Shown here: positions 1 to 52,799 of the stretch, piece by piece
Numbering within the stretch: the first letter of the stretch is position 1
Layout: the number at the start of each line of letters is the position of its first letter
The notes under the pieces: generated by a model
Database searches by the model: none
What the model saw: only the letters and a program-made list of their open reading frames with translations
What the model was told of the DNA's origin: nothing
Virus record (IMG/VR): IMGVR_UViG_3300019889_000237
Coordinates: 1 to 52,799 of that record
Source: a virus
Taxonomy: Duplodnaviria; Caudoviricetes
Length of the DNA stretch: 52,799 bases
Reading direction: 5' to 3' (one strand)
Position numbers and translations under genes: made by a program

Positions 1-263
1 TCGGGGTCCAGGCGCAGGAGCTGGAGCCCGGGCGCGTAGGGGATCTCCCACGCGCCGATGAGCTGCGACGCGACTGCGTCGGGTGCGCCGTTCATGATCT
101 GGGCGATGGCCCCCCGGCCGGCGGCGACCCGGCCGGTTTCGATGTCCACGTCGACGGCGCCCATGATGATCGCCTCGACGGCCTTGCGGTCGCGGGCGCG
201 CAGGTCTTCGACGTCGCGGAGCTCGACCCAGGCGCCGTCGGACTTCAGTACGTGGCGGGTCAT
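1..263 (-). CDS. Tail assembly chaperone, 5' part (allelic copy of 51712..52119, truncated by window edge)
   Basis: 1..263 aligns to 51857..52119 with about 10 substitutions; its ATG overlaps the tail-tube stop (TGATG). Confidence 0.8.
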   Translation of the reverse strand, partial: MTRHVLKSDGAWVELRDVEDLRARDRKAVEAIIMGAVDVDIETGRVAAGRGAIAQIMNGAPDAVASQLIGAWEIPYAPGLQLLRLDP

Positions 264-1351
264 CAGTACACGGTCCCGGCGGTCCCGTTGATCACGGTGA
301 TCTCGACCGGGGACAGGCCGCCGGTGCTGCCGGCGTTGGTGCTGTTGGCGATGCCGTCGAAGTCGACCATGAACATGGTGGCCTCCTTGCCGTCCTCGGT
401 CTTGACCTTCTCGTAGATGCACTGCCCCATGTCGACCTTGATGCCGCGCTGACCGGCGCCGACCACGCCGTTGTCGAGCACGAGCTGGAGCGGCTGCACG
501 GTGCCGGCGAGCATCGTGAGCAACGGAGTCTCGTCGATGGCGATGAAAGTCGCCTTGCCCTCGCAGGTCATCGCGCCGCGCTGGATGACGTAGGGCTGTT
601 GCTGGTTCGAGAACGTGTAGATCACGTCGAGCTTCCGCTTGAGCACGAACGAGGCCGTGCTCACGTTCGCGACCAGCGTGCCGCCGGACGCCGGGCCGCC
701 GATACCGAGCAGCGCGCGCCAGGCCGCGAACGGCGGCACGCTCGACGGCGCGGCGACCGGGGCCGCAAGGGCCACGCTCGAGCCCCAGGCGTTGCCCTTG
801 CACTTGTACTCGACGAGGCCGGTGGCCTTCTTGCCACCGCCGCCTCCCCCGCCGCCCTTGCCGCCACCGCCCTTGCCGCCGCCGCCTCCTCCCCCGCCGC
901 CGCCGCCCTCGATGTCGAAGGCGATGGACAGCTCGGCCAGGCACGCGCCCGGGTAGGTGCGGGCGCCGACCTCGTCGGTGATGCCGGTGAACCAGGTCAG
1001 CGTGTGCGTCTTGGGCTGGCCGGAGAACGAGTTGTTCAGCGAGACGGCGTGCGTGTACGGGTCGGCCGCACCGGTGGTGGTGCGGTCACCGAGCATCGAC
1101 TCCAGCAGGTGCGGGAAGGTGTCGACGTAGAGCGGTCCCTCGATCGAGAAGTCGACCTCGCGCACGCCCTGGTACCGGCCGTACAGCGTGGCCATCGACC
1201 CGCGCAGGCTGGGGTCGTCGAGCCACTTGATCTGGTCTTCGAAGTCGACCTTCGTGAACGGGATCGTGGCGGTCATCGGCACGGCGGTGCCGGGCGTGAC
1301 CTCGGGTGCGATGCCGAGGAATTCCTTGGCCGGGGTGTACGTGACGGGCAC
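263..1351 (-). CDS. Major tail (tube) protein with Gly/Lys-rich insertion
   Basis: Lies between head-tail genes and chaperone; N-terminus FLGIAPEVTPGTAV resembles tail-tube proteins; beta-rich. Confidence 0.8.
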   Translation of the reverse strand: MPVTYTPAKEFLGIAPEVTPGTAVPMTATIPFTKVDFEDQIKWLDDPSLRGSMATLYGRYQGVREVDFSIEGPLYVDTFPHLLESMLGDRTTTGAADPYTHAVSLNNSFSGQPKTHTLTWFTGITDEVGARTYPGACLAELSIAFDIEGGGGGGGGGGGKGGGGKGGGGGGGGKKATGLVEYKCKGNAWGSSVALAAPVAAPSSVPPFAAWRALLGIGGPASGGTLVANVSTASFVLKRKLDVIYTFSNQQQPYVIQRGAMTCEGKATFIAIDETPLLTMLAGTVQPLQLVLDNGVVGAGQRGIKVDMGQCIYEKVKTEDGKEATMFMVDFDGIANSTNAGSTGGLSPVEITVINGTAGTVY

Positions 1352-1354
1352 GGC

Positions 1355-1537
1355 TCAGCCCTCCTTTGAGGTGTCGGGAGCGTCCGAGCCGTGCTCGGTG
1401 TCGGTGGTGCGCTTGCGCCTGCTGGGCTTCCACTCGCCGGCAGGCTGGGCGTCGGCGTCGACGACGTCGCCGGGCTCGATCCGGCCGAGCACGAAGTGGT
1501 CGATCGGGTCGGACCCGATGAACTCGAAGCTAGGCAT
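1355..1537 (-). CDS. Small virion-operon hypothetical protein
   Basis: MPSFEFIG start overlaps upstream stop; lies in structural operon. Confidence 0.65.
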   Translation of the reverse strand: MPSFEFIGSDPIDHFVLGRIEPGDVVDADAQPAGEWKPSRRKRTTDTEHGSDAPDTSKEG

Positions 1538-2097
1538 CAGCCCTCCTCGTAGTAGCGGGCGCTGAACTCGATCGCGAGGTAACCCGTGGTCATCTCGGCG
1601 GACGTCTCGGCTGGGGCCATCGACCAGCGCAGCCACGGATCGCCCTCGCCGACGTCGAACCCGCCCTGCTCCCAGCCGCCGGTGCCGAGGCACCGGTCGG
1701 ACCGGATGTGGGAGATCAGGTCGTCCTTGAGCTGGTAGAACGCGTCCTGCGCGTCCTCGGCCCACTCGGCGTTCGAGCGCAGGAACACGTGCAGGAGCAC
1801 GGCGGACTTGACGAACTTCAGGCCACCGAACGCGCCCGCGGTCGCCGCCCGGGTTTCCACGCCGGAGTCGACGTGCACGAACATCGACGACCCCATCAGC
1901 GCGCCGGCCCCGGTCGCGCCGAGGTAGTACTCGTTGGCGTCCTCGCTCTTCGGCCGGGCGCGGCGCACCACGCCGAGGTGCTCGACCCGCGGGGTGCGAT
2001 ACGAGCGGGTGCGCTCGTCGTAGGGGCCGCCGAACCACCGGCAGATCCCGTCCCGCACACCGGTCGTCGTGGTCGCCTTGGACAGGTCGACGGTCAT
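1537..2097 (-). CDS. Putative tail terminator / head-tail joining protein
   Basis: Synteny; IRSDRCLG-type motif; start MTVDLSK overlaps upstream stop. Confidence 0.6.
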   Translation of the reverse strand: MTVDLSKATTTTGVRDGICRWFGGPYDERTRSYRTPRVEHLGVVRRARPKSEDANEYYLGATGAGALMGSSMFVHVDSGVETRAATAGAFGGLKFVKSAVLLHVFLRSNAEWAEDAQDAFYQLKDDLISHIRSDRCLGTGGWEQGGFDVGEGDPWLRWSMAPAETSAEMTTGYLAIEFSARYYEEG

Positions 2098-2960
2098 CGG
2101 ATCCTCTTGTACGGCTTCAGCAGCTTGCACGCGTCGTCGTAGAGGAACGTGGCGCGCCCGGTGCGGCGGCTGTCACCGGAGGTCGAGGTGGTCGACGGGC
2201 CTCGGCCGGTGTTGCTCTCGGCGGTGGACGCGGGGCGCATCAGCAGCATCACCGCGTAGTTGATGACGGCCTGGCGGACCGTGGTCGGCAACGCCGAGCA
2301 GGTCGAGCCGGCCGGGTGCGCGTTGGTCAGCGGCCGGGCCAGCCCGAGCACCTCACCGGCCACCGAGGCGACCGTGACCGCCTCCTCCAGGCCGGGCGTC
2401 CAGAGCCGCAGCACGGTGCCGGCCGCGATGCCGGTGGCGTCCCGCACCTCGATCGAGGTGGCGGTGGCCTCGGCGGGCTCGGCCAGCTGGGTGGACGGGA
2501 AACCGGCCACGTAGGTCCAGGACACGAGCTGCTCGAAGCCCACGGCCGGGTAGCCGAACTGGAGCGAGTTGAGGCCCTGGCCGGACGACGGGTTGAACGC
2601 GACGATGACTCGACCGTCGTGCTCCGTCCACACCTGTGGATCGGCCTGTGCATCGAGCGTGTCCGGGGACATGCCGATCGCCATCGACGTCACGGCGATG
2701 ACCGGGGCGTGCTCGGGGTGGTAGCGCAGCCGCCCGTTGCGGTCCGGGGTGAGCCGGGCGTGCTCGGTGCGCACGTGCGCGGCCAGGGTGCCGTGCGCGC
2801 CGAACACCTTGTCGTCCGCCCACTGGGAGGCCTCGAGCAGGATGTTGATCAGGGCCGCGTCCTGCTCCGGCTGGGTGTGCCCGGTGCGCAGGTTGTTCGA
2901 GTCGAGGAACGTCGGGTGAGCCCGGAACTCGGCCGCCGACACATACGGGTAGTCGAGCAC
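2094..2960 (-). CDS. Head-to-tail adaptor
   Basis: PYVSAAEF...LLEASQWAD N-terminus, YVAGF and LPTTVRQAV...LLKPY C-terminus typical of adaptors; downstream of capsid. Confidence 0.7.
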   Translation of the reverse strand: MLDYPYVSAAEFRAHPTFLDSNNLRTGHTQPEQDAALINILLEASQWADDKVFGAHGTLAAHVRTEHARLTPDRNGRLRYHPEHAPVIAVTSMAIGMSPDTLDAQADPQVWTEHDGRVIVAFNPSSGQGLNSLQFGYPAVGFEQLVSWTYVAGFPSTQLAEPAEATATSIEVRDATGIAAGTVLRLWTPGLEEAVTVASVAGEVLGLARPLTNAHPAGSTCSALPTTVRQAVINYAVMLLMRPASTAESNTGRGPSTTSTSGDSRRTGRATFLYDDACKLLKPYKRIR

Positions 2961-2972
2961 CGGGCCACCTCC

Positions 2973-3116
2973 CTACCGTGTCCAGGCGCCGTGAACGCAG
3001 GACGCGGTGTCCACGCGTTCGGGCCAACCATCCGGCCAGTGCTGGCCGCAGATCTCGCCCTCGGCCTTGCGTCGTGCCGGCCGCTTGGCCTCGGCTGGCT
3101 TGTCCTCGTCGGCCAT
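2973..3116 (-). CDS. Small hypothetical protein
   Basis: RBS GAGAGGG before ATG; Cys/His/Trp C-terminus. Confidence 0.55.
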   Translation of the reverse strand: MADEDKPAEAKRPARRKAEGEICGQHWPDGWPERVDTASCVHGAWTR

Positions 3117-3126
3117 CGCGGCCCTC

Positions 3127-3372
3127 TCAGTTCTGGTGCCCGCAACGCGAGCACGTGCGGAACAGGGATGCGAACCCACATGGACACGGGAAGCCCGCTG
3201 CACGGACCCCGCCCGCGGTCGAGGGCGTGAAGCCCCCGGCCTTGACCAGGGCAGCCGCGTCCGAGGGGCTCATATGGAACATGCCGTCGCGGCTGCGGTA
3301 CTCGCTCCCGGACATGCCGGTGACGGCGTGCACCGCCCCGTCAGGTGCGGCCACCCTGGTCAGTTCGGACAT
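3127..3372 (-). CDS. Small protein with C-terminal Zn ribbon
   Basis: CPCGF...CSRCG; immediately after major capsid gene. Confidence 0.7.
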   Translation of the reverse strand: MSELTRVAAPDGAVHAVTGMSGSEYRSRDGMFHMSPSDAAALVKAGGFTPSTAGGVRAAGFPCPCGFASLFRTCSRCGHQN

Positions 3373-3376
3373 GCGA

Positions 3377-5068
3377 TCAGGCCGCCAAACAAATGCCGGT
3401 GATCAGACCGGACCACTTGGGCGCGTAGTGCACGAGCGTGCCCATCCAGTAGGTGCTGGCGTCATAGGTGAACTGGACCACGGGCCAATCCACCGACATG
3501 TACTCCTGCACCGAGACGACCTCGGCCGTCGCACCCACGTGCGAGTCCGGGATCGGCAGCGTCTCGGACCGGATCAGCGCGGTACCGACCGGCATCCAGG
3601 GGTGGACGTCGAAGGGGACCATCTTCCTCGTGATCTGGTTCTCGATGCCCGTGACCATGGAGCCGAGGAAGTGGCCCGCGCCGTCGCCGTTGAGCTGGAG
3701 ACGGTAGGACGAGTTGTTGGCCGTGGACTTGAGCAGGTCGCCGAGCTGGCGGGCGGTCCCGCCGTCGACCAGGATGCGATCCGGGTCGGCCTTGACGCTG
3801 TTCCACAGTGACTGGAGCGCGTCCTGGACCTCGTCGCCGGCACTCGCCCCCGTGGCGAGCGGGGCGTTGAGCCGCTTGTAGTAGCCGGTCCGGTCCAGGT
3901 CGGACTGCACGGTGAGGAAACCGTCGTACCCACGGTCCTGGACCGAGGTGTCGACCGCGCCCGGGCTGAGCTTTCCGGTGCTGGTCGGCACGGTGGTCAG
4001 GGTGTAGGTCGGCTCGCCGGTAGCACCGGGAGTGAACGAGGTCTGGAACGTGGCCGTTCCAACCGCTCCAGCGGCCTGCGTCACGTAGAGGTTGTAGGTG
4101 CCGAACGAGCCATCGGGCTCCGTGTCGACGTCGATCTCGATCGAGTTCGTCGAGCCGGTCAACGCCCCAGAGGTGCCCGTGTTCGAGACGACGGTCTCGC
4201 CGAACCCGGTGTCTGCGGTCACCACGACCAGGTAGGTGCCTGCCGTGATGGTGCCGCCCGACGAGGAACCGGTGACGGTGATGGTCGGCGCGGAGACCGG
4301 GCCCGCGTAACCGTTGGCGGTCGGGCCGCGACCGAAGAGCAACGCGCGCTCCTCGCCGCCCAGGTGCGCCCACAGGAGCGCGGTCTGCGACAGGCTGCGG
4401 ATGTCCTGGTAGCCCTGGCCAGCGAACTGGGAGGCCCAGTTGACCTGGTCGGACAGCGACATCTCGACGTAGGCCACGGACTCGTCGTGCGACGCGTACT
4501 CGATCTTCTTACCGCGCCGCAGGGTCATCGGGCCGAAGGTCTCGGTCACGGTCTGCGAGTCCATGAACGGGCTCTTGTCCGCCACCCCGCCGAAGCCGGT
4601 GTTGGAGAACCCGTCGATCACGCGGAACTGGCGGGCCGAGCCCTGGCCCTTGCTGCGCGGGATCTGGTTGCGCAGCGGGGTGAGGCGGGGCACGAGCAAC
4701 TTCGCGGGCGCTTCCAGGTCGTAGGGGACCAGGGTCGCGCTGTTCGGGGCCAGGCCGGGCAGCGACCAGTCCTTGCCGATGTCCGCGCTCAGTGTGCTGT
4801 TCAGGGCGTCGATCTCGCCCTGGACGGACGCGAGCACGTCCGGGCTGATGCCCTTGGTGATGGCCTCGACGCGGCCCTGGATGGCCCGCGACTTGGCGCC
4901 CGGGTCCTCGACGATGCCGACGCCGGGGGCGAAGTTGCGTCCACCGGCAGCGGCCTTCTGGTGCTCGGCGGTCAGCTTGCCCTTGTACTGCTCGAAGCGG
5001 GTCGCGACCTCGGTCGGCGACTGCGCGTCCGAGAACATCTCGGACGGCTGTGGGACTGCGTGTCCCAT
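3377..5068 (-). CDS. Major capsid protein with inserted Ig/FN3-like domain
   Basis: Follows protease; YDLEAPAKLLVPRLTPLRNQIPR and HPWMPVGT motifs; Thr/Gly-rich beta insert; RBS AAGGAG. Confidence 0.85.
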   Translation of the reverse strand: MGHAVPQPSEMFSDAQSPTEVATRFEQYKGKLTAEHQKAAAGGRNFAPGVGIVEDPGAKSRAIQGRVEAITKGISPDVLASVQGEIDALNSTLSADIGKDWSLPGLAPNSATLVPYDLEAPAKLLVPRLTPLRNQIPRSKGQGSARQFRVIDGFSNTGFGGVADKSPFMDSQTVTETFGPMTLRRGKKIEYASHDESVAYVEMSLSDQVNWASQFAGQGYQDIRSLSQTALLWAHLGGEERALLFGRGPTANGYAGPVSAPTITVTGSSSGGTITAGTYLVVVTADTGFGETVVSNTGTSGALTGSTNSIEIDVDTEPDGSFGTYNLYVTQAAGAVGTATFQTSFTPGATGEPTYTLTTVPTSTGKLSPGAVDTSVQDRGYDGFLTVQSDLDRTGYYKRLNAPLATGASAGDEVQDALQSLWNSVKADPDRILVDGGTARQLGDLLKSTANNSSYRLQLNGDGAGHFLGSMVTGIENQITRKMVPFDVHPWMPVGTALIRSETLPIPDSHVGATAEVVSVQEYMSVDWPVVQFTYDASTYWMGTLVHYAPKWSGLITGICLAA

Positions 5069-5079
5069 GGTGATCTCCT

Positions 5080-6327
5080 TCAGCTGGTGGCAGCGCGCGC
5101 GTCTGCGGCGAGCTGCAAGTAACCGACTCGGGCCTGTGGGTCGCGCACCTCGTCGGCGAGACGCTCGAAGTGCGCCGCCTTGGTGAGGTGCTCTTCCCGG
5201 TGGTCGGCCTTGGCCGTGTCTCCGGTGGTGCGGGTGAGAACGGGTCCACCCGGGGCCGGCGCGCTCATGGCCTTCGTCAGCTGACCTGCGAGGTCGCCGA
5301 CCTGTGCCTGGAGCGCCTTCACCAGCTCGGTGAGGTCATCGTTCGGTGCGGCGGAATCGCTGCCGCCTTCACCGCCCGTGGCCGCCTTCACGGCAGTCAC
5401 GGGCGGGGGCTCGGTGCTCGGCGCCTCGACGGCGGCCGGAGCGGGGGACGCGACGTCCGGCGCCACGGCCTTCTCGGTGTCCGGCTTGTCGGCCAGATCG
5501 ACGTGTGCCACAGCGGGCTCCTTCTTCTCGCGGCAGATGAACCACTCCAGGGCCTTGACCGCCTGAAGCAGCAATTCGATGTCACAGACCTCGGACGTCG
5601 CGCCCTCGGCCAAGCAGACGGCCTCGGACTGGATGAGGCCGGCGATGATGGCGATGGCCTGGTGCGCGTCGGCGACGTCGCCCGCCTGGTCGCCCTTGCG
5701 CACGGCGACGAGGTCGAAGCCCTTCACGGCCGCCTCGTACGCGGCGAGCGGCTCGCCGGCACGGTCGTCGACCTCGGGTGTATCAGCAGGGGCCTCGTGC
5801 AGCTCTTCCACCTTGACCAGGGAGCGGTCAAAGTCGACGGTCCCGGGCGTGACCGCCAACGGGCCGGGCTTGAGCGCCTTGGCCAGGGTGAGCGTGCAGG
5901 TCGGGTTCGCCGGCCGGTCGACCAAGCTCACTTCGACGATCTGGCCACCCACGATCCGGCCGTTGGGCGCGGACGCGTCCTTGACGACCTTCGGCGACCG
6001 GATGCCGATCGAGTAGCCCTTGAGGACGCCGCGCTCGACCTTGCGGGCCGAGTTCGCGTCCACGACCAGGCTCTTCAGGTCCCACCCGCCGTCCGGCAGG
6101 TGGGAGATCTCGGTGCCGACACCGGCCGCGATGCTGGAGTGCTGCTCGCGGACGTTCGCGCCCGTGGTGAACCAGGTCGGCATCGCGGTCTTGAGCCAGT
6201 CCGGGTCACAGATCTGCCGGTCGAGGTCGAGGTCCGGGCTGGTCGCCCGGCCGAACACCACCAGGTCGCCGTTGGCGTCCCGCTCGTGCTTGACGATCTC
6301 GGCGTAGACGGCGGTGGTGTCAGTCAT
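5080..6327 (-). CDS. Capsid maturation protease fused to scaffold-like C-terminus
   Basis: VREQH, LKGYSIG, EVSLVDRPANP prohead protease motifs; coiled-coil tail. Confidence 0.88.
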   Translation of the reverse strand: MTDTTAVYAEIVKHERDANGDLVVFGRATSPDLDLDRQICDPDWLKTAMPTWFTTGANVREQHSSIAAGVGTEISHLPDGGWDLKSLVVDANSARKVERGVLKGYSIGIRSPKVVKDASAPNGRIVGGQIVEVSLVDRPANPTCTLTLAKALKPGPLAVTPGTVDFDRSLVKVEELHEAPADTPEVDDRAGEPLAAYEAAVKGFDLVAVRKGDQAGDVADAHQAIAIIAGLIQSEAVCLAEGATSEVCDIELLLQAVKALEWFICREKKEPAVAHVDLADKPDTEKAVAPDVASPAPAAVEAPSTEPPPVTAVKAATGGEGGSDSAAPNDDLTELVKALQAQVGDLAGQLTKAMSAPAPGGPVLTRTTGDTAKADHREEHLTKAAHFERLADEVRDPQARVGYLQLAADARAATS

Positions 6328-9100
6328 CGTGACCCTTTTCCCCAGGCCAGCGCCCGTATCGGTCGTGGTACCACTGGGCGGCCATGCGCTTCGCGCGCTC
6401 GTTGCCGACGTGGTCCTTCAGGTGGTTGTAAAGGTCGGTCCACGACGTCCAGCGGGCCGCGCCCTCGCCGCGTAGCCAGTACTCCTTGAGCTGGTTGCGG
6501 TCGGCCTTCTTGGGCAGGTCGAGCACCGGCGTCAGGCTGCACCGGCAGTGCGGGTGCGCGGGCGGGAACGCGTCGCCGGACTCGAACGAGCTCGTCGTGG
6601 GGATCGCGCCCTGCCCGGCGTTGCCGGCACACGTCTTGCACACCCGCTGGTCGGGCGCGAGAAGCCAGAGCTTGCGGCCGATGGCGTTGCGCTCGTAGGT
6701 GGCCTGGGTGGCCGCCGACATCGCCCGGGCGGTCTCGGTGACCGCGACCGTCTCGGCCCACTGTGGGGCGTCCAGCACGCCGCGCAGGTCGGTCGCAAGC
6801 GACTGTGGAGACCGGCCGTCCTCGACGGCATCGGCCAGCACATCGGCCAGCTCAGCGAACCGAGAGGCGGCCACCGACAAGATGGTGACCCCGGCCGCGT
6901 CGAGCAGCATCTCCAGTCGCTCGGCCGCGGGGGACCGGGCGTCGTCGCCGATCGCGTCCAGGGCGTCGTGCTCGCCAGCGCGCCACGCTTCGGTAAGCGC
7001 GCTGGCGAGCACCGGCCGCAGTCGGCCTGCGAGCGGGGCGGCCCGTTCGAGCAACCAGCCGAGCGCGACCCGCGCGAGATCGCGCAAGCCCTTCTCGGCA
7101 TTCATGTGCTCGCGCCAGGCCGTGGCCAGCTCGTCACAGTCGACCGCACCGAGCGCGGCCTCGTTCAGCTGCCGCGCGACCCGCTCGGTGATCTGGTCCA
7201 GCTCGCCCCGCTCAGGGGCCGGGGCTTTTCCCAGGTCAGCACCGTATGTAACGCGGGCCGGGTCGATGTCGAATTGCACCAGGTCGGCCGGCTCGACGAT
7301 GTACTCGAGCTGGAACCGGCGCCCGGTCCGCCCCTTCGCCAGCCACTTGCGGTAGGCGGAGGCCTCAGCTGCCTTCTTCGCCCCACTCCCCCCGGTGGCG
7401 GAGGAGGCGGAACGGGCGGGAGCCGCGGGCTTCTTGCCGCCGCTCCCGCCCGGCGCGCCGCCGGGCTCCGCCTTCGCGTCCACCGCGCGTTCCTCGAGCT
7501 GGAGCGCAGCCTCGGCCCGCTCCTCGGCGCCCTCGATGAACGTGATCGTCGCGCCGTTGATGACCGCGGGCTTGTCCGCCTCGGGGAAGGTGAAGCGCGG
7601 CCGGCCGATCTCGTCGCGGCCCTCGTTGATGGTGAGCAGACCGGCCGCGACCTGCTCGGCGGTCTTGTCCTCTTCCTCACCCTCGCCCTCGTCGTCGAGG
7701 CCCAACCACTTGAACTCCAGCTCACGCGGCAGCTTCAGGTGCGCCCGGGAGATCTGGGTGATCAGCTCGGCCATCCACCTGAGCGCGGGCTTGCGGCCCT
7801 TGCGGTTGTTGAGCCGGTCCTGACCTTCGGCGTGCCCGTCGGAGCCCAGGCCCTTGGCCTCGGTGAAGCCGAGCTCGTGCACGGTCAAATCGAAGTGGGC
7901 GACGACGAGCTTGAGCAAGTGCATGTCGAACTCGGGCTTGTACTTCTCGGCCACGTTCGGCCCGGACTCCTCCGGCCGGAAGCCGGGCGGCAGCACCCGG
8001 TAGCGGAACCGGTTCGCCGTCTGGCCGCTGTAGTGGTCGTTGAGCTCGCGCTCGTACTCGGCCACCTGGCCCGGCGACCACTGGTGGGTGGACGTCTGCT
8101 CGTTGATCAACCAGCCTGCCGGCATGACACCGTCGGTGTACTCGGCGCGGAGCCAGTTGATCCGCTTGTGCCAGAGGTCGATGTCCATCAGCGACTGCTC
8201 GACCGGGCTCAGCCCGTACGGGGTGTGCGCCCGGACCTCGCGCCGGATGTAGATCAGCTGGTCGGCGGTGTAGGCGTCCGGGACCACGGTGCGGCCCTCG
8301 GTGTCGGAGGTGTCGGCGGTGAACTCGCCCCTCGGGAAACCGTGGATGATCTGCTGGTAGGCGGGCTCGGGCGGCATCGGCCGGCCGCCCCGGTGGTCGA
8401 GCAACGGCTTGATCGTGGTCGAGTCCAGGATCTCCAGCGAGTACAGGTCTCCGCCGAGGGTGTAGCGCGGGTAGATCGCGAGGGCGTCGAGGACGAGCTG
8501 TTCCTCGAGGAACTGGCAGATCCACTCGGCGAACGTGTAGCCGTTACCCGGGTCGGGGTCGAGCCAGAAGTCGGTGCACCGGTCGATGTCGGTGAGCATC
8601 GTGCCGCGAAGCTCGCGCTCGACGTCCAGGCGCCCGGCGTCGGGCTGGTCGCGCTGGGCGCGGTCGATGGCACGTCGGCTCAGGCCGAAGTCCCATTCGA
8701 GGCCCTGGATCTCGGACTTGCGGATGCGCAGGCAGTCGCGGATCAGCGGCAGGTTCGCGGCGTCGCGCAGCGTCTTCCACGGGACGAGGCGGCCGTGCCC
8801 GGTGCCGGGCAGGTTCCAGCTGACCGGGTACTCCCACAGACGCGGCTCGGCGCGGCCAGAGCTGCGCCGGGTCGGGTCCAGCGGCGCCGGCGTGAGCGGG
8901 ATGCCGGGCCCGAACGCATACGGGTACTGGTCACGGGGCAACGGCTGCGCGAGGGCGCCGGTCTCCTGCTGGCGGTTGAGCAGGCCCTGGACCTGTTCGG
9001 CGGTGTAGACCCGTCCGGACACGGTGGCCGGAGCGGTGGTGGCCGGTAGGGCCTTCTCGATCGCCTTGCTGGGGACGGGCTTACGACGGCGCCTGGCCAC
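6320..9100 (-). CDS. Portal protein fused to MuF-like (minor head) domain plus small C-terminal domain
   Basis: Portal motifs (YGLSPVEQ, TINEGRDEIG); MuF motifs (VAVTETARA, VCKTCAGN, PPAHPHCRC). Confidence 0.88.
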   Translation of the reverse strand: MARRRRKPVPSKAIEKALPATTAPATVSGRVYTAEQVQGLLNRQQETGALAQPLPRDQYPYAFGPGIPLTPAPLDPTRRSSGRAEPRLWEYPVSWNLPGTGHGRLVPWKTLRDAANLPLIRDCLRIRKSEIQGLEWDFGLSRRAIDRAQRDQPDAGRLDVERELRGTMLTDIDRCTDFWLDPDPGNGYTFAEWICQFLEEQLVLDALAIYPRYTLGGDLYSLEILDSTTIKPLLDHRGGRPMPPEPAYQQIIHGFPRGEFTADTSDTEGRTVVPDAYTADQLIYIRREVRAHTPYGLSPVEQSLMDIDLWHKRINWLRAEYTDGVMPAGWLINEQTSTHQWSPGQVAEYERELNDHYSGQTANRFRYRVLPPGFRPEESGPNVAEKYKPEFDMHLLKLVVAHFDLTVHELGFTEAKGLGSDGHAEGQDRLNNRKGRKPALRWMAELITQISRAHLKLPRELEFKWLGLDDEGEGEEEDKTAEQVAAGLLTINEGRDEIGRPRFTFPEADKPAVINGATITFIEGAEERAEAALQLEERAVDAKAEPGGAPGGSGGKKPAAPARSASSATGGSGAKKAAEASAYRKWLAKGRTGRRFQLEYIVEPADLVQFDIDPARVTYGADLGKAPAPERGELDQITERVARQLNEAALGAVDCDELATAWREHMNAEKGLRDLARVALGWLLERAAPLAGRLRPVLASALTEAWRAGEHDALDAIGDDARSPAAERLEMLLDAAGVTILSVAASRFAELADVLADAVEDGRSPQSLATDLRGVLDAPQWAETVAVTETARAMSAATQATYERNAIGRKLWLLAPDQRVCKTCAGNAGQGAIPTTSSFESGDAFPPAHPHCRCSLTPVLDLPKKADRNQLKEYWLRGEGAARWTSWTDLYNHLKDHVGNERAKRMAAQWYHDRYGRWPGEKGHDD

Positions 9101-9112
9101 TGGTCACCGCCC

Positions 9113-10627
9113 TCACGCTGCTCGCTTCGATCGCCGGATCCAGTCCAGCGCGTCGGGCTGGTTGCCCGGCGGGTTGTAGAACGCGAGCAGGAGCGCGTCC
9201 GCGTCATCGGGTGAGCGGTTGATCCGCTCCCGGGTCTCGTCCTTGGTCTCGACCTGCACCCGGCCCGACGAGTCGAGCTTGTAGTGCGGGGCGACCAGCT
9301 GACTGATCAGTCGCTCCCGGTCACGTTCCTCGAGCCCGGACAGGTCCCATCGGCCTTCCTCGGCCAGCTGCCGGCCGGTCCACCAGATCTCGGAGCGCTG
9401 GCGCATGAACCGGATCGGGTCGCCCGCGGTCTCGCTCACGTTCACGCCGACGACCTTCGCGGTGTGCGCGCCGGTCTCGCCGAGCTCGATGAGCCGGCCG
9501 GTCAGCCCGAACCCGATCCCGATCACGTCGGTCTTGACGGTGGCCGCTCCGGTCTCCCGGATGGCCTGGAGCACGAGCCCGACGATGTGCATGGCGTCGC
9601 GCGAGCCGGTGCGCCAGGTGCGCCCGATGGACACGCCACGTCGCTCTCGGATGACGGTGGTGTCGCCCCCGGCACCGAAGTCCACGCCGAGCTCGACCGG
9701 GGTCAGCTCAGCCTCGGTGCGCGGGGTGTCGGTGGGCATCGCGCAGGCACGCAGCGCGGACAGCCGGATCACGCCGTCGTCGCTGTCCTCGGGGAACTCA
9801 CCGAGGACCTTCGAGATGTAGGTGGGGCTCTCCTCGCCGAACTCGCGGCGCAGGTCGTTCACGTACTCGTGGTTGACCAGCACCTCGGACAGCGCGGGCG
9901 GCACGGGCTCGCCGGTGAAGTTGGGGGTCGAGAACGCGCTGATGGTGAACACGTTCCACTGCTCGTCCTGGCAGTACTCGGCGAACTTGCTGGCCGGGTC
10001 GTCCGGGTTGCCCAGGGCGAGGATGCGGCAGTGCTGGCCGGTGGTGAGCGCCTTCGCGGCGGTCCAGAACTGCGGCACGATGCCGCAGGCCTCGTCCAGG
10101 ATGACGAGCACGTAGGTGGCGTGGTGGCCCTGGAAGCCGTGTTGGTCATGGTCGGCGGGCTTGCGGCCGAAGGCCATCAGCCGGTTGTCGATCTTCCACT
10201 GGGTGCCGAGCACCCGGCCCACGAACGGGCGGCCCAGCGAGGCGGCCCGGTGCGCGGCATCGTTGATTTCCGACCACAAGATGGCCTCGACCTGGGGGAA
10301 GGTCGGCGCGGTCGAGATGACCTTCGCGCTGCCGGGCGGGTGCGTCTGCATCCACCACGCGGCGATGCGGCTGGCCACCCGGGACTTGCCCGGCCCGTGG
10401 CAGGCCTTGACCGCGGTGAAGCGGTGGTCACGGACCGAGTCCATGATCTCTTTCTGGGTGGACCAGAGGAACTCGTCCAGCTCGTCGGCGACCCAGGCCG
10501 GTCCGTCCGCACGCCAGCGAGCCCGGTCGGCGTCCTCCAGCTCGTCGCGCCGGCGTTGCAGCTCACGCAGACGTTGCAGCTTCTCCAGCGGGGCTTCGAT
10601 GCGCATCGGCGCGGCCTCGTTCCGCAA
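9113..10627 (-). CDS. terL: Terminase large subunit 1 (portal-linked)
   Basis: Walker A ACHGPGKS, Walker B VILDEA, LGNP coupling motif, nuclease LGVDFG and RSPDDADAL; start could be 10606. Confidence 0.92.
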   Translation of the reverse strand: MRNEAAPMRIEAPLEKLQRLRELQRRRDELEDADRARWRADGPAWVADELDEFLWSTQKEIMDSVRDHRFTAVKACHGPGKSRVASRIAAWWMQTHPPGSAKVISTAPTFPQVEAILWSEINDAAHRAASLGRPFVGRVLGTQWKIDNRLMAFGRKPADHDQHGFQGHHATYVLVILDEACGIVPQFWTAAKALTTGQHCRILALGNPDDPASKFAEYCQDEQWNVFTISAFSTPNFTGEPVPPALSEVLVNHEYVNDLRREFGEESPTYISKVLGEFPEDSDDGVIRLSALRACAMPTDTPRTEAELTPVELGVDFGAGGDTTVIRERRGVSIGRTWRTGSRDAMHIVGLVLQAIRETGAATVKTDVIGIGFGLTGRLIELGETGAHTAKVVGVNVSETAGDPIRFMRQRSEIWWTGRQLAEEGRWDLSGLEERDRERLISQLVAPHYKLDSSGRVQVETKDETRERINRSPDDADALLLAFYNPPGNQPDALDWIRRSKRAA

Positions 10628-11018
10628 GCTGCGCCTCCAACCGCTGGATCTCGGCGTCGACCGCGTCCACGGTGACGACCTCGGTACGGATGGCGAGCGG
10701 CGCGTCCAGGCCGAGCAGCTTCGAGCGGCGCTCCATGATCCTCAGGATCGAGTCGACCAGGAACGCGCTCGGCTTCTCGTCGAGCTTGCGCCGCAACGCC
10801 ACCTGCATCTCGTTGAGCGTCTCCAGCTCGACCTTGCGCAGCTCGTCGGCCGCCTCGCGCGGGATGTCGCGCAACGCCTGCATCGCCGCCGAGTGCGCGC
10901 CGCCAGCACTGGAGTAACCGGCCACGCGCGCGACCTCGGCCCAGCTGTGCCCCTGCTGGCGGGCCAGGAGCGCAGCTCGTCGCTTCTCGGCGGCGGCGAT
11001 GGTCGGAGGTCGCGACAT
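10563..11018 (-). CDS. terS: Terminase small subunit 1 (HTH)
   Basis: N-terminal HTH (GHSWAEVARVAGY), ERRSKLLGLDAP motif, directly upstream of TerL. Confidence 0.75.
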   Translation of the reverse strand: MSRPPTIAAAEKRRAALLARQQGHSWAEVARVAGYSSAGGAHSAAMQALRDIPREAADELRKVELETLNEMQVALRRKLDEKPSAFLVDSILRIMERRSKLLGLDAPLAIRTEVVTVDAVDAEIQRLEAQLAERGRADAHRSPAGEAATSA

Positions 11019-11057
11019 GATCGTCCTCCCGTTCGGCGAACCATGGGTTCAGCTGAA

Positions 11058-11236
11058 GCTCGTTGTGGGATTTCTACAAAGCGAGCGGCCCCGCGTCCTC
11101 GAACGTGTCGAGGGCAGACGGGGCCTGTGCGCAGTGTTGCATGCAGGTCAGGGCCGGATCAAGTCGGCCCACGCCGGCGTGGCGCGCTCCCGGACGTGGA
11201 CCCGGCATGTGGGGCTCGTTGTGGGATCTGCACAAC
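11058..11236. promoter_or_regulatory. Two imperfect palindromic direct repeats upstream of terS
   Basis: GCTCGTTGTGGGAT at 11058 and 11214, each closing with ACAA. Confidence 0.45.
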
Positions 11237-11557
11237 GGACCGGGTGTCGGCGACGCGGAAGCGGCACTGGTTCGCGTTCCACTCGATCGCGCCCGAGGAC
11301 TCGGGCAGGTACACGAGCACGCCGAGGACACCGAGCTTGTCTCGCGACCAGCCGAGCACGAATGCCCATGGCAGGTCGTCGTACGAGGCTTCCAGCGGGT
11401 ACGGCTGCGGGGCAAAGTTGTCCAGCATCAGACGAGCTCCTTGTCGATCACGCTCTCCAGCCATCGTCCAACCACCGACGTAGGCCATGAACAGCTCATG
11501 TGTCGCGGTCGCGCCCTCGGCCATCGGGGTGAGGTCGATCCCGAGCGGGTTCTTCAC
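11159..11557 (-). CDS. Hypothetical protein
   Basis: GTG start overlapping upstream stop, RBS GGAG. Confidence 0.6.
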   Translation of the reverse strand: MKNPLGIDLTPMAEGATATHELFMAYVGGWTMAGERDRQGARLMLDNFAPQPYPLEASYDDLPWAFVLGWSRDKLGVLGVLVYLPESSGAIEWNANQCRFRVADTRSVVQIPQRAPHAGSTSGSAPRRRGPT

Positions 11558-11754
11558 GTGTCCTCTCCGAGGATGTGCGCAGCGACGCCGTCGGCTCCCC
11601 AGACCCACCCGGACGGGTGGGCCAGCACCTCGCGGGCCCGCTGCTCGAGCGCCTGCAGCCGCTCCAGCTCGGCGAGGAGCATGTTCCGCGCCTCGTCCGC
11701 CGGCGGCGGAAGGTCGCACCCCTCGAGGTGCTGGGCCGCCTCGTCCAGATTCAT
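11554..11754 (-). CDS. Small coiled-coil protein, paralog-like to 29174..29488
   Basis: LAELERLQ, QRAREV and ILGEDT motifs shared. Confidence 0.65.
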   Translation of the reverse strand: MNLDEAAQHLEGCDLPPPADEARNMLLAELERLQALEQRAREVLAHPSGWVWGADGVAAHILGEDT

Positions 11755-12071
11755 GTCGGGTCTCCCTTGAGCCGGAGCAGGTCCCCGACGTCGTACAGCG
11801 GCCGGCCCTCGGCCGTGTGGTCGTAGCTGCGGATCGCGAGCCGGCACGCCCACGCCCGCACGGTGCCGGCCGGGATGGACAGGTAGCGCTCGGCGTCCGC
11901 GGCGCTGATCAGTATCAGGTCAGGGGCGTCGGCGAGCTCGTGCCCGCACGCCTTCACGTCGTAGCCCGCGGCGTGCCGGCGGCAGTGCCGGCGCACGGTG
12001 GCGGCCGGCCGGGCGAACAGGGCCGCGATCGCGGAGGTGTCGGCGATGCCGCGTTGGTGGTCGATTTTCAC
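11751..12071 (-). CDS. HTH DNA-binding protein (MerR/excisionase-like)
   Basis: ISAADAERYLSIPAGTVRAWA...GRPLYDVGDL. Confidence 0.65.
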   Translation of the reverse strand: MKIDHQRGIADTSAIAALFARPAATVRRHCRRHAAGYDVKACGHELADAPDLILISAADAERYLSIPAGTVRAWACRLAIRSYDHTAEGRPLYDVGDLLRLKGDPT

Positions 12072-12343
12072 CGTCCACCGAACCGGGCCGCCTTCTGCGC
12101 CTCGGTCATCTCCGGTCCACGCCACATGCCATCGCGCAGGAACAGGAGCCGGTCTCCCGACCTACTGCGGACCTCTTCGGGGTCGAGGCACTGGCCGCGC
12201 TCGCCGTACTGGCCGCGGTGCAGATCGAACGTGCGAGGCGCGGAGAACGTGTGATGGCACGATCCACAGTGCGCAGCTGCGGTGCCGGTCCAGGAGTGAT
12301 CGCAGCCGCTGCACGTGATGGGTGGGTGGACGGACGTAGCCAT
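12068..12343 (-). CDS. FDXHR-type zinc-binding protein
   Basis: CSGC...AHCGSCHHTF...FDLHR. Confidence 0.75.
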   Translation of the reverse strand: MATSVHPPITCSGCDHSWTGTAAAHCGSCHHTFSAPRTFDLHRGQYGERGQCLDPEEVRSRSGDRLLFLRDGMWRGPEMTEAQKAARFGGR

Positions 12344-12402
12344 GATGGCCTCTCTTTCGTGCGTGGTACGTGCGTAGAGCGACGAACAGGGGCACGGCGG
12401 GG

Positions 12403-13137
12403 TCAGGCTGTCAACAACGGAGTCTTCGCGATCTCGACCAGCTCATGGCCGGTGTAGCGATGCCCGCAGCCCGAGCAGCGCAGGGCCGGGGGCACCATCG
12501 GCTCGTCCATCGCCCGCGGTGGGAGCTCGGGCAGGAACAGCGGCGCAGCACAGCGCCAAGGTCCGGCCGGGGTCTCGCGGCCCTCGTCGTCGACCAGGAC
12601 GCGGCAGCTACCGACCGGAGACGGGCTCGGATCCCCCAGCGCGGCCCTGAGTTGGCCGCTGACGGCCCGCAGCGTCGTGTAGGCCTCGGGCACCCAGGGT
12701 TGGGCCGCCAGGACGCTCACGGCCCCGTGCAGCCACGAGGACAGGCCCATCGTGGTGTAACGCGGCGGGCCCCCGAGCCGGTCGGCGATAGCACCGAGCA
12801 CGAACACCGGCGGACGGGGCGCCCGCTCGACGTCGTCCGGGCCGAGCACGGACACGCTCGAGCGCGGGTCGCGCAGCACCAGGACGTGGTCATCGGCCGG
12901 CGAGCTCGAACCGAACGCGGGCGGGCCGAGCGGCTCCAGGCCACCGTTTCCGCGGCTGGCGGACAATCGCCGATACAGCACCGGAATGCTCGCGATCACC
13001 CGAATGTCGCCGGGCCGGTTCGAGTTATAGACGCTGCCGGTATTGCGCGGGTCGAGCATGTCGCGCAGCCGGTCGTGGTCGACGTAGCAGAGCAGGCCTA
13101 CGTCCGCGCTCCGGTGGCAGCCCAGGGCACAGCTCAT
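12403..13137 (-). CDS. Cys-rich hypothetical protein (possible late regulator)
   Basis: N- and C-terminal Cys clusters; RBS AAGGAG; lies between replication and packaging genes. Confidence 0.65.
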   Translation of the reverse strand: MSCALGCHRSADVGLLCYVDHDRLRDMLDPRNTGSVYNSNRPGDIRVIASIPVLYRRLSASRGNGGLEPLGPPAFGSSSPADDHVLVLRDPRSSVSVLGPDDVERAPRPPVFVLGAIADRLGGPPRYTTMGLSSWLHGAVSVLAAQPWVPEAYTTLRAVSGQLRAALGDPSPSPVGSCRVLVDDEGRETPAGPWRCAAPLFLPELPPRAMDEPMVPPALRCSGCGHRYTGHELVEIAKTPLLTA

Positions 13138-13172
13138 CGCGCGCTCCTTCCTCGCAGCTGGTGAACCACGTA

Positions 13173-13378
13173 CGACCCCGTCCCGGGACGGGGTCGAGCT
13201 GTTTGAGCTATTTCAAGATCATTGTCCCGGGACCGCTTGACCCCGTCCCGCGACCCCGTCCCCTGCCCCCCTACGGGGGTGCAGGACGGAGTGGGACGGG
13301 GTGGCGGGACGGGGTCAGCTGTGACCCCGTCCCCGTGGGTGGGGACGGGGTGGGGACGGGGTGGGGACGGGGTCGCGG
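13173..13378. repeat. Iteron-like repeat cluster, probable replication origin
   Basis: Many direct and inverted ACCCCGTCCC units, a 24-bp perfect palindrome (13173-13196) and an AT-rich patch, right after the primase-helicase stop. Confidence 0.65.
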
Positions 13379-13385
13379 TCATCGG

Positions 13386-15740
13386 TCATCCCACCGACGC
13401 GAACGGGTCGTCGTCGCCGGCCTGAGAGACCGACGGCAGGCCTCCGTCCGGGTAGTCGCGCAGGTAGCTGTTGAGCTGTCCTCCGCGCCCGCTGGGATCC
13501 TTGCGGTGCCCCACGTAGCCATTCTCCGATAGCCACGCGAGCTGTTCCCGCAAAGCTGCGCCCTTGCCCGTCACGTTCTTTTCCACGGCAGTGCCGGACA
13601 CCTCCGACGCAATTTCCTTGAGATAGGTGATGATCCTGGTCCGGAGCATCTCGACGGCCGCGCTCGTGGTCCCGGTCCTGGTCGTCTCCGCGGGCACGTC
13701 GAAGACCACGGACACGTCTCCGTCCTCGCCTGCCGTCACGGTGACCTCAGCCCAGGTACCGGTCGCGTTGGCCTCACCGCGGACGAACCCGGGCCGGTCC
13801 TTGTCCACGGTCAGGCTCAGCGACCCGGACCTGCCGCGACCGAATGGCTCGTTGACGTCCACGTACACCGCCGCGCCGGTGATGGTCGCGCGCTTGGCCT
13901 GCGCCCCGATCCCGCCCTTGCCGCGCTTCTCCGCATCCTTCGGGACGTGGTCGATAGTCACCACCGCGGCACCGGTCAGCGACGCCGGGCGAGTGATCTT
14001 CGTGAAGAACTTGGTCGCGTCCGTGTTCGAGATCAGATCCAGCCCGTCCTGCGTCATGGCCGCGTTCACCCCGTCGAACACGATCAGCGACCACGCCCGG
14101 GCGCGCAGCACCTGGGCGTACTCGTCGTAAGCCACCGCGTGCAGCGCCTCCTCGGGGCCCACGTAGGCGAGCAGCTGCGCGGAGCGGTACATCAGCTCGT
14201 CGGGCACGCCCAGGGCGCGCAGCCGCATGATGACGGTCCCGGCGATGTCCTCGAAGTCGAGGTAGAGCACCGGGCGTCGGGCACGTAGCTCCTGCGCGAC
14301 GGCCTCCAGGGCGATCCAGGACTTGCCGGACTCGGACGGGCCGATGATCCCGTTCACCTTGCCTGCGTAGAACAGGGCGGCGCCGTCGGTGCGCGCGAGC
14401 ACGCACGGTGCCGGTTCCGGGTTCTCGCCCGAGAGCACGGCGTCCAGATCCTTCGGCCACCACGAGGTGTGCTCGTCCTCGACCGGACCGGCGTCCTCGT
14501 CCTCCGTCCCGTCCTCGTCCTCATCCGGGGACGGGGTGGGGGCGGACCCGTTCAGGCCCGGTGACCTGGTCAGGTTCGAGGGCTCGTCGTGCCGGACGTC
14601 GACGCTGCGCAGTGGCCGCAGCTCGGCCGGCTCGTCCAGGATCCCGACCGCGGTCATCGCGTCCCGGTTGTCGCCCGCGTGGTCGTAGGCCGCGATCACC
14701 TGGAGCTTCGACCAGTCCTTGCGCGCGGACAGCTCGGCCGGCGGCGAGTCGGTCCAGATGTGCAGCACGCCGCCGGTGACCTCACGTAGCCCACACCCGG
14801 GCTCGTGCGCGGTCGCCGACTTCGGTGAGGACCAGTCCCCGGGCCGGGTCCAGATCTCACACCCGCACTGGTCGGTTTTCCCCGAGGTGGTCCAGCCGTA
14901 GCGGGCCAGGATCTGATCCCAGGTGGTCACCGCGGACCAGTCCTCGATCCGGTCGTCCCCGCCCGCCACGTGCTCCCGGTGCCGGTCGATCCGCTCGGCG
15001 TGCCCGGCGATGTGCGCGTGCAGCATCGAGATCATCCAGGCCGGTGCGGGCTGGATCTCCGAGGCCATCACGTACGGGCCCTCCGCGCGCACCGAGGGCG
15101 GCACGAGCACCAGCTGGTTACGGAACATCAGCGAGGCCTTGGCCTCGTGCGCCCCGACCTTGAGCGGGGTCGAGGTGCACGCCTCGGCGAAGTCGACCTC
15201 GTCCGGGAGCAGGAACCAGAAGTGCCCGCCGTCCTTGTGCGACCAGACCTCGTTGCCCTCGGAGTCCTCGCCGCGCCGCTTGCCGGGGCTACGCACGGTG
15301 GGCGCGGCGTGGACCAGCTCGGGGCGCTCCTCCATCTGTGCCCAGAGCGCCGCGAACGACTCCCGCTCGGCGGTGGTGTCGGCGTCCACGACCAGTAGCC
15401 GGGACGCGCCGACCTCGAGACCGATGTTCAGGTCCGGGTTCGTGGCCACGAGCCGCTTGAACACCCGGTCCGCCTCGACCGGGTCGGTGATGGTGTGGTT
15501 GCGCCCGCACGGGTGCTGCCGGCGCTCCCAGTGCTGGACCCCGGCCTCCCGGGCGGCGGCGGCGGCCTTGCGGTCGGCGGTGGTGCGCTGCCGATCGGTG
15601 AGCGTGCACGCCGGTTCCTTGGACAGGGGCTTGACCGCGAGCACCGCGTAGCCCTCCCGGCACGCCGCGCGGGCGATGCCGACTAGGTCGCTGTTCTCCC
15701 GGGCGCCGCCGAACAGCGACACGAACTCGTGCGAGGCCAT
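13386..15740 (-). CDS. Bifunctional Prim-Pol primase fused to AAA/RecA-type helicase
   Basis: LLVVDAD, GGHFWF, VLVPPS Prim-Pol motifs; GPSESGKS Walker A; LYLDFED; IVFDG; start MASHEF overlaps polA stop. Confidence 0.88.
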   Translation of the reverse strand: MASHEFVSLFGGARENSDLVGIARAACREGYAVLAVKPLSKEPACTLTDRQRTTADRKAAAAAREAGVQHWERRQHPCGRNHTITDPVEADRVFKRLVATNPDLNIGLEVGASRLLVVDADTTAERESFAALWAQMEERPELVHAAPTVRSPGKRRGEDSEGNEVWSHKDGGHFWFLLPDEVDFAEACTSTPLKVGAHEAKASLMFRNQLVLVPPSVRAEGPYVMASEIQPAPAWMISMLHAHIAGHAERIDRHREHVAGGDDRIEDWSAVTTWDQILARYGWTTSGKTDQCGCEIWTRPGDWSSPKSATAHEPGCGLREVTGGVLHIWTDSPPAELSARKDWSKLQVIAAYDHAGDNRDAMTAVGILDEPAELRPLRSVDVRHDEPSNLTRSPGLNGSAPTPSPDEDEDGTEDEDAGPVEDEHTSWWPKDLDAVLSGENPEPAPCVLARTDGAALFYAGKVNGIIGPSESGKSWIALEAVAQELRARRPVLYLDFEDIAGTVIMRLRALGVPDELMYRSAQLLAYVGPEEALHAVAYDEYAQVLRARAWSLIVFDGVNAAMTQDGLDLISNTDATKFFTKITRPASLTGAAVVTIDHVPKDAEKRGKGGIGAQAKRATITGAAVYVDVNEPFGRGRSGSLSLTVDKDRPGFVRGEANATGTWAEVTVTAGEDGDVSVVFDVPAETTRTGTTSAAVEMLRTRIITYLKEIASEVSGTAVEKNVTGKGAALREQLAWLSENGYVGHRKDPSGRGGQLNSYLRDYPDGGLPSVSQAGDDDPFASVG

Positions 15741-17533
15741 CACGCCGCGTCCCAACGTGCGCCGAGCTCGGCCCGGTCCACCCGGATGACCGGGACCCGT
15801 CCGGCGTGCTCTATCAACCGCTGCGGTGGCTTGCGCATGATCTCGACGAACTCGTCGGCCACCTCGGTGGACACCACCAGTTCGTCGTGCACGGCGAGGT
15901 AGACCCGGTCGGCGATCCCGGCGTCGTCGGCGTCGACCAGGGTCTCGGCCATCACGTCGTAGTTGCTGCCCTGCGCGACGTAGTTCGGGCCCTTGTAGCC
16001 GAACTCCGGATCGACGTCGATGATCCGGCCGGACAGCGTCCAGGTCTTGCCGGTCTCCTCCGACCACACCGCGGCCCACTTGGTGAACCGGTCGGTCATC
16101 GGCATCGCGCGCGTCACCAGCGCGTCCAGGGCCTTCGCCTCGTCGATGTCGATGCCCAGGCCGGTGGACAACGAGCGCAGGCCCTGGCCGTACAGCTTGG
16201 CCAGCACGATGACCTTGGCCCGCTTGTAGGCCACTCCGGCCACCTTCGAGACCACGTCGTAGAACTTCTCGCCGGACTCGTAGGCCTCGATCAGCGTCAT
16301 GTCGCCTGCCATGTTCGCGATCAGCACCGGCTCGATGGACGACCAGTCGATGGAGGTCAGGGTGTCGCCCTCGTCGGCCAGCAGGGCCTGGCGGGCGCCG
16401 GGGGTGAACTGTTGGAGAGCGGGGTTCGAGTAGCTCATCCGGCCGGTGCGGGCCTTGAGGATGTTCACCTGGGGGTGGATCCGGCCGTCGGTGCGGGCGG
16501 CGACGAGGCGGGCGTCCTCCAGGTAGGCGAACAGCCGCCGGTGCTCGTCGTGGGTCCGGAACGCGCGCACCGCCGGGTGGTCGACGGTGTCCAGGTTCGA
16601 CTTGGCCGTCGAGTACTTCCCGGTGGCGGTGCGCGGGTAGTCGTCGGGGAAGGCGTCGGCGTCCTCGAGCGCGGCGGCCAGCTGGTTGCGGTTGGTGGCC
16701 TCGGCGACACCGAACCCGGCCAGCTGGTCGCCGAGCTCGTTCATCTGCATCCGCAGCTGGTCCTGTTCACCGGTGACCCGGTCGTCGTCGATGGCGATGC
16801 CGAGCGCGGAGCGGCGCAGCATGATCCGGTTGACCCGCTGTTCGCGTTCCATCAGGTACTCGGCCTGCACCGCGTCGGCGCCGTAGCGGCCGAAGGGGTG
16901 CTCGGTGAGCTGGCGGCGGGCGGCGTCCCGGACCGGCTCCAGCACCATCGAGGTGAGCACGCCGTCCCACCCGGCGTACATCGCGTAGACCGGGTCGGCG
17001 TACTGGGCGCGCTCGAAGACCTGCGACTTGGTCAGCCGGTTGATCTTTCCCCAGTCCGCGAGGTTGTCCTTGGTCATGGAGCGCATTCGCCCGGACAGGT
17101 ACCGGCGTTCCAGGTCGCCGAGGCTGTGCCGGTCCATCTCGCCGGTGCTCGCCATCCGGGAATAGATGAGCGTGTCCGAGATCTTGGCGATGTCCTCGAT
17201 GCGCATGATCCCGGCGGTGACCAGCGGTGGCACGTCGAACGCGCTGTTCTGGAAGACCAGCTCGCGGGCCACTGACAGCGCCTCGCGGGCGGCGGCGCGG
17301 TGCCGGGCGTCGGATGCGTCCAGGACGCAGGACCGCAGCTCGGTGGCGATGATGATGACCTTGACCTGGAACGCCTTCTCGGCCAGCCCGGCGGTCTCGA
17401 TGTCCACGGCGACGCGGGTGGCGGCGCGCGCCATCCGGACGACCTCGCCGGCCGCCTGGTCGCCGATCGCGTAGGAACGCATGGTGGGGTCGGTGTCGGA
17501 GTGCCGGCCGTAGAACGAGATCTGGTCGCTCAC
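15740..17533 (-). CDS. polA: Family A DNA polymerase with 3'-5' exonuclease
   Basis: ExoI VAVDIET, QNSAFD; RTGRMS; motif A IDWSSIEP, motif B RAKVIVLAKLYG, motif C VHDELV. Confidence 0.92.
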   Translation of the reverse strand: MSDQISFYGRHSDTDPTMRSYAIGDQAAGEVVRMARAATRVAVDIETAGLAEKAFQVKVIIIATELRSCVLDASDARHRAAAREALSVARELVFQNSAFDVPPLVTAGIMRIEDIAKISDTLIYSRMASTGEMDRHSLGDLERRYLSGRMRSMTKDNLADWGKINRLTKSQVFERAQYADPVYAMYAGWDGVLTSMVLEPVRDAARRQLTEHPFGRYGADAVQAEYLMEREQRVNRIMLRRSALGIAIDDDRVTGEQDQLRMQMNELGDQLAGFGVAEATNRNQLAAALEDADAFPDDYPRTATGKYSTAKSNLDTVDHPAVRAFRTHDEHRRLFAYLEDARLVAARTDGRIHPQVNILKARTGRMSYSNPALQQFTPGARQALLADEGDTLTSIDWSSIEPVLIANMAGDMTLIEAYESGEKFYDVVSKVAGVAYKRAKVIVLAKLYGQGLRSLSTGLGIDIDEAKALDALVTRAMPMTDRFTKWAAVWSEETGKTWTLSGRIIDVDPEFGYKGPNYVAQGSNYDVMAETLVDADDAGIADRVYLAVHDELVVSTEVADEFVEIMRKPPQRLIEHAGRVPVIRVDRAELGARWDAA

Positions 17534-17925
17534 GTCGCCACCACCCAGGCACCGGCACGGCGCACGGCCATCCGGTTCAGCGCGTAGGTGCGGCCCGCCG
17601 CGGACACGCGCAGGCCTTCGAACTTGAGGGCGATGTCCTCGCCCGGGATGGGCTTGAGCGCGGTCACCGCGTTGCGCAGCACCACGCCGGAGGCGCGCAC
17701 GGTGACGTAGCGAGCGGGGCTGTCATCGGTGGCGGGCACCAGCAGGTACATGGTCGGCGCGTTCTGGCCGAATGCGGTCTTGTCGACGAGGCGGACCAGC
17801 TCGCCGGTGAGGCGCTCCCCGGGCTCGGGCCGCCAGCGGACCGGCGGCTCGTGGGCGAGCAGTGTGACCAGGTCAAACGGCCCGGGCGGGATCAATGGGT
17901 GTAGCTGCGGCATCGTGTGCGGCAT
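17530..17925 (-). CDS. Putative OB-fold ssDNA-binding protein
   Basis: WRPEPGERLTGELV...PGEDIALKFEG beta-barrel pattern; directly upstream of polA. Confidence 0.5.
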   Translation of the reverse strand: MPHTMPQLHPLIPPGPFDLVTLLAHEPPVRWRPEPGERLTGELVRLVDKTAFGQNAPTMYLLVPATDDSPARYVTVRASGVVLRNAVTALKPIPGEDIALKFEGLRVSAAGRTYALNRMAVRRAGAWVVAT

Positions 17926-17956
17926 ACTGATGTGGCCTTCCTGCAAGAGGCGTCGG

Positions 17957-18039
17957 AGCGGCGGACCCACACACGGGTCCGCCGCTTTCGTGTTGTCAGG
18001 CACCTCGGCCGGGGGCTTGGGGAGCGTCCGGCGAGGTGC
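17957..18039. other. Two adjacent stem-loops in intergenic leader
   Basis: AGCGGCGGACCC/GGGTCCGCCGCT stem followed by TTCG; GCACCTCG..CCGG/CCGGCGAGGTGC stem. Confidence 0.55.
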
Positions 18040-18076
18040 GCCCACAGTAGCCGGGCCGTCTACGCGCCCCCGCTCA

Positions 18077-18178
18077 TCAGTCGACCGTCCCGAGTCCGTC
18101 GCAGGTGTCGCAGGTGATGGCGTGGTCGCCGTTGTCGTCCTGTACCGAGCCGGCTCCGGAGCACTTCGGGCACGTCAT
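18077..18178 (-). CDS. Mini DnaJ-type zinc-finger peptide
   Basis: CPKCSGAG...CDTCDGLG; start overlaps upstream stop. Confidence 0.6.
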   Translation of the reverse strand: MTCPKCSGAGSVQDDNGDHAITCDTCDGLGTVD

Positions 18179-18423
18179 CGGTCGACCCCGTCCGCGAGCC
18201 GGTCCATGGGCACGTCCAGCACACGCGCGGCGGCTTGCAGCTCGGCGAGGCGCCACGTGCCCGGACGGACGGAGCGCCGTGCCCAGGTAGAGCGCGCCAT
18301 ACCGATGCGTCGGCACAGCTCGCGGATGGATACGCCACGCCGAGCCGCCTCGGCTCGGACGTTCGCGGTCGCGTGCAGCTGCGACCCCGGTGGCCCCGTG
18401 TCAGGGGCAGAAGTGTTCGCCAT
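18175..18423 (-). CDS. Cro/CI-like (XRE) HTH regulator
   Basis: NVRAEAARRGVSIRELCRRIGMARSTW...AELQAAARVLDVP; first gene of the leftward unit at a divergence point. Confidence 0.75.
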   Translation of the reverse strand: MANTSAPDTGPPGSQLHATANVRAEAARRGVSIRELCRRIGMARSTWARRSVRPGTWRLAELQAAARVLDVPMDRLADGVDR

Positions 18424-18522
18424 GGCTCCAGAGTAGCGCACATCCGGTGTATGGTGGTAGCGTAGGAGAGGCCAAGTGCACCGCACATGGCACCGCGAAC
18501 TCGATACGAGGAGAGACGAGCG

Positions 18523-19005
18523 ATGACTCTGACCAAGGCACTGCCCGGTGGCGACACCGACTGGGATGAGATCAAGAAGGCCCTGATCGGCCTGGCCAAG
18601 AAGGAGACCAAGGTCGTGTTCCGCACGTCCGAGCTGCACGACGAGGTCGAGTTGGCCAACGGCAAGGTCCAGCCGGTGACCGCGTGCATGGTCGTGTGCT
18701 CCGGCCCGCACAAGGGCAAGGTGCTGCGCGACTTCCGGCACCAGGGCCGGGGCGTCACCGGCCCGCTGCGTCGGGCCTGGGCGAACGGTGACAAGGAGGT
18801 GGCCTCCCGGTTGGAGGCCAAGCGCACCGGCACCACGGACTGGGTCGCCGCCCAGACGCCGAACGATGACGACTTCGAGCTGATCGAGGCCTTCTACGGC
18901 GACGGCACGAAGGCCTGGAAGGGCCCCGACCTGGTCGAGTCCGAGGGCGCCCCGGCGACCAACGGGCTGGCCAAGGCGGACGACGACGGCCCGCCCCCGT
19001 TCTGA
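18523..19005 (+). CDS. Putative ssDNA-binding / recombination protein
   Basis: Acidic tail ending DDDGPPPF; upstream of exonuclease; RBS GAGGAG. Confidence 0.55.
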   Translation: MTLTKALPGGDTDWDEIKKALIGLAKKETKVVFRTSELHDEVELANGKVQPVTACMVVCSGPHKGKVLRDFRHQGRGVTGPLRRAWANGDKEVASRLEAKRTGTTDWVAAQTPNDDDFELIEAFYGDGTKAWKGPDLVESEGAPATNGLAKADDDGPPPF

Positions 19006-19127
19006 GCGTGAACGACTGCCCCGGGCGCGCTCCCTGCGTCCGGGGCCTCGGGCCCGGCCGGTGCCGAGGTCCACGGGTCCGACTCCCGTGGGGTCCACGC
19101 AACGATCATTGACACGAGGAGACGACC

Positions 19128-19337
19128 ATGAGCGAGACGCCGATGAGCGAACGAGGTGAGGCCACGTCCCACGAGTGGGGTGTGGCCTACGAGCTGGACG
19201 AGAACGGCCGCCCGATCTGGCCGGTCGAGCTGTCCGATGACGAGCAGGATGCCCGTTCATGGGCCCAGGCCAGTGGCGACCCGGACGCGAAGGTCGTTCG
19301 CCGCACGGTCACCTGCGGCGCATGGACGGTGGCTTGA
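19128..19337 (+). CDS. Hypothetical protein
   Basis: RBS GAGGAG; EWGV...KVVRRTVTCGAW. Confidence 0.65.
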   Translation: MSETPMSERGEATSHEWGVAYELDENGRPIWPVELSDDEQDARSWAQASGDPDAKVVRRTVTCGAWTVA

Positions 19338-19338
19338 C

Positions 19339-20499
19339 ATGGCCCTCGTCCGCGCCGACCAGACGCCCTCGAACCCGGTCAAGGCCCCGACCGCCGACGT
19401 GCCCAACTCGATCTTTAGGGATCAGTGGAAGAGACCGCTCGTGGTAACTCCCAGCGGGTCAGTGGAGGCCTACACCCGGGCATCGACTATCGGGTCGGTC
19501 CTGGAGGACCAGAACGGGATCGGCATCTGGAAGATGCGCCAGGTCGCGTGGGCGCTCGGGCACTCCCGCCCGCTGCGACTGCGCGCCGCCTCGATCCCGG
19601 ACACCGCGAGTTCGGAGTCCAAGTCTCTGCTCAAGGAGATCACCAACGACGCGTTGGACTTCGCGGACTCCCGGGCGGCAGCCGACGTCGGCACCGCGCT
19701 GCACGCGCTCACCGAGCGGGTCGACCTCGGCCGGCCGATCCCGGACCTGGAGGACGACCAGGCCGCGATCGACGCCTACATCGAGGCGACCCGGGGCAAG
19801 TTCGTCTTCCACGGCACCGAACAGTTCGTGGTGTGCGACCAGTTCCAGGTCGCCGGCACGTTCGACCGGATCGCGGCCCCGCTCGGCGACATGACCACCC
19901 AGGACGGCACCCTGATCCCGGCCGGGTCCCGGCTGGTGTGGGACCTCAAGACGTCCGGCTCGTCCAAGTTCTTCGGGATCAAGTTCGCCGCCCAGCTGGC
20001 CGCCTACGCCAACGGCGTGCGCTACCGGGGCTGGAACACCATCGGCGACGACGTCGACCCGCGCACCCTGTCGCCGGCCGAGAAGCTCGCCGCCTCGCGC
20101 GGCGAGCGACTGGAGTGGCCGGACGGGATCGCCCCGCGCACCGACTGGGCGCTGATCCTGCACGTCCCCCAGGGCGGGCCGGAGCGCAAGGGCGACCCGC
20201 CCGCGCAGCTGTATTGGGTGGACCTGACCCGCGGCCTGGAACTACTGGCGCTGGCCACCCTGATCCAGGGCTGGCGGGCCCGCAAGGACCTGGTCGTGAA
20301 GGCCGACCCGCCGCGGGTGCCGATGGCCGAGGGCCTGTCGGGGGCCGGGCTCTCCTCGCTGATCGCCGCCGTGCCGGCCGGGCCGGACATGCGCGCACAG
20401 CTTCTCCGCCTGTTCGATCAGCACACATCCACCTGGACGGACCTGCACACACATGAGGCCAAGCGGCGCCTGAACGCGCCACGGCTGGGGCGGGCATGA
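19339..20499 (+). CDS. Cas4-like PD-(D/E)XK exonuclease
   Basis: YTRAST, GTALHALTE, EQFVV, AGTFDRI, WDLKT, QLAAYA motifs. Confidence 0.82.
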   Translation: MALVRADQTPSNPVKAPTADVPNSIFRDQWKRPLVVTPSGSVEAYTRASTIGSVLEDQNGIGIWKMRQVAWALGHSRPLRLRAASIPDTASSESKSLLKEITNDALDFADSRAAADVGTALHALTERVDLGRPIPDLEDDQAAIDAYIEATRGKFVFHGTEQFVVCDQFQVAGTFDRIAAPLGDMTTQDGTLIPAGSRLVWDLKTSGSSKFFGIKFAAQLAAYANGVRYRGWNTIGDDVDPRTLSPAEKLAASRGERLEWPDGIAPRTDWALILHVPQGGPERKGDPPAQLYWVDLTRGLELLALATLIQGWRARKDLVVKADPPRVPMAEGLSGAGLSSLIAAVPAGPDMRAQLLRLFDQHTSTWTDLHTHEAKRRLNAPRLGRA

Positions 20500-22256
20500 A
20501 CCGCTCCGTCGACCTGCGCTTCGGCGACTGCCTGGCCGTCCTGCGCGAGCTCTCCGACGAGTCCGTGCACGCGGTCATCTGCGACCCGCCTTACGGCCTG
20601 GCCGACGTGCGCCCCGAGCGGGTCGTCACCGCGCTGACCGCGTGGGCGAACGGCGACCGCGACCACGTCCCGGACGGCAAGGGATTCATGGGCCGGGAGT
20701 GGGACGCGTTCGTTCCCCCGCCCGCTGTGTGGGACGAGTGCTTGCGCGTGCTCAAGCCGGGCGGGCACCTGCTCGCGTTCGCCGGCTCCCGCACCGCCGA
20801 CCTGATGGGCCTGTCCGTGCGCATGGCCGGGTTCGAGATCCGGGACACGATCATGTGGGTCTACGGCTCGGGATTTCCGAAGGGGCAGAACGTCGGCAAG
20901 GCCGCCAAGGTCGCAGAGCTGGAGGGGTGGAACACCGCGCTCAAGCCGGCCCAGGAGCCGATCATCGTCGCCCGGAAGCCGCTCGCGGGCACGGTCGCGG
21001 CCAACGTACTAGCATGGGGCTGTGGCGCTATCAACATCAACGCAACCCGGGTCGGCCCGAACGGCGGCAGCCGCGAAAGCCTCGGCCGAGAAGCGGCGCC
21101 GCGAGGGTGTCGTGTTCATGCCGTGCGCGATGTGCGGCAAGGAGATGCGCCGCTGGCGTTCGCAGGTGCAGCGAGCGAAGTTGCCGATGACCTGCAGTCA
21201 GAAGTGCAGGGGCGACCAGCTGCGCGGGCAACGGAACCCGCGGTGGGGCGGCGGCGCCTGGACGGAGAGTCGGTCGGGCTACCGGAAGCTGGCAGTCCGC
21301 CACCTGTCGGCCAAGGACCTGTCGCTGATCCCGGAACCACATCCGCGCGAGGTGTTCGAGCACCGCATGGTGATGGCGAGGAAGGTCGGTCGGCCGCTCC
21401 TGCCGACGGAGATGGTCCATCACATCAACGGGGACAAGGCGGACAACCGTCCGGAGAACCTGCACTTGACGGACTGGGAGGGGCACTCCCGGGAGCATCG
21501 GCTGATCGAGCGCGAGCTGACGATGTTGCGCTGGCAGAACATGGTCCTGGCGACTGCACTTGCGGCACTGATGCAGCGTCCGGAGTAGCGCCCGCCGGCC
21601 GCTGGCCCGCGAACGTCGTCCTCGTCCACGTCGACACCTGCGAGGACGGGGGCGCGTGCGGGGACTGCCCGGTCGCCGAGCTGGACCGGCAGAGTGGGAT
21701 CACGAAGACCGGCGACAAGCCGTTCAACCGGAACACCGCGCTCGGCGTGATGAACGACGACGCGTGGACTGCGCAGCACCAGACCGCCCAGCGTCATCCC
21801 GGCGAGGGCGGCGCGTCCCGGTTCTTCCCGACCTTCCGCTACCAGGCCAAGGCTCCGGCCGCCGAGCGCCCGAAGATCGACGGCAAGGGCTGGCCCACCG
21901 TCAAGCCGCAGGGCCTTATGCGGTGGCTGGTCCGGCTCGTCACCCCGCCCGGCGGGCTGGTGCTGGACCCGTTCGCCGGGACCGGCTCGACACTGCAGGC
22001 CGCCCGCGATGAGGGGTTCGACGCGATCGGGATCGAGCGGGATGCGTTCGCGTACCAGCTCGCATGCCAGCGGCTCGGGCTGACCGAGCTCGTGCTCGTC
22101 GAGCCCGAGCCCGTCGACCCGATCCTGACCTCGATCAGCGCGGCGGCCACGTACGACGACCTGGTAGCGCTCTGGCGTGAACATCAGGACGGGTGGTCGG
22201 ACGTGCACAGCGCGGCGGCCAAGGACCGTCGAGCGGCGATCGATGTGGTGGCATGA
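20496..22256 (+). CDS. Amino (N6/N4) DNA methyltransferase, beta-class motif order, with long internal insert
   Basis: [52 protein letters not shown]. Confidence 0.9.
21022..21588 (+). CDS. HNH endonuclease nested in the +1 frame of the methyltransferase (start GTG 21022 or ATG 21118)
   Basis: CAMCGK...TCSQKC, NPRWGGG, EHRMVM..KVGRPL...[16 protein letters not shown]. Confidence 0.85.
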
Positions 22257-22624
22257 CCCGCCGTCCGGTCAAAGGCCTGGCCCCCCGGCTGGCCGTCGAG
22301 CCCGCCCCACGTCCGCCCGGCCCGACCGAGATCCTCGGCCCGGACGGGCGGGTGTGGCTGCGGCACGCCGACGGCCTCTACTACGACGAGGAGCAGACCG
22401 AGGTATTCAGTCAGGGCGCGTTGCGCGACCTGATCGCGCGGGCCGCCGAGCGGCTGGCGATCGCGAACGCGCGCACCCCGGACCCGGTGCTGAACGCGAT
22501 CGTGACCGCCCGGACCGTCGACGAGCTGCGCGACATCTGGCCGCGAACGACGACGCGCGAGCAGCGTGCCGCCATCCTCGGCCGCCGGGCCGCGCTCGAG
22601 CTACCACCGAAGGGGGACCGATGA
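22253..22624 (+). CDS. Hypothetical protein with shared C-terminal helical module
   Basis: ATGA overlap with MTase; DPVLNAIVTARTVDELRDIW. Confidence 0.65.
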   Translation: MTRRPVKGLAPRLAVEPAPRPPGPTEILGPDGRVWLRHADGLYYDEEQTEVFSQGALRDLIARAAERLAIANARTPDPVLNAIVTARTVDELRDIWPRTTTREQRAAILGRRAALELPPKGDR

Positions 22625-22923
22625 CCACCGCGACCCGGGCGCCGCAGGTGTGGCGCGGCTACGACGCGCTGGCGCAGGCCGACGAGCCGATCGGCAGCCA
22701 CTACTCGCCCAACGCGCTGCGCACCCTGCGCCGGCTCGCGCCGGCGTCGTCCACTGTCGCCGCGCTGGTCCGGACCGACGGCCGCCGAACCGTCAAGGTT
22801 CAGGCCACCGTGCGCCGGTTGTACCGCCTGGACCTCGTCCAGATCACCGGCGACGGCCGGTGGGAGCTGTCCGAGCACGGGCGCGAGCTGGTCGCGCTCA
22901 TTGACCGGGAGGGGATCTCGTGA
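22621..22923 (+). CDS. Putative winged-helix protein
   Basis: ATVRRLYRLDLV...GRWELSEHGRE. Confidence 0.55.
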   Translation: MTTATRAPQVWRGYDALAQADEPIGSHYSPNALRTLRRLAPASSTVAALVRTDGRRTVKVQATVRRLYRLDLVQITGDGRWELSEHGRELVALIDREGIS

Positions 22924-23375
22924 AGGTCTGCGTCGACTGCGAGGCGCTGCCGGCCGGTGAACGACCGACCAAGCCCCGGCCGACCGACGGCGCCCCGCGC
23001 CGGCCCCGTTGCGCCACCCACGCCCGGGCCGAGCGGAAGCGCGCCAAGGCCGCCCGGCACGCCACCTACGTGACCAAGACCTACGGCCTGAGCCCCGAGT
23101 TCCAGCGCGCGCTCTGGGAGTTCCAGGGCGGCGCGTGCCCGTGCGGCCGGCAGCCGAGCCGGTTCCCGGACACCGACCACGATCACCGGCTCGCCCGCGG
23201 GCACGACCACCCGGTCGAGCAGGCGTGTCCGGAGTGCGTGCGCGGGCTGTGCTGCCGGGCCTGCAACACCTACGTGCTCGGCCGCTACAGCGCCGCGCAG
23301 CTGCGCGCGCTGGCCCGCTATATCGAGAACCCGCCCGCCCAGGAACTGCTCATCGGAATGGACGTGTCGGCGTGA
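22920..23375 (+). CDS. Endonuclease VII-like protein
   Basis: TYGLS...QGGACPC...DHDH...VRGLCCRACN. Confidence 0.85.
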   Translation: MKVCVDCEALPAGERPTKPRPTDGAPRRPRCATHARAERKRAKAARHATYVTKTYGLSPEFQRALWEFQGGACPCGRQPSRFPDTDHDHRLARGHDHPVEQACPECVRGLCCRACNTYVLGRYSAAQLRALARYIENPPAQELLIGMDVSA

Positions 23376-23551
23376 ACGCATGGCTCAGGCTCTGCTCGGG
23401 CGGCGACTGCCCCGAGGTGCGACGCAACGGGGAGTGGATCGAAGTGCGCGACAGTGCCCGGCCGACCGAGGTCGCCCGGTTCACGCCGGCACAGTTCGCC
23501 GAGATGGTCACCGCCGTCGAGGACGGAGCGGTGGACCATCTGCTAGCCTGA
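23372..23551 (+). CDS. DUF397-like protein
   Basis: CSGGDCPEV...VRDSA...FTPAQF. Confidence 0.7.
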   Translation: MNAWLRLCSGGDCPEVRRNGEWIEVRDSARPTEVARFTPAQFAEMVTAVEDGAVDHLLA

Positions 23552-23573
23552 CCGCCGCTGGCAATGCGCACGA

Positions 23574-23610
23574 GAGAGCCCCTCCCCCTGGACCTTGGGG
23601 AGGGGCTCTC
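23574..23610. terminator. Stem-loop between convergent genes
   Basis: GAGAGCCCCTCCCC / GGGGAGGGGCTCTC 14-bp stem. Confidence 0.75.
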
Positions 23611-23615
23611 GTTCG

Positions 23616-23810
23616 TTACGCGACCGCCTCGTCCCGCCAGGCGCCCGGCAGCAAGACCGAGATCACCCACCCGGGCACCGGCGCGGCGACAAACCCGGAC
23701 CGGCGCGCCCGGGCGAGCGACGCCCGGTGCGCGGCCCGGATCTCGGCGGCCGTGCGGGGCACTGGGCTGGTGCACCGGCACTGGTCCAGTGCAGCTCCGC
23801 ACGGGTTCAC
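23616..23810 (-). CDS. Hypothetical protein
   Basis: GTGA overlap with upstream gene. Confidence 0.5.
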   Translation of the reverse strand: MNPCGAALDQCRCTSPVPRTAAEIRAAHRASLARARRSGFVAAPVPGWVISVLLPGAWRDEAVA

Positions 23811-24037
23811 GGACTCACCTTCCGTTCGGCCTTGCGGTAGGACTCCAACTCGGTCTCGGCCGCCTCGGCACGGATCAGGGCCTGGTCGCGCTCGTGGCGG
23901 ACGTGCTCGACGGTCGCCGCCAGTGCTCGGATCCATCGCGCGGTCATGTCGTTCTGCGGCTGTTCGGTGCCCGCTGCATAGACGAGGGCCGTGCGGATGT
24001 CGTCGGCGGTCAGGAATGGTGCGTTGAACGTGCTCAC
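23807..24037 (-). CDS. Hypothetical coiled-coil protein
   Basis: GTGA overlaps at both ends. Confidence 0.6.
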   Translation of the reverse strand: MSTFNAPFLTADDIRTALVYAAGTEQPQNDMTARWIRALAATVEHVRHERDQALIRAEAAETELESYRKAERKVSP

Positions 24038-24240
24038 GACGTCACCGCCGGGCCCAGGCCGAGCACGAACCGGCCGGAGGCGGCGTAGGTCATGGCCGCG
24101 CCGCCCAGGCCGGGGGTGGCGGCCAGCCGGACGGCCCGCTGACGCATCGCGCGCAGCTCGACCAGCTCGGTCTCCAGGGCGGCCACGTCCGCCTCCCACT
24201 CGTAGGTCGGCTCCGCTACTAGCACGGGTGCAGTGTCCAT
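24034..24240 (-). CDS. Hypothetical protein
   Basis: Preceded by GAGAGGACACGAGGACC start motif. Confidence 0.65.
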   Translation of the reverse strand: MDTAPVLVAEPTYEWEADVAALETELVELRAMRQRAVRLAATPGLGGAAMTYAASGRFVLGLGPAVTS

Positions 24241-24258
24241 GGTCCTCGTGTCCTCTCG

Positions 24259-24288
24259 TTGACAGGGCGTCCCTGTCCGGTGTACCTT
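24259..24288 (+). promoter_or_regulatory. Housekeeping-sigma-type promoter with TGTCCGGTG box
   Basis: TTGACA-18-TACCTT. Confidence 0.65.
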
Positions 24289-24334
24289 ACAGGAGACACG
24301 TACGGATGGCAACGCCTGAGACGAGGGAGAGGCC

Positions 24335-24496
24335 ATGCTCGGTCGCGAGTGGAGTACCACGGTCCGCCGCTGGCGCTGCCTTCGCCGCGAGGCGCTGTAC
24401 TGGCGATGGGTCGGGCGGATGGTCGCGGCCCGGCGACGCGTGGGCGTCGTCCCGGTCGACTGGCACGCCGCGACCGACTGCCGGTGTGGCCGATAA
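24335..24496 (+). CDS. Small Arg/Trp-rich protein
   Basis: RBS GGGAGAGG; stop lies in 30-bp repeat copy 1. Confidence 0.5.
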   Translation: MLGREWSTTVRRWRCLRREALYWRWVGRMVAARRRVGVVPVDWHAATDCRCGR

Positions 24497-24978
24497 CGCC
24501 TCTGACCTGAGGCGTTGGTAGTACTCATCAGAGGAGACCAGATGCAGAACGTGAACGACCTCATGGCCGAGGAGCTGACGGCGCTCGGGCTGGCCGTCGA
24601 CCAGCTCGACGCGACCAGTCAGGCGGCCGTCTCGGCAATCGCGCCGGTGCTCGACGCGGCGATCGCACCCCTCGCAGACAACCCAGAGGCGCTACGAGTC
24701 GTTGCCGCGGCGCTGCGCTCCTACGCGCGGGTCGCCGAGGTCGCCGAGCTGGTTGGCACGGTTCTCTGGAGCGCAGCCGAGCACGTCCAGGCTGACCGCA
24801 ATGAGCTGGAGGACCTGCGGCGGTACAAGCGCGAGCACTTCGGTCTGACGTGCCGGCGGGGCCACCACACCCGGAACGCTGATCTCGTCGGTCACCCGGA
24901 CGACGAGGACTGGCAGTGCTCGCACTGCGTCCGTCTGGCCGCGGCTGACCGATAACGCCTCTGACCTGAGGCGTTGGT
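24490..24978. repeat. Exact 30-bp palindromic direct repeat (24490-24519, 24949-24978)
   Basis: CCGATAACGCCTCTGACCTGAGGCGTTGGT twice. Confidence 0.9.
24542..24955 (+). CDS. Hypothetical protein with C-terminal Cys/His finger
   Basis: RBS GAGGAG; CRRGHH...CSHC. Confidence 0.7.
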   Translation: MQNVNDLMAEELTALGLAVDQLDATSQAAVSAIAPVLDAAIAPLADNPEALRVVAAALRSYARVAEVAELVGTVLWSAAEHVQADRNELEDLRRYKREHFGLTCRRGHHTRNADLVGHPDDEDWQCSHCVRLAAADR

Positions 24979-24998
24979 TCGACGAGAGGTAGAAGAGC

Positions 24999-25424
24999 AT
25001 GAAAAGCACTCGGTACGTGGTCGTCGGGACGTCGCCGTTCAGCGACACGGCCGTCACCGTCGGCCCGCTCTCGCTCCGCGGCGCGACCGCGGCGGCTGGC
25101 GACATGACCCTGCTGGGCTACGTCACTGAGATCTGCCCGCTCCAGCAGGTTGCGGATTTGGAGGTGGTCGTCAACGACGAGGGCGCCGAGATCCGCACGA
25201 TCGACGACGTCGCGAAGGTGTGCGCGGCGGTAGACCTGACGGCAGACGAGGACGGCGTCACGTGGCGCGGCGACTACGACGACCCGTACGTGGCTGCGCT
25301 CGTCGAGGGCGGAGTCCTGGAGGTGGTTGAGGTCGAGTCCGGCGAGACGTCGACCGAGATCTACCCGGGCCAGCCGGCGTCACGTCTCATCGCCGCGATC
25401 CGGGCTGCCGCTGACCAGCGGTAA
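24999..25424 (+). CDS. Hypothetical acidic protein
   Basis: RBS GAGAGG; ORF track. Confidence 0.7.
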   Translation: MKSTRYVVVGTSPFSDTAVTVGPLSLRGATAAAGDMTLLGYVTEICPLQQVADLEVVVNDEGAEIRTIDDVAKVCAAVDLTADEDGVTWRGDYDDPYVAALVEGGVLEVVEVESGETSTEIYPGQPASRLIAAIRAAADQR

Positions 25425-25475
25425 GTCAACTTGGACAGTCTACTGACAAACGACCACGACGAGAGGACACGCACC

Positions 25476-25583
25476 ATGGCCAACACCCCCGAGTCCGACG
25501 ACGCACTGTTGGACGCCATCGCCGCCCAGGCCGCCCAGGACAAGCTCGACGCCCTGCTCGACGCCGTCAACCGGACGAAGTAG
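25476..25583 (+). CDS. Small hypothetical peptide
   Basis: GAGAGGACAC start motif; MANTPESDD. Confidence 0.55.
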   Translation: MANTPESDDALLDAIAAQAAQDKLDALLDAVNRTK

Positions 25584-25892
25584 ATGAAGGGCGTCCTGGT
25601 CGCGATCGGCATCGCGCTGGTCCTCGCGTTCGGCTTCGGCCGGGACGAGGACCAGCCGCCGGCGCCGGTGGCCGCCCCGGCGCCGCTCGCGGTCCCGCTG
25701 GCGGTCTCGGAGACCACGCCGCCGCCGGGCTGGACGCCGCCGGCCGCGCTGGCCATCGAGCAACAGCTCGGCGAGTTCCTGGCCGAGCTCGGCGTGGTCG
25801 CCCGCGGGCAGATCGTCGGCGCGGTGGCGCTGCTGGCGGTCCTCACCGCGCTGGTGGTCTCGCTCGAGCGCAGCCGGATGTCCGGTCAGTGA
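25584..25892 (+). CDS. Membrane protein
   Basis: N- and C-terminal hydrophobic segments, Pro-rich linker. Confidence 0.65.
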   Translation: MKGVLVAIGIALVLAFGFGRDEDQPPAPVAAPAPLAVPLAVSETTPPPGWTPPAALAIEQQLGEFLAELGVVARGQIVGAVALLAVLTALVVSLERSRMSGQ

Positions 25893-25984
25893 GCGTCCCG
25901 TGGTGGATGCTCCCGCGCTGGCTCGACCTCGAGCTGGTGCGCTACCTGGCCGCCTGCGAGACCGAGACGGGAGGAGGTGAGCAC

Positions 25985-26095
25985 ATGGCCAGGCAGGATC
26001 CGCGCACACAGCAGGAGAAGTTGCACGACCGCAACACAAAGCCAACCGGCGCCGGCAACCAGCGCGACGCCAAGCACCAGGGCGCGAAGAAGTAG
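25985..26095 (+). CDS. Small basic peptide
   Basis: Strong RBS GGAGGTG before MARQDPR. Confidence 0.5.
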   Translation: MARQDPRTQQEKLHDRNTKPTGAGNQRDAKHQGAKK

Positions 26096-26101
26096 GACCA
26101 C

Positions 26102-26132
26102 GAGGGGCCCCGGGTGCAGTCCGGGGCCCCTC
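26102..26132 (+). terminator. GC-rich stem-loop
   Basis: GAGGGGCCCCGG / CCGGGGCCCCTC. Confidence 0.7.
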
Positions 26133-26161
26133 TTGCGTGCCTTCGTTGTCCGGTGTACCCT
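26133..26161 (+). promoter_or_regulatory. Promoter with TGTCCGGTG box
   Basis: TTGCGT-17-TACCCT. Confidence 0.6.
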
Positions 26162-26193
26162 ACAGAGGACAGCGACGAGAGGAACCTGCGGAC

Positions 26194-26391
26194 ATGGACG
26201 AGAAGGACTTCACTCCCCGCCACCGGCGGATCCTGGAGCGGGCGCGCAACGAGGGCACCGTCAAGATCAGCCGCGTCTTTCGCACGCACGTCCAGGACCT
26301 CGTCGACGCCGACCTGGTCACCGTCACCCACGAGAAGTTCCGTGGCGCGGACGGCCGCGACTTTCCCGTTCTCGTCGTCACACCCCGCTGA
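26194..26391 (+). CDS. Hypothetical protein (winged-helix-like)
   Basis: Downstream of promoter and GAGAGG. Confidence 0.6.
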   Translation: MDEKDFTPRHRRILERARNEGTVKISRVFRTHVQDLVDADLVTVTHEKFRGADGRDFPVLVVTPR

Positions 26392-26403
26392 GAGGACGAG
26401 GAC

Positions 26404-26697
26404 ATGAGCCTCCCCAAGGGAGACCTGCTGAACACCGTCGAGGGCGTGACCGAGCGGATCTCGTTCGTGATCACGGCCAACGACCACGGCCGCCACCTGA
26501 AGCCCGGCGCCCGACGGCTGCGCGCCGCCGCCCTGGCCGACCTGCACGAGGTCCGGGCCCGGCTCTGGCGCGAGCTGGACCTGGCCACCATGACCAGCCC
26601 GGCCGGCCTGAGCACCCTGGCCTTCGCCGCGTCGCAGGCCGCCGAGCTGGACGACCGCTACGTGCGGTTCTGGCGTACCGAGGCGGGCGCCCGTTGA
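26404..26697 (+). CDS. Hypothetical protein
   Basis: GAGAGGACGAGGAC start motif. Confidence 0.65.
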   Translation: MSLPKGDLLNTVEGVTERISFVITANDHGRHLKPGARRLRAAALADLHEVRARLWRELDLATMTSPAGLSTLAFAASQAAELDDRYVRFWRTEAGAR

Positions 26698-26722
26698 CAC
26701 TATGTCCGGTGTCCCCTACACT
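26694..26722 (+). promoter_or_regulatory. Promoter with TGTCCGGTGT box
   Basis: TTGACA-17-TACACT. Confidence 0.75.
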
Positions 26723-26749
26723 GAACATAGACAACGAGAGGACATCGAG

Positions 26750-27121
26750 ATGATCGAGCTGGAGCGGGACGAGAGTCAGTGGCACATCCAGGTCTGGGCC
26801 GACAAGGACTTCTTCCACGTGATCGTGCAGGAGACCGAGGACACCTACCGATACGGCAGCGCCCCCGGCTGGTACGTCCGCGACAAGAACAGCGAACGCG
26901 GCCCCTTCGGCGACTTCGACCACGCGCTCACCGTCGCCAACCTGCACTGGGGCGAGGTCACGCTGGTCCCGGCCAACCGGCTGCGTCGCGACATCGAGAT
27001 CGGACGCACCGACGAGATCGGACACTTCCTGCTGGAGTATCTCGCCACCTACGGCTCCGTGGGTATCGACGTGCAGGAGCTGGCCTCGCAGGTGTTCGAT
27101 CGGATCGAGGAAGAGTGCTGA
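26750..27121 (+). CDS. Hypothetical acidic protein
   Basis: GAGAGGAC start motif. Confidence 0.65.
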   Translation: MIELERDESQWHIQVWADKDFFHVIVQETEDTYRYGSAPGWYVRDKNSERGPFGDFDHALTVANLHWGEVTLVPANRLRRDIEIGRTDEIGHFLLEYLATYGSVGIDVQELASQVFDRIEEEC

Positions 27122-27300
27122 TGAGGTTCCACCTGCGCAAGACGCTGCGGCTCGGTCCGGTGCGCGTGCACCTGACCGAGCGCGGCTTCTCCTCCTGGGG
27201 ACTGAAGGTCGGCCGCTGGACGTGGAACTCGCGCACCGGCCGGCACACGATCAACACGCCCGGACCGGGCAGCTTCAAGACGAAGGGGCGTCGACGATGA
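27121..27300 (+). CDS. DUF4236-like small basic protein
   Basis: RKTLRLGPVRVHLTERGFSSWGLKVGRWTWNSR...PGPG. Confidence 0.65.
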   Translation: MRFHLRKTLRLGPVRVHLTERGFSSWGLKVGRWTWNSRTGRHTINTPGPGSFKTKGRRR

Positions 27301-27491
27301 GCGAGCTCGAGCAGCTCCGTGCCCGCCGGCTCGCGACCGCGGTCATCGAGCGCTGCGACGTCTGCGGCGAGGACGGCCGGCACGACGTCGGGTGTCCGGA
27401 GTGGGTGTGCCTGCACGGCGTCAAGGGTTCTTGCGCATATTGCAAGGACCTCGTCCCGGCCGACGACGGACCGGACGAGCCGACCCCTTGA
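27297..27491 (+). CDS. Small Cys-rich protein
   Basis: CDVC...HDVGC...CLHG...CAYC. Confidence 0.6.
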   Translation: MSELEQLRARRLATAVIERCDVCGEDGRHDVGCPEWVCLHGVKGSCAYCKDLVPADDGPDEPTP

Positions 27492-27517
27492 CGTTCGTGT
27501 CCGGTGTCCCGTACACT
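27488..27517 (+). promoter_or_regulatory. Promoter with TGTCCGGTGT box
   Basis: TTGACG-18-TACACT. Confidence 0.72.
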
Positions 27518-27544
27518 AGACATAGTCGATGAGAGGACGCCAGG

Positions 27545-27700
27545 ATGAAGGACTCGACCGGCAAGCACATCACCAGCTGCGCCCGCAAGGCGTGCACCGA
27601 CGTGGCCGACGCCCAGCGCGGAGTCCAGACCCGCCACGGCGAGAAGCTCTGCCCCACCCACGGCGAGGTGGCCCTGACCCGGCCGCCGAACCGCCGCTGA
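27545..27700 (+). CDS. Small Cys/His protein
   Basis: GAGAGGAC motif; CARKAC...LCPTH. Confidence 0.6.
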   Translation: MKDSTGKHITSCARKACTDVADAQRGVQTRHGEKLCPTHGEVALTRPPNRR

Positions 27701-27767
27701 CCCACCCGCCCGGGGCCCGGCCCCTCCCCCAGGGGACCGGGCCCCCTTCCACGAGAGGACACCGAAC

Positions 27768-27938
27768 ATGGCCAAGATCCTGAACCCCCTGCGCCGCCGC
27801 CCGCAGCCGACCACCCGGGTCTGCGGCCAGCTTCCTCCGGCCTCCCGGCCCCGCCCGGGCGACCACCCGTGCGCCCTACCCGCCGGCGGCCACACCATGC
27901 ACCGCTGCGCGTTCGGCGACTGCGCGTGGGGGTCGTGA
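27768..27938 (+). CDS. Small Cys/His protein
   Basis: GAGAGGACAC motif; CALPAGGH..H. Confidence 0.55.
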   Translation: MAKILNPLRRRPQPTTRVCGQLPPASRPRPGDHPCALPAGGHTMHRCAFGDCAWGS

Positions 27939-28141
27939 TGGCCTGGGGACAGCCCAAGCGCAACGGACGCAGCGCCTGCGGTCACCGCGGGAAGTGCTCG
28001 TGCCAGCGTCGCAACAACGCCGAGGCCGTGCGCAACCCCGAGGCCCAGCCGCGCCCCTGTCCGCAGATGTGCGGCAAGAACAAGGGCATGGCCTGCGGCG
28101 CCACTGTGCGCGGGGGCGTTTGTCCCTGCGGATTCTGTTGA
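27938..28141 (+). CDS. Small Cys-rich protein
   Basis: TGATG coupling; 9 Cys in 67 aa. Confidence 0.6.
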   Translation: MAWGQPKRNGRSACGHRGKCSCQRRNNAEAVRNPEAQPRPCPQMCGKNKGMACGATVRGGVCPCGFC

Positions 28142-28153
28142 GAGGACGAGGAC

Positions 28154-28705
28154 ATGAACAAGTACGACGAGACGGCAACGTGGCTGCGCGAGCGAGCGAA
28201 GACGCAGGACCGGCGTGGTGAGCATGACGCGGCCAGGGACAACCGAGAGCTGGCTGACCTGCTAGAGCAGCGCGTACACGAGGGCGGAGGGCAGGACGAG
28301 GCGGCGGCCGGGTCCGAGCACTACCGCGAGGGCTGGCGCAACGGCTACGAACAGGCGCGCACCGCGCGCTTCACCGAGCTGGCCGAGGCGCAGCGCCAGG
28401 CCGAGATGTGGCACGCGCGCTACGTGGAGAACGCGGACGTGTACGAGCTCCGCGCCCGGGACGAGGCGGCCAAGGTCGTCGTGCAGTGGTACCGCACGTC
28501 GGACGGAGTACGGGATCGCATCGTCAGCGACTACGGAGACGCGGTCCTCGACGCGCTGGCCCGCACGCACGAAGACGGAGGGCAGGACGAGGCGGCCGCG
28601 GGGCCGATGAGTGGGCTCGTCCCGCCCCTAGAAACGTCCACGTCCTGGTACACGGCCCCCCGTGCCCGCGCGCACGCGGACGAGGACGGAGGGCAGGACC
28701 GATGA
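28154..28705 (+). CDS. Modular hypothetical protein with GGQD repeats
   Basis: Start motif; three CGGAGGGCAGGAC repeats. Confidence 0.65.
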   Translation: MNKYDETATWLRERAKTQDRRGEHDAARDNRELADLLEQRVHEGGGQDEAAAGSEHYREGWRNGYEQARTARFTELAEAQRQAEMWHARYVENADVYELRARDEAAKVVVQWYRTSDGVRDRIVSDYGDAVLDALARTHEDGGQDEAAAGPMSGLVPPLETSTSWYTAPRARAHADEDGGQDR

Positions 28706-28944
28706 GCGATGATCCGATCGACACGTACGGCCTCGATCCAGCGGACGGCGACCGATCCTACGAGTGGTCCCTGAATCAGCCCGCCCCGATCGACTGGCCG
28801 GCCCGGTTCCGCAAGGCCGCGGACGTGGCCGAACGCGAGGGCGCCTACGGGATAGCCGATCACCTGCGCCGAGGTGCGGACGAGCTACCCCCGGCCGTGG
28901 TCGAGGCCATCGGACGCGAGCTGTCCGGGAAGGACGGGGAGTGA
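28702..28944 (+). CDS. Hypothetical protein
   Basis: ATGA coupling. Confidence 0.6.
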   Translation: MSDDPIDTYGLDPADGDRSYEWSLNQPAPIDWPARFRKAADVAEREGAYGIADHLRRGADELPPAVVEAIGRELSGKDGE

Positions 28945-29174
28945 TGTACGGCGCCGACTTCGACATGACGGGGGACCGTCGGGAGATCGCACGACTCCAG
29001 GCCGAGGTGCGGAAGCTTCGGGCCGGCCTGAAGAAGCTACAGCACATGCACCGCCGTTCGGACGACGACTCTGCCGGACCGCCGTACTGCCCCGAGTGCC
29101 AAGCCTACGACGGGACCGGGCAGCCGTGCGAGACGCTGCGCGTCGTCGACGAGCTGCTCGGGAAGGGGGAGTGA
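28944..29174 (+). CDS. Hypothetical protein with Zn-finger-like motif
   Basis: H...CPEC...PCETL. Confidence 0.65.
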   Translation: MYGADFDMTGDRREIARLQAEVRKLRAGLKKLQHMHRRSDDDSAGPPYCPECQAYDGTGQPCETLRVVDELLGKGE

Positions 29175-29488
29175 TGGACGCGCACGAGGCACTTCTGATC
29201 ACGAAGCATGCGGACTACGCCGTGATGTCGGTGGGTGAGATCGAGGCGGCAAAGGTGCTCGCAGCCGAGGTAGAGAGGCTGCAGGAGGAGAACGCCGAGC
29301 TACGGGACGGGCTCATCGTCGTGGAGTGCGACGGCCCCGAGCACGCCGAGCTCGCCCAGGCGCGCGCCCGGCTCGCGGTACTGGAGCCGATCGCGCAGCG
29401 GGCCCGCGAGGTGCACGATGGCTGCGCCAACGTCGTCGAGATGAACGCCTCCGACGCTGCTGGCTACATCCTCGGGGAGACGACGTGA
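29174..29488 (+). CDS. Coiled-coil hypothetical protein
   Basis: TGATG coupling; similar to 11554..11754. Confidence 0.65.
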   Translation: MDAHEALLITKHADYAVMSVGEIEAAKVLAAEVERLQEENAELRDGLIVVECDGPEHAELAQARARLAVLEPIAQRAREVHDGCANVVEMNASDAAGYILGETT

Positions 29489-29604
29489 GCACGCCCGAGC
29501 TGATCGTGCTGGGCGTGGCCGCCTGGTTCGCGTTGGCCGCGCTGACCGGACTGGTGCTCGGCCGGCTCACCCACGGGGCGAAGCGTCGGCGGTGGCAGCG
29601 ATGA
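29485..29604 (+). CDS. Small membrane peptide
   Basis: Single hydrophobic helix followed by basic tail. Confidence 0.55.
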   Translation: MSTPELIVLGVAAWFALAALTGLVLGRLTHGAKRRRWQR

Positions 29605-29900
29605 GCGCCCCGCGGCCACGGCCGGGCGCGTCGCTGACCGTGCGCCAGGTCGAGATCCTGTCGATGGTCGCCCGCGGGATGACCAACGAGCGGATCGCGC
29701 AGCGGCTGGGCCTGAACCTGGACTCGGTGAAGCGCGCGGTGCGCGACCTACGGATCAAGCTCGGCGCCCAGGACCGGGCCTCGGCCGTCGACCAGGGCTG
29801 GCGGCAGGGCTATCTGGGCATGTGGCGGGTGGGCGTCGACTACACGACGCGTCGGAACGGTCACCTGGTGTCTGGTGTAAGGGATAGTGTACAGTCATGA
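29601..29900 (+). CDS. LuxR/GerE-type HTH regulator
   Basis: LTVRQVEILSMVARGMTNERIAQRLGL...KLGAQDRASAV. Confidence 0.85.
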   Translation: MSAPRPRPGASLTVRQVEILSMVARGMTNERIAQRLGLNLDSVKRAVRDLRIKLGAQDRASAVDQGWRQGYLGMWRVGVDYTTRRNGHLVSGVRDSVQS

Positions 29901-30148
29901 CCATGACCGAGATCGACGACAAGCTGGCCCGCCTGGCGGCGCTCCAGGCCCGGCTCGGCGAGCTCGACGCCGAGACGGAGCAGACGCTCAAGGACCGCAA
30001 CGAGCTGGCCTACGAGCTGCGCAACACCGACGACGTGTCGGTGTCGGTGCTGGCGCAGACGCTGGTCATGCGCCGGGGCACCGTGCACGACCTGGTGCGC
30101 GGCCCGGCCACCCGCAAGTGGTCCCGCGGGCGGCGGGCCGACGCATGA
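29897..30148 (+). CDS. Small coiled-coil plus HTH-like protein
   Basis: VSVSVLAQTLVMRRGTVHDLV. Confidence 0.6.
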   Translation: MTMTEIDDKLARLAALQARLGELDAETEQTLKDRNELAYELRNTDDVSVSVLAQTLVMRRGTVHDLVRGPATRKWSRGRRADA

Positions 30149-30483
30149 TCCGCCGCCAGCTCGCCCGGGCGCTGCCCTACCTGGTGGCGTTCGCGGTCCC
30201 GGCCGCGTCGATGACCGGCTGGTTCGCCATCGGCGGCGCGGCCGTGTTCCCGGCCTCGGTCGGCGGCCTGCTGGCCGGGCTGGTCGGCCTGCTCGGCGCG
30301 GCCTGCGCCGGCGCGGTCCAGGCCCGACAGGACCGGCGCACCATCGAGCACGAGATCGAAGAGCTGGTGACGGTGGTCAAGGAGCCGCTGCCGGTGCACG
30401 ACCACGAAGGCCTGCGTCGACTACAGGAGGACGTCCTGCGCGACGAGCTGGCCCGAGCCCGGGCCCGGCACAACGACAAGTAG
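30145..30483 (+). CDS. Membrane protein
   Basis: Two hydrophobic segments; ATGA coupling. Confidence 0.6.
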   Translation: MIRRQLARALPYLVAFAVPAASMTGWFAIGGAAVFPASVGGLLAGLVGLLGAACAGAVQARQDRRTIEHEIEELVTVVKEPLPVHDHEGLRRLQEDVLRDELARARARHNDK

Positions 30484-30504
30484 CACCACGAGAGGACACC
30501 GATC

Positions 30505-30735
30505 ATGGCCATCCGGCCGCAAGACCTGACCGTCGCCAAGAGCGACGTCGCCGCCGAGACCCTCGCCGCTGCCATCTGGGATGCGGCCAACCAGCACGAC
30601 GGAAGCTCGGCCATCGCCGCGTCCGTGCAGCGCTCACTGCGCCGCCACGCCCGCGAGCTGCTCGAGCTGCACGACATCAAGGCCGGCGAGGTGCTCACGA
30701 CCGGCACCGGCGAGCCGCGTCCGGACCAGGGCTGA
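30505..30735 (+). CDS. Hypothetical protein
   Basis: GAGAGGACAC start motif. Confidence 0.65.
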   Translation: MAIRPQDLTVAKSDVAAETLAAAIWDAANQHDGSSAIAASVQRSLRRHARELLELHDIKAGEVLTTGTGEPRPDQG

Positions 30736-30738
30736 CCC

Positions 30739-31053
30739 ATGGCCGACGACGACCGGCGCACGTTCGAGTTCAGCGAAACCGACCTGGTCCGCTGGGCGTG
30801 TTTCGTCGGGTTCTTCGCCAGCACGCTCTCGCTGATGGTCGCGTTGTCGGCCGGTGGCGGCTGGCTCGCCCCCGGCCTGGGCGTGCTGATCTTCGGGGTC
30901 CCGTCGCTGAAGATGTACACCGCCCGGGTCGAGCAGGAGCGGACGGACAAGGCCCAGGCCACGTGGCGGGCGGCCCGCGAGGGCACCGGTCCCGGCTGGT
31001 CCCTGACCGACGACGACGGCGACCCGTCTCAGCCCCCGAGGATGAACAAGTGA
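30739..31053 (+). CDS. Membrane protein
   Basis: Two TM-like segments. Confidence 0.6.
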   Translation: MADDDRRTFEFSETDLVRWACFVGFFASTLSLMVALSAGGGWLAPGLGVLIFGVPSLKMYTARVEQERTDKAQATWRAAREGTGPGWSLTDDDGDPSQPPRMNK

Positions 31054-31289
31054 TGAGCGAGGACTACGGCCCCGTCCGCGGGGCGATGAGCGGCCAGGAG
31101 CTGCGGACCCGGGTCGCGATCGGCGACCTGGGCGAGCGGGACCTGGACGAGATCCTGTCCACGGTCAGCCGGGTGCTGGCCGTCTGGCGGCGCCCCGGCG
31201 TGGCCGGGGCCGAGCACCGCGTCCTGGTCCGCCGGACCTGGCCCGAGCTCGGCCACAAGCTGGACGCGCTGAGCGGACCGCGGACGTGA
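31053..31289 (+). CDS. Hypothetical protein
   Basis: TGATG coupling. Confidence 0.6.
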   Translation: MSEDYGPVRGAMSGQELRTRVAIGDLGERDLDEILSTVSRVLAVWRRPGVAGAEHRVLVRRTWPELGHKLDALSGPRT

Positions 31290-31462
31290 GCCGGGGCAAG
31301 TGGCGCCCGACCTGGGCGTCGCTCAACGAGAAGACCCGCCGCGGGTACGTCCCGCTCGGCACCACGAAGAGCGGGGTCCGCGAGTTCGTCGAGCACGACT
31401 GCCGACCGCCGAGCGGGTCCGGCACGTGGACGTGTGGGTGTGGGCGGGAGTGGCGGACGTGA
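31286..31462 (+). CDS. Small Cys-containing protein
   Basis: GTGA coupling at both ends; HDC...WTCGCGREW. Confidence 0.5.
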   Translation: MSRGKWRPTWASLNEKTRRGYVPLGTTKSGVREFVEHDCRPPSGSGTWTCGCGREWRT

Positions 31463-31596
31463 GCGAGCTGCGTCCGCTGCGCACCGGATGGCGGGCGCTG
31501 GTCTACCGCGGCCGGCACCGCCAGCGCGGCGGAGTGGGTCGGATCGCGGGCGGGGTCCTGCTGTTCACCATCGACTACCTGCAGTGATCACTGTCC

Positions 31597-32205
31597 GTGA
31601 GCGACGAACACAGCGTGTCAAGCAACCGTCAGAGAGGGCCGATTCCGGTGACTGTCAGCGAGGATGGCCGCGTCAGCCGGCCGCGCTACAGCCCAGAGAA
31701 GCGGGCCAAGCTCGGTGACGAGGCCTGGAACCTGAAGGACCAGGGCCGGTCCCTGCGCACGATCTCGAAGATGTTCACCGACCGGGGCGACCAGATCAGC
31801 CACGCGACCGTGGCCGAAATCATCAGCGAGGCGCAGGACCGGGCCAGGTTCCTGGACTTCGTCGGCCCGGCTCAGTCCCGGGCCGCGTCCATCGGCCGGC
31901 TCGACCAGGCCCTGGAGCGCCAGCTCGCGACCGTCACCGAGCTGGCCGCCGGCGCGCAGACCGGCGAGCTGGACTTCGAGAAGGGGCACACCGCGCTGGA
32001 CAAGGCGATGGCCCGCTACGTCCAGCTGGAGACGCTCTGGGTGAAGGTGACCGGTGCGGCGATGGCGACCCGGACCCAGATCGAGGGCCCGAACGGGGAG
32101 CCGATCGGACCGGACGTGGCGTTCCTGGCCGCGCTCACCCAGTCGGTCGACGCGCACGCACGCAAGACCAAGAGCATGGAGGAGAACGATGGACTCGACG
32201 GATAG
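31597..32205 (+). CDS. Terminase small subunit-like protein 2
   Basis: HTH (GRSLRTIS...ISHATV), RLDQAL, KVTG...TRTQIEGPNGEPI; same layout as terS at 10563. Confidence 0.62.
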   Translation: MSDEHSVSSNRQRGPIPVTVSEDGRVSRPRYSPEKRAKLGDEAWNLKDQGRSLRTISKMFTDRGDQISHATVAEIISEAQDRARFLDFVGPAQSRAASIGRLDQALERQLATVTELAAGAQTGELDFEKGHTALDKAMARYVQLETLWVKVTGAAMATRTQIEGPNGEPIGPDVAFLAALTQSVDAHARKTKSMEENDGLDG

Positions 32206-32911
32206 CCCGAGAAACTGGGAAGCGCTGGGCACAGAAGTACGACGCCGTCGCGGCCTACTGCACTTGCGACAGTCCGACATGGAGGCGCGCGGCGGACCGA
32301 GCGCAGGGACCATGCGCAACATCGAGCAGGCGTCGCGGACGAGCTACGCCCCGCGGACCTTCGTGCAGCTGGAGACCGCGCTCCAGTTCGGTGACGGCGT
32401 CGTGGAGAAGATCCTCGACGGCACGGCGACGCGGAGCGAGATCGACGAGGTCGTGCCGCGCGGCACCGTGACTGGGGAGAACTGGCAGGCGCTAGCTGCG
32501 GCCGTGAAAGCGCGTAGAGAACTGCTACGACTGCCGCAACAGCTCATCGGCCACGACGGTCCGGGCGAGATGACGATGCGGAAGATCGAGCGAGCGGAGA
32601 CGACCGCGATACGCGACAAGACAAAGACCCAGCTCGAACGCGCCCTTCGGATGCGCACCGGCTTGGTAGACAGGATCCTCGACGGCACGGCGACGCGGAG
32701 CGAGATCGACGAGGTCGTGCCGCGCGGCACGGCCGATGAGAACTGGCAGGACGCGGAGAGGCTCGTGACAATGGCAGGACTGCTGGCCCATGTGGACAAG
32801 GCCGAGTCGTTCATCGTCGATGCCATCGACCGCGGCGAGGTAGACCCGCTCGCGGGCTCCCGCATGATCCTCCGGTTCGCCTCGTTCCGCGCGCGCCTGC
32901 TCGGATACTGA
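32189..32911 (+). CDS. Tandem XRE-type immunity-repressor-like protein
   Basis: Two W..L...V..RR..L...Q...GP...TMR.IE...T..QLE.AL units 88 aa apart. Confidence 0.72.
   Translation: MDSTDSPRNWEALGTEVRRRRGLLHLRQSDMEARGGPSAGTMRNIEQASRTSYAPRTFVQLETALQFGDGVVEKILDGTATRSEIDEVVPRGTVTGENWQALAAAVKARRELLRLPQQLIGHDGPGEMTMRKIERAETTAIRDKTKTQLERALRMRTGLVDRILDGTATRSEIDEVVPRGTADENWQDAERLVTMAGLLAHVDKAESFIVDAIDRGEVDPLAGSRMILRFASFRARLLGY
32410..32730. repeat. Exact 57-bp direct repeat (32410-32466, 32674-32730)
   Basis: Encodes ILDGTATRSEIDEVVPRG twice. Confidence 0.9.
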
Positions 32912-32914
32912 CCG

Positions 32915-33268
32915 ATGCCTCGCCGACTGCTCGATGACCTGCGCTCGGGCCAGCTGCTCACCTGGAACGTGACCCGCGGGAAGTGCCGATACGGGCCGAA
33001 CGAGCAGTCCGTGCGCCAGGTCGGCGACCAGTGGCGGGGCGAGAGCTCGAACTCGTTCGACTGCGACTACGCACCGCAGGACATGTGCTTGGTCTGCGCC
33101 GGGCGCGGGTGGACCGCACTGTCGGTGGCCGAGACCGAGACCGCCCAGTACGACGAGGACGTCGCCGGTGGCCGCCGCCGGTGCCAGCCGTGCCGGGGCT
33201 CGGGCTACGTCCCGGGTGCGCACTGGCCGTGGCGGCACCCGCACCCAGGCCCGGTACGGAGGGGATGA
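32915..33268 (+). CDS. DnaJ-type zinc-finger protein
   Basis: CLVCAGRG and CQPCRGSG. Confidence 0.6.
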   Translation: MPRRLLDDLRSGQLLTWNVTRGKCRYGPNEQSVRQVGDQWRGESSNSFDCDYAPQDMCLVCAGRGWTALSVAETETAQYDEDVAGGRRRCQPCRGSGYVPGAHWPWRHPHPGPVRRG

Positions 33269-33480
33269 CGATGACGTTCACCTGGTGGCTGATCCCGATC
33301 GTCGTGCTCGGGCTCGCCCTGATCGTGGCCCCGTTCATCGGCGCGGCCTGGGCGCGGGACTGGCGGCCGACGCACTGCGGACGCTGCGGCCGGGAGCTGA
33401 TCGGGTCGCCGCCGATGCACACGCTCACCGACCGGATGCACTGCCGGTGGCTGGCCGACTCGCAGGGAGACCGGCTGTGA
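33265..33480 (+). CDS. Small membrane protein with Cys/His motif
   Basis: TM helix then CGRCG. Confidence 0.55.
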   Translation: MTMTFTWWLIPIVVLGLALIVAPFIGAAWARDWRPTHCGRCGRELIGSPPMHTLTDRMHCRWLADSQGDRL

Positions 33481-35036
33481 CGCTCTCCCTGGTCCCGCCG
33501 CCGCCGTGCCCGGACATCCGGCCGCCGACCGGGGCGTGGTTCCCCTGGTTCGCGAACGAGACCGCGCCGCTGGCTCACTCGGGCATGCGGACCTCGTCGG
33601 AGTTCCGCCGCCGGTGGACCAAGGGGAGTCCTCTGCTGTTCGCGCTGGTGTACTTCCCACATCACCTCAAGCTCCAGGGCTTGAACCCGCCCATCGTCAC
33701 GTTCAACCAGCTGCACCTCGGGCTGTGCCGGGCGTCGAAGCGCTGGGTCCAGCCCAAGCGCTGGCGTGAGGCCTGGATCGCGCCGCGGGGGATCGGGAAG
33801 ACCTCGTGGGCGTTCCTGATCCTGCCGCTCTGGGCCCTCGCGCACGGGCACCGGAACTACTTCATGGCCTTCAGCGACACCACGGACATGGCCAACAACC
33901 AGCTGGCGAACCTGCGGATGGAGCTGGACCCGAACAGCGGCAACGCCTTGCTGCTCCAGGACTACCCGTCGCTGCGTCAGCGTCGGGTGCGCGGCGGGTC
34001 GAACACGAAGTCGATCGTCGTGGCGAACGGCGGCACGATCCGGGCCAACGGCCTGTCGGAGAACACGCTCGGCGCGAAGTCCGGGGCCGACCGGCCGGAC
34101 CTGTTGGTGTTCGACGACATCGAGCCGTTGGAGTCGACGATGTCGGACAACGAGCGGCGCAAGCGGATCGAGGCCATCACCACGAAGGCGCTGCCGATGG
34201 GCGCCGACCACGCGGCGTCCATCATCCTGGGTACGACGACGTCCTACGACTCGGTCATCGACCAGATCGCCCAGCACGCCCGTGGCCGCAAGCACCACGC
34301 CTGGGTGGCGAACTCGGGCATCACGCCGCGCGTCTTCCCGGCGGTGCAGGTGGACCCGCTCACCGGCGAGGAGCGCTCGATCTGGCCGGAGCGCTGGCCA
34401 CTGACCGAGACGCACCTCGGCCAGGAGCTGCGCCGCACGCCCGAGGGCGACGTACCGCCGGAGTTCGAGAAGAACTACCTGCTCGACCCGTCCCCGTACG
34501 GCACCGAGGCCGGGTCGTTCTGGCGGCCCGAGATGTTCAAGCGCCGCACGTCCCGCTCGTTCGGGGGCGTGTTCGAGCACGCGATGTACATCGACGTGGC
34601 GACGACCTCGCACGCGAAGTCCGACCGGACCGCGATCGTCATCGTCGGCCGGGACCCGGCCCGGCGGCACGCGGTCGTGGAGTACGCGCAGGCGTACCGG
34701 ATCCCCGCGGAGGAGCTGCGCCAGCGGATCCACCAGCTGTGCGCGCGCCAGCCCACGTTGCGCACGGTCGTCGTGGAGACCAACCAGGGCGGCGACTTGT
34801 GGCGGCAGATGCTCTCGCCGCTGCCGGCCGGGGTGCGGTTGATGACCGAGCACGTGTCCAACTCGAAGCAGGACCGGTTTGAGCAGGCGTTGCAGTGGTA
34901 CATGACCGGCCGCGTCTTCCACGCCATCGAGCACGTCGAGCTGGAACGCGAGATGGTGATGTTCCCGAGCAAGGCCGTGAACGACGATCTTCCCGATGCC
35001 GCCTGCGGAGCGTTACGTTGGGCGTTCGATAAGTAA
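33477..35036 (+). CDS. terL: Terminase large subunit 2 (orphan, no portal)
   Basis: YFPHH, Walker A APRGIGKT, RPDLLVFDDIE Walker B, LGT, WPERW, nuclease YIDVA..DRTA, VETNQGG, NDDLPDA. Confidence 0.88.
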   Translation: MTLSLVPPPPCPDIRPPTGAWFPWFANETAPLAHSGMRTSSEFRRRWTKGSPLLFALVYFPHHLKLQGLNPPIVTFNQLHLGLCRASKRWVQPKRWREAWIAPRGIGKTSWAFLILPLWALAHGHRNYFMAFSDTTDMANNQLANLRMELDPNSGNALLLQDYPSLRQRRVRGGSNTKSIVVANGGTIRANGLSENTLGAKSGADRPDLLVFDDIEPLESTMSDNERRKRIEAITTKALPMGADHAASIILGTTTSYDSVIDQIAQHARGRKHHAWVANSGITPRVFPAVQVDPLTGEERSIWPERWPLTETHLGQELRRTPEGDVPPEFEKNYLLDPSPYGTEAGSFWRPEMFKRRTSRSFGGVFEHAMYIDVATTSHAKSDRTAIVIVGRDPARRHAVVEYAQAYRIPAEELRQRIHQLCARQPTLRTVVVETNQGGDLWRQMLSPLPAGVRLMTEHVSNSKQDRFEQALQWYMTGRVFHAIEHVELEREMVMFPSKAVNDDLPDAACGALRWAFDK

Positions 35037-35084
35037 CACCGCTCGGGGGGCCGCGCGAACTGTGATCGCCTACCCCGAGAGGAC

Positions 35085-35279
35085 ATGAACATGAACCACG
35101 CACTGATGCTCGAGGTCGTCCGCACGCTGCGGAACTTCACCCCGATCGCGAACATCGACAAGATGCTCGACGACCACGCCGTCGACGCGTCCGGGCACTG
35201 TCCGCTGTGTCGATCGCGCGGGTGCACGCTCTACGCCGCCGCCCGGCAGGCCCGGCACGTCCTTCGGGCCGCCCGGTAA
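35085..35279 (+). CDS. Small protein with H-CxxC-C motif
   Basis: GAGAGGAC start motif. Confidence 0.6.
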   Translation: MNMNHALMLEVVRTLRNFTPIANIDKMLDDHAVDASGHCPLCRSRGCTLYAAARQARHVLRAAR

Positions 35280-35306
35280 CACTTCTTGTCCGCTGTCCGA
35301 TACACT
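35277..35306 (+). promoter_or_regulatory. Variant promoter (TGTCCGCTGT box, TACACT -10)
   Basis: Same architecture as 26694 and 27488 but weak -35. Confidence 0.5.
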
Positions 35307-35335
35307 GGACAAGCACCGCAACGAGAGGGCACCCA

Positions 35336-35608
35336 GTGAGCAACTACTTCGGACCGCCACCGCGCCGGCCGAGCGAGCCGCACCTCGTCTACACCCTGCA
35401 CGCCGTGCACTTCCTGCTGTCGTTCTTCACCTTCGGCCTGTGGGCGATCGTGTGGCTGGCCATGACGCTGATCAACGAGGCCAAGAACCGGCAGCTGCGC
35501 GACGACTACGCGAACGCGCTGGCCCGCTGGGAGTACGACCTGTGGTACTGGGAGCAGGCCCGCCACGAGTACTTCCGCTGGCACGAGGCCCGCCAGCTGG
35601 CCCGCTAA
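35336..35608 (+). CDS. Small membrane protein
   Basis: HFLLSFFTFGLWAIVW hairpin-type TM motif. Confidence 0.7.
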   Translation: MSNYFGPPPRRPSEPHLVYTLHAVHFLLSFFTFGLWAIVWLAMTLINEAKNRQLRDDYANALARWEYDLWYWEQARHEYFRWHEARQLAR

Positions 35609-35642
35609 GATCCACCGACCTGAAGTACACGAGAGGACACCG

Positions 35643-36098
35643 ATGAACCAGCACGCCCCGTGGCCCTACGTCGAGGCCACGCCCAAGCCGAAGACCCGCA
35701 AGGGCCTGACCGTCGCCATCGCCGCCGGCACGTTCCTGCTCGGCCTGATGTTCGGCAGCCTGCCGACCGCCGACGAGCCCGCCCGCGCGGCGACAACCTC
35801 GGCCCCGCACGTGCCCTACGTCCCGGACGTCCAGCAGGTGCCCGCTCCGGCTCCGGCCGACGGGTCCATCTCGAACGGGATCTACGAGATCGGCGACGAG
35901 GTCGCCCCCGGCAAGTACAAGAGCCCGGGCCCGGACGGCGGCGTCATCAAGCTCTGCTACGTCGACGTGCAGCGCGGGGAGAAGTTCCTGCTCCAGGAGA
36001 TCAGCAACGACGGCCAGGTCCGGATCACCATCCCGGCCAGCATGGTCGGAGCCGAGATCGAGGTGTCCGGCTGCGCGCCGTTCACCAAGGTCGCCTGA
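35643..36098 (+). CDS. Membrane-anchored exported protein
   Basis: TM helix, Pro linker, GIYEIGDEVAPGKYKS...CY domain of the type seen in actinobacterial surface proteins. Confidence 0.72.
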   Translation: MNQHAPWPYVEATPKPKTRKGLTVAIAAGTFLLGLMFGSLPTADEPARAATTSAPHVPYVPDVQQVPAPAPADGSISNGIYEIGDEVAPGKYKSPGPDGGVIKLCYVDVQRGEKFLLQEISNDGQVRITIPASMVGAEIEVSGCAPFTKVA

Positions 36099-36099
36099 C

Positions 36100-36315
36100 G
36101 TGAAGACCGCGCCGCGCTGGTGGGCCGTGCCCGGTGGCCCGGACAACCGCAACTACCGACTGACCGACGGCGTGCAGCGCTGCCACCTGTGCAATGTGAT
36201 CGAGCAGCCGCTACGCGTCCCGTCGGGAGACGAGTACACCGATCGGGCCGCCGCGCACCTGGTGCACGGGGTCCGGGCACACCTGGACGCCACCTCGAAG
36301 GAATGGACCGCCTGA
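36100..36315 (+). CDS. Small C2H2-like protein
   Basis: CHLC...HLVH. Confidence 0.5.
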   Translation: MKTAPRWWAVPGGPDNRNYRLTDGVQRCHLCNVIEQPLRVPSGDEYTDRAAAHLVHGVRAHLDATSKEWTA

Positions 36316-36328
36316 CCCTGGACGCACG

Positions 36329-36365
36329 AAAAGAGCCCCCCTCCGCCAGTAGCGGAGGGGGGCTC
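36329..36365 (-). terminator. Intrinsic terminator at convergence of early and late arms
   Basis: 14-bp GC stem with AAAA on plus strand (U-tail for minus transcript). Confidence 0.82.
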
Positions 36366-36419
36366 AGTCGGCACGAGAGGACATCAAGCGCCAGGGCCCA
36401 GCGTACAGGCCGACGATGA

Positions 36420-36581
36420 TCAGGGAACGCGTCGAGGCCAGGTCGCCGGCAGGTTCATCGCGAGCACGGCGCAGGACAGGAACGTCAGGCCGAGCAAGGT
36501 CAGATCGATGCCGATCGCGCCACCCAGCGCGGCGACCAGGAAGCAGACGATGGCCAGGATGGCGAACACAATGGCGATCAT
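36420..36581 (-). CDS. Small two-TM membrane protein (lysis accessory?)
   Basis: MIAIVFAILAIVCFLVAALGG...; follows holin. Confidence 0.6.
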   Translation of the reverse strand: MIAIVFAILAIVCFLVAALGGAIGIDLTLLGLTFLSCAVLAMNLPATWPRRVP

Positions 36582-36584
36582 GGG

Positions 36585-36890
36585 CTAGTTCCTTCCGACG
36601 GTGACTGCGCCCGGACCCGCCTGGTAGGCGGCCAGGAATGTGAGCACCGGCGGGATCACCAGCAGGATCGCCGACTGCCAGAACGTGGGCAGAGTGCCGA
36701 GCAGGTCCGGGTTGGTCTGCATCGCGTTCAGGGTGGTGATGATGACGCCGACCAGCGCGCCGACGACGGTGGCCGCGATCGCCTTGGGCGACACGCCCTC
36801 GGTCTTCACGGCGGGCGCGGCGTGGTCCGGGTAGCCGGGGGTGGGGTCGGTCATGATGTCCTCCAGGGATTCGGGGAGCCGGCCCGTCAT
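36585..36890 (-). CDS. Holin-like protein
   Basis: Two TM helices directly after endolysin. Confidence 0.7.
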   Translation of the reverse strand: MTGRLPESLEDIMTDPTPGYPDHAAPAVKTEGVSPKAIAATVVGALVGVIITTLNAMQTNPDLLGTLPTFWQSAILLVIPPVLTFLAAYQAGPGAVTVGRN

Positions 36891-37726
36891 GACGACGGGC
36901 CGGGGGAGTTTGGGAGCTGGGCGCCCTTCGAGATGTCGCCGAGCATCACGTGCGAGCGGCGGTCGTACTCCTGCCAGGTGCCGTACTCAACCCACATGAC
37001 CGGGATGCCCAGCTTCGCGGCCTGCTCGTCGGTCGGGGTCTCCGTCGGGCCGAGCCCGACGAAGTTGAAGCCGGTCAACAGACCGGCGACGTACACAGCC
37101 CGGCTCTTGTCCGGCTGGCTCTTCAGGATCACAGAGGCGTCCTCTCGGGGGACCGACACGGGGGATGTCTTCGCAGGTGCAACGACCGCGGGGGGTGCGA
37201 GGTCGCGCCCGACCGCGCGGCGGAACTCGCCCATATCCCAGAACGCCGGATCGATCTTGCGGCCGGGCGCCCACTCCCGGTGCGCGATCGCGCGCGACGC
37301 GGGCAGCTTCAGGTAGCGGAGCAGCATGGCCACTCCGCGGGGGTAGCTCTCGCGCTGCGCCGCAGTCCAGTCGTCGCGGGTACCGACGCTCTCGGCTTCG
37401 ACGCCGATCAGGTGCGAGTTGCCCCCGCTCGGGCACCACGCGACGGATCCGGTGCCGGCATGCCAGGCCTGCCCGGCGGCGACCACGATCCACGTCCCGG
37501 CTCGGTCGAGGCCTAGGTTGCACAGCGGCCCGGCCAGTCCGATCCGGCCGTTGACGACCACCTTCTCCGACGGGTACAGGCCGCTAGCCGCCCCGGCGGT
37601 GTGATGGCAGACGACGCCGCGCACGTCGGCCATCGCGCCATGCCCACGGGTGCGCCACCCGACGACCTCCCGGACAGGGAGCCCACCGCCGCGTAGCGCG
37701 TCCGCGAGCCAGGTCATGTAGGGCAT
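36887..37726 (-). CDS. Endolysin, N-acetylmuramoyl-L-alanine amidase (Amidase_2)
   Basis: WLADAL, GWRTRGH, CHHTAG, AWHAG, IGVEAE, AHREW..RKIDP. Confidence 0.9.
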   Translation of the reverse strand: MPYMTWLADALRGGGLPVREVVGWRTRGHGAMADVRGVVCHHTAGAASGLYPSEKVVVNGRIGLAGPLCNLGLDRAGTWIVVAAGQAWHAGTGSVAWCPSGGNSHLIGVEAESVGTRDDWTAAQRESYPRGVAMLLRYLKLPASRAIAHREWAPGRKIDPAFWDMGEFRRAVGRDLAPPAVVAPAKTSPVSVPREDASVILKSQPDKSRAVYVAGLLTGFNFVGLGPTETPTDEQAAKLGIPVMWVEYGTWQEYDRRSHVMLGDISKGAQLPNSPGPSS

Positions 37727-37731
37727 TCGCC

Positions 37732-37938
37732 TTACTCCCGCTCGTCGTCGTCGGTCAGCTCGCCCGGGTCGCGGTCCTCGCACCAATCGTCGACCCGTGG
37801 CGGGACGTCGACGGGATCGTCGGGCGAGGTCGCGGGCATCATCTGCGTCGCCGAGATGTTCGCGGCGGGTGCGTTGGCGTCGTAGACCCAGCGGCCCTCG
37901 CGGTTCAAGCTCCAGTCCCCGATCGGACTCACCTCCAT
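37732..37938 (-). CDS. Small acidic protein
   Basis: ORF immediately upstream of lysin. Confidence 0.55.
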   Translation of the reverse strand: MEVSPIGDWSLNREGRWVYDANAPAANISATQMMPATSPDDPVDVPPRVDDWCEDRDPGELTDDDERE

Positions 37939-37940
37939 GG

Positions 37941-37983
37941 GCTCGGCGTCCGGCCGTCAGGGAGCGCCGGCCGGACGCCGAGC
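37941..37983. terminator. 16-bp perfect stem-loop
   Basis: GCTCGGCGTCCGGCCG / CGGCCGGACGCCGAGC. Confidence 0.65.
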
Positions 37984-38139
37984 TCAGCCGTGCTGATCGT
38001 TGTTCTTGTGCGCCTGCGCCTCGAGCAGGGCCACCCGCTCGGCGAGCTTGGTGTGATGCTCGGTCTGGCCGATCACGTAGGTCCAGAGCAGATGCAGATC
38101 TACGCGGGTGGCCGGTAGCAGGTCTCTCAGCCGTGCCAC
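37984..38139 (-). CDS. Small hypothetical protein
   Basis: RBS GGGGAG; LAERVALLE coiled coil. Confidence 0.45.
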   Translation of the reverse strand: MARLRDLLPATRVDLHLLWTYVIGQTEHHTKLAERVALLEAQAHKNNDQHG

Positions 38140-38334
38140 GGCCCGCTCCCCCGCGGTGCGACCTCTCGGCGGGGGAGCGCGATCTCACGGGAGCGCTGGA
38201 TCGGGATGCGTTGCATCAGCCGGTGCGCCCGGTCCTGCGAACGTCGGACCTCAGCCTCGCGCCGCTCGATCCGGTGGTCGTGGTGCACGGCGTAGGGCAA
38301 CAGGGCGGCGAACACCAGCCACCGCCGCATGGCT

Positions 38335-38487
38335 TCACAGTCGTGCACGCAACCACCTCCGGAGCTGGACCCACCACGGTGGGACGTAGCGCGGGCACTC
38401 GCAGACCAGGCACGGCCCGTGGTGGAACAGGTGTGCGTCGCGCCGGTGATGGCACGACACGCAGCGCCAGCCCCAGCGCACGTTCAT
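38335..38487 (-). CDS. Small Cys/His-rich protein
   Basis: ATGA overlap with sortase stop; CVSCHH...H...CLVCEC. Confidence 0.55.
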   Translation of the reverse strand: MNVRWGWRCVSCHHRRDAHLFHHGPCLVCECPRYVPPWWVQLRRWLRARL

Positions 38488-39086
38488 GACGCCAGGTCAG
38501 CCCAGACGATCTCGTTGGAGACGTAGTGCCCGGACTGGCGGTCGAACTCGCCGCCGCAGGTGATCAGCCGCAGCGTCGGTGTCTCGGTCTTGAGGTAAAC
38601 GTCCTCGGTCGGGAATGCGGCCTTCGGGAACGAGGCGACCGCGCTGACCACGAACCGCAGCCGTGACTCGTCCTTGCGGTCGATCAGGATCTCGTCGCCG
38701 GGCACCAGCTCGCCGAGGCGCGCGAAGATGCCGGGGAAGCCCTTGCGGCCGTCCGGCCCGATGCCGTCGACGTGCCCAGCGATGACGGCCGGACCGTTCT
38801 CGCCCGGCTGGTACTCGTCCCCGTCGAACGCCGGGTCCCGCCCGGCGTACCAGCCCGCAAGTAGTGGCTGGTCGACCGGCGGCGGGATCAGCTCGTTGTT
38901 CTCGTCGATGGTCAGCGGGATCAGGTTCGACTCGGCCCCGATCTTCGGGATGATGATCGCGCTGGGGTCGGGCGTCGGGATCTCGTCGACCACGACCGGC
39001 GGCGGCTCACGCGGCGGGTCAGCGACGAACTCGGTACCGCACCCCGCGAGGAGCGCGGCACCGAGCATCAGGGCGGTCAGTCTCAC
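38484..39086 (-). CDS. Class F sortase with lipoprotein signal
   Basis: LAGC lipobox; IPKIG, AGWY, AVIAGHVD, FARL..L.PGDEI, LRLITCGG, Y..N.IVWA. Confidence 0.9.
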   Translation of the reverse strand: MRLTALMLGAALLAGCGTEFVADPPREPPPVVVDEIPTPDPSAIIIPKIGAESNLIPLTIDENNELIPPPVDQPLLAGWYAGRDPAFDGDEYQPGENGPAVIAGHVDGIGPDGRKGFPGIFARLGELVPGDEILIDRKDESRLRFVVSAVASFPKAAFPTEDVYLKTETPTLRLITCGGEFDRQSGHYVSNEIVWADLAS

Positions 39087-39673
39087 GCAGGCCCGCCGCC
39101 GGTGTTCACGCCGCCGGACGGGATGACGACCTCGTCGTCGTTGCCGACGATGACGTCCTCCTCGCAGGCCACGCCGTCGTCATCGCTGTCGAGGTCGTTC
39201 GGGTCGTTCCGGTCGGCGTCGAGGATGCGCTGGGCTTCCTCGTCCGAGACCTCGTCGCAGTCGACGTCGTCGTCCGGAGCCGGTGTCGCCGGCGTGGTGG
39301 TCACGGTGGACGTCGGCGCCGGGTCGTCGCACTTGTCCTTGCGCTTCTCGACGGCGTCGACGTACTTGCGGTCGAGACGATCGATCCGACCCTTCAGCGC
39401 GTCCAGGCCAACGCGCTCCGCTCCGCTGATCTTGACCTCGCCGTCGATCACGACGGTGATATCTCCGACCGTGATGGTGGTCGCGTCGCGTGCCTCGGCG
39501 GCGAGACGGACCCGCTCTCGGTCGTCCTTGGCTGAGCGGAGGTCGGTGAGCGCGTTGCCCTCGGCGATCCGGGCCTTATCGCACGCGTTGCTGTCGTCCT
39601 GCGCCAGGGCGGGGGACGCGGTCAGCACGGACAGCGCCAGGACGGCGCCGGCCAGTAGAGCGGTTCGATTCAT
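39083..39673 (-). CDS. Secreted protein with Excalibur-like Ca-binding motif; candidate sortase F substrate
   Basis: Sec signal ending ALA; DCDE..EAQ..LDSDDDGVACE; C-terminal PSGGVNTGGG. Confidence 0.78.
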   Translation of the reverse strand: MNRTALLAGAVLALSVLTASPALAQDDSNACDKARIAEGNALTDLRSAKDDRERVRLAAEARDATTITVGDITVVIDGEVKISGAERVGLDALKGRIDRLDRKYVDAVEKRKDKCDDPAPTSTVTTTPATPAPDDDVDCDEVSDEEAQRILDADRNDPNDLDSDDDGVACEEDVIVGNDDEVVIPSGGVNTGGGPA

Positions 39674-39715
39674 GGTCTCTCCTTGGGGGCGACGTCCTTC
39701 ACAGAGAAGGACGCG

Positions 39716-40075
39716 TCAGCGCGCGCAGCGTTGTGTGGGGATGGGGTTGGTCGATCTTGTTCGGTCGGCCTCGTCCAGCTGCGCGAGGTATCGGTCCAGC
39801 ACCGCACGACCCTCGTCGGGGGAGGCTGCGCGGTCGGTCAGTAGTTCTCGCTGCGCCTGCCGGTCGGTGCGTCCGGCCTGCGCGGCGACGCCCAGGTAGG
39901 TAACGACCTCGTCGAGCAGGCCCTGATAGCACTCGTTCACCTGGCGCTGCGCCTGCACGTTCGTCACGAGAAACAGGGAGAGCAACACCACGATGAGGGT
40001 GTCCACGGCGAGCACGGCGACGGTGGCGATGCGCAGCCCGTCCACCTGCGTACGGGTCGATTCGGGATCAACCAT
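39716..40075 (-). CDS. Membrane protein
   Basis: One TM helix plus helical ectodomain with 2 Cys. Confidence 0.65.
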
Positions 40076-40811
40076 CGAGCAACCCTCCGTCGGGGTCGGG
40101 CGGGATCGGCTCGCCGGTGGACGTGACGCAGCCGAGGCCGGTCTCGCCGCTGGCGAACTCGACCGTCTGGAGCGTGCTGCCGTCCGGGCAGGTTGGTCCG
40201 GGATCGCCCTGCTCGCCTTCCGGTCCTTGCTCGCCCTGCGGCCCCATCGGTCCGGCCGGGCCGGGGATCGACTCGCCCGGCTGCCCGGGCTGGCCATCGA
40301 CGCCGGCCGGCCCAGCGCTGCCATCGCTCCCGGGCTGGCCGTCCGCGCCCGGCTGGCCCTGCGGTCCCATCGGGCCGGGGACCGTGGAGTCCGCGCCCGG
40401 CTGGCCGTCCGCGCCCGGCTCTCCCGGGTCGCCCTTCGGCCCAACGATCGACTCGCCGGCCGGCCCGCGCTCGCCGGCTGGGCCGGGGATCGGAGCGCTC
40501 TGCGCCTCGGCCCCGCGCTGGCAGAGGTTCTGACCCGCGGGCGTCTGGACGACGTCGCCGCGTGTGCACGCGGCGGTCACGGACTGGCCGAGATCCTGGT
40601 ACTGCTGGGCCGTGGTGCCGAGTTGGTCCTCGACGCTGCCGGCGCTCTGGGTGAGCCACACGCCGAATCCCACGAGCAACAGACCGATGACCACGATGAT
40701 CGCGATCCACCAGCGGGACGCCGGACGCTCGTCGTCCTTGCGGTGCATGCCATCGACCAGCGCCGGGTCAGGGGGTGGCGCGATGGCTAGCCCGTTCCGG
40801 TGCTGGCCCAT
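40068..40811 (-). CDS. Membrane-anchored collagen-like protein
   Basis: TM helix, interrupted Gly-X-Y repeats, terminal Cys pair. Confidence 0.8.
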
Positions 40812-41061
40812 CCTCGTCCTCGTCCTTCTCCAGGATCTCAGGTCGCTCGGGAACGCGCAGTCCGCGTTGGGCGAGTTCGGTCTCCAGGGTGAAGATGTGC
40901 GCGACGGCGGCGACGAACTTCCGTTGCAGCTCGCGGTACCCGCGCCGCACCGATCGGGAGTCCTCGGAGACCCTCCTCGATCTGGTGGCCAGCACGGCGG
41001 CGAGCCCGGCGAGAAGCCCGGTCAGCCCCGTAAAGACAGCCGAGATCACCTCGACGGACAT
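40768..41061 (-). CDS. Membrane protein with coiled coil
   Basis: N-terminal TM; RBS AGGAGG. Confidence 0.65.
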   Translation of the reverse strand: MSVEVISAVFTGLTGLLAGLAAVLATRSRRVSEDSRSVRRGYRELQRKFVAAVAHIFTLETELAQRGLRVPERPEILEKDEDEDGPAPERASHRATP

Positions 41062-41083
41062 GAGCGGCTCCGGCTTCTTCCTC

Positions 41084-42814
41084 CTACACGATCGGTTCTC
41101 CCGCGCGCAGCTGGCCGACCGCCACTGGCCTGCCCGCGCTCATCCCTCCCACGGTGACCGGCTCGGCCGCGTGGTAGCGGCCGAGCGCGAGCGGTTCCCC
41201 CGACCAGAGGTCTCCCCCGACTCGCGCCCGGCCTATCCCGGTAACGAGCGCGGCGGCCCCACCGGTACGCACGTGCACGGCCGCGTGGATGACCTCGACG
41301 AGCGCGATGCCGACACAGCTCGCCGCCGCGCCGCCGGCCTTGCTGAACACCTCGGCGGGGTCGATGTCGACGGCGGCCGTGCCAGCGCCGGTGGCCACCG
41401 CACCGCCGGTCCTGGCGTGCACGGCGGGGACGTGGTGCTCCAGCTCGCCGGTACCGGCGCCGCACACCGCCGCGCCGCCGGAGAGCGCGTGCACGGCGGG
41501 TGGGACGAGGGCAGCGGAGCCGCTGCCGCCCCCGAGCGCAGCGGCCCCGCCTGTCTTGATGCGAACGAACTCGCGCGCCCCGGCACCGGTCGCCTCGACG
41601 GCCGCGCCGCCGGAGAGCGCGTGCACGGCGGGATGCTGGATCTCGAGAACGCCGGAGCCCGCCCCGGACGCGGCTGCACCGCCGGTCCGGACGATGGTCC
41701 CGGCGGTGTCGTGCACGGCCTCGCCGACGCCAGCACCGAGCGCCGCCGCGCCGCCAGCCCGGTCGTAGACCGCGGCCGGGACGACGTCGCGCGTGCCCGC
41801 GCCGGCGGACGCCGCCGCGCCGCCGCCGGTGTACGAGCGGACGAGACTGCGTGCGCCGGAGCCCGCGCCGGTGGCTGCCGCGCCTCCGGCCTTGTCGTAG
41901 ATGGTGACCGCGTCGAGCTCGGCCTCGCCGGAGCCCGCCGCGTCGGCCGCTGCGCCGCCGGTCCGGTCGTACGTCGTGGGGTGCTCGACGTCCTGCGCAC
42001 CAGAGCCGGCACCGAGCGCAGCTGCACCGCCTGCCTTGTCGTAGGTCGTGGCCGTGTCGTGCACGCTCGCGCCCGAGCCTGCGGACGCCGCCGCTGCCCC
42101 GCCGGTCCTGGGGTTGGTCGCGTTGACGACCCTCTCGCCCGAGCCCGCGGAGAGCAGCGCCGCGCCGCCGGCCTTGTCGTAGGTGGCCGGATGCGTGACC
42201 GTGCTCGTACCAGAGCCTGCGCTCGTGGCGACTGCACCGCCGGTCTTCGCGTGCGTCTCGTGCTCGTCGAACACCTTCGCGCCGGAGCCGGCTCCGAGCG
42301 CGGCTGCGCCGCCGGTCTTCGCGTAGATCGTGAACGTCGTGAAGGTGACGTAGGCGTCGATCGGACCCGTGCTGCTGGCGACCGGGGTGCCGTACGGAGT
42401 GGGCAGCGTCGGCCCGGCCGTGACGGCCTGCTGGCGAGTCATGGCGGCCGTGTTGTCCCGGGAGACGACCACGGACGGTGTGCCCGGGTCATTCCAGGCC
42501 GGGCCGATCCAGTACGGCACGCCGTTGGTGACGGTGATGATGTTGGCGCCGGAGAACGTGAAGACGCGTTCGGCCTCGGAGGTCGCCGTGAGCGTGAGCG
42601 TGTCGGACTGCGCGAGCAGCGCGCCCGGCTCACCCGTGCTGTCCGCGTAGATCGCGAACCGGCACGTCGTCGTGCCGGCAGCGTCGAGCGAGATCCGGGC
42701 GTGGCCGGTGACTACCGGGCCGGTCGCGCTCGGTGTTGCTTGGGAGACCCAGACCCGGGGGGCGCTCGACGCGCTGGTGTTGATGCCGTCGGTGGTCTTG
42801 CCGAAGGTGGCCAC
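41084..42814 (-). CDS. Tail fibre-like protein with (K/R)(T/A)GGAAA.GAGSG repeats
   Basis: N-terminal beta domain followed by repeats of about 26 aa; tail module. Confidence 0.72.
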   Translation of the reverse strand: MATFGKTTDGINTSASSAPRVWVSQATPSATGPVVTGHARISLDAAGTTTCRFAIYADSTGEPGALLAQSDTLTLTATSEAERVFTFSGANIITVTNGVPYWIGPAWNDPGTPSVVVSRDNTAAMTRQQAVTAGPTLPTPYGTPVASSTGPIDAYVTFTTFTIYAKTGGAAALGAGSGAKVFDEHETHAKTGGAVATSAGSGTSTVTHPATYDKAGGAALLSAGSGERVVNATNPRTGGAAAASAGSGASVHDTATTYDKAGGAAALGAGSGAQDVEHPTTYDRTGGAAADAAGSGEAELDAVTIYDKAGGAAATGAGSGARSLVRSYTGGGAAASAGAGTRDVVPAAVYDRAGGAAALGAGVGEAVHDTAGTIVRTGGAAASGAGSGVLEIQHPAVHALSGGAAVEATGAGAREFVRIKTGGAAALGGGSGSAALVPPAVHALSGGAAVCGAGTGELEHHVPAVHARTGGAVATGAGTAAVDIDPAEVFSKAGGAAASCVGIALVEVIHAAVHVRTGGAAALVTGIGRARVGGDLWSGEPLALGRYHAAEPVTVGGMSAGRPVAVGQLRAGEPIV

Positions 42815-42819
42815 CGGGT

Positions 42820-45501
42820 CTACCTCCGTACCGGGGTGCCGGAGCTGAACTGGCCGATGGCGACCGGCACGCCGGAGCGCATCCGTCCACCTCGTCGCCC
42901 GCGGCCGGAGCCCACGCCGAGCACGGCGCCGCCCCCCGCCTTCGCGTGGTCCGCGGGATGGATGACCTCAACCAGGCCGATCCCGGCGACCAGCACCGCC
43001 GCGCCACCGGTCCGGACGTAGACCGTGGCCGACGTCCGGTCCTGGATCCCAGCGCCGGCGCCGGTCGTGCTCGCGCCGCCGGTCTTCGCGTGCACCAAGG
43101 CGGGCGTCAGATCGACGGAGCCGGAGCCGGCACCGCGCACGGTGGCGCCGCCGGTGCGGTCGTGCCGGACGGCAGGGACGTGCTCAGCGGTCCCTGATCC
43201 GGCCACTGACGCGCTCGCGCCGCCGACGCGGGTGTGGACTACCGCCGATGCGATCGTGTACCCGCCGGATCCGGCCGTCGTCGTCGTCGCGCCACCGGTG
43301 CGGGGGTAGACGTCCGGGTGCTGGGATTCTCGTGCGCCGACCCCGGCGCCCACGCCCACCGCGCCGCCGCCCTTGCTGTACTCGACACCGCCGCCGGTCT
43401 GGCGCAGGCCGGAGCTCGCGCTGCGAGCTGCGCCGCCGCCGGTCCGGACGTAGACGGTGGCCGAGGTGACGCTCTGCGCGCCCGACCCGGCGGTGACACG
43501 GGCGGCGCCGCCGGTCTTCTCGTGTCGGGCAGCCGAGACGAGCTCGACGGCACCGGACCCGGCAGCACCGGCAGCGGCACCGCCGAACTCGGCGTGGATG
43601 GTAGCGGGTGTGCGCACCTTCGCGCCGGCGCTCGCACCGCGCGCGGCGGCGCCGCCGGTGCGGACGTAGGTCGTGGCCGAGGTGACAGCCTTCGCTCCGG
43701 ATCCTGCGCTGGTGCGGGCCGCTCCGCCGGTCCTGGCGTACACGGCAGGCACCGAGACGGTCTTCGCGCCCGATCCTGCGCTGACGCGGACTGCGCCGCC
43801 GGTCTTGCTGTAGGTCGTGGGGTTCGTGACCGTCTTCGCGCCAGACCCCGCACAGCGCGCCGCTGCGCCACCGGTCTTGTCGTGGGTCGTGCCGGACGGG
43901 TCGTCGTCGGCCGGTTCGAGGACCTCCAGGAACGAGATCTTGGCGATGCCCTCGCCGGACGACCCGGACGCGATCGTGGTCTTGTGGTACGCCCCGCACT
44001 TGTAGTACCAGCCCGACTGGTCGGTGAAGTCCGAGATCGGCCAGTCGTACTGCGGCGAGGCGAGCGGCGCCAGGTCACTGACCTCGCCCGCGACGCCCCA
44101 GACCTTGAGCCGATCGTCCTCGATCCGGATCCGGAACGTGAGCCGCGTGCTGGTCGTGATGCCCGTGATGAGGTTCGCCAGCCCGGGGCCGTTCTTGAAG
44201 ATCCGTACACGCGGCGTGACCGGGCTACCGCCCGACGTCCACTCGGCCGACAGGATCAGCGGAATGGGGCTGTCGCCCGCGCCGTGGATCTGGGAGATGA
44301 TCAGTTCCTTGCGCGGGTTCGAGCCGCCGGTGATGCTCGTCGGATCCGCACTGGTGGTGATGGTCATCTGCCAGCGACCGGACCCGTTCGGGTCCATCGC
44401 CGCGTTGGCGTAGCCGCTCTTGTAGTGCTGGCGCAGCTCCATGCGGACGGCGCCGGACGCGCCCGAGGTGGTGAACCCGTCGACCGGCGCGACGCAGTTC
44501 ACGAACCCGTCGTCATCGACGAAGAACCCGGCGGACTCGAAGCTGTCGAGCGCGGGCTGGTTGATCTGCTCGGCGTCGCCGTCGCCCGAGTCCTCCGGCG
44601 TGGTCAGGTGCCAGTACGACAGGTCGAGGACATCGCTGGGTAGCTGGTCCGGCGGGACGTTGATGACCGACTTCGCTCCGGAGCCTGCGCTGGTGCGGGC
44701 CGCTCCGCCGGTCTTCGGGTTCGTCTTGCCGATCGCCTTCGCGCCCGACCCGGCTCCGGTGCGCACGGCGCCGCCGGCCTTGTCGACGAAGTTGGCCGGC
44801 AGGACCGACTTCGAGCCCGACCCGGCGCTGGATCGTGCCGCCCCGCCTGCCTTCGAGTAGGTCGTGCCGGAGGGCACGGGGAGCAGGGCGACGAGATGCG
44901 CCGTCTTCGTGAAGCTCTGCGTCGTCGTGGTCGTGACCGACCCCGACGCACCGGCCACTGCTTGAGCCTTGCGAGCCGCGTGCACCAGCCGCGAGGCGGG
45001 CGCCCCGGCCGGGGCCGACGCGGTGAACGTGCTCGGCGTCGTCCAGGTGGTGACGTCGTACGTGCCCGCCAGCCACACGAGCAGCCGGTCCGCCCCGGTC
45101 GTGGTGACCGACACGGCCGGCGACGCGGTGACGCTCGTGCCGCCGCTGGTCGCACCGCTGAAGACATCGATCGGGTCTCCGGAGGTGACGCAGCCACGGA
45201 ACGCCATGGCGAACCCGGTCCGCCACACCGACCCCGTCCAGGTGAACGAGTACGTACCGCTGTCCGCGCCGGTGGCCCGCTTCCAGAACACGTAGGTGTC
45301 GTGGTCCTGGCTGCCGGTCGCGGCCTGATGCGATTTCTCGATGAACCCGGACGGCGGGGTGACCGCCGCCGTGTTCTCCTTGTAGACGATCACCAGGATG
45401 ACGTCGTTGGCCTGTACCCCGGCTGGCACGGCGACCGCCGCGCTGGCGCCGCTGGCCTCGGTGAGGTAGGTGCCTGCGGCGACGAACGTGGGTACCGCCA
45501 C
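42820..45501 (-). CDS. Tail fibre-like protein with embedded PL7 (alginate lyase-like) domain
   Basis: Same repeats; LDLSYWHLTTP, RMELRQ, QIH, YYKCGAY. Confidence 0.82.
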   Translation of the reverse strand: MAVPTFVAAGTYLTEASGASAAVAVPAGVQANDVILVIVYKENTAAVTPPSGFIEKSHQAATGSQDHDTYVFWKRATGADSGTYSFTWTGSVWRTGFAMAFRGCVTSGDPIDVFSGATSGGTSVTASPAVSVTTTGADRLLVWLAGTYDVTTWTTPSTFTASAPAGAPASRLVHAARKAQAVAGASGSVTTTTTQSFTKTAHLVALLPVPSGTTYSKAGGAARSSAGSGSKSVLPANFVDKAGGAVRTGAGSGAKAIGKTNPKTGGAARTSAGSGAKSVINVPPDQLPSDVLDLSYWHLTTPEDSGDGDAEQINQPALDSFESAGFFVDDDGFVNCVAPVDGFTTSGASGAVRMELRQHYKSGYANAAMDPNGSGRWQMTITTSADPTSITGGSNPRKELIISQIHGAGDSPIPLILSAEWTSGGSPVTPRVRIFKNGPGLANLITGITTSTRLTFRIRIEDDRLKVWGVAGEVSDLAPLASPQYDWPISDFTDQSGWYYKCGAYHKTTIASGSSGEGIAKISFLEVLEPADDDPSGTTHDKTGGAAARCAGSGAKTVTNPTTYSKTGGAVRVSAGSGAKTVSVPAVYARTGGAARTSAGSGAKAVTSATTYVRTGGAAARGASAGAKVRTPATIHAEFGGAAAGAAGSGAVELVSAARHEKTGGAARVTAGSGAQSVTSATVYVRTGGGAARSASSGLRQTGGGVEYSKGGGAVGVGAGVGARESQHPDVYPRTGGATTTTAGSGGYTIASAVVHTRVGGASASVAGSGTAEHVPAVRHDRTGGATVRGAGSGSVDLTPALVHAKTGGASTTGAGAGIQDRTSATVYVRTGGAAVLVAGIGLVEVIHPADHAKAGGGAVLGVGSGRGRRGGRMRSGVPVAIGQFSSGTPVRR

Positions 45502-45533
45502 GCGTCACCGCCCTCCCGCTGGATCGACCTCGG

Positions 45534-46010
45534 TCAGCCGCCGAGACCGAGCTTCGGCGTCACCCGGATGATGTCGCCGAGCGCGAGGCTGGTGATTCCG
45601 GTCTCGTCGTCGAAGTTCGAGAAGTAGACCGGCGTGCCGGACGTGCTCGCCGTCGCGATGCCGAACCCGTTGATCGCCGCCGAGGGCGTGGCGCCCGCGG
45701 TCGCGGCGGCGAACGACTTCTGCGTCGCGGTGACCACGCGGGCCACCACCGTGTGCAGCGTCTCGCCGGCAGCCGATCCCCAGTCGGCTGCCGCGATGGC
45801 GACGCGGGCGTACCCGGGGTAGTCGGTCGTGGTCACCTCGGCGAACGTGCCGCCCATGGTGCCCATGGTCGCCGCAGCGGCTGGCACGGTGGACGCGGTG
45901 CCGCCCTTCCAGAGGAACAGGTACAGCGTGGCGGCGTTCGTCCCGTTCTTCGGGAAGATGCCGAGCATGTAGTCGAGTCCGGCATCCGGGAAGATGTCCT
46001 GCGCGGCCAT
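45534..46010 (-). CDS. Minor tail/fibre-associated protein
   Basis: LYLFL, AEV..YPGYARVAI, GDIIRV pattern; precedes fibres. Confidence 0.65.
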   Translation of the reverse strand: MAAQDIFPDAGLDYMLGIFPKNGTNAATLYLFLWKGGTASTVPAAAATMGTMGGTFAEVTTTDYPGYARVAIAAADWGSAAGETLHTVVARVVTATQKSFAAATAGATPSAAINGFGIATASTSGTPVYFSNFDDETGITSLALGDIIRVTPKLGLGG

Positions 46011-46022
46011 GGTCGTGCCCTT

Positions 46023-46388
46023 CTACTGGGTCGTCTCGGGGAGTGCGCGGATCGTGCCCTCGGCGATCACGCGGGGCTTGAGGGTGATGGGCTCGTAGAT
46101 CTCGATCGACACGAGCGCCTTGGTGAAGGTCCACGCCGAGGTCTGCGAGCCGATCACGTTCAGGGTCACGCCGTCGACCGAGCAGCTGATGTTGCCTTCG
46201 TCGATCGACCACTCGTGCAGAACCGGCTCGTTCTCCGAGTGCCGGACCTGCGCCTTGGCGGTCCAGGTGGAGATGTCGACCGCGACGCCGTCCGAGTCCA
46301 GGACCGGCATCAGGATGTCGAACGCGTCGCCCTTGATGATCTCCCAGTCGATCTCGGTCGCGGCCGGGCGGAGCAGGAACGGGGGCAT
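46023..46388 (-). CDS. Minor tail protein (BppU-N-like Ig fold)
   Basis: IIKGDAF...AVDISTWTAKAQVR...IAEGTI. Confidence 0.65.
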   Translation of the reverse strand: MPPFLLRPAATEIDWEIIKGDAFDILMPVLDSDGVAVDISTWTAKAQVRHSENEPVLHEWSIDEGNISCSVDGVTLNVIGSQTSAWTFTKALVSIEIYEPITLKPRVIAEGTIRALPETTQ

Positions 46389-46399
46389 CGGACGCCTCC

Positions 46400-46540
46400 T
46401 CAGGTGAACTGGGTACAGAGCGGCTCAGTGCCCGCGACCGCACCACTGACGACCGAAGCGGACAGCCGGTCGTTCGCCGCTCCGCCGCTGATCGGCCCGT
46501 AGTTGTAGCGCAGCTTCTGTCCCGCGTACCGGGTCGCCAT
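46400..46540 (-). CDS. Small hypothetical protein
   Basis: RBS GGAGG before MATRYAG; 46 aa. Confidence 0.55.
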   Translation of the reverse strand: MATRYAGQKLRYNYGPISGGAANDRLSASVVSGAVAGTEPLCTQFT

Positions 46541-46572
46541 GCTCGCCTCCGTGGAAGGTCATCATCGGGTCC

Positions 46573-48957
46573 TCAAATCGCGAACACAGGCGGGCGCCAT
46601 ACCTTCACGGGCGTACCGGCACCGATGGTCGTCGAGCCCGTCATCGCCCGTGGCAGTGCCGCGGACAGGGTGAAGGTCTGCGGCGAGCTCGCCCCGGTGA
46701 TGGCGGTGACGGTCGCCTTGCAACCGCCGACGTCGATGTCGAACGGGAACGAGTCCGCATCGACCGCGGTGGTCACCCAGATGTTGCCCGAGTTGGTCTT
46801 GACGCTGATCGACGTGCCACTCGTGTAGTTCGCGTTCAACTGCGAGTCCACAGTCTGGAGGCGGCCGACACCGTCGCCGGTCGAGCCGGTGGCCGCCGCC
46901 AGCCGGATCACGTTCCACGGGTCGGCCGGGCTGGTGTTGGCCGTGACCCGCCAGGTGAACGCGTCGATCTCTTCGTGCCACCCCTCGACCAGGAGCCTGA
47001 TCGTGTAGTCCGGGTGCTGCCTGCGGATCGAGGTGATGTTCTCGATGTCGAGCCGGGACTGGGGTGTGACGTCGAGCCAGCCGCCGATCAGGTCCGGGTT
47101 CGTCTCCAGCGCGAAGCTGACGGAGGGGTAGCGGTACCCGGTCCGGGATCCGATCCCGACCACCCATTCCGCGTAGCCGACGAGACCGCTGTCGCCCTCG
47201 GGGTTCAGCGTGTAGCTCGTGCTGAAGTCGCCGATGGCGTCGACGCCCATCGGACCGCTGCGGTCGATGTAGCTGACCGCCGTGGCGTCGCGCCGGTTGA
47301 CGTCGCAGTTGTTGATCGTGAGCTGGTCGTCGTCTATCGGCGTGAACGGCTCCATCAGGTGCGCCTGCGCGGCGTCGAGGACGAGCGTGGCCGGGCCGTT
47401 GGCCTGCTTCTCCCGGTAGCCGCGGGTGACGTAGGTCAGGCCCGGGCCTAGCCCGTCGCACAGGACGCCCTGTCCGGTCCGCTCGATCTCGCGCAGCTGG
47501 TTGGTGATCGTGTCGTAGTACTGCGGCCCCATGCTGTCGGTGGCGGTGACCCAGCCGGGCATCGTGTAGTCCAGCACGGTCAGGTGGATACCGTTCTGGG
47601 TGCAGAGCCGCCCCATTCGGTCCGTCGGATCCTCGCCGGGGTGTCCGCGCATCCAGGCCTCATCGGCCCACAACGCCATGGAGGGGGCGCGGACCACGAG
47701 GTGGCCGGCGCCCAGGCCTTCCATGTCGCTGAACGCGCCGATGTAGCCGCCGTTGACCTGCGCACCGTTGCTGTTGCTGCCCCTGGTTTCCGAGAAGCTG
47801 AACCGGTCGACTCCGGTGGTGGTCACGCAGGGGTTGAGCCATACACGCCAGGTGGTGGTGGCGCCGCTCTGGGTCAGCGTGAGGCCAACCTCGTAGTCGG
47901 TGTTCGGGAACAAGTTGTCGGCCCGGAATGTGGACTCGAAGACGGCATCGGCGACGCCGTCGGTGTAGACCGCATACCCGCGGACGGCGAGGATGTTGCC
48001 CGGCTGGTTGGTCCAGACACTGTTGACGAAGTCGTATCCGCCGAGGTAGGCCACTTCCCATTTCTTGATGGATGCCCCGTTCGGGGTGAACACCGAGAAC
48101 AGTGAGCCAGTGTTGGCGCCGTACCCCACCATGGGGTTGTCGACGGGCTTCACCCCCACGATGCCCCCGAGGATGACGCTGGTCGTCGAGCTGGTGCTCG
48201 TGGTGGTCGTCATGCTGAAGACGGCGGCGCCGCCATCCTTCATGGTCAGCATCGGGGCTGAGCTCGGGACGCTCGTGTAGCTCGCGAAGTCGCCGGGCGC
48301 CCCGGGGACGGTGTGCTCCGTGCCGTCGAACACGATCGTTCGGAAGTCGCCGATGGCGCTCGGGGCACCGACCGCCGCTACCAGGATTCGGCTCTGCTGT
48401 TCCTCCTCCATCGGCCAGTAGGCCTTCACGGTGGAATCCGCCAGGGTGCCGACCCGCATGGCCGAGAACCCTGGCAGGGTGCCCTGGTTGAGGCGGCGCA
48501 GCGGCCCTGACGCGGACAGCGTGACGGTCGCCCATCGGGAGGTATCGGGATCCCACTGCGGTGTGAAGCCGTTCGCGGCTCCCTGGAACCGCACCGACCA
48601 GGTGCTGCCCGCGTCGTCGCTCACGCGCACCCGGACGGGGGTGCCGCGCCGTACGTACGGCCAGTGCGACGACTGGCCGCCTTCGGAGTACTCGCCGGTC
48701 CGGTTGTCCAGCTGGAAGGTCATCTCGGCGGTCTGGGTTTCCTGGGAGAAGTCCGGGCGGCCGAGGGTGATGGAGATCCCGCGGCCCTCGCTCTTGCCGC
48801 CCTCGCCGCCCAGAATCACATCGTCGGTGATGTCATCCCAGGTCCAGCCGCTACCGTCCAGGTCGGTGATGTCACCGCCCCACGCCACCGCCACCTGGAC
48901 CAGGAGCCCCGGGTAGGTGTCGAACGCGGGGGCAGTGGTCAGGAACGAGCGACTCAC
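46573..48957 (-). CDS. Minor tail / baseplate hub protein
   Basis: Follows tape measure; WDDITDDV, LDNRTG, AYWPMEE, FPFDIDVGG motifs. Confidence 0.8.
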   Translation of the reverse strand: MSRSFLTTAPAFDTYPGLLVQVAVAWGGDITDLDGSGWTWDDITDDVILGGEGGKSEGRGISITLGRPDFSQETQTAEMTFQLDNRTGEYSEGGQSSHWPYVRRGTPVRVRVSDDAGSTWSVRFQGAANGFTPQWDPDTSRWATVTLSASGPLRRLNQGTLPGFSAMRVGTLADSTVKAYWPMEEEQQSRILVAAVGAPSAIGDFRTIVFDGTEHTVPGAPGDFASYTSVPSSAPMLTMKDGGAAVFSMTTTTSTSSTTSVILGGIVGVKPVDNPMVGYGANTGSLFSVFTPNGASIKKWEVAYLGGYDFVNSVWTNQPGNILAVRGYAVYTDGVADAVFESTFRADNLFPNTDYEVGLTLTQSGATTTWRVWLNPCVTTTGVDRFSFSETRGSNSNGAQVNGGYIGAFSDMEGLGAGHLVVRAPSMALWADEAWMRGHPGEDPTDRMGRLCTQNGIHLTVLDYTMPGWVTATDSMGPQYYDTITNQLREIERTGQGVLCDGLGPGLTYVTRGYREKQANGPATLVLDAAQAHLMEPFTPIDDDQLTINNCDVNRRDATAVSYIDRSGPMGVDAIGDFSTSYTLNPEGDSGLVGYAEWVVGIGSRTGYRYPSVSFALETNPDLIGGWLDVTPQSRLDIENITSIRRQHPDYTIRLLVEGWHEEIDAFTWRVTANTSPADPWNVIRLAAATGSTGDGVGRLQTVDSQLNANYTSGTSISVKTNSGNIWVTTAVDADSFPFDIDVGGCKATVTAITGASSPQTFTLSAALPRAMTGSTTIGAGTPVKVWRPPVFAI

Positions 48958-51065
48958 CGACGACCCCCAACCACCGCGTTCGCCGTGATCTTGAGCTTGC
49001 CCTGTTGGGCGAGCCGGGCGATCGCCGTGCCCATCGCAGAGTCCGCGCCGCTGCCGATCTGCAGCGTGAACACCTGCTGGCCTCCACGGCCCAAGGCGGC
49101 CCCGCCGATCGCTCCCCGCCCGGCGGCGAGCGCGCCCAGGCCGGTGCGGTTCATGGCGTCGCTGATCAGGCTGGTGTTGCCGGTGATGCCCAAGGCGATG
49201 CCGGCCGGGATCATCTTGCCCACCTCGTCGGCGAAGACCTTCGAGGGCGAGCTGATGCCGAGCGTCGACTTGATCGCGTCCAGGGCCGCCTTAGCGGCCT
49301 TCGTCGCCGCGCCGACCAGGTTGCCGACGGCAGACTGGATGCCCTCGGCGATGCCGTCGATGGCGTCCTTGCCGAGCTGTTTCATGTCGCGGACCCAGTT
49401 GTTCAGGGCCTGCATGACCTTGTCGGGTAGCTGCTTGATGAACTCGACGACCTTGTCGACACCCTCCTGTACGTCCTTCTGGGTGTCCTCCCACCACTGC
49501 TGGACGGACTTTATCCAGCCATCAACCAAATCGTTGATGGCCTTGTTGACGTCGTCTTTCCACTTATCGATGGCCTTCTTGATGTCTGCGACACCTTTTT
49601 CAACGGCCTTCTTGGTATCGTCCCACCACTTCTTGATGCCCTTGATGACATCGGCAACCATCTTATTAATCGCCTTGTTGGTGTCATCTTTCCACTTGTC
49701 GATGGCCTTCTTGGCGTCGGTGACGCCCTTTTCTACGGCCTTCTTGGTGTCTTCCCACCACTTCTTGACCGCCTCGACGGCCTTGGTCACCCCATCGACC
49801 ACGGCCTTCTTGACCACCTCGAACGCGGCGGCGATGATGCCGCCGAGCGCAGCGAAGCCCTTACCCTTCATCACCAGCTCGTCCCACTGCTCGCCGGCCT
49901 TCTGGCATACCTTGGTGACCGGCTCCATGGCCTTGAGCAGCTTCGTGAACCAGCCGATGACCGTCATGATCACGTCGGCCGCGCGGGCGAGCGCCCCGAA
50001 CATGATGCCGATCGTCGGGGCCGCGTCCGACAGCGCCTGCCCGAACTTCTTGATCGCCTCCGCAGCTGGCTTCCCGCCAGACGCGGCCATCTCGATCAGG
50101 ACGTCGATGATGCCGGCAAGGACCACGCCGAACGCTTCGATGGCGGCGGCGCCGGCCTCGAACGCCTTCGTCAGCTGGCCGCTCTCCTCGTTCTTCTGGA
50201 TGACCTTGTTCAGGTTCTCGAACACGGACGAGAGCGCCTTGCCGATGTCGTCCATCGCGGGCGCGGCGGCGGCACCGAAACCGGTGAACGCCTCGGCCAA
50301 CGCCTTCGCCCCAGGGGCCAGCGACTTGACCATGTTGTCGACCCCGCCGAGCATGGTCTTGATCTCTTCCATGCCCTTGCTCGAACGGATCCAGCCGGTG
50401 AACTCCTTGATCACGTCGGAGGTCGACCGGGCGATGGACTTCAACGGTGAATCGAGGGTCGAGATCGCCTGACCCAGCTTCTGGAACTCCCGGGACAGCT
50501 CGGCCCGGAACACGCTTTCGAGCTGCTTTTGCAGCCCGCCGAGGGAGGCCTTGAGCCGCTGCCCGGCCTGCTCGATGCCGCGCCAGCCGCCGATGACCAC
50601 GCCAGCGACCACGCTGAGACCCTGAAGGGCGGCGCCGGCCGCCAGCGCAGCGGCGGCGATCGCGGGCAGGATCGAGGCGATCAGGGCGACAGCGGCCACC
50701 ATCGCCTTCCCTGCCATGCCGGCCTTCAGCATCCCGCCGCCGAGACCACCACCTCCGCCGCCGCCGAGCGCGTCCCCGGCACGGCGAGCCCGGTCGGCGA
50801 GGTCGTCGAGACCACCACCGGCGTTGCGGGTGCTGTTGCCGAACTCCCTGATCTGGTCGGTGGCCTGGCGCAACGTGCGGGTCATCCGCTCCAGCTCGCT
50901 GTTGAGGTCGCCGAACCGGGACGTGTCGATGTCGATGTCGCCGAGGCCCTGCTGGGCCGCCCGAATCCGGGCGGCCGCGCGGGTGGCCGCGTCCGCAGCT
51001 CGATCCCAGGCGGCGATGAAATCGGAGACGTCGGCGTTGAGCCTGGCGGTGACCTCGGGCAGCAC
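48954..51065 (-). CDS. Tape measure protein
   Basis: Ala/Gly-rich helical protein with Trp-periodic 11/22-aa repeats; LGISSPSKVF..VG.MIPAGIALGI. Confidence 0.88.
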   Translation of the reverse strand: MLPEVTARLNADVSDFIAAWDRAADAATRAAARIRAAQQGLGDIDIDTSRFGDLNSELERMTRTLRQATDQIREFGNSTRNAGGGLDDLADRARRAGDALGGGGGGGLGGGMLKAGMAGKAMVAAVALIASILPAIAAAALAAGAALQGLSVVAGVVIGGWRGIEQAGQRLKASLGGLQKQLESVFRAELSREFQKLGQAISTLDSPLKSIARSTSDVIKEFTGWIRSSKGMEEIKTMLGGVDNMVKSLAPGAKALAEAFTGFGAAAAPAMDDIGKALSSVFENLNKVIQKNEESGQLTKAFEAGAAAIEAFGVVLAGIIDVLIEMAASGGKPAAEAIKKFGQALSDAAPTIGIMFGALARAADVIMTVIGWFTKLLKAMEPVTKVCQKAGEQWDELVMKGKGFAALGGIIAAAFEVVKKAVVDGVTKAVEAVKKWWEDTKKAVEKGVTDAKKAIDKWKDDTNKAINKMVADVIKGIKKWWDDTKKAVEKGVADIKKAIDKWKDDVNKAINDLVDGWIKSVQQWWEDTQKDVQEGVDKVVEFIKQLPDKVMQALNNWVRDMKQLGKDAIDGIAEGIQSAVGNLVGAATKAAKAALDAIKSTLGISSPSKVFADEVGKMIPAGIALGITGNTSLISDAMNRTGLGALAAGRGAIGGAALGRGGQQVFTLQIGSGADSAMGTAIARLAQQGKLKITANAVVGGRR

Positions 51066-51084
51066 GGGGACTCACCCCCGTCTC

Positions 51085-51507
51085 TCAGGTCGTCAGGGCC
51101 GAAGCCCAGGCTGCTTCCATGTACGCCTGCATGCCGGGGATCGCAGTCGCGAGACCGGGTGCCATGTACGGGCGCGCCGGCAGGTTGTTGCCGCCGCCGT
51201 GCTCCTGCACGCCGGCGTAGACCAGTCCCGATCCGACGCTCACCGACCAGCGGCCGGCACCGGTCTGACTCGGGCCCTCGACCTGGATGGAGCGGCGCAG
51301 GTTGCCCGACACCAGCGACGGCGGCGAGCCGGGAGGCGACGGGGTCGGCGTGCCCGCCGGGTGCGAGGTGCTGGACAGCAGGGCCTTTACCTCGGCTTCG
51401 AGGTGGGCCGCAGCGTTGCCGAGCCCGTCCGGCGTGGCGGCCACGACGCGCTCACCGACGGCGCGCAGCGCGGTGAGCATGGCCTCGAAACCGTCGAGCT
51501 CAGCCAT
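51085..51507 (-). CDS. HK97 gp10-like tail/neck protein
   Basis: SGNLRRSI, VYAGVQEHG, PARPYMAP. Confidence 0.78.
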   Translation of the reverse strand: MAELDGFEAMLTALRAVGERVVAATPDGLGNAAAHLEAEVKALLSSTSHPAGTPTPSPPGSPPSLVSGNLRRSIQVEGPSQTGAGRWSVSVGSGLVYAGVQEHGGGNNLPARPYMAPGLATAIPGMQAYMEAAWASALTT

Positions 51508-51706
51508 CGTCGGTCTGCTCTCGCCGCCACTCCTCGACGGCCAGGGTCACCTCGTAGAGACGGTGCAGTACGACCGCCGACTGCCGGTCCACCACGTCCG
51601 GCGGCCAGTTGAACCTGTCCGCCCAGAACCAGTAGTCGGAGAACACGCGCTGCCAGAGCGCGGGCTCGCCCGGGTGCGCGCGGGGTAGCGGGGTGCCCGC
51701 CAGCAT
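51500..51706 (-). CDS. Second tail chaperone ORF (probable -1 frameshift extension)
   Basis: ADRFNWPPDVVD motif; frame is -1 relative to upstream chaperone and open through its 3' end. Confidence 0.6.
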   Translation of the reverse strand: MLAGTPLPRAHPGEPALWQRVFSDYWFWADRFNWPPDVVDRQSAVVLHRLYEVTLAVEEWRREQTDDG

Positions 51707-51711
51707 CGACC

Positions 51712-52119
51712 TCAGGCGCTGGCGGGCTCGGAAGGGGACGCGGGCTTGTTGTGGTCGTCGGGGTTGTTCGACCGGCCGGGCATGAGCAGTGCCACGGCCG
51801 GGGCGACCAGGTCCATGAGCATGCGGTAGTCGTCCAGGCGCAGCTCTCCGAGCGCGTCGGGGTCCAGGCGCGGGAGCTGGAGCCCGGGCGCGTAGGGGAT
51901 CTCCCACGCGCCGATGAGCTGCGACGCGACTGCGTCGGGTGCGCCGTTCATGATCTGGGCGATGGCGCCGCGTCCGGCGGCGATCCGGCCGGTGTCCATG
52001 TCCACGTCGATGGCGCCCATGATGATCGCCTCGACGGCCTTGCGGTCGCGGGCGCGCAGGTCCTCGACGTCGCGCAGCTCGACCCAGGCGCCGTCGGACT
52101 TCAGTACGTGGCGGGTCAT
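51712..52119 (-). CDS. Tail assembly chaperone
   Basis: Immediately after tail tube in gene order. Confidence 0.78.
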   Translation of the reverse strand: MTRHVLKSDGAWVELRDVEDLRARDRKAVEAIIMGAIDVDMDTGRIAAGRGAIAQIMNGAPDAVASQLIGAWEIPYAPGLQLPRLDPDALGELRLDDYRMLMDLVAPAVALLMPGRSNNPDDHNKPASPSEPASA

Positions 52120-52142
52120 CAGTAGATCGTTCCTGGGCGCAT
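52119..52142 (-). CDS. 7-aa mini-ORF MRPGTIY coupling to chaperone
   Basis: AAGGAG 8 nt upstream of ATG; TGA overlaps chaperone ATG. Confidence 0.6.
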   Translation of the reverse strand: MRPGTIY

Positions 52143-52165
52143 AGCAGCAGCTCCTTGTCAGTACG

Positions 52166-52174
52166 TGGTATAAT
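52166..52174 (+). promoter_or_regulatory. Extended -10 promoter for a leaderless HNH transcript
   Basis: TGGTATAAT, ending 7 nt before ATG at 52182. Confidence 0.7.
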
Positions 52175-52181
52175 TGCCGTT

Positions 52182-52733
52182 ATGGGGAAACGTGGGCCGA
52201 AGCCCATACCTGCGGCGGAGCGCTTCTGGCCGAAGGTCGACAAGAACGGACCAGTGCCGGACTACGCCCCCGAGCTGGGGCGTTGCTGGGTCTGGACCGA
52301 GTACCTCAACTCCGCCGGGTACGCGCGGTTTATGCCCACGAGCAGCCGGGACCCGAACCGCTACACCGTGCAGGCACACCGGTTCGCATACGAGCAGGTC
52401 AAAGGCCCGATCCCGGAAGGACTCGTCCTTGACCACCTGTGCCGGGTCCCGCGGTGCGTCAACCCCAACCATCTGGAGCCGGTCACTGAATCGGTGAACG
52501 TCCGGCGCGGGATCGCGCCAGCAGCGAGATGGGCCGCCCGCACCCATTGCGACACGGGGCACGAGTACACGCCGGAGAACACCTACCGCACTAAGGCTGG
52601 GGCGCGGGTCTGCAAGACCTGCCGCCGCGATCGCAAGCGACTGGACCGCAGCACGCCCGAGGGCCGCGCCACATACAACGTCTACATGCAGGACTACTAC
52701 CAGCGGAAACTCAAGCCGGAACGCTCGCGCTAG
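52182..52733 (+). CDS. Free-standing HNH homing endonuclease
   Basis: RFWPKVDK, CWVW, AHRFAY, LDHLCRVPRCVNPNHL, THCDTGHEY..CKTC. Confidence 0.9.
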   Translation: MGKRGPKPIPAAERFWPKVDKNGPVPDYAPELGRCWVWTEYLNSAGYARFMPTSSRDPNRYTVQAHRFAYEQVKGPIPEGLVLDHLCRVPRCVNPNHLEPVTESVNVRRGIAPAARWAARTHCDTGHEYTPENTYRTKAGARVCKTCRRDRKRLDRSTPEGRATYNVYMQDYYQRKLKPERSR

Positions 52734-52799
52734 TAAATGGTGCCCGGGCTGCCGTTGATCACAGTGATCTCGACCGGGGACAGGCCACCGGTGCTGCCG
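52730..52799 (-). CDS. Major tail protein 3' end (second allele, partial)
   Basis: GSTGGLSPVEITVINGSPGTIY* versus GSTGGLSPVEITVINGTAGTVY* at 263..332. Confidence 0.8.
   Translation of the reverse strand, partial: GSTGGLSPVEITVINGSPGTIY

Follow-up and report, generated by a model that had tools for sequence, protein, structure and literature searches.

The DNA methyltransferase (MTase) gene of an uncultured soil phage has most probably been invaded by an HNH homing endonuclease gene that lies out of frame, introduces no stop codon into the host frame and does not reside in an intron or an intein. The window, by which we mean the whole stretch of 52,799 nt analysed (positions 1 to 52,799 of IMG/VR record IMGVR_UViG_3300019889_000237), covers the complete genome (52.8 kb) of a soil phage and has a GC content of 70%. 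The phage possibly infects Pseudonocardia, to judge from a single contig, nearly identical to it, that had been assigned to a metagenome-assembled genome. Megablast of positions 1-25000 of the window against GenBank phages gave no match, so no close cultured relative was apparent among them.

The invaded methyltransferase gene

The host gene occupies positions 20496..22256 on the plus strand and appears in the ORF list as a single uninterrupted ORF of 586 codons, insert included. It matches the Pfam family N6_N4_Mtase (PF01555) at 2e-24 (87.2 bits; the cut-off is 26.7), and a profile built from 50 homologues matches CcrM (PDB 6PBD) at 1.8e-33 as well as DpnA and M.RsrI. The motifs stand in the β-class order, with motif IV DPPY (residues 30-33) upstream of motif I DPFAGTG (residues 491-497), and the product is thus predicted to be a β-class N6/N4 DNA methyltransferase, an orphan in the phage. 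It shares its motifs and approximately 47-49% amino acid identity with MTases of cluster A, E and F phages.

The insert separates two well-conserved parts of this enzyme. The N-terminal part (20496..21056, plus strand) ends with an 11-residue stretch and contains the catalytic DPPY (nt 20583-20594), whose residues D30, P31, P32 and Y33 are invariant in the 50 homologues. The C-terminal part (21597..22256, plus strand) opens with GRWPANV and carries the AdoMet-binding motif DPFAGTGST (nt 21966-21992); here R369, N373, T468-P471 and G497 are invariant in the same set. Of the 85 columns in which conservation reaches ≥90%, the window retains 83: the 32 invariant ones without exception, and 51 of the 53 that are nearly invariant. 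The substitutions D25H and D182N set it apart from the family consensus. In the AlphaFold2 (AF2) model, residues 1-185 mostly have a pLDDT of 80-98, and residues 450-530 one of 83-97. Against the relatives L010, which is invaded at the same site, and L036, the closest insert-free allele, ω is 0.36-0.38 for the N-terminal part and 0.50-0.54 for the C-terminal part. Over the N-terminal part, the window is 73% identical in amino acids to the empty allele L036 (dS 0.59) and 65% identical to the invaded L010 (dS 0.87), a comparison of three taxa only. These features are consistent with an MTase that would still be active.

The inserted element comprises approximately 540 nt (21057..21596, plus strand) and reads in the host frame as a stop-free, non-conserved peptide of 180 codons. 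Its boundaries are uncertain by approximately 20 nt because the short native linker is located there too. The flanking MTase motifs, a 10-residue motif that ends at nt 21053 and GRWP starting at nt 21597, are separated by 181 host-frame codons with no stop among them, whereas the same linker has 8 codons in L036 and 3 in phage Dulcie (gp59). Across 72 IMG/VR loci, of which 62 were measurable, a regular-expression measure put the linker at this site mostly at 31-51 residues. G, A, P and R abound in the inserted peptide, which has pLDDT below 50 in the AF2 model (residues 186-372) and is 41% identical to that of L010 with ω of 1.4-1.6. Repeats flanking the insert are short (9-18 nt) and attributable to chance, and no target-site duplication was seen.

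An intein was considered and rejected, the nuclease being in another frame and a Hint domain being absent. Pfam searches of the full protein found no Hint or intein domain, with N6_N4_Mtase the only match in the host frame; the insert begins GPNGGS and ends in APA directly before GRWP, and therefore has neither a terminal HN nor a C, S or T at the +1 position. The initial annotation, made from the sequence alone, had described an uninterrupted MTase frame of some 180 stop-free, low-complexity codons without intein ends, and these observations hold; it had also proposed insert-free homologues as a means of defining the boundaries.

The nested HNH endonuclease

The endonuclease ORF runs from 21022 to 21588 on the plus strand, encoding 188 residues if it starts at GTG 21022, and lies in the +1 frame relative to the MTase (21022 − 20496 = 526 = 3 × 175 + 1). 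Its position between the two MTase motifs had also been noted initially and is borne out by the ORF list and by Pfam matches for both proteins: the HNH ORF matches HNH_3 at 3.8e-9, or at 2.3e-9 when started at ATG 21118. An N-terminal zinc ribbon (CAMC … CSQKC, of the form CxxC…CxxxC; 21124..21207, plus strand) has four cysteines, C38, C41, C61 and C65 in alignment A5, that are invariant in seven members of the lineage. The HNH catalytic core, which begins EHR and includes a further 18-residue stretch (21361..21468, plus strand), corresponds to the HNH_3 match at residues 82-117 of the 156-residue form, and all 18 relatives in the alignment share H82, H102, N110 and N114. The AF2 model of the protein has a pLDDT of 88.9; a Foldseek search of the PDB with this model gave no match at E ≤ 0.001, the best being I-HmuI (1U3E; E 0.39, probability 0.77). 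In the preferred reading the protein would be an active nuclease with site specificity.

The HNH ORF terminates in a TAG (21586..21588, plus strand) at the very 3′ edge of the insert; the host GRWP codons follow after another 8 nt. A similar placement is seen in L010 (TAG plus 5 nt), in L084, where the TAG overlaps the host G-R codons, and in L101. Outside the ORF, the insert thus leaves 8 nt at the 3′ end and, at the 5′ end, at most 61 nt if translation starts at ATG 21118 and none if it starts at GTG 21022. In the HNH frame, the window and L010 are 63% identical with ω of 0.38. Taken with the values for the host-frame peptide, this shows that purifying selection on the insert acts on the HNH frame only.

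Start codon and expression signals

The HNH reading frame is already open 12 codons ahead of the insert, within host coding sequence, and is closed just upstream of GTG 21022 by an in-frame TAG at 21010-21012. The segment of the HNH frame upstream of 21118 is conserved in all seven lineage members, with A23, K27 and R28 invariant, and GTG 21022 is the only canonical start between that TAG and the conserved segment. On these two grounds GTG 21022 is most likely the start codon; otherwise GTG 21112 or ATG 21118, the latter giving 156 residues, would be used. GTG 21022 is formed by the host codons Cys176-Gly177. MTase position 176 is T in 44 of 50 MTases and C, S or V in the invaded lineage.

No good Shine-Dalgarno sequence stands at normal spacing before GTG 21022. 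A Shine-Dalgarno-like GAGGG (21103..21107, plus strand) precedes GTG 21112 by 4 nt and ATG 21118 by 10 nt, although its role as a signal is uncertain because it coincides with conserved R-E-G codons of the HNH protein. A scan of 20300-22400 for promoters and terminators found none, but the scan was σ70-based and is ill-suited to high-GC hosts. Inserts of lower-GC members carry candidate signals for autonomous expression: TTGACA-17-TATAAT (12/12) with AAGGAGG and ATG in L121, an 11/12 promoter with a leaderless-type ATG 7 nt past the −10 element in L120, an 11/12 promoter with AAAGGAG in L084, and a 12/12 promoter with AGGAGG in L101. In both L120 and L121, the −35 hexamer TTGACA is built from the host's conserved N-I-D codons.

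Stop avoidance in the same-site lineage

The window's open frame, taken by itself, is not beyond chance. When synonymous codons of the HNH ORF were randomised, the probability of observing no host-frame stop was 0.064-0.17, and in the corresponding relative frame of the phage's ordinary genes 33-39% of windows of 150-190 codons are stop-free (2611/6622 at 150 codons, 2050/5958 at 180 and 1894/5764 at 190). The comparison with relatives is what decides the matter. At least seven distinct sequences carry the same HNH lineage at the same MTase site with the same +1 offset and an open host frame: the window (with L014, which is 99% identical), L010, L116, L117, L119, L120 and L121/L122. Their GC content ranges from 0.45 to 0.71; in all seven the host frame is open and the length of the insert keeps the register.

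Synonymous permutation gave probabilities of zero host-frame stops of 0.071 for the window, 0.012 for L010, 0.19 for L116, 0.079 for L117, 0.11 for L119, 0.0005 for L120 and 0.0001 for L121/L122. The lower-GC members L120 and L121 have no stops against 5.1 and 6.3 expected, respectively, whereas all six free-standing HNH relatives have 13-24 stops in the corresponding frame. The openness of the host frame across the lineage therefore exceeds chance. Dual coding in the variable loop, which had been put forward at the outset together with a proposal to look for stop avoidance across homologues, is thus supported computationally by selection, stop avoidance, the intact MTase motifs and the lack of an intron or intein signature. 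The permutation null errs on the cautious side when position 2 of the HNH codons is where the host frame begins, since the amino acid sequence then mostly sets the stops; such cases gave P of 0.24 (L084), 0.17 (L101) and 0.057 (L109), even though the other alternative frame contains 6-17 stops.

Hidden HNH genes at other sites of the methyltransferase family

At four further sites of the same MTase family, independent HNH lineages are nested in another frame while that of the host stays open. HanShotFirst (gp60) has a nested HNH with an open MTase frame (P 0.0002), the elements of Bipolar, MISSy and Mantra, of ShiLan type, have open host frames (P 0.007-0.023), and L109 and L101 hold further out-of-frame HNHs with an open host frame. 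In L073, at a GC content of 0.29, no stop is present where 14 are expected, and none of 20 000 permutations reached zero. Altogether, hidden HNHs occur at five or more sites in this one MTase family, over a GC range of 0.29-0.72, and belong to at least two Pfam HNH families. Among the 80 IMG/VR loci listed there are at least five distinct HNH-bearing alleles with an open frame, and most alleles are empty.

An open host frame is not obligatory in the family. In two distinct alleles, L077 and L081, a free-standing nuclease gene splits the MTase into two ORFs, and EleanorGeorge is a further example of a broken or split MTase. By its sequence, L121 appears to carry a true intein at another MTase site. 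In all GenBank records inspected the whole ORF is named 'DNA methylase'. Contigs from four soil sequencing runs were compared at 85% likeness: two runs that may be the source of the window yielded contigs with the identical invaded allele, and two others yielded only divergent insert-less pieces of the MTase with other letters between them; these contigs are not used as evidence here. No RNA run is listed among the sequencing runs that contain the sequence.

Alternative explanations

Group I introns bearing HNH genes are common in phages, and the window's own open frame is statistically unremarkable, so the insert might be a cryptic self-splicing intron, derived from group I or of unknown type, in which the open host frame is incidental. 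Atypical introns reported to splice exist in cluster J mycobacteriophages (PMC3706429), according to the account in PMC11855218; the atypical actinophage introns of BAKA and LittleE are still picked up there by RNAweasel, which that paper used along with MFannot. For the present element we regard an intron as improbable. There is no relevant Rfam match at E ≤ 1 in 20400-22400 and none at E ≤ 0.1 in six related loci; the folding energy of 21040-21620 equals that of shuffled sequences (z = −0.07), which gives no sign of a structured RNA, and the few nucleotides outside the ORF leave little room for a catalytic core. Permissive scanning of 20400-22400 with Rfam returned a sole match, a chance miRNA-like hit with E of 0.96 outside the insert. 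An intron would also have no need to avoid stops, yet avoidance is strong in L120, L121 and L073, and the host frame stays in register in all seven same-site members. Splicing thus seems to be absent, a view that depends on the missing signatures of known introns.

A comparably low probability attaches to chance combined with decay, whereby an HNH gene would have landed in a dispensable MTase, dead or dying, and the frame would be open simply as a result of 70% GC. The window's own stop statistics would allow this, MTases of the family are dispensable and at times broken or split, and the gene is reported to be absent from close ShiLan relatives (PMC11855218). Against it stand the near-complete retention of conserved MTase columns, the low ω of the flanks (0.36-0.54), which matches that between empty and invaded alleles, and the open frame of all seven lineage members down to a GC content of 0.45, where 5-6 stops are expected. 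Still less probable, in our view, is either a fusion of the N-terminal MTase part with the HNH protein by programmed +1 frameshifting or a compact functional pair, restriction-modification-like or DNA-targeting, that benefits the phage. The HNH frame does open upstream of the insert, with its likely GTG in the host part, and co-option has been speculated upon (PMC11855218). However, the HNH frame is shut off just upstream by the TAG at 21010-21012, the sequence shows no slippery motif, and lower-GC relatives have their own promoter and a Shine-Dalgarno sequence or leaderless ATG. The frameshift fusion, one of two options left open by the initial annotation, is consequently unlikely given that relatives possess a promoter and ribosome-binding site of their own, and the other, a compact functional MTase-nuclease pair, is unlikely because the distribution is sporadic, with HNHs at five sites and most alleles empty. 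This distribution resembles that of a selfish element rather than of a fixed partner.

A model for the invaded gene

In the preferred reading, that of an intact MTase invaded by a stop-free, out-of-frame homing gene, an HNH homing endonuclease gene of the free-standing type would have entered the variable loop of the MTase, between NIxxxR and GRWP. The ribosome would read the insert in the MTase frame as a disordered loop of approximately 180 residues in the target-recognition region of a predicted intact enzyme, while the HNH protein would be translated separately in the +1 frame. Selection probably holds the host frame free of stops, such that the element does not inactivate the gene in which it resides. 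The nuclease presumably cuts insert-free alleles at co-infection, with recombinational repair copying the element in (homing). That the seven same-site members keep the host frame open, the lower-GC ones significantly so, supports dual coding.

Homing endonuclease genes are thought to persist in useful or essential genes by means of self-splicing introns or inteins. The arrangement described here points to a third route of survival, in which the gene remains in both mRNA and protein and never introduces a stop codon. We put forward only tentatively the wider idea that hidden HNH cassettes form a broad class of homing elements independent of introns and inteins, persisting through 'translational transparency' (selection against host-frame stops) and taking their expression signals in part from host codons. 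If this is true, expression would be possible at one site only, and site specificity would be coupled to the element's own expression. Such nucleases are systematically overlooked by gene callers and annotators.

Comparison with known systems

The kind of element is not new. The ShiLan domain of mycobacteriophage DNA methylases was reportedly described by Gosselin et al. (Genes 2023; PMC9957025). The principle of the hidden, out-of-frame HNH was first set out by Arsenault, Gosselin and Gogarten (Genes 2025; PMC11855218) for two mycobacteriophage cases, presented without statistics or expression signals. These published sister elements are interpreted there in the same manner, as stop-free out-of-frame HNHs without splicing (PMC11855218). 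The window element adds one more case, at a position new for this kind, and is itself ordinary once the kind is known. To the 2025 paper the present analysis adds a test of stop avoidance, which makes selection on this property measurable, together with a probable start codon composed of codons of the host gene and, in some cassettes, consensus promoters and ribosome-binding sites that partly answer the published question of expression. It also indicates that the arrangement is widespread in uncultured phages.

The element resembles the ShiLan domain in residing in the same MTase family, in its zinc-ribbon HNH_3 protein (39% identical to the Bipolar element, E 4e-22), and, as far as the published description goes, in its stop-free host frame without intein or intron signature, its host-frame peptide modelled as disordered, and the placement of its HNH stop codon right where the insert ends on the 3′ side (PMC11855218). 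A ShiLan domain in the strict sense is nevertheless ruled out by the different site, the +1 frame and the single zinc ribbon: the window's site is NIxxxR-GRWP, whereas ShiLan lies inside ALKP|xxEP, approximately 30 residues upstream, in the +2 frame and with two zinc fingers. The likely start in the host part also differs from that of ShiLan, a GTG reported 18 bp into the insert (PMC11855218). Unlike in ShiLan, the 5′ end of the insert has no similarity to the downstream host sequence, and the setting is an uncultured soil phage of 70% GC. HanShotFirst gp60 (cluster A1) likewise has a +1-frame HNH in an MTase of the same family with the frame open, but its site follows GSGFPKS and its HNH belongs to PF01844 / HNH_5. 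An out-of-frame HNH in a cluster A1 MTase has also been reported for Applejack gp54/gp55 (PMC12613952).

The free-standing nuclease genes of L077 and L081 share with the window element an insertion into a conserved gene that involves neither intron nor intein, and these nucleases (HNH or DUF559/Vsr-like) occupy MTase sites of some hidden HNHs; their MTases consist of two polypeptides, whereas that of the window is a continuous ORF. This split layout corresponds to the 'fractured genes' arrangement reported by Dassa et al. in 2009 (PMC2677866). With the HNH proteins of I-HmuI-type group I introns the element shares an HNH domain with a DNA-binding extension, a likeness suggested by a weak structural match (E 0.39), and a presumed ability to home, but no intron RNA was detected and the host frame reads through. 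Finally, the element is like an intein in its in-register insertion and uninterrupted host ORF, and the same MTase family carries true inteins; it is unlike one in that the nuclease is encoded in another frame, with no Hint domain, terminal HN or +1 nucleophile.

A nested HNH gene in an open methyltransferase frame

At 52,799 bp and about 70% GC, the window spans a complete virus record (CheckV 100%), whose genes include a tail tube, a portal-MuF protein, Prim-Pol/helicase and endonuclease VII. Its MTase ORF (20496–22256, plus strand; 586 aa; Pfam N6_N4_Mtase, 2e-24) is open throughout and contains, in the +1 frame, an ORF of 188 aa (21022–21588) that matches Pfam HNH_3. The HNH protein begins with a zinc ribbon (CxxC...CxxxC) and is present in single copy in the whole 52,799-bp genome. 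Its ORF is positioned between the MTase motifs NIxxxR (ending at nt 21053) and GRWPANV (starting at nt 21597), and the host frame between these motifs comprises 181 codons, none of them a stop. The initial annotation, which had described this nesting and a stop-free stretch of about 180 codons, was right in all details of the observation.

Two genes downstream of the MTase is a gene for endonuclease VII (22920–23375; Pfam 2.7e-10); in cluster A mycobacteriophages endonuclease VII directly adjoins the homologous methylase, so the neighbourhood is partly conserved. Elsewhere, two minus-strand genes encode a portal protein of 926 aa that carries a fused Mu F-like domain (6320–9100) and a protein of 893 aa (42820–45501) in which Pfam recognises an alginate lyase domain (3e-17) and which is probably a tail-associated depolymerase. 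A contig of a Pseudonocardia sp. MAG (L014; NZ_DATHIT010000398.1, 18,227 bp) encodes an HNH protein 99% identical to that of the window, with both insert junctions and the host-frame loop the same. This is a single hint, resting on metagenomic binning, of Pseudonocardia as the host genus.

The HNH-bearing segment is an insert in a variable loop

The HNH-bearing segment is an insert relative to homologous phage MTases, which have short linkers at the same place. Comparison with insert-free MTases, a check proposed in the initial annotation, shows the difference: the linker is 3 aa in Dulcie gp59 (...NIDACRIG-TAQ-GRWP) and 8 aa in IMG/VR locus L036, which of the insert-free alleles found is the closest (73% aa identical over the N-terminal part), against 181 codons in the window. 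Most of the 62 IMG/VR MTase loci measurable by regex have linkers of 31–51 aa, and this variation in length among homologues marks the site as a naturally variable loop. One further homologue (L065, 2190–3491) has a 130-aa segment here with no alternative-frame ORF of at least 100 codons, which could represent either an in-frame domain or an element in decay.

A profile of 50 homologues matches CcrM, DpnA and M.RsrI, placing the loop between motifs VIII and X of a beta-class enzyme. In beta-class MTases this is the target-recognition region. In an AlphaFold2 model built from the 50-sequence alignment, the MTase core has pLDDT values of 80–98, with residues 186–372 below 50. The HNH was modelled with a pLDDT of 88.9; its best PDB match, a weak one (E 0.39), is the homing endonuclease I-HmuI.

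Stop codons are avoided in the host frame

Taken alone, the open host frame of the window is not beyond chance. Across 33 reference genes of the same phage, the relative frame used by the MTase, which begins at the third position of HNH codons, contains 109 stops among 11,434 codons, and 33–39% of 150–190-codon stretches of these genes are stop-free in it. Randomising synonymous codons of the window HNH left the host frame without stops with a probability of 0.064–0.17.

Searches with the HNH in IMG/VR, GTDB genomes and metagenomes yielded six further distinct members of the lineage, with 39–66% aa identity (L010, L116, L117, L119, L120 and L121/L122). All of them, and L014, share the MTase site, the +1 frame and an open host frame. 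Computed over 176 codons per member, the probability of zero stops was 0.071 for the window, 0.012 for L010, 0.19 for L116, 0.079 for L117, 0.11 for L119, 0.0005 for L120 (GC 0.56; 5.1 stops expected) and 0.0001 for L121 (GC 0.46; 6.3 expected), values that are not independent, as the members share ancestry. All six free-standing relatives examined (GC 0.29–0.46) have 13–24 stops in the corresponding frame. Stop avoidance, which the initial annotation had proposed testing across homologues, is therefore under selection, with all seven lineage members open and the lower-GC ones sufficient to show it.

Within the insert the open host frame does not encode a conserved peptide. Over the insert, the window and L010 are 69% identical in nucleotides; the HNH frame has an omega of 0.38 with 63% aa identity, and the host frame an omega of 1.6 with 41%, indicating that the insert peptide is not conserved as protein and is merely kept open. 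In the MTase flanks omega is 0.36–0.54, equal for invaded–invaded and invaded–empty pairs, and of the 85 alignment columns with conservation of 90% or more among 50 homologues, the window MTase retains 83 (exceptions D25H and D182N). By these measures it looks functional.

Splicing, frameshifting and expression

Rfam searches at permissive thresholds detected no intron in window positions 20400–22400 or in six related loci, and the RNA fold of the insert was no better than that of shuffled sequence (z = −0.07). If translation starts at ATG 21118, the HNH ORF leaves 61 nt of the insert free on the 5′ side and 8 nt on the 3′ side; with GTG 21022 as the start, it leaves just the 8 nt on the 3′ side. 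We rejected an intein: Pfam detected neither a Hint nor an intein domain in the host-frame protein, and the junction residues are unsuited, in keeping with the intein ends reported missing at the outset. The alternative of a frameshift fusion of the two ORFs fared less well. In the window no sigma-70-like promoter was found. Within the same lineage, L121 has a TTGACA-17-TATAAT promoter (12/12) followed by AAGGAGG and ATG, and in L120 the ATG follows the −10 of TTGACA-17-CATAAT by 7 nt, which resembles a leaderless arrangement. The host's conserved N-I-D codons supply the −35 hexamer of both. From other lineages, L084 (promoter 11/12) and L101 (12/12) each add a consensus Shine–Dalgarno sequence. 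Lower-GC inserts with such signals are autonomous gene cassettes, and this speaks against a fusion by frameshift. The main proposal of the initial annotation, an HNH homing gene dual-coded in an open MTase without splicing, is thus supported computationally.

Where translation of the window HNH begins can be narrowed. A basic N-terminal segment is conserved in the HNH frame of all seven lineage members (A23, K27 and R28 invariant), so it is translated. Between an in-frame TAG (21010–21012) and this segment the sole canonical start is GTG 21022, which lies in host sequence 35 nt upstream of the insert and is made of host codons Cys176–Gly177. At position 176, 44 of 50 MTases have Thr, and lineage members have Cys, Ser or Val (Cys in 5/7). 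We infer GTG 21022 as the start; the other candidates are GTG 21112 and ATG 21118, which have GAGGG (21103–21107) upstream.

Hidden and split alleles at other sites

Out-of-frame HNHs with an open host frame occur at four further sites of the same MTase family: after GSGFPKS (HanShotFirst gp60, PF01844-type HNH, P = 0.0002); between ALKP and xxEP, the ShiLan type (Bipolar, MISSy and Mantra, P = 0.007–0.023; L109, P = 0.057); after GRFPANI (L073); and after FFYCAKxSxxER (L101). In L073, a phage contig of GC 0.29, the MTase (2462–4072) is open across a 199-codon +1-frame HNH with a NUMOD3 motif, up to a contig end that precedes the C-terminal MTase part; it has 0 stops against 14 expected (zero reached in 0/20000 permutations), and the other alternative frame has 24. 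A second HNH lineage occupies the window's own site in the +2 frame (L084/L085).

Among the best 80 of 128 IMG/VR MTase loci, the frame of five distinct alleles stays open across a hidden HNH (L044, on the same contig as L010; L073; L084/L085; L101; L109). In two other distinct alleles a free-standing nuclease gene divides the MTase into two ORFs; its product is a multi-zinc-finger DUF559/Vsr-like protein of 241 aa in L077 (2483–4631) and a PF01844 HNH of 200 aa in L081 (2411–4365). Both nuclease genes sit where other alleles bear hidden HNHs, and both C-terminal MTase pieces have their own start codons. The open frame is thus frequent but not obligatory.

L121 (30–3113; also L122) has one open 1028-codon MTase frame of GC 0.45 with apparently three insertions: an apparent intein after ...QWIYG (beginning CLSEDTEIL and ending ...ITGN, before SGFPKS), a hidden HNH at the site used in the window, and, after FFYVAKASKAERNKGLDSTLTVKYN, a segment similar to the 5′ part of the HNH cassette of L101. 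Mycobacterium phage Mantra gp64 (L007, 713–3037) combines a ShiLan-type HNH with an in-frame single LAGLIDADG domain (...FAYWLAGLIDGEGCF...) lacking evident intein ends; section 1.2 of PMC11855218 mentions the same lone LAGLIDADG. In Mycobacterium phage EleanorGeorge (gp68/gp69; L008, 1474–3131), a same-family MTase annotated as two methylase genes is broken near the C-terminal third by a ~150-nt insertion with a frame change and stop; no nuclease ORF was seen at the break.

Relation to known elements

The 'ShiLan domain' was named by Gosselin et al. 2023 (PMC9957025), and Arsenault, Gosselin and Gogarten 2025 showed it to encode an out-of-frame HNH with zinc fingers, in a methylase frame that gains no stop and without intein or intron signature; they proposed that the methylase retains the segment as a loop and gave Pacc40 as a second case (PMC11855218). 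The same arrangement was noted for Applejack in a 2025 genome announcement (PMC12613952), and a 2025 preprint reports out-of-frame and antisense homing endonucleases within inteins (10.1101/2025.01.02.630785). We found no description of the window's insertion site in sections 3, 12, 19 and 32 of PMC11855218, whose repository or supplements may list it. The window MTase belongs to the same family as that of ShiLan, and identity between the window HNH and the ShiLan-type HNH is 39% (E 4e-22). The window element differs in where it is inserted, in its frame offset, in how many zinc fingers it has and in the GC of its host. It occupies a new site and represents a new sub-lineage within a recently described kind, which is not itself new. 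Beyond the published picture, the analysis adds a quantitative test of stop avoidance, frame-specific selection, promoters and ribosome-binding sites within some cassettes, split-gene counter-examples, and a reach that extends to uncultured phages, GC contents of 0.29–0.72 and five sites.

Follow-up and report, generated by a model that had tools for sequence, protein, structure and literature searches.

Tailed phages are taught to carry one terminase tied to one portal. Why, then, does the soil phage analysed here encode two? The window, by which we mean the whole stretch of 52,799 nucleotides of IMGVR_UViG_3300019889_000237 (G000 below), is a complete phage genome of 52.8 kb with 70% GC. The original prediction had pointed to an orphan pair of small and large terminase subunits (TerS2/TerL2) on the strand opposite the portal-linked pair (TerS1/TerL1). 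With a probability of about 0.9, we consider that the phage carries two complete sets, at which TerS1/TerL1, lying by the portal, is the ordinary packaging enzyme and TerS2/TerL2 is a catalytically intact phrog_645/phrog_38 holoenzyme, inherited with the non-structural backbone of a high-GC actinophage clade and kept under purifying selection. The features concerned are collected in Table 1.

Table 1. Features of the two terminase loci and of their surroundings in the window.
Feature	Position	Strand	Evidence or remark
Portal-MuF fusion protein	6320..9100	-	phrog_2662 2.5e-91; Phage_Mu_F 2.3e-11
TerL1, portal-linked large terminase, phrog_2 type	9113..10627	-	phrog_2 1.9e-31; intact motifs; 26-aa basic C-terminal tail
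TerS1, phrog_645-type small terminase adjoining TerL1	10563..11018	-	phrog_645 7.7e-24
TerS2 (gpA), divergent phrog_645-type TerS	31648..32205	+	Longest ORF start 31597; profile and transitive evidence
HTH-repeat gene, two repeats of about 88 aa	32189..32911	+	phrog_6288 3.6e-12
Small protein, two CxxCxGxG motifs	32915..33268	+	No Pfam or PHROG match
71-aa membrane protein, Cys-rich tail	33265..33480	+	Stop overlaps TerL2 start
TerL2, orphan large terminase, phrog_38 / Terminase_6C type, 519 aa	33477..35036	+	12-aa tail after DDLPD
64-aa Cys-containing protein directly 3' of TerL2	35085..35279	+	Co-conserved with TerL2
GC-rich hairpin, 15-bp stem, between converging arms	36333..36365	.	T-run on minus strand

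The second large subunit is of a clearly different sequence type from the first, as had been proposed. The open reading frame 33168-35036 matches phrog_38 'terminase large subunit' (E 1.3e-61, residues 143-621) rather than the phrog_2 family of TerL1, and its probable true start is the GTG at 33477, with a GGGAGA box and an overlap with the stop of the preceding gene. By tblastn, TerL2 shares 31-35% identity over about 76% of its length with annotated TerLs (E down to 1e-67), those of Microbacterium phage Isperia, Streptomyces phage Rooney and the satellites MiniFlayer and Mulchroom; TerL1 is ~37% identical to the TerLs of Arthrobacter phages. TerL2 itself gave no Pfam match at E <= 0.01, and PF17289 is present in the precomputed annotation of its homologues. 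The Walker A (APRGIGKT), Walker B (LLVFDDIE) and nuclease acidic motifs (in YIDVA, VETNQGG and NDDLPD), said to be intact, are all there, together with the C-motif (GTTT), by which TerL proteins link the hydrolysis of ATP to translocation. Walker A, Walker B, the C-motif and the three nuclease motifs were found in 9/9 orphan copies and in the 4/4 canonical references aligned with them, the acidic residues of IDxA, VExN and DDLxD in 13/13 aligned sequences, and the ATPase and nuclease motifs are invariant in a 30-sequence alignment of the TerL2 family (A2). Some TerL2 variants carry a P-loop intein; in a 99%-identical one it consists of 386 aa inserted in frame between K108 and T109.

The "TerS-like protein" beside this TerL is likewise borne out, by profiles and relatives. 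Searched directly, the ORF 31597-32205 matches nothing in Pfam or PHROG. On the other hand, hhalign of its family profile (alignment A1; 21 homologues, 46-98% identity, all about 185-192 aa) against the TerS alignment A3 gave a probability of 92% (E 6e-7, 135 columns), 6/10 distant relatives match phrog_645 and no other family, and the homologue in the related genome G002 matches phrog_645 only, at 3.6e-10; membership of TerS2 in the phrog_645 small terminases is therefore transitive and profile-based. In the protein, an HTH at the N-terminus is followed by a central helical core, and the acidic C-terminus (EENDGLDG) is conserved. Its HTH-like stretch reads RSLRTISKMF...ISHATVAEII, and the segment KVTGAAMPTR aligns to AKLLGLDAP of TerS proteins, the '...LLGLDAP...'-like segment being what we take to be a TerS hallmark. 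In the Atlas, HTH_23 and Sigma70_r4_2 occur in a cluster of TerS2 look-alikes, in a minority of its members. TerS2 lies upstream of TerL2 on the same strand in G000, G001, L089, L091-L095, G002, G003 and G004.

In agreement with the reported split of the pair by a repressor-like gene and two small ORFs, three genes separate TerS2 from TerL2, encoding the HTH-repeat protein, the CxxCxGxG protein and the 71-aa membrane protein. The HTH-repeat gene, with an internal repeat at 32366-32466 and 32630-32730, has a weak match to phrog_2838 'transcriptional repressor' (2.3e-4); it is missing from L089 and G001, the X3 and X4 contigs join 32204 directly to 33006, and it is thus a variable passenger. The CxxCxGxG gene, whose motif is presumably a DnaJ-type zinc-finger pattern, is kept in G001, L089, L091, L092, L094 and L095, and the membrane protein gene in L089 and L092. 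Homologues of the 64-aa protein, for which no family match was obtained, stand directly 3' of TerL2 in G001, L089, L091, L092 and L093. No portal or capsid gene had been seen after TerL2, and indeed what follows it is four small genes, the hairpin and then convergent holin/endolysin genes. The description of this region as an early arm was checked as to gene content, the arm encoding an exonuclease, a methyltransferase, endonuclease VII and small genes. No capsid or portal gene was found in this plus arm, and no integrase in G000.

Could the pair be an artefact of chimeric assembly, or else a foreign element such as an inserted satellite or island? The 33-35% identity of TerL2 to the MiniFlayer and Mulchroom TerLs and an imperfect repeat at the contig ends of G000 would suit such an origin; we regard it as the least probable of all readings. 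The related genome G001 (50,193 bp; 75% identical) aligns with the window collinearly from end to end, at 65-81% nucleotide identity, and L089, an 8.1-kb contig of 99% identity, runs from the LuxR-type HTH gene (29592-29900) to the holin genes. In Logan contigs of 4 runs (2 samples, 2 studies), 30/30 bins of 18001-38000 are covered with even depth, the coverage check being based on contigs. The suspicion of a chimeric join therefore falls away. Moreover, GC stays flat at 0.69-0.70 across the module, no direct repeats flank it among the repeat families listed, and its genes are tightly coupled to their neighbours in a synteny common to independent assemblies. A phage satellite, whether MiniFlayer-like or a capsid-forming island, was rejected on these grounds, namely the lack of capsid, portal and integrase genes, the flat GC and depth, and a backbone conserved in relatives.

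The same layout of TerS2, small genes, TerL2 and convergent holin, lysis and tail genes recurs in G001, L089, L091, L092, L093, L094/95 and G002-G005, and all six whole records that could be searched encode a second, portal-linked TerL of another family (phrog_2 in G000 and G001, phrog_9 in G002-G005). TerS2/TerL2 faces an inverted block running through TerS, TerL, portal, head, tail and lysis genes, and this block differs between G000 and G002. In fact, G002 and the window have backbone genes in common and differ in their sets of TerS, TerL, portal and capsid, and the portals of TerL2-bearing genomes are of the phrog_2662-MuF type in G000 and of phrog_104 in G002 and G003. The TerS2/TerL2 module thus appears to have persisted while head and terminase genes were exchanged as a whole.

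The two terminases also differ in their evolution. Between G001 and the window, amino-acid identity is 55-56% for TerL1 and 73% for TerL2. In three close pairs, dN/dS (NG86) of TerL2 was 0.46, 0.43 and 0.41, compared with 0.48 for the portal, 0.44 for the capsid and 0.79 for TerL1; a GC3 bias of at least 90% compresses dS and inflates the absolute values, so that only the ranking is usable, at which TerL2 stands at or below the portal, capsid and neighbouring genes and below TerL1. TerL2 evolves as slowly as portal and capsid genes and is among the slowest genes in the three pairs. TerL2 is neither absent nor decaying in relatives, being retained there with intact motifs and a slow rate.

These results weigh against the pair being a relic without function, left behind when the head module was replaced long ago and not yet decayed. 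The inverted terminase-to-lysis block does resemble a module swap, and the loss of the C-terminal tail described below could be a first step of decay; yet the frame and motifs are intact in 9/9 copies spanning about 60% protein divergence, and the slow rate and the depth of the TerL2 clade speak the same way, making this reading highly improbable. Hardly more probable is a role as decoy or anti-defence factor, in which TerL2 would titrate or misdirect host terminase sensors and would need no catalysis. Avs-type host defences do sense terminase, and a full-length TerL fold encoded in a non-structural arm would fit, with nothing else in favour. What speaks against the decoy is the conservation of all catalytic motifs and of the cognate TerS, over 40-100% identity; in addition, the P-loop intein is kept in frame, an extra TerL would be an added target for terminase sensors, and PADLOC gave 0 matches for 10 proteins of the region against 5,027 models, a library of defence systems without anti-defence proteins.

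The feature which sets TerL2 apart is its C-terminal tail. TerL2 ends 12 aa after DDLPD, and the tail after DDLxD measures 12-19 aa in 11/11 copies without a portal, counting only those for which 4 kb or more of sequence is available downstream, whereas it measures 22-37 aa in 83/83 portal-linked family members, most of which end in a basic stretch followed by [SN]Y. The portal lies directly downstream of TerL in 83/110 related loci; no portal homologue was found within 4 kb 3' of TerL in G000, G001 and 9 further loci whose flanks were long enough. The tail of TerL is thought to bind the portal (PMC5389665). [quoted passage not shown] In the TerL phylogeny that the original prediction had called for (113 rows), 9/10 no-portal loci fall in one separate 21-row clade (SH-aLRT 93) without portal-linked copies, which are placed in an 88-row clade (99). 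Branches of 0.6-1.0 per site mark the 21-row clade as deep, and it includes rows of unknown context with tails of 26-34 aa (L103, L106, L107, L111 and L113). The L121 group, also lacking a portal, is long-branched and its placement is unsure. The association of tail and context is clustered in one main clade plus this group, and so reflects one or two events, not 11. The orphan TerL2 copies appear, from the tree, to share one deep origin.

What, then, may TerS2/TerL2 do? Taking the lost tail together with the persistence through exchanges of head, portal and terminase, we tentatively read TerL2, at slightly less than even odds, as an exapted terminase, a TerS-guided, ATP-driven nuclease that would act away from the portal. 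With its HTH, TerS2 would pick out a DNA site for the loading of TerL2, and TerL2, with ATP and its RNase H-fold nuclease, would then cut or process DNA off the portal. The likeliest substrate would be a site in the phage's own DNA, where a programmed double-strand break could feed the exonuclease and endonuclease VII encoded in the same arm; pac regions of rival phages or satellites with the same terminase family would be less likely substrates. A tail-less TerS/TerL serving as a sequence-guided weapon against the pac regions of competitors or of abundant MiniFlayer-like satellites, or making a self-break that launches recombination-dependent replication, seems, in these specific forms, improbable. 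Of the four functions offered at the outset, a repurposed ATPase-nuclease fits best, in view of the tail loss and the survival of module swaps, and the defence decoy is the one disfavoured. Our limited literature search found no portal-independent role of a TerL on record, and the conserved C-motif with a cognate TerS is a counterpoint to exaptation, being exactly what a working packaging motor needs.

This counterpoint leads to the main competitor, a true second packaging motor that would still dock on the phage's own portal, with a different pac site, direction or substrate, or as a back-up when a satellite or defence blocks one terminase. Such a motor is rather doubtful, though it would account for the conservation of a complete holoenzyme (TerS with ATPase, coupling and nuclease motifs), and all characterised members of the TerL2 family are packaging enzymes, with the portal directly 3' in most related loci. 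At the canonical locus L011, a phrog_645 TerS and a phrog_38 TerL adjoin a phrog_104 portal, the portal family of G002 and G003, so TerL2 could in principle fit those portals. The TerS2 gene may further hold an embedded pac site. Between G000 and G001, 118/140 of its identical-residue codons (84%) are also identical in DNA, compared with 70-73% in five other genes, a synonymous-site excess that hints at a cis site, although it comes from one genome pair and recent recombination could explain it. Against a second motor stand the consistent tail difference between orphan and portal-linked copies, the sameness in kind of TerL2 across different portal families, and the cognate TerS/TerL already beside the portal in each genome. 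Moreover, the first base of the G002 contig lies 50 nt ahead of its portal-linked TerS, where an end set by that terminase would be expected.

Known systems offer partial likenesses to this second terminase. SaPI and PICI satellites, residing in the bacterial chromosome, use their own TerS to redirect the TerL of a helper, and cf-PICIs carry a full capsid set. They resemble our phage in having an extra terminase subunit outside the one-phage, one-terminase scheme, but they add a TerS only (or, in cf-PICIs, the capsid set), whereas the window phage itself encodes a full extra TerS and TerL. Isperia (gp4/gp6) and Rooney (gp1/gp8) have, as here, a phrog_645 TerS upstream of a phrog_38 (Terminase_6C-type) TerL with the same catalytic motifs, and small ORFs occur between TerS and TerL in canonical actinophage pairs too (six in Rooney). 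Their TerLs, however, are followed by the portal, lie at the left genome end, are the sole terminase and have tails of 25-27 aa with a basic stretch and SY or NY, unlike TerL2. The Streptomyces satellites MiniFlayer and Mulchroom (PMC10690885) carry a TerL of the same family (33-35% identity, E 1e-67) and are another case in which this terminase type coexists with the packaging system of a different phage; they keep the long tail and have their own portal, scaffold and capsid genes beside TerL, whereas our pair belongs to the backbone of a 52.8-kb phage that has no second head module. Pham3880 'terminase-like' proteins of cluster C1 mycobacteriophages (ScottMcG gp245) are products of a second terminase-related gene beside an ordinary TerL and also host inteins (Kelley et al. 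2016, PMC5050341); TerL2 differs from the protein described there in being full length, with all motifs and its own TerS.

A soil actinophage clade thus keeps a second intact TerS/TerL uncoupled from any head module and lacking the presumed portal-docking tail. If TerL2 does act off the capsid, it would be the first natural terminase exapted for another DNA transaction than filling capsids, and a ready system to separate the docking parts of TerL from its cutting parts. If it still packages, one capsid would be served by two unrelated motors, which would bear on satellite interference, transduction and terminase-sensing immunity. In practice, TerL is widely taken as the single-copy gene on which phage phylogenies and predictions of packaging type are based, and genomes with two TerLs would mislead such work. 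As to the annotation of the small subunits, TerS1 matches by tblastn the annotated TerS proteins Isperia gp4, KimJongPhill gp7 and Altadena gp1, the RefSeq copies of which are labelled 'Rnase E'.

The second large terminase subunit encoded in the window, TerL2, is a terminase, but one that is orphaned, tail-less and maintained. Its best start is a GTG at 33477 (519 aa), overlapping the stop of the preceding 71-aa gene. In a profile scan it matched phrog_38 "terminase large subunit" (E 1.3e-61), and it is 31-35% identical to the annotated TerLs of Isperia, OscarSo, Rooney, KimJongPhill and the satellites MiniFlayer and Mulchroom. The Walker A (APRGIGKT) and Walker B (LLVFDDIE) sequences, a C-motif (GTTT) and three nuclease motifs are all there. 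The portal-linked TerL1 belongs to another family (phrog_2, 1.9e-31; about 37% identity to Arthrobacter phage TerLs). Both parts of the original prediction, a second TerL of a different sequence type and the integrity of its Walker A, Walker B and nuclease acidic motifs, were therefore borne out. TerL1 motifs are also intact in both the window and the related virus record G001, so that we rejected TerL1 as a dead copy complemented by TerL2.

The phage database contained no cultured relative. None of the isolated phages in a 50,697-record collection exceeded 35% identity to TerL2, megablast of the TerS2-TerL2 region against the phage database gave no match, and a first bacterial-genome scan found none, while a second returned three MAG loci at 33-35% identity. 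A sequence search of solved structures produced, for TerL2, nothing but spurious repeat matches to designed PPR proteins and, for TerL1, only weak nuclease-domain matches to two terminase chains (E 0.2-0.4). A PADLOC scan of 10 proteins yielded 0 matches. In the open full-text literature searched, a phage with two complete terminase modules is not described. Two candidate precedents were rejected, as PMC7317114 concerns an unrelated tree and PMC11512304 a frameshifted single TerL. The nearest printed precedent found there is the "terminase-like" Pham3880 of cluster C1 mycobacteriophages, which, unlike TerL2, is truncated and P-loop-less.

The gene upstream of TerL1, TerS1, matched phrog_645 (7.7e-24) and, by tblastn, annotated terminase small subunit genes of Isperia, KimJongPhill and Altadena; it is from the RefSeq copies of these genes that phrog_645 has its "Rnase E" label. 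For TerS2, a direct PHROG or Pfam match was not found, BLASTP against three annotated TerS proteins and hhalign against the single TerS1 sequence were not significant, and tblastn of TerS2 and of its homologue in the virus record G002 had no match in the 50,697-record phage collection. Its Protein Atlas clusters are unnamed, apart from one in which a minority of members carry HTH families. We collected 21 homologues (171-200 aa, 46-98% identity), whose lengths point to a start at 31648 (185 aa). Profile-profile comparison of this family with five phrog_645-type TerS proteins by hhalign gave a probability of 92% (E 6e-7, 135 columns), pairing KVTGAAMPTR of the TerS2 family with AKLLGLDAP. A TerS2 profile search of 1.84 billion representatives retrieved 45 proteins at E <= 1e-3, about 14 of them full-length relatives and the remainder alike in the HTH alone. 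Six of the 10 full-length relatives scanned match phrog_645 exclusively and four match nothing; the G002 orthologue matches phrog_645 at 3.6e-10. On the profile-profile match and the phrog_645 matches of its relatives, the TerS-like partner of the original prediction can be accepted as a divergent TerS.

The original prediction also considered that the TerS2/TerL2 region could be a chimeric join, which is contradicted by independent assemblies, even depth and flat GC across the region. G001 (50,193 bp, 127-bp terminal overlap) matches the window collinearly from one end to the other, with a nucleotide identity of 65-81%, and encodes TerL1 (55-56% amino acid identity) and TerL2 (73%) on opposite strands, like the window. 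L089, an 8.1-kb contig that is 99% identical, reaches from the LuxR-type gene to the holins. Moreover, in Logan assemblies of four runs from two samples and two studies, all taken as contigs and not reads, positions 18001-38000 were covered in 30/30 bins at even depth (about 8x and 25x). Between TerS2 and TerL2, the HTH-repeat gene is a variable passenger: G001 and L089 lack it, and in the second-study contigs 32204 is joined to 33006.

The window (52,799 bp, 70% GC) was rated 100% complete by CheckV, and exact end repeats were not found in its record. Genes were chosen by third-position GC and then scanned against PHROGs and Pfam.

Features of the window and their coordinates
Feature	Coordinates	Strand	Content or remark
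Minus arm	~18.0 kb down to 0.26 kb	-	DNA polymerase, primase-polymerase, TerS1, TerL1, portal-MuF, protease
Minus arm, further genes		-	probable capsid protein, minor tail protein
Portal-MuF fusion	6320-9100	-	
TerL1	9113-10627	-	
TerS1	10563-11018	-	
Minus arm across contig ends	end at 36420	-	tape measure, tail and fibre genes, endolysin, two holins
Endolysin	36887-38188	-	
Plus arm	18487-36315	+	exonuclease, DNA methyltransferase, endonuclease VII, ~30 small genes
Plus arm, last part		+	LuxR-type HTH protein, then TerS2-TerL2 region
TerS2	31648-32205	+	
TerL2	33477-35036	+	
25-nt motif TGTCCGGTGTnCCnTACAnnnGACA	24274, 26147, 26703, 27498, 35287	+	five copies, all in plus arm
Hairpin	36333-36365		15-bp stem; convergence point of both arms
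Tail-region genes	41084-42814, 42820-45501	-	~20 diverged 72-nt (24-aa) Gly/Ala-rich repeats at 41300-44870
Imperfect end repeat	1-277 vs 51857-52133; 265-332 vs 52732-52799		95%; 87%

The imperfect repeat at the contig ends (1-332 / 51857-52799) has about 600 additional bases in its right-hand copy. The assembly seems to be circular or permuted and to have been closed over two strain variants of the minor-tail gene region; the unique genome would then be nearer 51.9 kb. Scans of the window gave no tRNA, no tyrosine integrase and no resolvase-type recombinase, and a temperate lifestyle was set aside for now for want of an integrase or resolvase match, though the related record G004, located in an isolate genome, is classed as a provirus. 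The motif TGTCCGGTGTnCCnTACAnnnGACA lies mostly directly 5' of a GAGAGGA ribosome-binding box; four copies precede the TerS2-TerL2 block and one follows it. Chance would give none (0 in 100 shuffles), and the motif is probably a phage-specific promoter or operator.

The arrangement around TerL2 recurs in relatives, several of which are represented by partial contigs alone. TerS2, small genes, TerL2 and a further one to four small genes, followed by convergent holin, lysis and tail genes, appear in this order in the contigs L091, L092, L093 and L094/95 (TerL2 identity 55-63%) and in the virus records G002, G003, G004 and G005 (38-42%). G002 has a backbone in common with the window (exonuclease, window genes g18487, g26404 and g30739, holins and fibre), and the families of its packaging and head genes differ (phrog_1496 TerS, phrog_9 TerL, phrog_104 portal, phrog_283 capsid). 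A phrog_9 TerL is also present in G003, where it adjoins a phrog_104 portal, in G004, where it adjoins a portal-sized ORF, and in G005. Relatives thus keep both terminases: two TerLs of different families occur in 6/6 wholly searchable records, a count that leaves out L091-L093, as phrog_2 with phrog_38 in the window and G001 and as phrog_9 with phrog_38 in G002-G005. Together with the head swap of G002, this indicates that TerS2/TerL2 moves with the non-structural backbone and has outlasted at least one exchange of the entire terminase-portal-head module. The 61-kb contig of G002 opens (L140:1-415) 50 nt before its phrog_1496 TerS and phrog_9 TerL, as expected if its ends are real cohesive ends made by this terminase.

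From virus and metagenome contigs we assembled 110 loci with a full-length TerL2-like gene. A portal homologue lies within 4 kb downstream on the same strand in 83 of them; nine have no portal despite at least 4 kb of flank, and the flank is too short in 18. In the TerL phylogeny, which had been proposed as a check (quick maximum likelihood, 113 rows, LG+G4, SH-aLRT only), a 21-row clade (support 93) unites the window, G001, 7/9 no-portal loci and 12 short-flank loci with no portal-linked copy, and an 88-row clade (support 99) holds the portal-linked copies. In L011 (40% identity), a canonical neighbour, phrog_645 TerS, TerL and phrog_104 portal are consecutive. L121, a no-portal locus, falls elsewhere on a long branch, with unsure placement. 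Together with L118 and L120 it makes up a long-branched group of its own among the TerL2-like genes (29% identity); it has no portal in 10 kb downstream and a short 19-aa tail, and this group may be a second independent orphan lineage.

The orphan copies also differ at the C-terminus. They end 12-19 residues past the last nuclease motif DDLxD (e.g. ...GALRWAFDK), whereas canonical members extend 22-37 residues past it, usually with a basic stretch followed, close to the end, by [SN]Y. The tail is short in 11/11 copies without a portal downstream. Among 83 portal-linked copies, the 65 measurable by the first pattern are all long (median 27). A HEDVLD or DKDILD variant is present in the other 18, of which 17 have 27-33 residues and one, L082, has about 35, read from the printed sequence. 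Among 18 loci of unknown context, 10 are short, seven long and one incomplete, the long ones including some rows of the 21-row clade whose tails are long but different. Since the short-tailed copies are mostly one clade, the shortening counts as one, perhaps two events, not eleven. The TerL1 tail (26 residues) is basic and conserved in G001.

ATPase and nuclease motifs are complete in 9/9 aligned orphan copies and four canonical references, and a 30-sequence alignment shows the corresponding residues to be invariant. Between the window and G001, NG86 dN/dS was 0.46 for TerL2 and 0.57 for TerS2; the values for comparison were 0.37 (endolysin), 0.44 (capsid), 0.48 (portal) and 0.79 (TerL1). TerL2 had the lowest value among compared genes in two further close pairs (0.43, 0.41) and the second lowest of four in a more distant one (0.60). 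A GC3 above 90% compresses dS and so inflates the absolute values; the ranking alone is meaningful. TerL1 is the fastest-evolving large gene between the window and G001, at 55% amino acid identity next to 85% for TerS1 and 69% for portal, with its divergence evenly spread.

Taken together, the genome comparisons show an intact second TerS/TerL holoenzyme under purifying selection, linked to the DNA-metabolism arm, tail-less, without a portal link and indifferent to the phage's head module. A decaying leftover is contradicted by this conservation, and the defence decoy of the original prediction fits poorly with full catalytic conservation. The main rival is that TerL2 still docks on the portal via another surface, opening another route of packaging; conservation of the coupling motif and of a cognate TerS is equally consistent with it, and we regard it as unlikely, if a serious contender. 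In PMC5389665, a contact of the TerL tail with the portal is proposed to restrain the nuclease, and a rival model places the ATPase domain at the portal.

We favour instead a role of TerS2/TerL2 off the capsid, in which TerS2 would bind to a site on the DNA and TerL2 would load and then cut or process DNA using ATP. The favoured target would be a site in the phage's own DNA, because TerS2 is unusually conserved at nucleotide and synonymous sites in one genome pair: it is the best-conserved stretch between the window and G001 (81% nucleotide identity), and 118/140 codons of its identical residues are unchanged, where five other genes have 70-73%. Exonuclease and endonuclease VII genes are neighbours, and a programmed break would suit them. 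Perhaps, as a bolder alternative, the pair could cut pac regions of rivals with the same terminase family. Complex prediction of TerL2 with TerS2 returned a score of 0.01 (mark 0.32), a result that speaks neither for nor against binding.

In L089, the P-loop of TerL2 is interrupted between K108 and T109 by an in-frame intein of 386 aa that has a LAGLIDADG domain (L089:3953-5113; window 33800), and the second-study contigs break exactly at this site. Similar P-loop insertions occur in the homologues L094, L095, P0037, P0063 and P0071; the window's own TerL2 has no intein. The position between Lys and Thr is, according to Kelley et al. (PMC5050341), the classic P-loop intein site of phage TerLs. 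The phrog_9 TerL of G004 is 855 aa long and may also carry an intein.

Within the TerL tree, a 41-row clade that includes MiniFlayer consists largely of ~15-kb contigs with the portal directly after TerL; its members (loci L016-L050 and others, virus contigs of ~14-16 kb) suggest that MiniFlayer-like satellites are common in metagenomes. In the repeat-built tail genes of the window (41300-44870), GC reaches 0.75, and the PHROG match of the second one (42820-45501) is limited to its N-terminal 200 residues.

Follow-up and report, generated by a model that had tools for sequence, protein, structure and literature searches.

A phage from soil carries a lipoprotein sortase of class F type, as judged by its sequence, together with an overlapping gene for a secreted acidic protein, and the product of this neighbouring gene is very probably the dedicated substrate of the enzyme, since it ends in the sorting tag of such sortases and the tag is kept together with the sortase in related loci. 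The tag ends the protein, and because the substrate thus carries the tag of the sortase without a membrane anchor, the phage probably attaches a protein of its own to the host wall. The reading towards which I lean is that the two genes form an accessory cassette, with which the phage sortase would staple the coupled acidic protein onto the wall late in infection. New here is the tail-less class F-type pair in a phage; class F sortases and their GVDTG motif (NF058571) are already known.

The window, which is the whole stretch of 52,799 nucleotides that was analysed, is an IMG/VR record of 52.8 kb with a CheckV completeness of 100%, and its phage origin is borne out by this completeness and by the terminase, portal, tape measure, tail fibres and endolysin that it encodes. 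No tyrosine or serine integrase was found in the 52.8-kb genome, and the phage looks virulent. It is uncultured, and its host group is the Pseudonocardia-like, high-GC actinobacteria. The pair consists of the following features:

38484 to 39086, minus strand: gene of the lipoprotein class F-type sortase, 200 aa (PF04203 and NF033748 matches, sortase-fold model)
39083 to 39086, minus strand: GTGA overlap between the substrate stop and the sortase start, pointing to translational coupling (plus-strand 'tcac')
39083 to 39673, minus strand: gene of the secreted acidic protein, 196 aa, a candidate private substrate (open reading frame and homologues)
39086 to 39130, minus strand: C-terminal sorting tag VVIPSGGVNTGGGPA, aa 182-196, a motif conserved in homologues

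The original prediction of a lipoprotein sortase with His and Cys motifs holds in every part. A lipobox, LLAGC, with Cys16 (nt 39039-39053), is followed by a Pro-rich tether and from about residue 40 by the catalytic domain, in which His105 lies in IAGHVD (38772-38774) and Cys177 in LITCGG (LRLITCGG, 38556-38558). His105, Cys177, Tyr188 and Asn191 (38514-38516) are invariant and Arg173 is near-invariant in an alignment of 30 sequences, and among 65 homologues from the phage clade the His motif is kept in 63, the Cys motif in 64 and the lipobox in 56. Classification by HMM places the protein safely among the sortases (Pfam PF04203, 60.2 bits against a cut-off of 26.6; 59.8 bits in the genome search) and less so within its class, as NF033748, class_F_sortase, is its best and sole NCBIfam family match (148.4 bits, E 1.2e-43) but at a score under the curated cut-off of 166. 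NCBI gives the name class F sortase to the cellular homologues nearest to it (e.g. P0157, P0162 and P0173), which together with the NF033748 match supports the class F-type identity. The AlphaFold model of the enzyme (mean pLDDT 90.1, pTM 0.79) has 118 Foldseek matches in the PDB at E <= 0.001; among the matches listed all are sortases, of the classes A, C, D and E, with TM scores (by target) up to 0.66-0.74. Among the viral protein models of BFVD, none with this fold was found at E <= 0.001.

One element of the textbook active site is different. No Arg on the C-terminal side of Cys177 is conserved in the family, according to the 30-sequence alignment and a comparison by eye with the class E register (the hhalign alignment with a class E sortase spans residues 42-138, and the PDB profile alignments end at the TC motif). 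Because this conserved Arg is absent and an invariant Asn191 is found instead, the chemistry of the enzyme may differ from that of textbook sortases.

The family score below its cut-off could be taken to mean that the adjacency of the two genes is functionless and that they are decaying cargo from a host. This is hardly credible, as close homologues of the sortase make up about 65 sequence clusters with intact motifs, and the tail-less tag is kept in at least 62 of the best 150 representatives of the substrate family. Neither frequent frameshifts nor loss of Cys177 was seen in relatives. Furthermore, the start/stop overlap is conserved: the GTGA coupling that had been proposed is a true 4-nt overlap of the open reading frames, and in nine viral loci (L030, L032-L036, L040, L041 and L046) the coordinates, read by eye, likewise show the frames to overlap by 4 nt or 1 nt. 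The cassette also recurs almost unchanged in a second soil study, 2 differences being found over 1481 nt.

The neighbour had been described as a secreted protein with an Excalibur-like motif, and both marks are present. Residues 1-25 resemble a signal peptide by eye (...SPALA/QDD, the slash marking the end of this region) and are followed by a helical hairpin (aa ~26-119, with invariant Cys31 and Cys115), a Thr/Pro linker, an Excalibur-like Ca-binding domain (aa 136-171, with invariant Cys139 and Cys170), a short acidic linker and the C-terminal tag. The DxDxDGxxCE stretch of the Excalibur-like domain reads DLDSDDDGVACEE. The protein of the window scores 14.6 bits with PF05901 (Excalibur) against a cut-off of 22, and 40 of the 41 aligned members of its family, which has 68 homologues, match at E <= 1, the best at 1.6e-6. 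The mature protein is 18 kDa in size and very acidic (pI 4.10, 33 Asp). In a low-confidence Atlas model (pLDDT 0.59) the only fold look-alikes are helical hairpins. Coiled-coil matches between the N-terminal domain and the models of PspA, SMC and the PgrA surface-exclusion protein were put down to composition and not to homology.

The C-terminus of the substrate is VIPSGGVNTGGGPA, with the stop codon 5 residues after the Thr and with neither a hydrophobic segment nor a basic tail, exactly as had been noticed before. The stretch PSGGVNTG at aa 185-192 fits the class F motif P-x-G-G-V-x-T-G-G-G, and cleavage would be expected between Thr191 and Gly192. In the 41 aligned homologues P185, G187 and G192 are invariant and T191 is kept in at least 90%, a conservation that by sequence comparison is far beyond chance. 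The residues after TG vary more, with GGPA in 19, GWRR in 7 and VGPRDS in 4 of the 41, and some relatives end in GWRR or GRRR without a membrane segment. The ending is not an unassigned one, as the motif is already curated for class F as NCBIfam NF058571, 'GVDTG sorting domain'. NF058571 gives no match with the substrate of the window at E <= 10 (model cut-off 29 bits) and is missing from the list of the 25 families most often matched by the 41 members. It does match canonical neighbours, cellular as well as viral, with 32.8, 25.2 and 21.5 bits in L062, L025 and L050 (cut-off 29), and the tail-less neighbours match model positions 1-14 only.

A search with the substrate profile yielded 23 viral loci. 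The tag region is kept in five of these (four by alignment, L003 by eye), and in all five the sortase lies directly downstream, while the remaining 18 match the Excalibur stretch only and none has a sortase. Of the 27 evaluable viral loci reached from the side of the sortase, 18 have an upstream gene with a tail-less tag, to which L034 is added by eye, and another four have a tag with transmembrane segment and basic tail. The passenger domains vary across these loci while the tag stays; Excalibur is found in only six of the 18 tail-less viral loci. The substrate profile was also used to scan metagenomes, where it retrieved mostly generic Excalibur proteins, which served as a control and not as family members: among 58 complete Excalibur proteins without the tail-less tag a sortase was present in two, both with tag, transmembrane segment and basic tail. 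By these comparisons it is the tag, and not the passenger domain, that predicts the presence of a sortase, and both the proposed role of the neighbour as candidate substrate and the conservation of the pair gain from this.

The subtype of the tag follows the clade of the sortase, being TGGGPA in the clade of the window, TGFGG in Amycolatopsis and TGLGG in L042, L045 and L048. This and the strict coupling of a tagged gene to the sortase, with the tag kept while passengers change, argue against the idea that the neighbour is not the main target, or one target among others, and that the enzyme acts on GVDTG-tagged surface proteins of the host, or competes for lipid II, and so re-routes or blocks wall anchoring or cross-linking shortly before lysis. 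I consider such an action on the host quite unlikely, even though actinobacterial hosts are rich in class F sortases and tagged proteins (594 sortase relatives in genome contigs), eight sortase-domain genes are present in Pseudonocardia oceani, and the cassette is repeatedly found beside lysis genes.

Class F sortases are widespread in actinobacteria, and over twenty years no function has become known for the cellular class F systems. Cellular cassettes, in which an NF058571 protein is encoded upstream of an NF033748 sortase, resemble the phage pair in the invariant His, Cys and Y..N motif, often in the lipobox, in the gene order, often in the stop/start overlap, and in the substrate motif P-x-G-[GA]-[VPAI]-x-T-G-x-G. 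They differ in that even the best of the 594 cellular relatives shares only 45-50% identity with the phage sortase, which stays below the NF033748 cut-off and belongs to a clade (SH-aLRT 92) whose 9 rows are all viral. This clade itself lies within a 50-row, mostly Pseudonocardiaceae group in a tree made of relatives of this sortase, with no outgroup from other classes. In addition, the phage pair is carried in a putative late operon of the phage. Whereas the phage substrate stops so soon after its Thr, the canonical tag with transmembrane segment and basic tail is found in 44 of 75 evaluable bacterial loci, and a tail-less tag in 17.

These numbers bear on the possibility that the sortase is a processing protease only, which would hydrolyse off GGGPA or hold the thioester, so that a soluble acidic Ca-binding factor is released and nothing is attached to the wall; around the time of lysis, such a factor could act as a chelator of cations or as a binder of wall polymers. 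The tail-less design, which gives no membrane retention, the β8 Arg of the canonical triad that is not conserved in this family, and the very acidic substrate with its Ca-binding domain are all in keeping with this. However, the motif of the cellular relatives precedes a classical tail in those 44 loci, which points to ordinary sorting, and at least eight switches between tail-less and canonical forms are seen on the sortase tree, so that one enzyme type serves both. Sortases in general are also poor hydrolases. Processing without attachment is therefore unlikely, and attachment to the wall is the reading that I retain.

Tail-less class F pairs are also found in Amycolatopsis (loci L063, L068, L072, L073, L075, L077, L082, L090 and L112), where the protein ends within about 7-10 residues of the Thr, as in ...PKGGIETGFGGTAR, with the gene of a class F sortase directly downstream. 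These pairs differ from that of the phage in their cellular neighbours (trypsin-like proteases, FKBP, penicillin amidase, GntR and a solute-binding protein), in a Thr/Ser-rich passenger without Excalibur, in the TGFGG subtype and in a separate sortase clade. As they reside in non-prophage chromosomes, tail-less tags are not phage-specific.

The phage pair sits in a late gene array, with tail-fibre genes on one side and lysis genes on the other, and shares its strand with the tail and lysis genes. Its surroundings are:

39716 to 40090, minus strand: upstream syntenic gene of a single-pass membrane protein (start uncertain), with homologues in L030, L032, L034, L035 and L092; a candidate only for membership of the module
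39693 to 39722, minus strand: weak hairpin between the membrane-protein gene and the ribosome-binding site (AAGGAGAG) of the substrate gene (z -0.02; 100 of 200 shuffles fold equally well)
38335 to 38487, minus strand: Cys-rich (zinc-ribbon-like) open reading frame of 50 aa, whose ATG overlaps the sortase stop (ATGA)
37984 to 38348, minus strand: two small syntenic open reading frames of 73 aa (38127-38348) and 51 aa (37984-38139), with synteny in L030, L032, L034 and L035
37941 to 37983, minus strand: strong hairpin with a 16-bp stem and without U-tract, beyond the small open reading frames (-45.3 kcal/mol, z -3.88; 0 of 200 shuffles as stable)
36420 to 37759, minus strand: lysis cassette downstream of the pair, with an amidase_2 endolysin (PF01510, phrog_880) and two small membrane proteins

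The order of tail fibres, pair and lysis genes is common to L030, L032, L034, L035 and a prophage-like region of Pseudonocardia oceani KRD185 (locus L092); no tyrosine integrase was found within about 290 kb of this latter relative. Gene order suggests that the pair would be transcribed together with the late tail and lysis genes, and it likewise suggests a late timing in infection. A scan of 36000-41500 for sigma-70-like promoters found 0 against 0.1 expected, actinobacterial promoter types lying outside the model of the scan. Reads covering 36300-42900 occur in four DNA runs, all soil metagenomes from two studies, one of them possibly where the window came from, and no RNA runs are listed among the runs that carry the locus. 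Searched with tblastn, 50,697 deposited phage records gave no match to the sortase or to the substrate.

The pair had been placed next to the lysis genes, which is only loosely true: the region is the same, but the endolysin domain begins about 730 nt downstream and four small open reading frames intervene. The endolysin frame spans 36887-38188, with a probable start near 37759, and the small membrane proteins lie at 36585-36890 and 36420-36581. Just past this cassette, after the holin-like genes, lies a strong terminator at 36333-36365 (folding z -6.89); of the terminator-like hairpins with a U-tract that were folded, it alone beats its shuffles. Of the two hairpins thought to flank the pair, that at 37941-37983 is real, although it lies about 500 nt past the sortase stop, beyond three further small open reading frames, whereas the one near 39693 cannot be told from chance, and a role as terminator was rejected for it, as it folds no better than its shuffles. 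The 50-aa Cys-rich frame is kept 3' of the sortase in related phages, with 71-73% identity in L030, L032 and L034 and weaker similarity in L031 and L035, and has no match in Pfam, PHROG or PADLOC. PADLOC found no defence system for the sortase, the substrate or the small frames; its weak ZorC match (E 0.0067) on the upstream membrane protein was disregarded.

From these observations I infer the cleavage site, acceptor, timing and biological purpose of the cassette as follows. Both products would be exported, and the lipid anchor and Pro-rich tether would keep the sortase on the outer face of the membrane, while signal peptidase would free the helical-hairpin/Excalibur protein. The sortase would recognise the extreme C-terminus P-S-G-G-V-N-T/G-G-G-P-A and cut at the slash, after Thr191, to form a thioester with Cys177, and the protein would then be transferred to an amine of a wall precursor, for which the meso-diaminopimelate side chain of lipid II is the probable candidate. 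The result would be a phage protein covalently held in the host wall during the last part of infection. A substrate without a membrane tail could diffuse away, and translational coupling together with the tethered enzyme may compensate for the missing retention.

The acceptor might instead be another protein, the sortase building a pilus-like polymer or decorating phage particles that are exposed at lysis. Class C sortases can join proteins to Lys side chains, and the cassette does come after the tail-fibre genes. Such linkage is nevertheless very improbable: across the 41 homologues the mature substrate has no conserved Lys, some members having a single one, and no open reading frame of the phage genome other than the substrate ends in the tag. 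Virions are assembled in the cytoplasm, from proteins that carry no signal peptide; the tagging of virions, which had been offered as one purpose of the module, is thus disfavoured, since enzyme and substrate are both exported.

If the protein is indeed attached to the wall, its most likely purpose, by analogy with the receptor-masking protein Llp of phage T5, would be to mask receptors, so that progeny or rival phages are kept off infected cells and debris. A rather unlikely elaboration is that of a late wall weapon, in which the very acidic Ca-binding protein, made in abundance and loaded on lipid II or stem-peptide amines, would cap cross-linking sites and so prime lysis, and would coat the sacculus against progeny and rival phages; the tail-less tag would then mark a second, membrane-independent sortase route, which cellular class F systems would use as well.

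A module of comparable layout has been described in one preprint, in the part of its text that was accessible, for huge gut phages, in which a sortase B is preceded directly by the gene of a putative substrate and display of a phage protein on the host wall is proposed (bioRxiv 10.64898/2026.10.24.761521). According to the same text those modules share with the present one a phage-encoded sortase and the position of the substrate gene, but belong to Bacillota-infecting phages of more than 200 kb and combine a class B enzyme with a full signal (PXTG, hydrophobic segment and basic tail), whereas here the enzyme is class F-type, the actinophage has 53 kb and the substrate lacks the tail. No published description of a class F sortase in a phage, or of a tail-less GVDTG tag, was found among the papers listed, and the supplements of the preprint may list more phage sortases. 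As far as the consulted parts of two articles go, SrtF of Propionibacterium acnes is the only characterised class F sortase, a Ca-independent housekeeping transpeptidase which reportedly resembles class A in its use of LPXTG substrates (Di Girolamo et al. 2019, via PMC8225981 and PMC13251363). It shares the class assignment with the phage enzyme, being likened here by description and not by sequence, and differs in those LPXTG substrates from the GVDTG-type tag of the phage pair. In Actinoplanes, deletion of all four class F sortases gave no phenotype, and class F wall anchoring is therefore, within the scope of that excerpt, undemonstrated outside P. acnes (PMC13251363). The portions consulted further state that class F sortases have no known physiological role and no solved structure (PMC13251363, PMC11231552).

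With one enzyme and one private substrate, the phage cassette is the simplest test bed for class F chemistry, in which one could address the cleavage site, the acceptor and what Asn191 and Arg173 do where the textbook enzyme has its Arg. G-V-x-T/G, cut at the slash, could be a new ligation specificity for protein engineering. With this pair the virus-encoded sortases extend beyond the class B enzymes of huge gut phages, as known from the accessible part of the one preprint found. The tail-less tag calls into question whether a membrane anchor and a basic tail are, as the rule has it, required of sortase substrates, and if the attachment to the wall is true, it would give phages a new route to the covalent remodelling of the host envelope.

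Both open reading frames of the pair are as originally described: they overlap by GTGA, the sortase carries a lipobox and His and Cys motifs, and the candidate substrate ends without a membrane segment and basic tail (tail-less, as opposed to canonical proteins with both). The pair is located within a long minus-strand array of late genes.

Gene order around the pair
41084-42814, minus: minor tail protein, first of the ordered late block
after the minor tail protein and before the fibre, minus: 97-aa ORF
40068-40811, minus: collagen-like fibre
39716 to about 40090, minus: single-pass membrane protein, directly preceding the substrate gene
39083-39673, minus: substrate gene, 196 aa
38484-39086, minus: sortase gene
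38335-38487, minus: 50-aa Cys-rich, zinc-ribbon-like ORF, ATGA overlap with the sortase stop
between the 50-aa ORF and the hairpin, minus: two further small ORFs
37941-37983, minus: strong hairpin
beyond this hairpin, minus: 68-aa ORF, then endolysin, then two small membrane proteins
36333-36365: strong terminator, after the two small membrane proteins, end of the block

Of the hairpins said to flank the pair, the one at 37941-37983 is genuine, though it lies far from the pair and lacks a U-tract, while the one at 39693-39722 is only as stable as shuffled sequence. The 50-aa ORF, for which no family match was found, is 71-73% identical across related phages, versus 56-65% for the sortase and 36-45% for the substrate. 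The 576-aa protein at 41084-42814 (minus), also without a family match, contains numerous repeats rich in Gly and Ala, of the form (K/R)TGGAAA-x-GAGSG; internal stretches resemble the core of the sorting motif, but they are not C-terminal.

The sortase matches Pfam Sortase. Its proposed membership of class F is backed by the sole NCBIfam match, class_F_sortase (NF033748), whose score of 148.4 bits falls short of the cut-off (166). An AlphaFold model with 30 homologues as input is confident (pLDDT 90.1); compared with the PDB, it comes closest to sortases of classes A, C, D and E, with 12-21% identity. A sequence search found no solved relative at E<=0.01, in agreement with a 2024 review that, in its available text, calls class F structures undetermined (PMC11231552). 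In a 30-sequence alignment, Asn191 (38514-38516) and Tyr188 (Y..N) are invariant and Arg173 (38568-38570, LRLITC) is near-invariant, also in cellular class F sequences; no conserved Arg follows the catalytic Cys in the phage sortase and the aligned cellular class F sortases. Going by sequence, the textbook His-Cys-Arg triad may not hold for class F sortases. Sortases 50-100% identical to it form about 65 sequence clusters, none on a contig longer than 77 kb; the Cys motif is retained in 64, the His motif in 63 and the lipobox in 56. Soil-metagenome contigs from two studies break at 38540-38579, the DNA encoding LRLITCGG, and several other contigs with unlike flanks join there, which points to other sortase genes with the same conserved stretch in the same soils.

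The substrate has a signal-peptide-like N-terminus, followed by a helical hairpin predicted to be held together by a pair of invariant cysteines, then a Thr/Pro linker and then an Excalibur-like Ca-binding loop, a motif that is weak in this protein and clear across the family. The mature protein has a pI of 4.1 and no conserved Lys, which makes it unlikely that the sortase builds a pilus-like polymer. The best conserved part of 41 full-length homologues is the last 15 residues, V-[VA]-[VT]-P-x-G-G-[VI]-x-T-G-[GV]-[GW]-[PR]-[AR], in which the P, two G and the G following T are invariant. The NCBI-curated model NF058571, 'GVDTG sorting domain', is matched by canonical neighbours (locus L062 at 32.8 bits, cut-off 29), by tail-less Amycolatopsis proteins at its first 14 positions only, and not by the window's substrate; among titles and abstract openings, no paper on the GVDTG motif was found. 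The C-terminal tag is already known at database level, and it is the missing tail that differs here.

A lipoprotein class F sortase of Streptomyces is preceded by a small protein whose end consists of APDTG, a membrane segment and RRRR, in that order. I classed upstream C-termini by script for 79 bacterial loci with sortase relatives, of which 75 were evaluable. The upstream gene is canonical in 44 of these (P-x-G-[GA]-[VPAIQ]-x-T-G-x-G, membrane segment, basic tail) and carries the motif at its very end in 17, two of which resemble chance matches; 14 were left unclassified. Judged by eye, L067 and L076 are canonical and L132 is tail-less. A search seeded with the sortase reached 28 viral loci, 27 of them evaluable. 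The upstream protein is tagged and tail-less in 18, plus L034 by eye, has the tag with a full tail in four (three being identical copies), and is unclassified in five. Excalibur is present in only 6 of the 18 tail-less viral neighbours: the passenger varies, the tag stays.

A search based on the substrate retrieved 23 viral loci. Wherever the tag region is kept, the sortase lies directly downstream (5/5; four by alignment, L003 by eye), so that the pair is indeed conserved together, and no sortase was found at the 18 viral loci with the Excalibur stretch alone. Stop and start codons overlap in nine viral loci, as judged by eye from ORF coordinates. Among 58 complete Excalibur proteins from a metagenome scan none has a tail-less tag, and only two have a sortase nearby, both with tag, membrane segment and basic tail. 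The substrate-family profile gave 337 matches at E<=1e-10 among 1.84 billion representatives; the best 150 comprise 62 with a tail-less tag, 10 with tag and tail, and 78 with neither by the script pattern; inspection by eye assigns some of these 78 to the tail-less variants, the others being generic Excalibur proteins. Over 38665-40145, the window and a contig from a second soil study differ at two positions only, giving K94R in the substrate and V35A in the protein encoded upstream. At a further set of metagenome loci (L148, L152, L170 and others like them), Excalibur proteins end in …RVPPTGGPPYLALGALVLLGVALIAGRGVLRR, a different conserved C-terminal membrane signal, and tblastn found no sortase relative in the DNA of these loci.

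Among 107 sortase domains placed on a quick maximum-likelihood tree, the window's sortase falls in an all-viral clade of nine rows (SH-aLRT 92; inner five-row clade 95), nested in a group of 50 rows that are mostly Pseudonocardiaceae; the best cellular identity is 45-50%. Tag subtypes track sortase clades, and at least eight changes between tail-less and canonical neighbours are needed on the tree, indicating that one enzyme type serves both designs. In an Amycolatopsis clade of chromosomal class F sortases (L063, L068, L072, L073, L075, L077, L082, L090, L112), the upstream proteins end in …PKGG(I/V)ETGFGG(T/M)A(R/A) without a membrane tail. At the two of these loci examined (L073, L090) the pairs lie amid ordinary metabolic and regulatory genes, so the tail-less design is not a phage invention.

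The phage genome itself (52,799 bp, 'linear' ends, 70% G+C, CheckV completeness 100%) encodes, by PHROG and Pfam scans, a terminase, protease, tail tube protein, tape measure protein, several minor tail proteins, the collagen-like fibre, an amidase endolysin, DNA polymerase, primase-polymerase, exonuclease, methyltransferase, endonuclease VII and HNH genes, and a 926-aa fusion of a portal domain with a Mu F-like head morphogenesis domain (6320-9100, minus). Two ORFs resemble PHROG families of the terminase large subunit: 9113-10627 (minus) matches phrog_2 at 1.9e-31, and 33168-35036 (plus) matches phrog_38 at 1.3e-61; neither has a Pfam match at E<=0.001. An 893-aa minor tail protein (42820-45501, minus) contains an Alginate_lyase2 domain (PF08787, 63.6 bits), through which entry might involve cutting of host exopolysaccharide. 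No domain of a tyrosine or serine recombinase turned up in the window, and no deposited phage has a major head protein more than 33% identical to this one; the lineage is thus uncultured, and no lysogeny module is apparent.

Phages L030, L032, L034 and L035 also have the genes that run from the 97-aa ORF through to the holin-like genes, except that matches in L035 extend only as far as the 51-aa ORF, one of the two further small ORFs. In a prophage-like region of the Pseudonocardia oceani chromosome (L092), the pair follows minor tail and fibre genes and precedes a holin, and in a Pseudonocardia MAG an Excalibur protein ending VRPVGGVDTGGDA adjoins a sortase of 51% identity. Judged from these sequence relatives, a Pseudonocardia-like host is likely. 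The prophage-type sortase occurs twice in the P. oceani assembly, on two contigs (C2:21355-21786 and C3:5338663-5339094) with identical score and sequence; no tyrosine integrase was found up to about 290 kb away from the copy on the chromosome.

Searches of deposited phages and viral structure models found nothing like the window's sortase. The one preprint found on phage sortases states, in its accessible text, that none had been documented earlier; unlike the enzyme described here, the sortases of its huge gut phages are class B, and their substrates have full sorting signals (bioRxiv 10.64898/2026.10.24.761521).

With a predicted sortase fold, the catalytic His and Cys, signals for export in both proteins, a conserved tag and linkage of tag and sortase, the window's module is well supported. 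Expressed late with the tail and lysis genes, the sortase would cleave its substrate after Thr191, form a thioester at Cys177 and transfer the substrate to a wall-precursor amine; translational coupling and the lipid tether of the enzyme could make up for the fact that the membrane does not retain the substrate. Tagging of virions, one of the purposes in the original prediction, is unlikely, because the tag ends no other phage ORF and virions are assembled inside the cell. The main rivals are that the sortase serves for processing only, or that it acts on host proteins. The purpose I favour is that the pair would coat or mask the wall late in infection.
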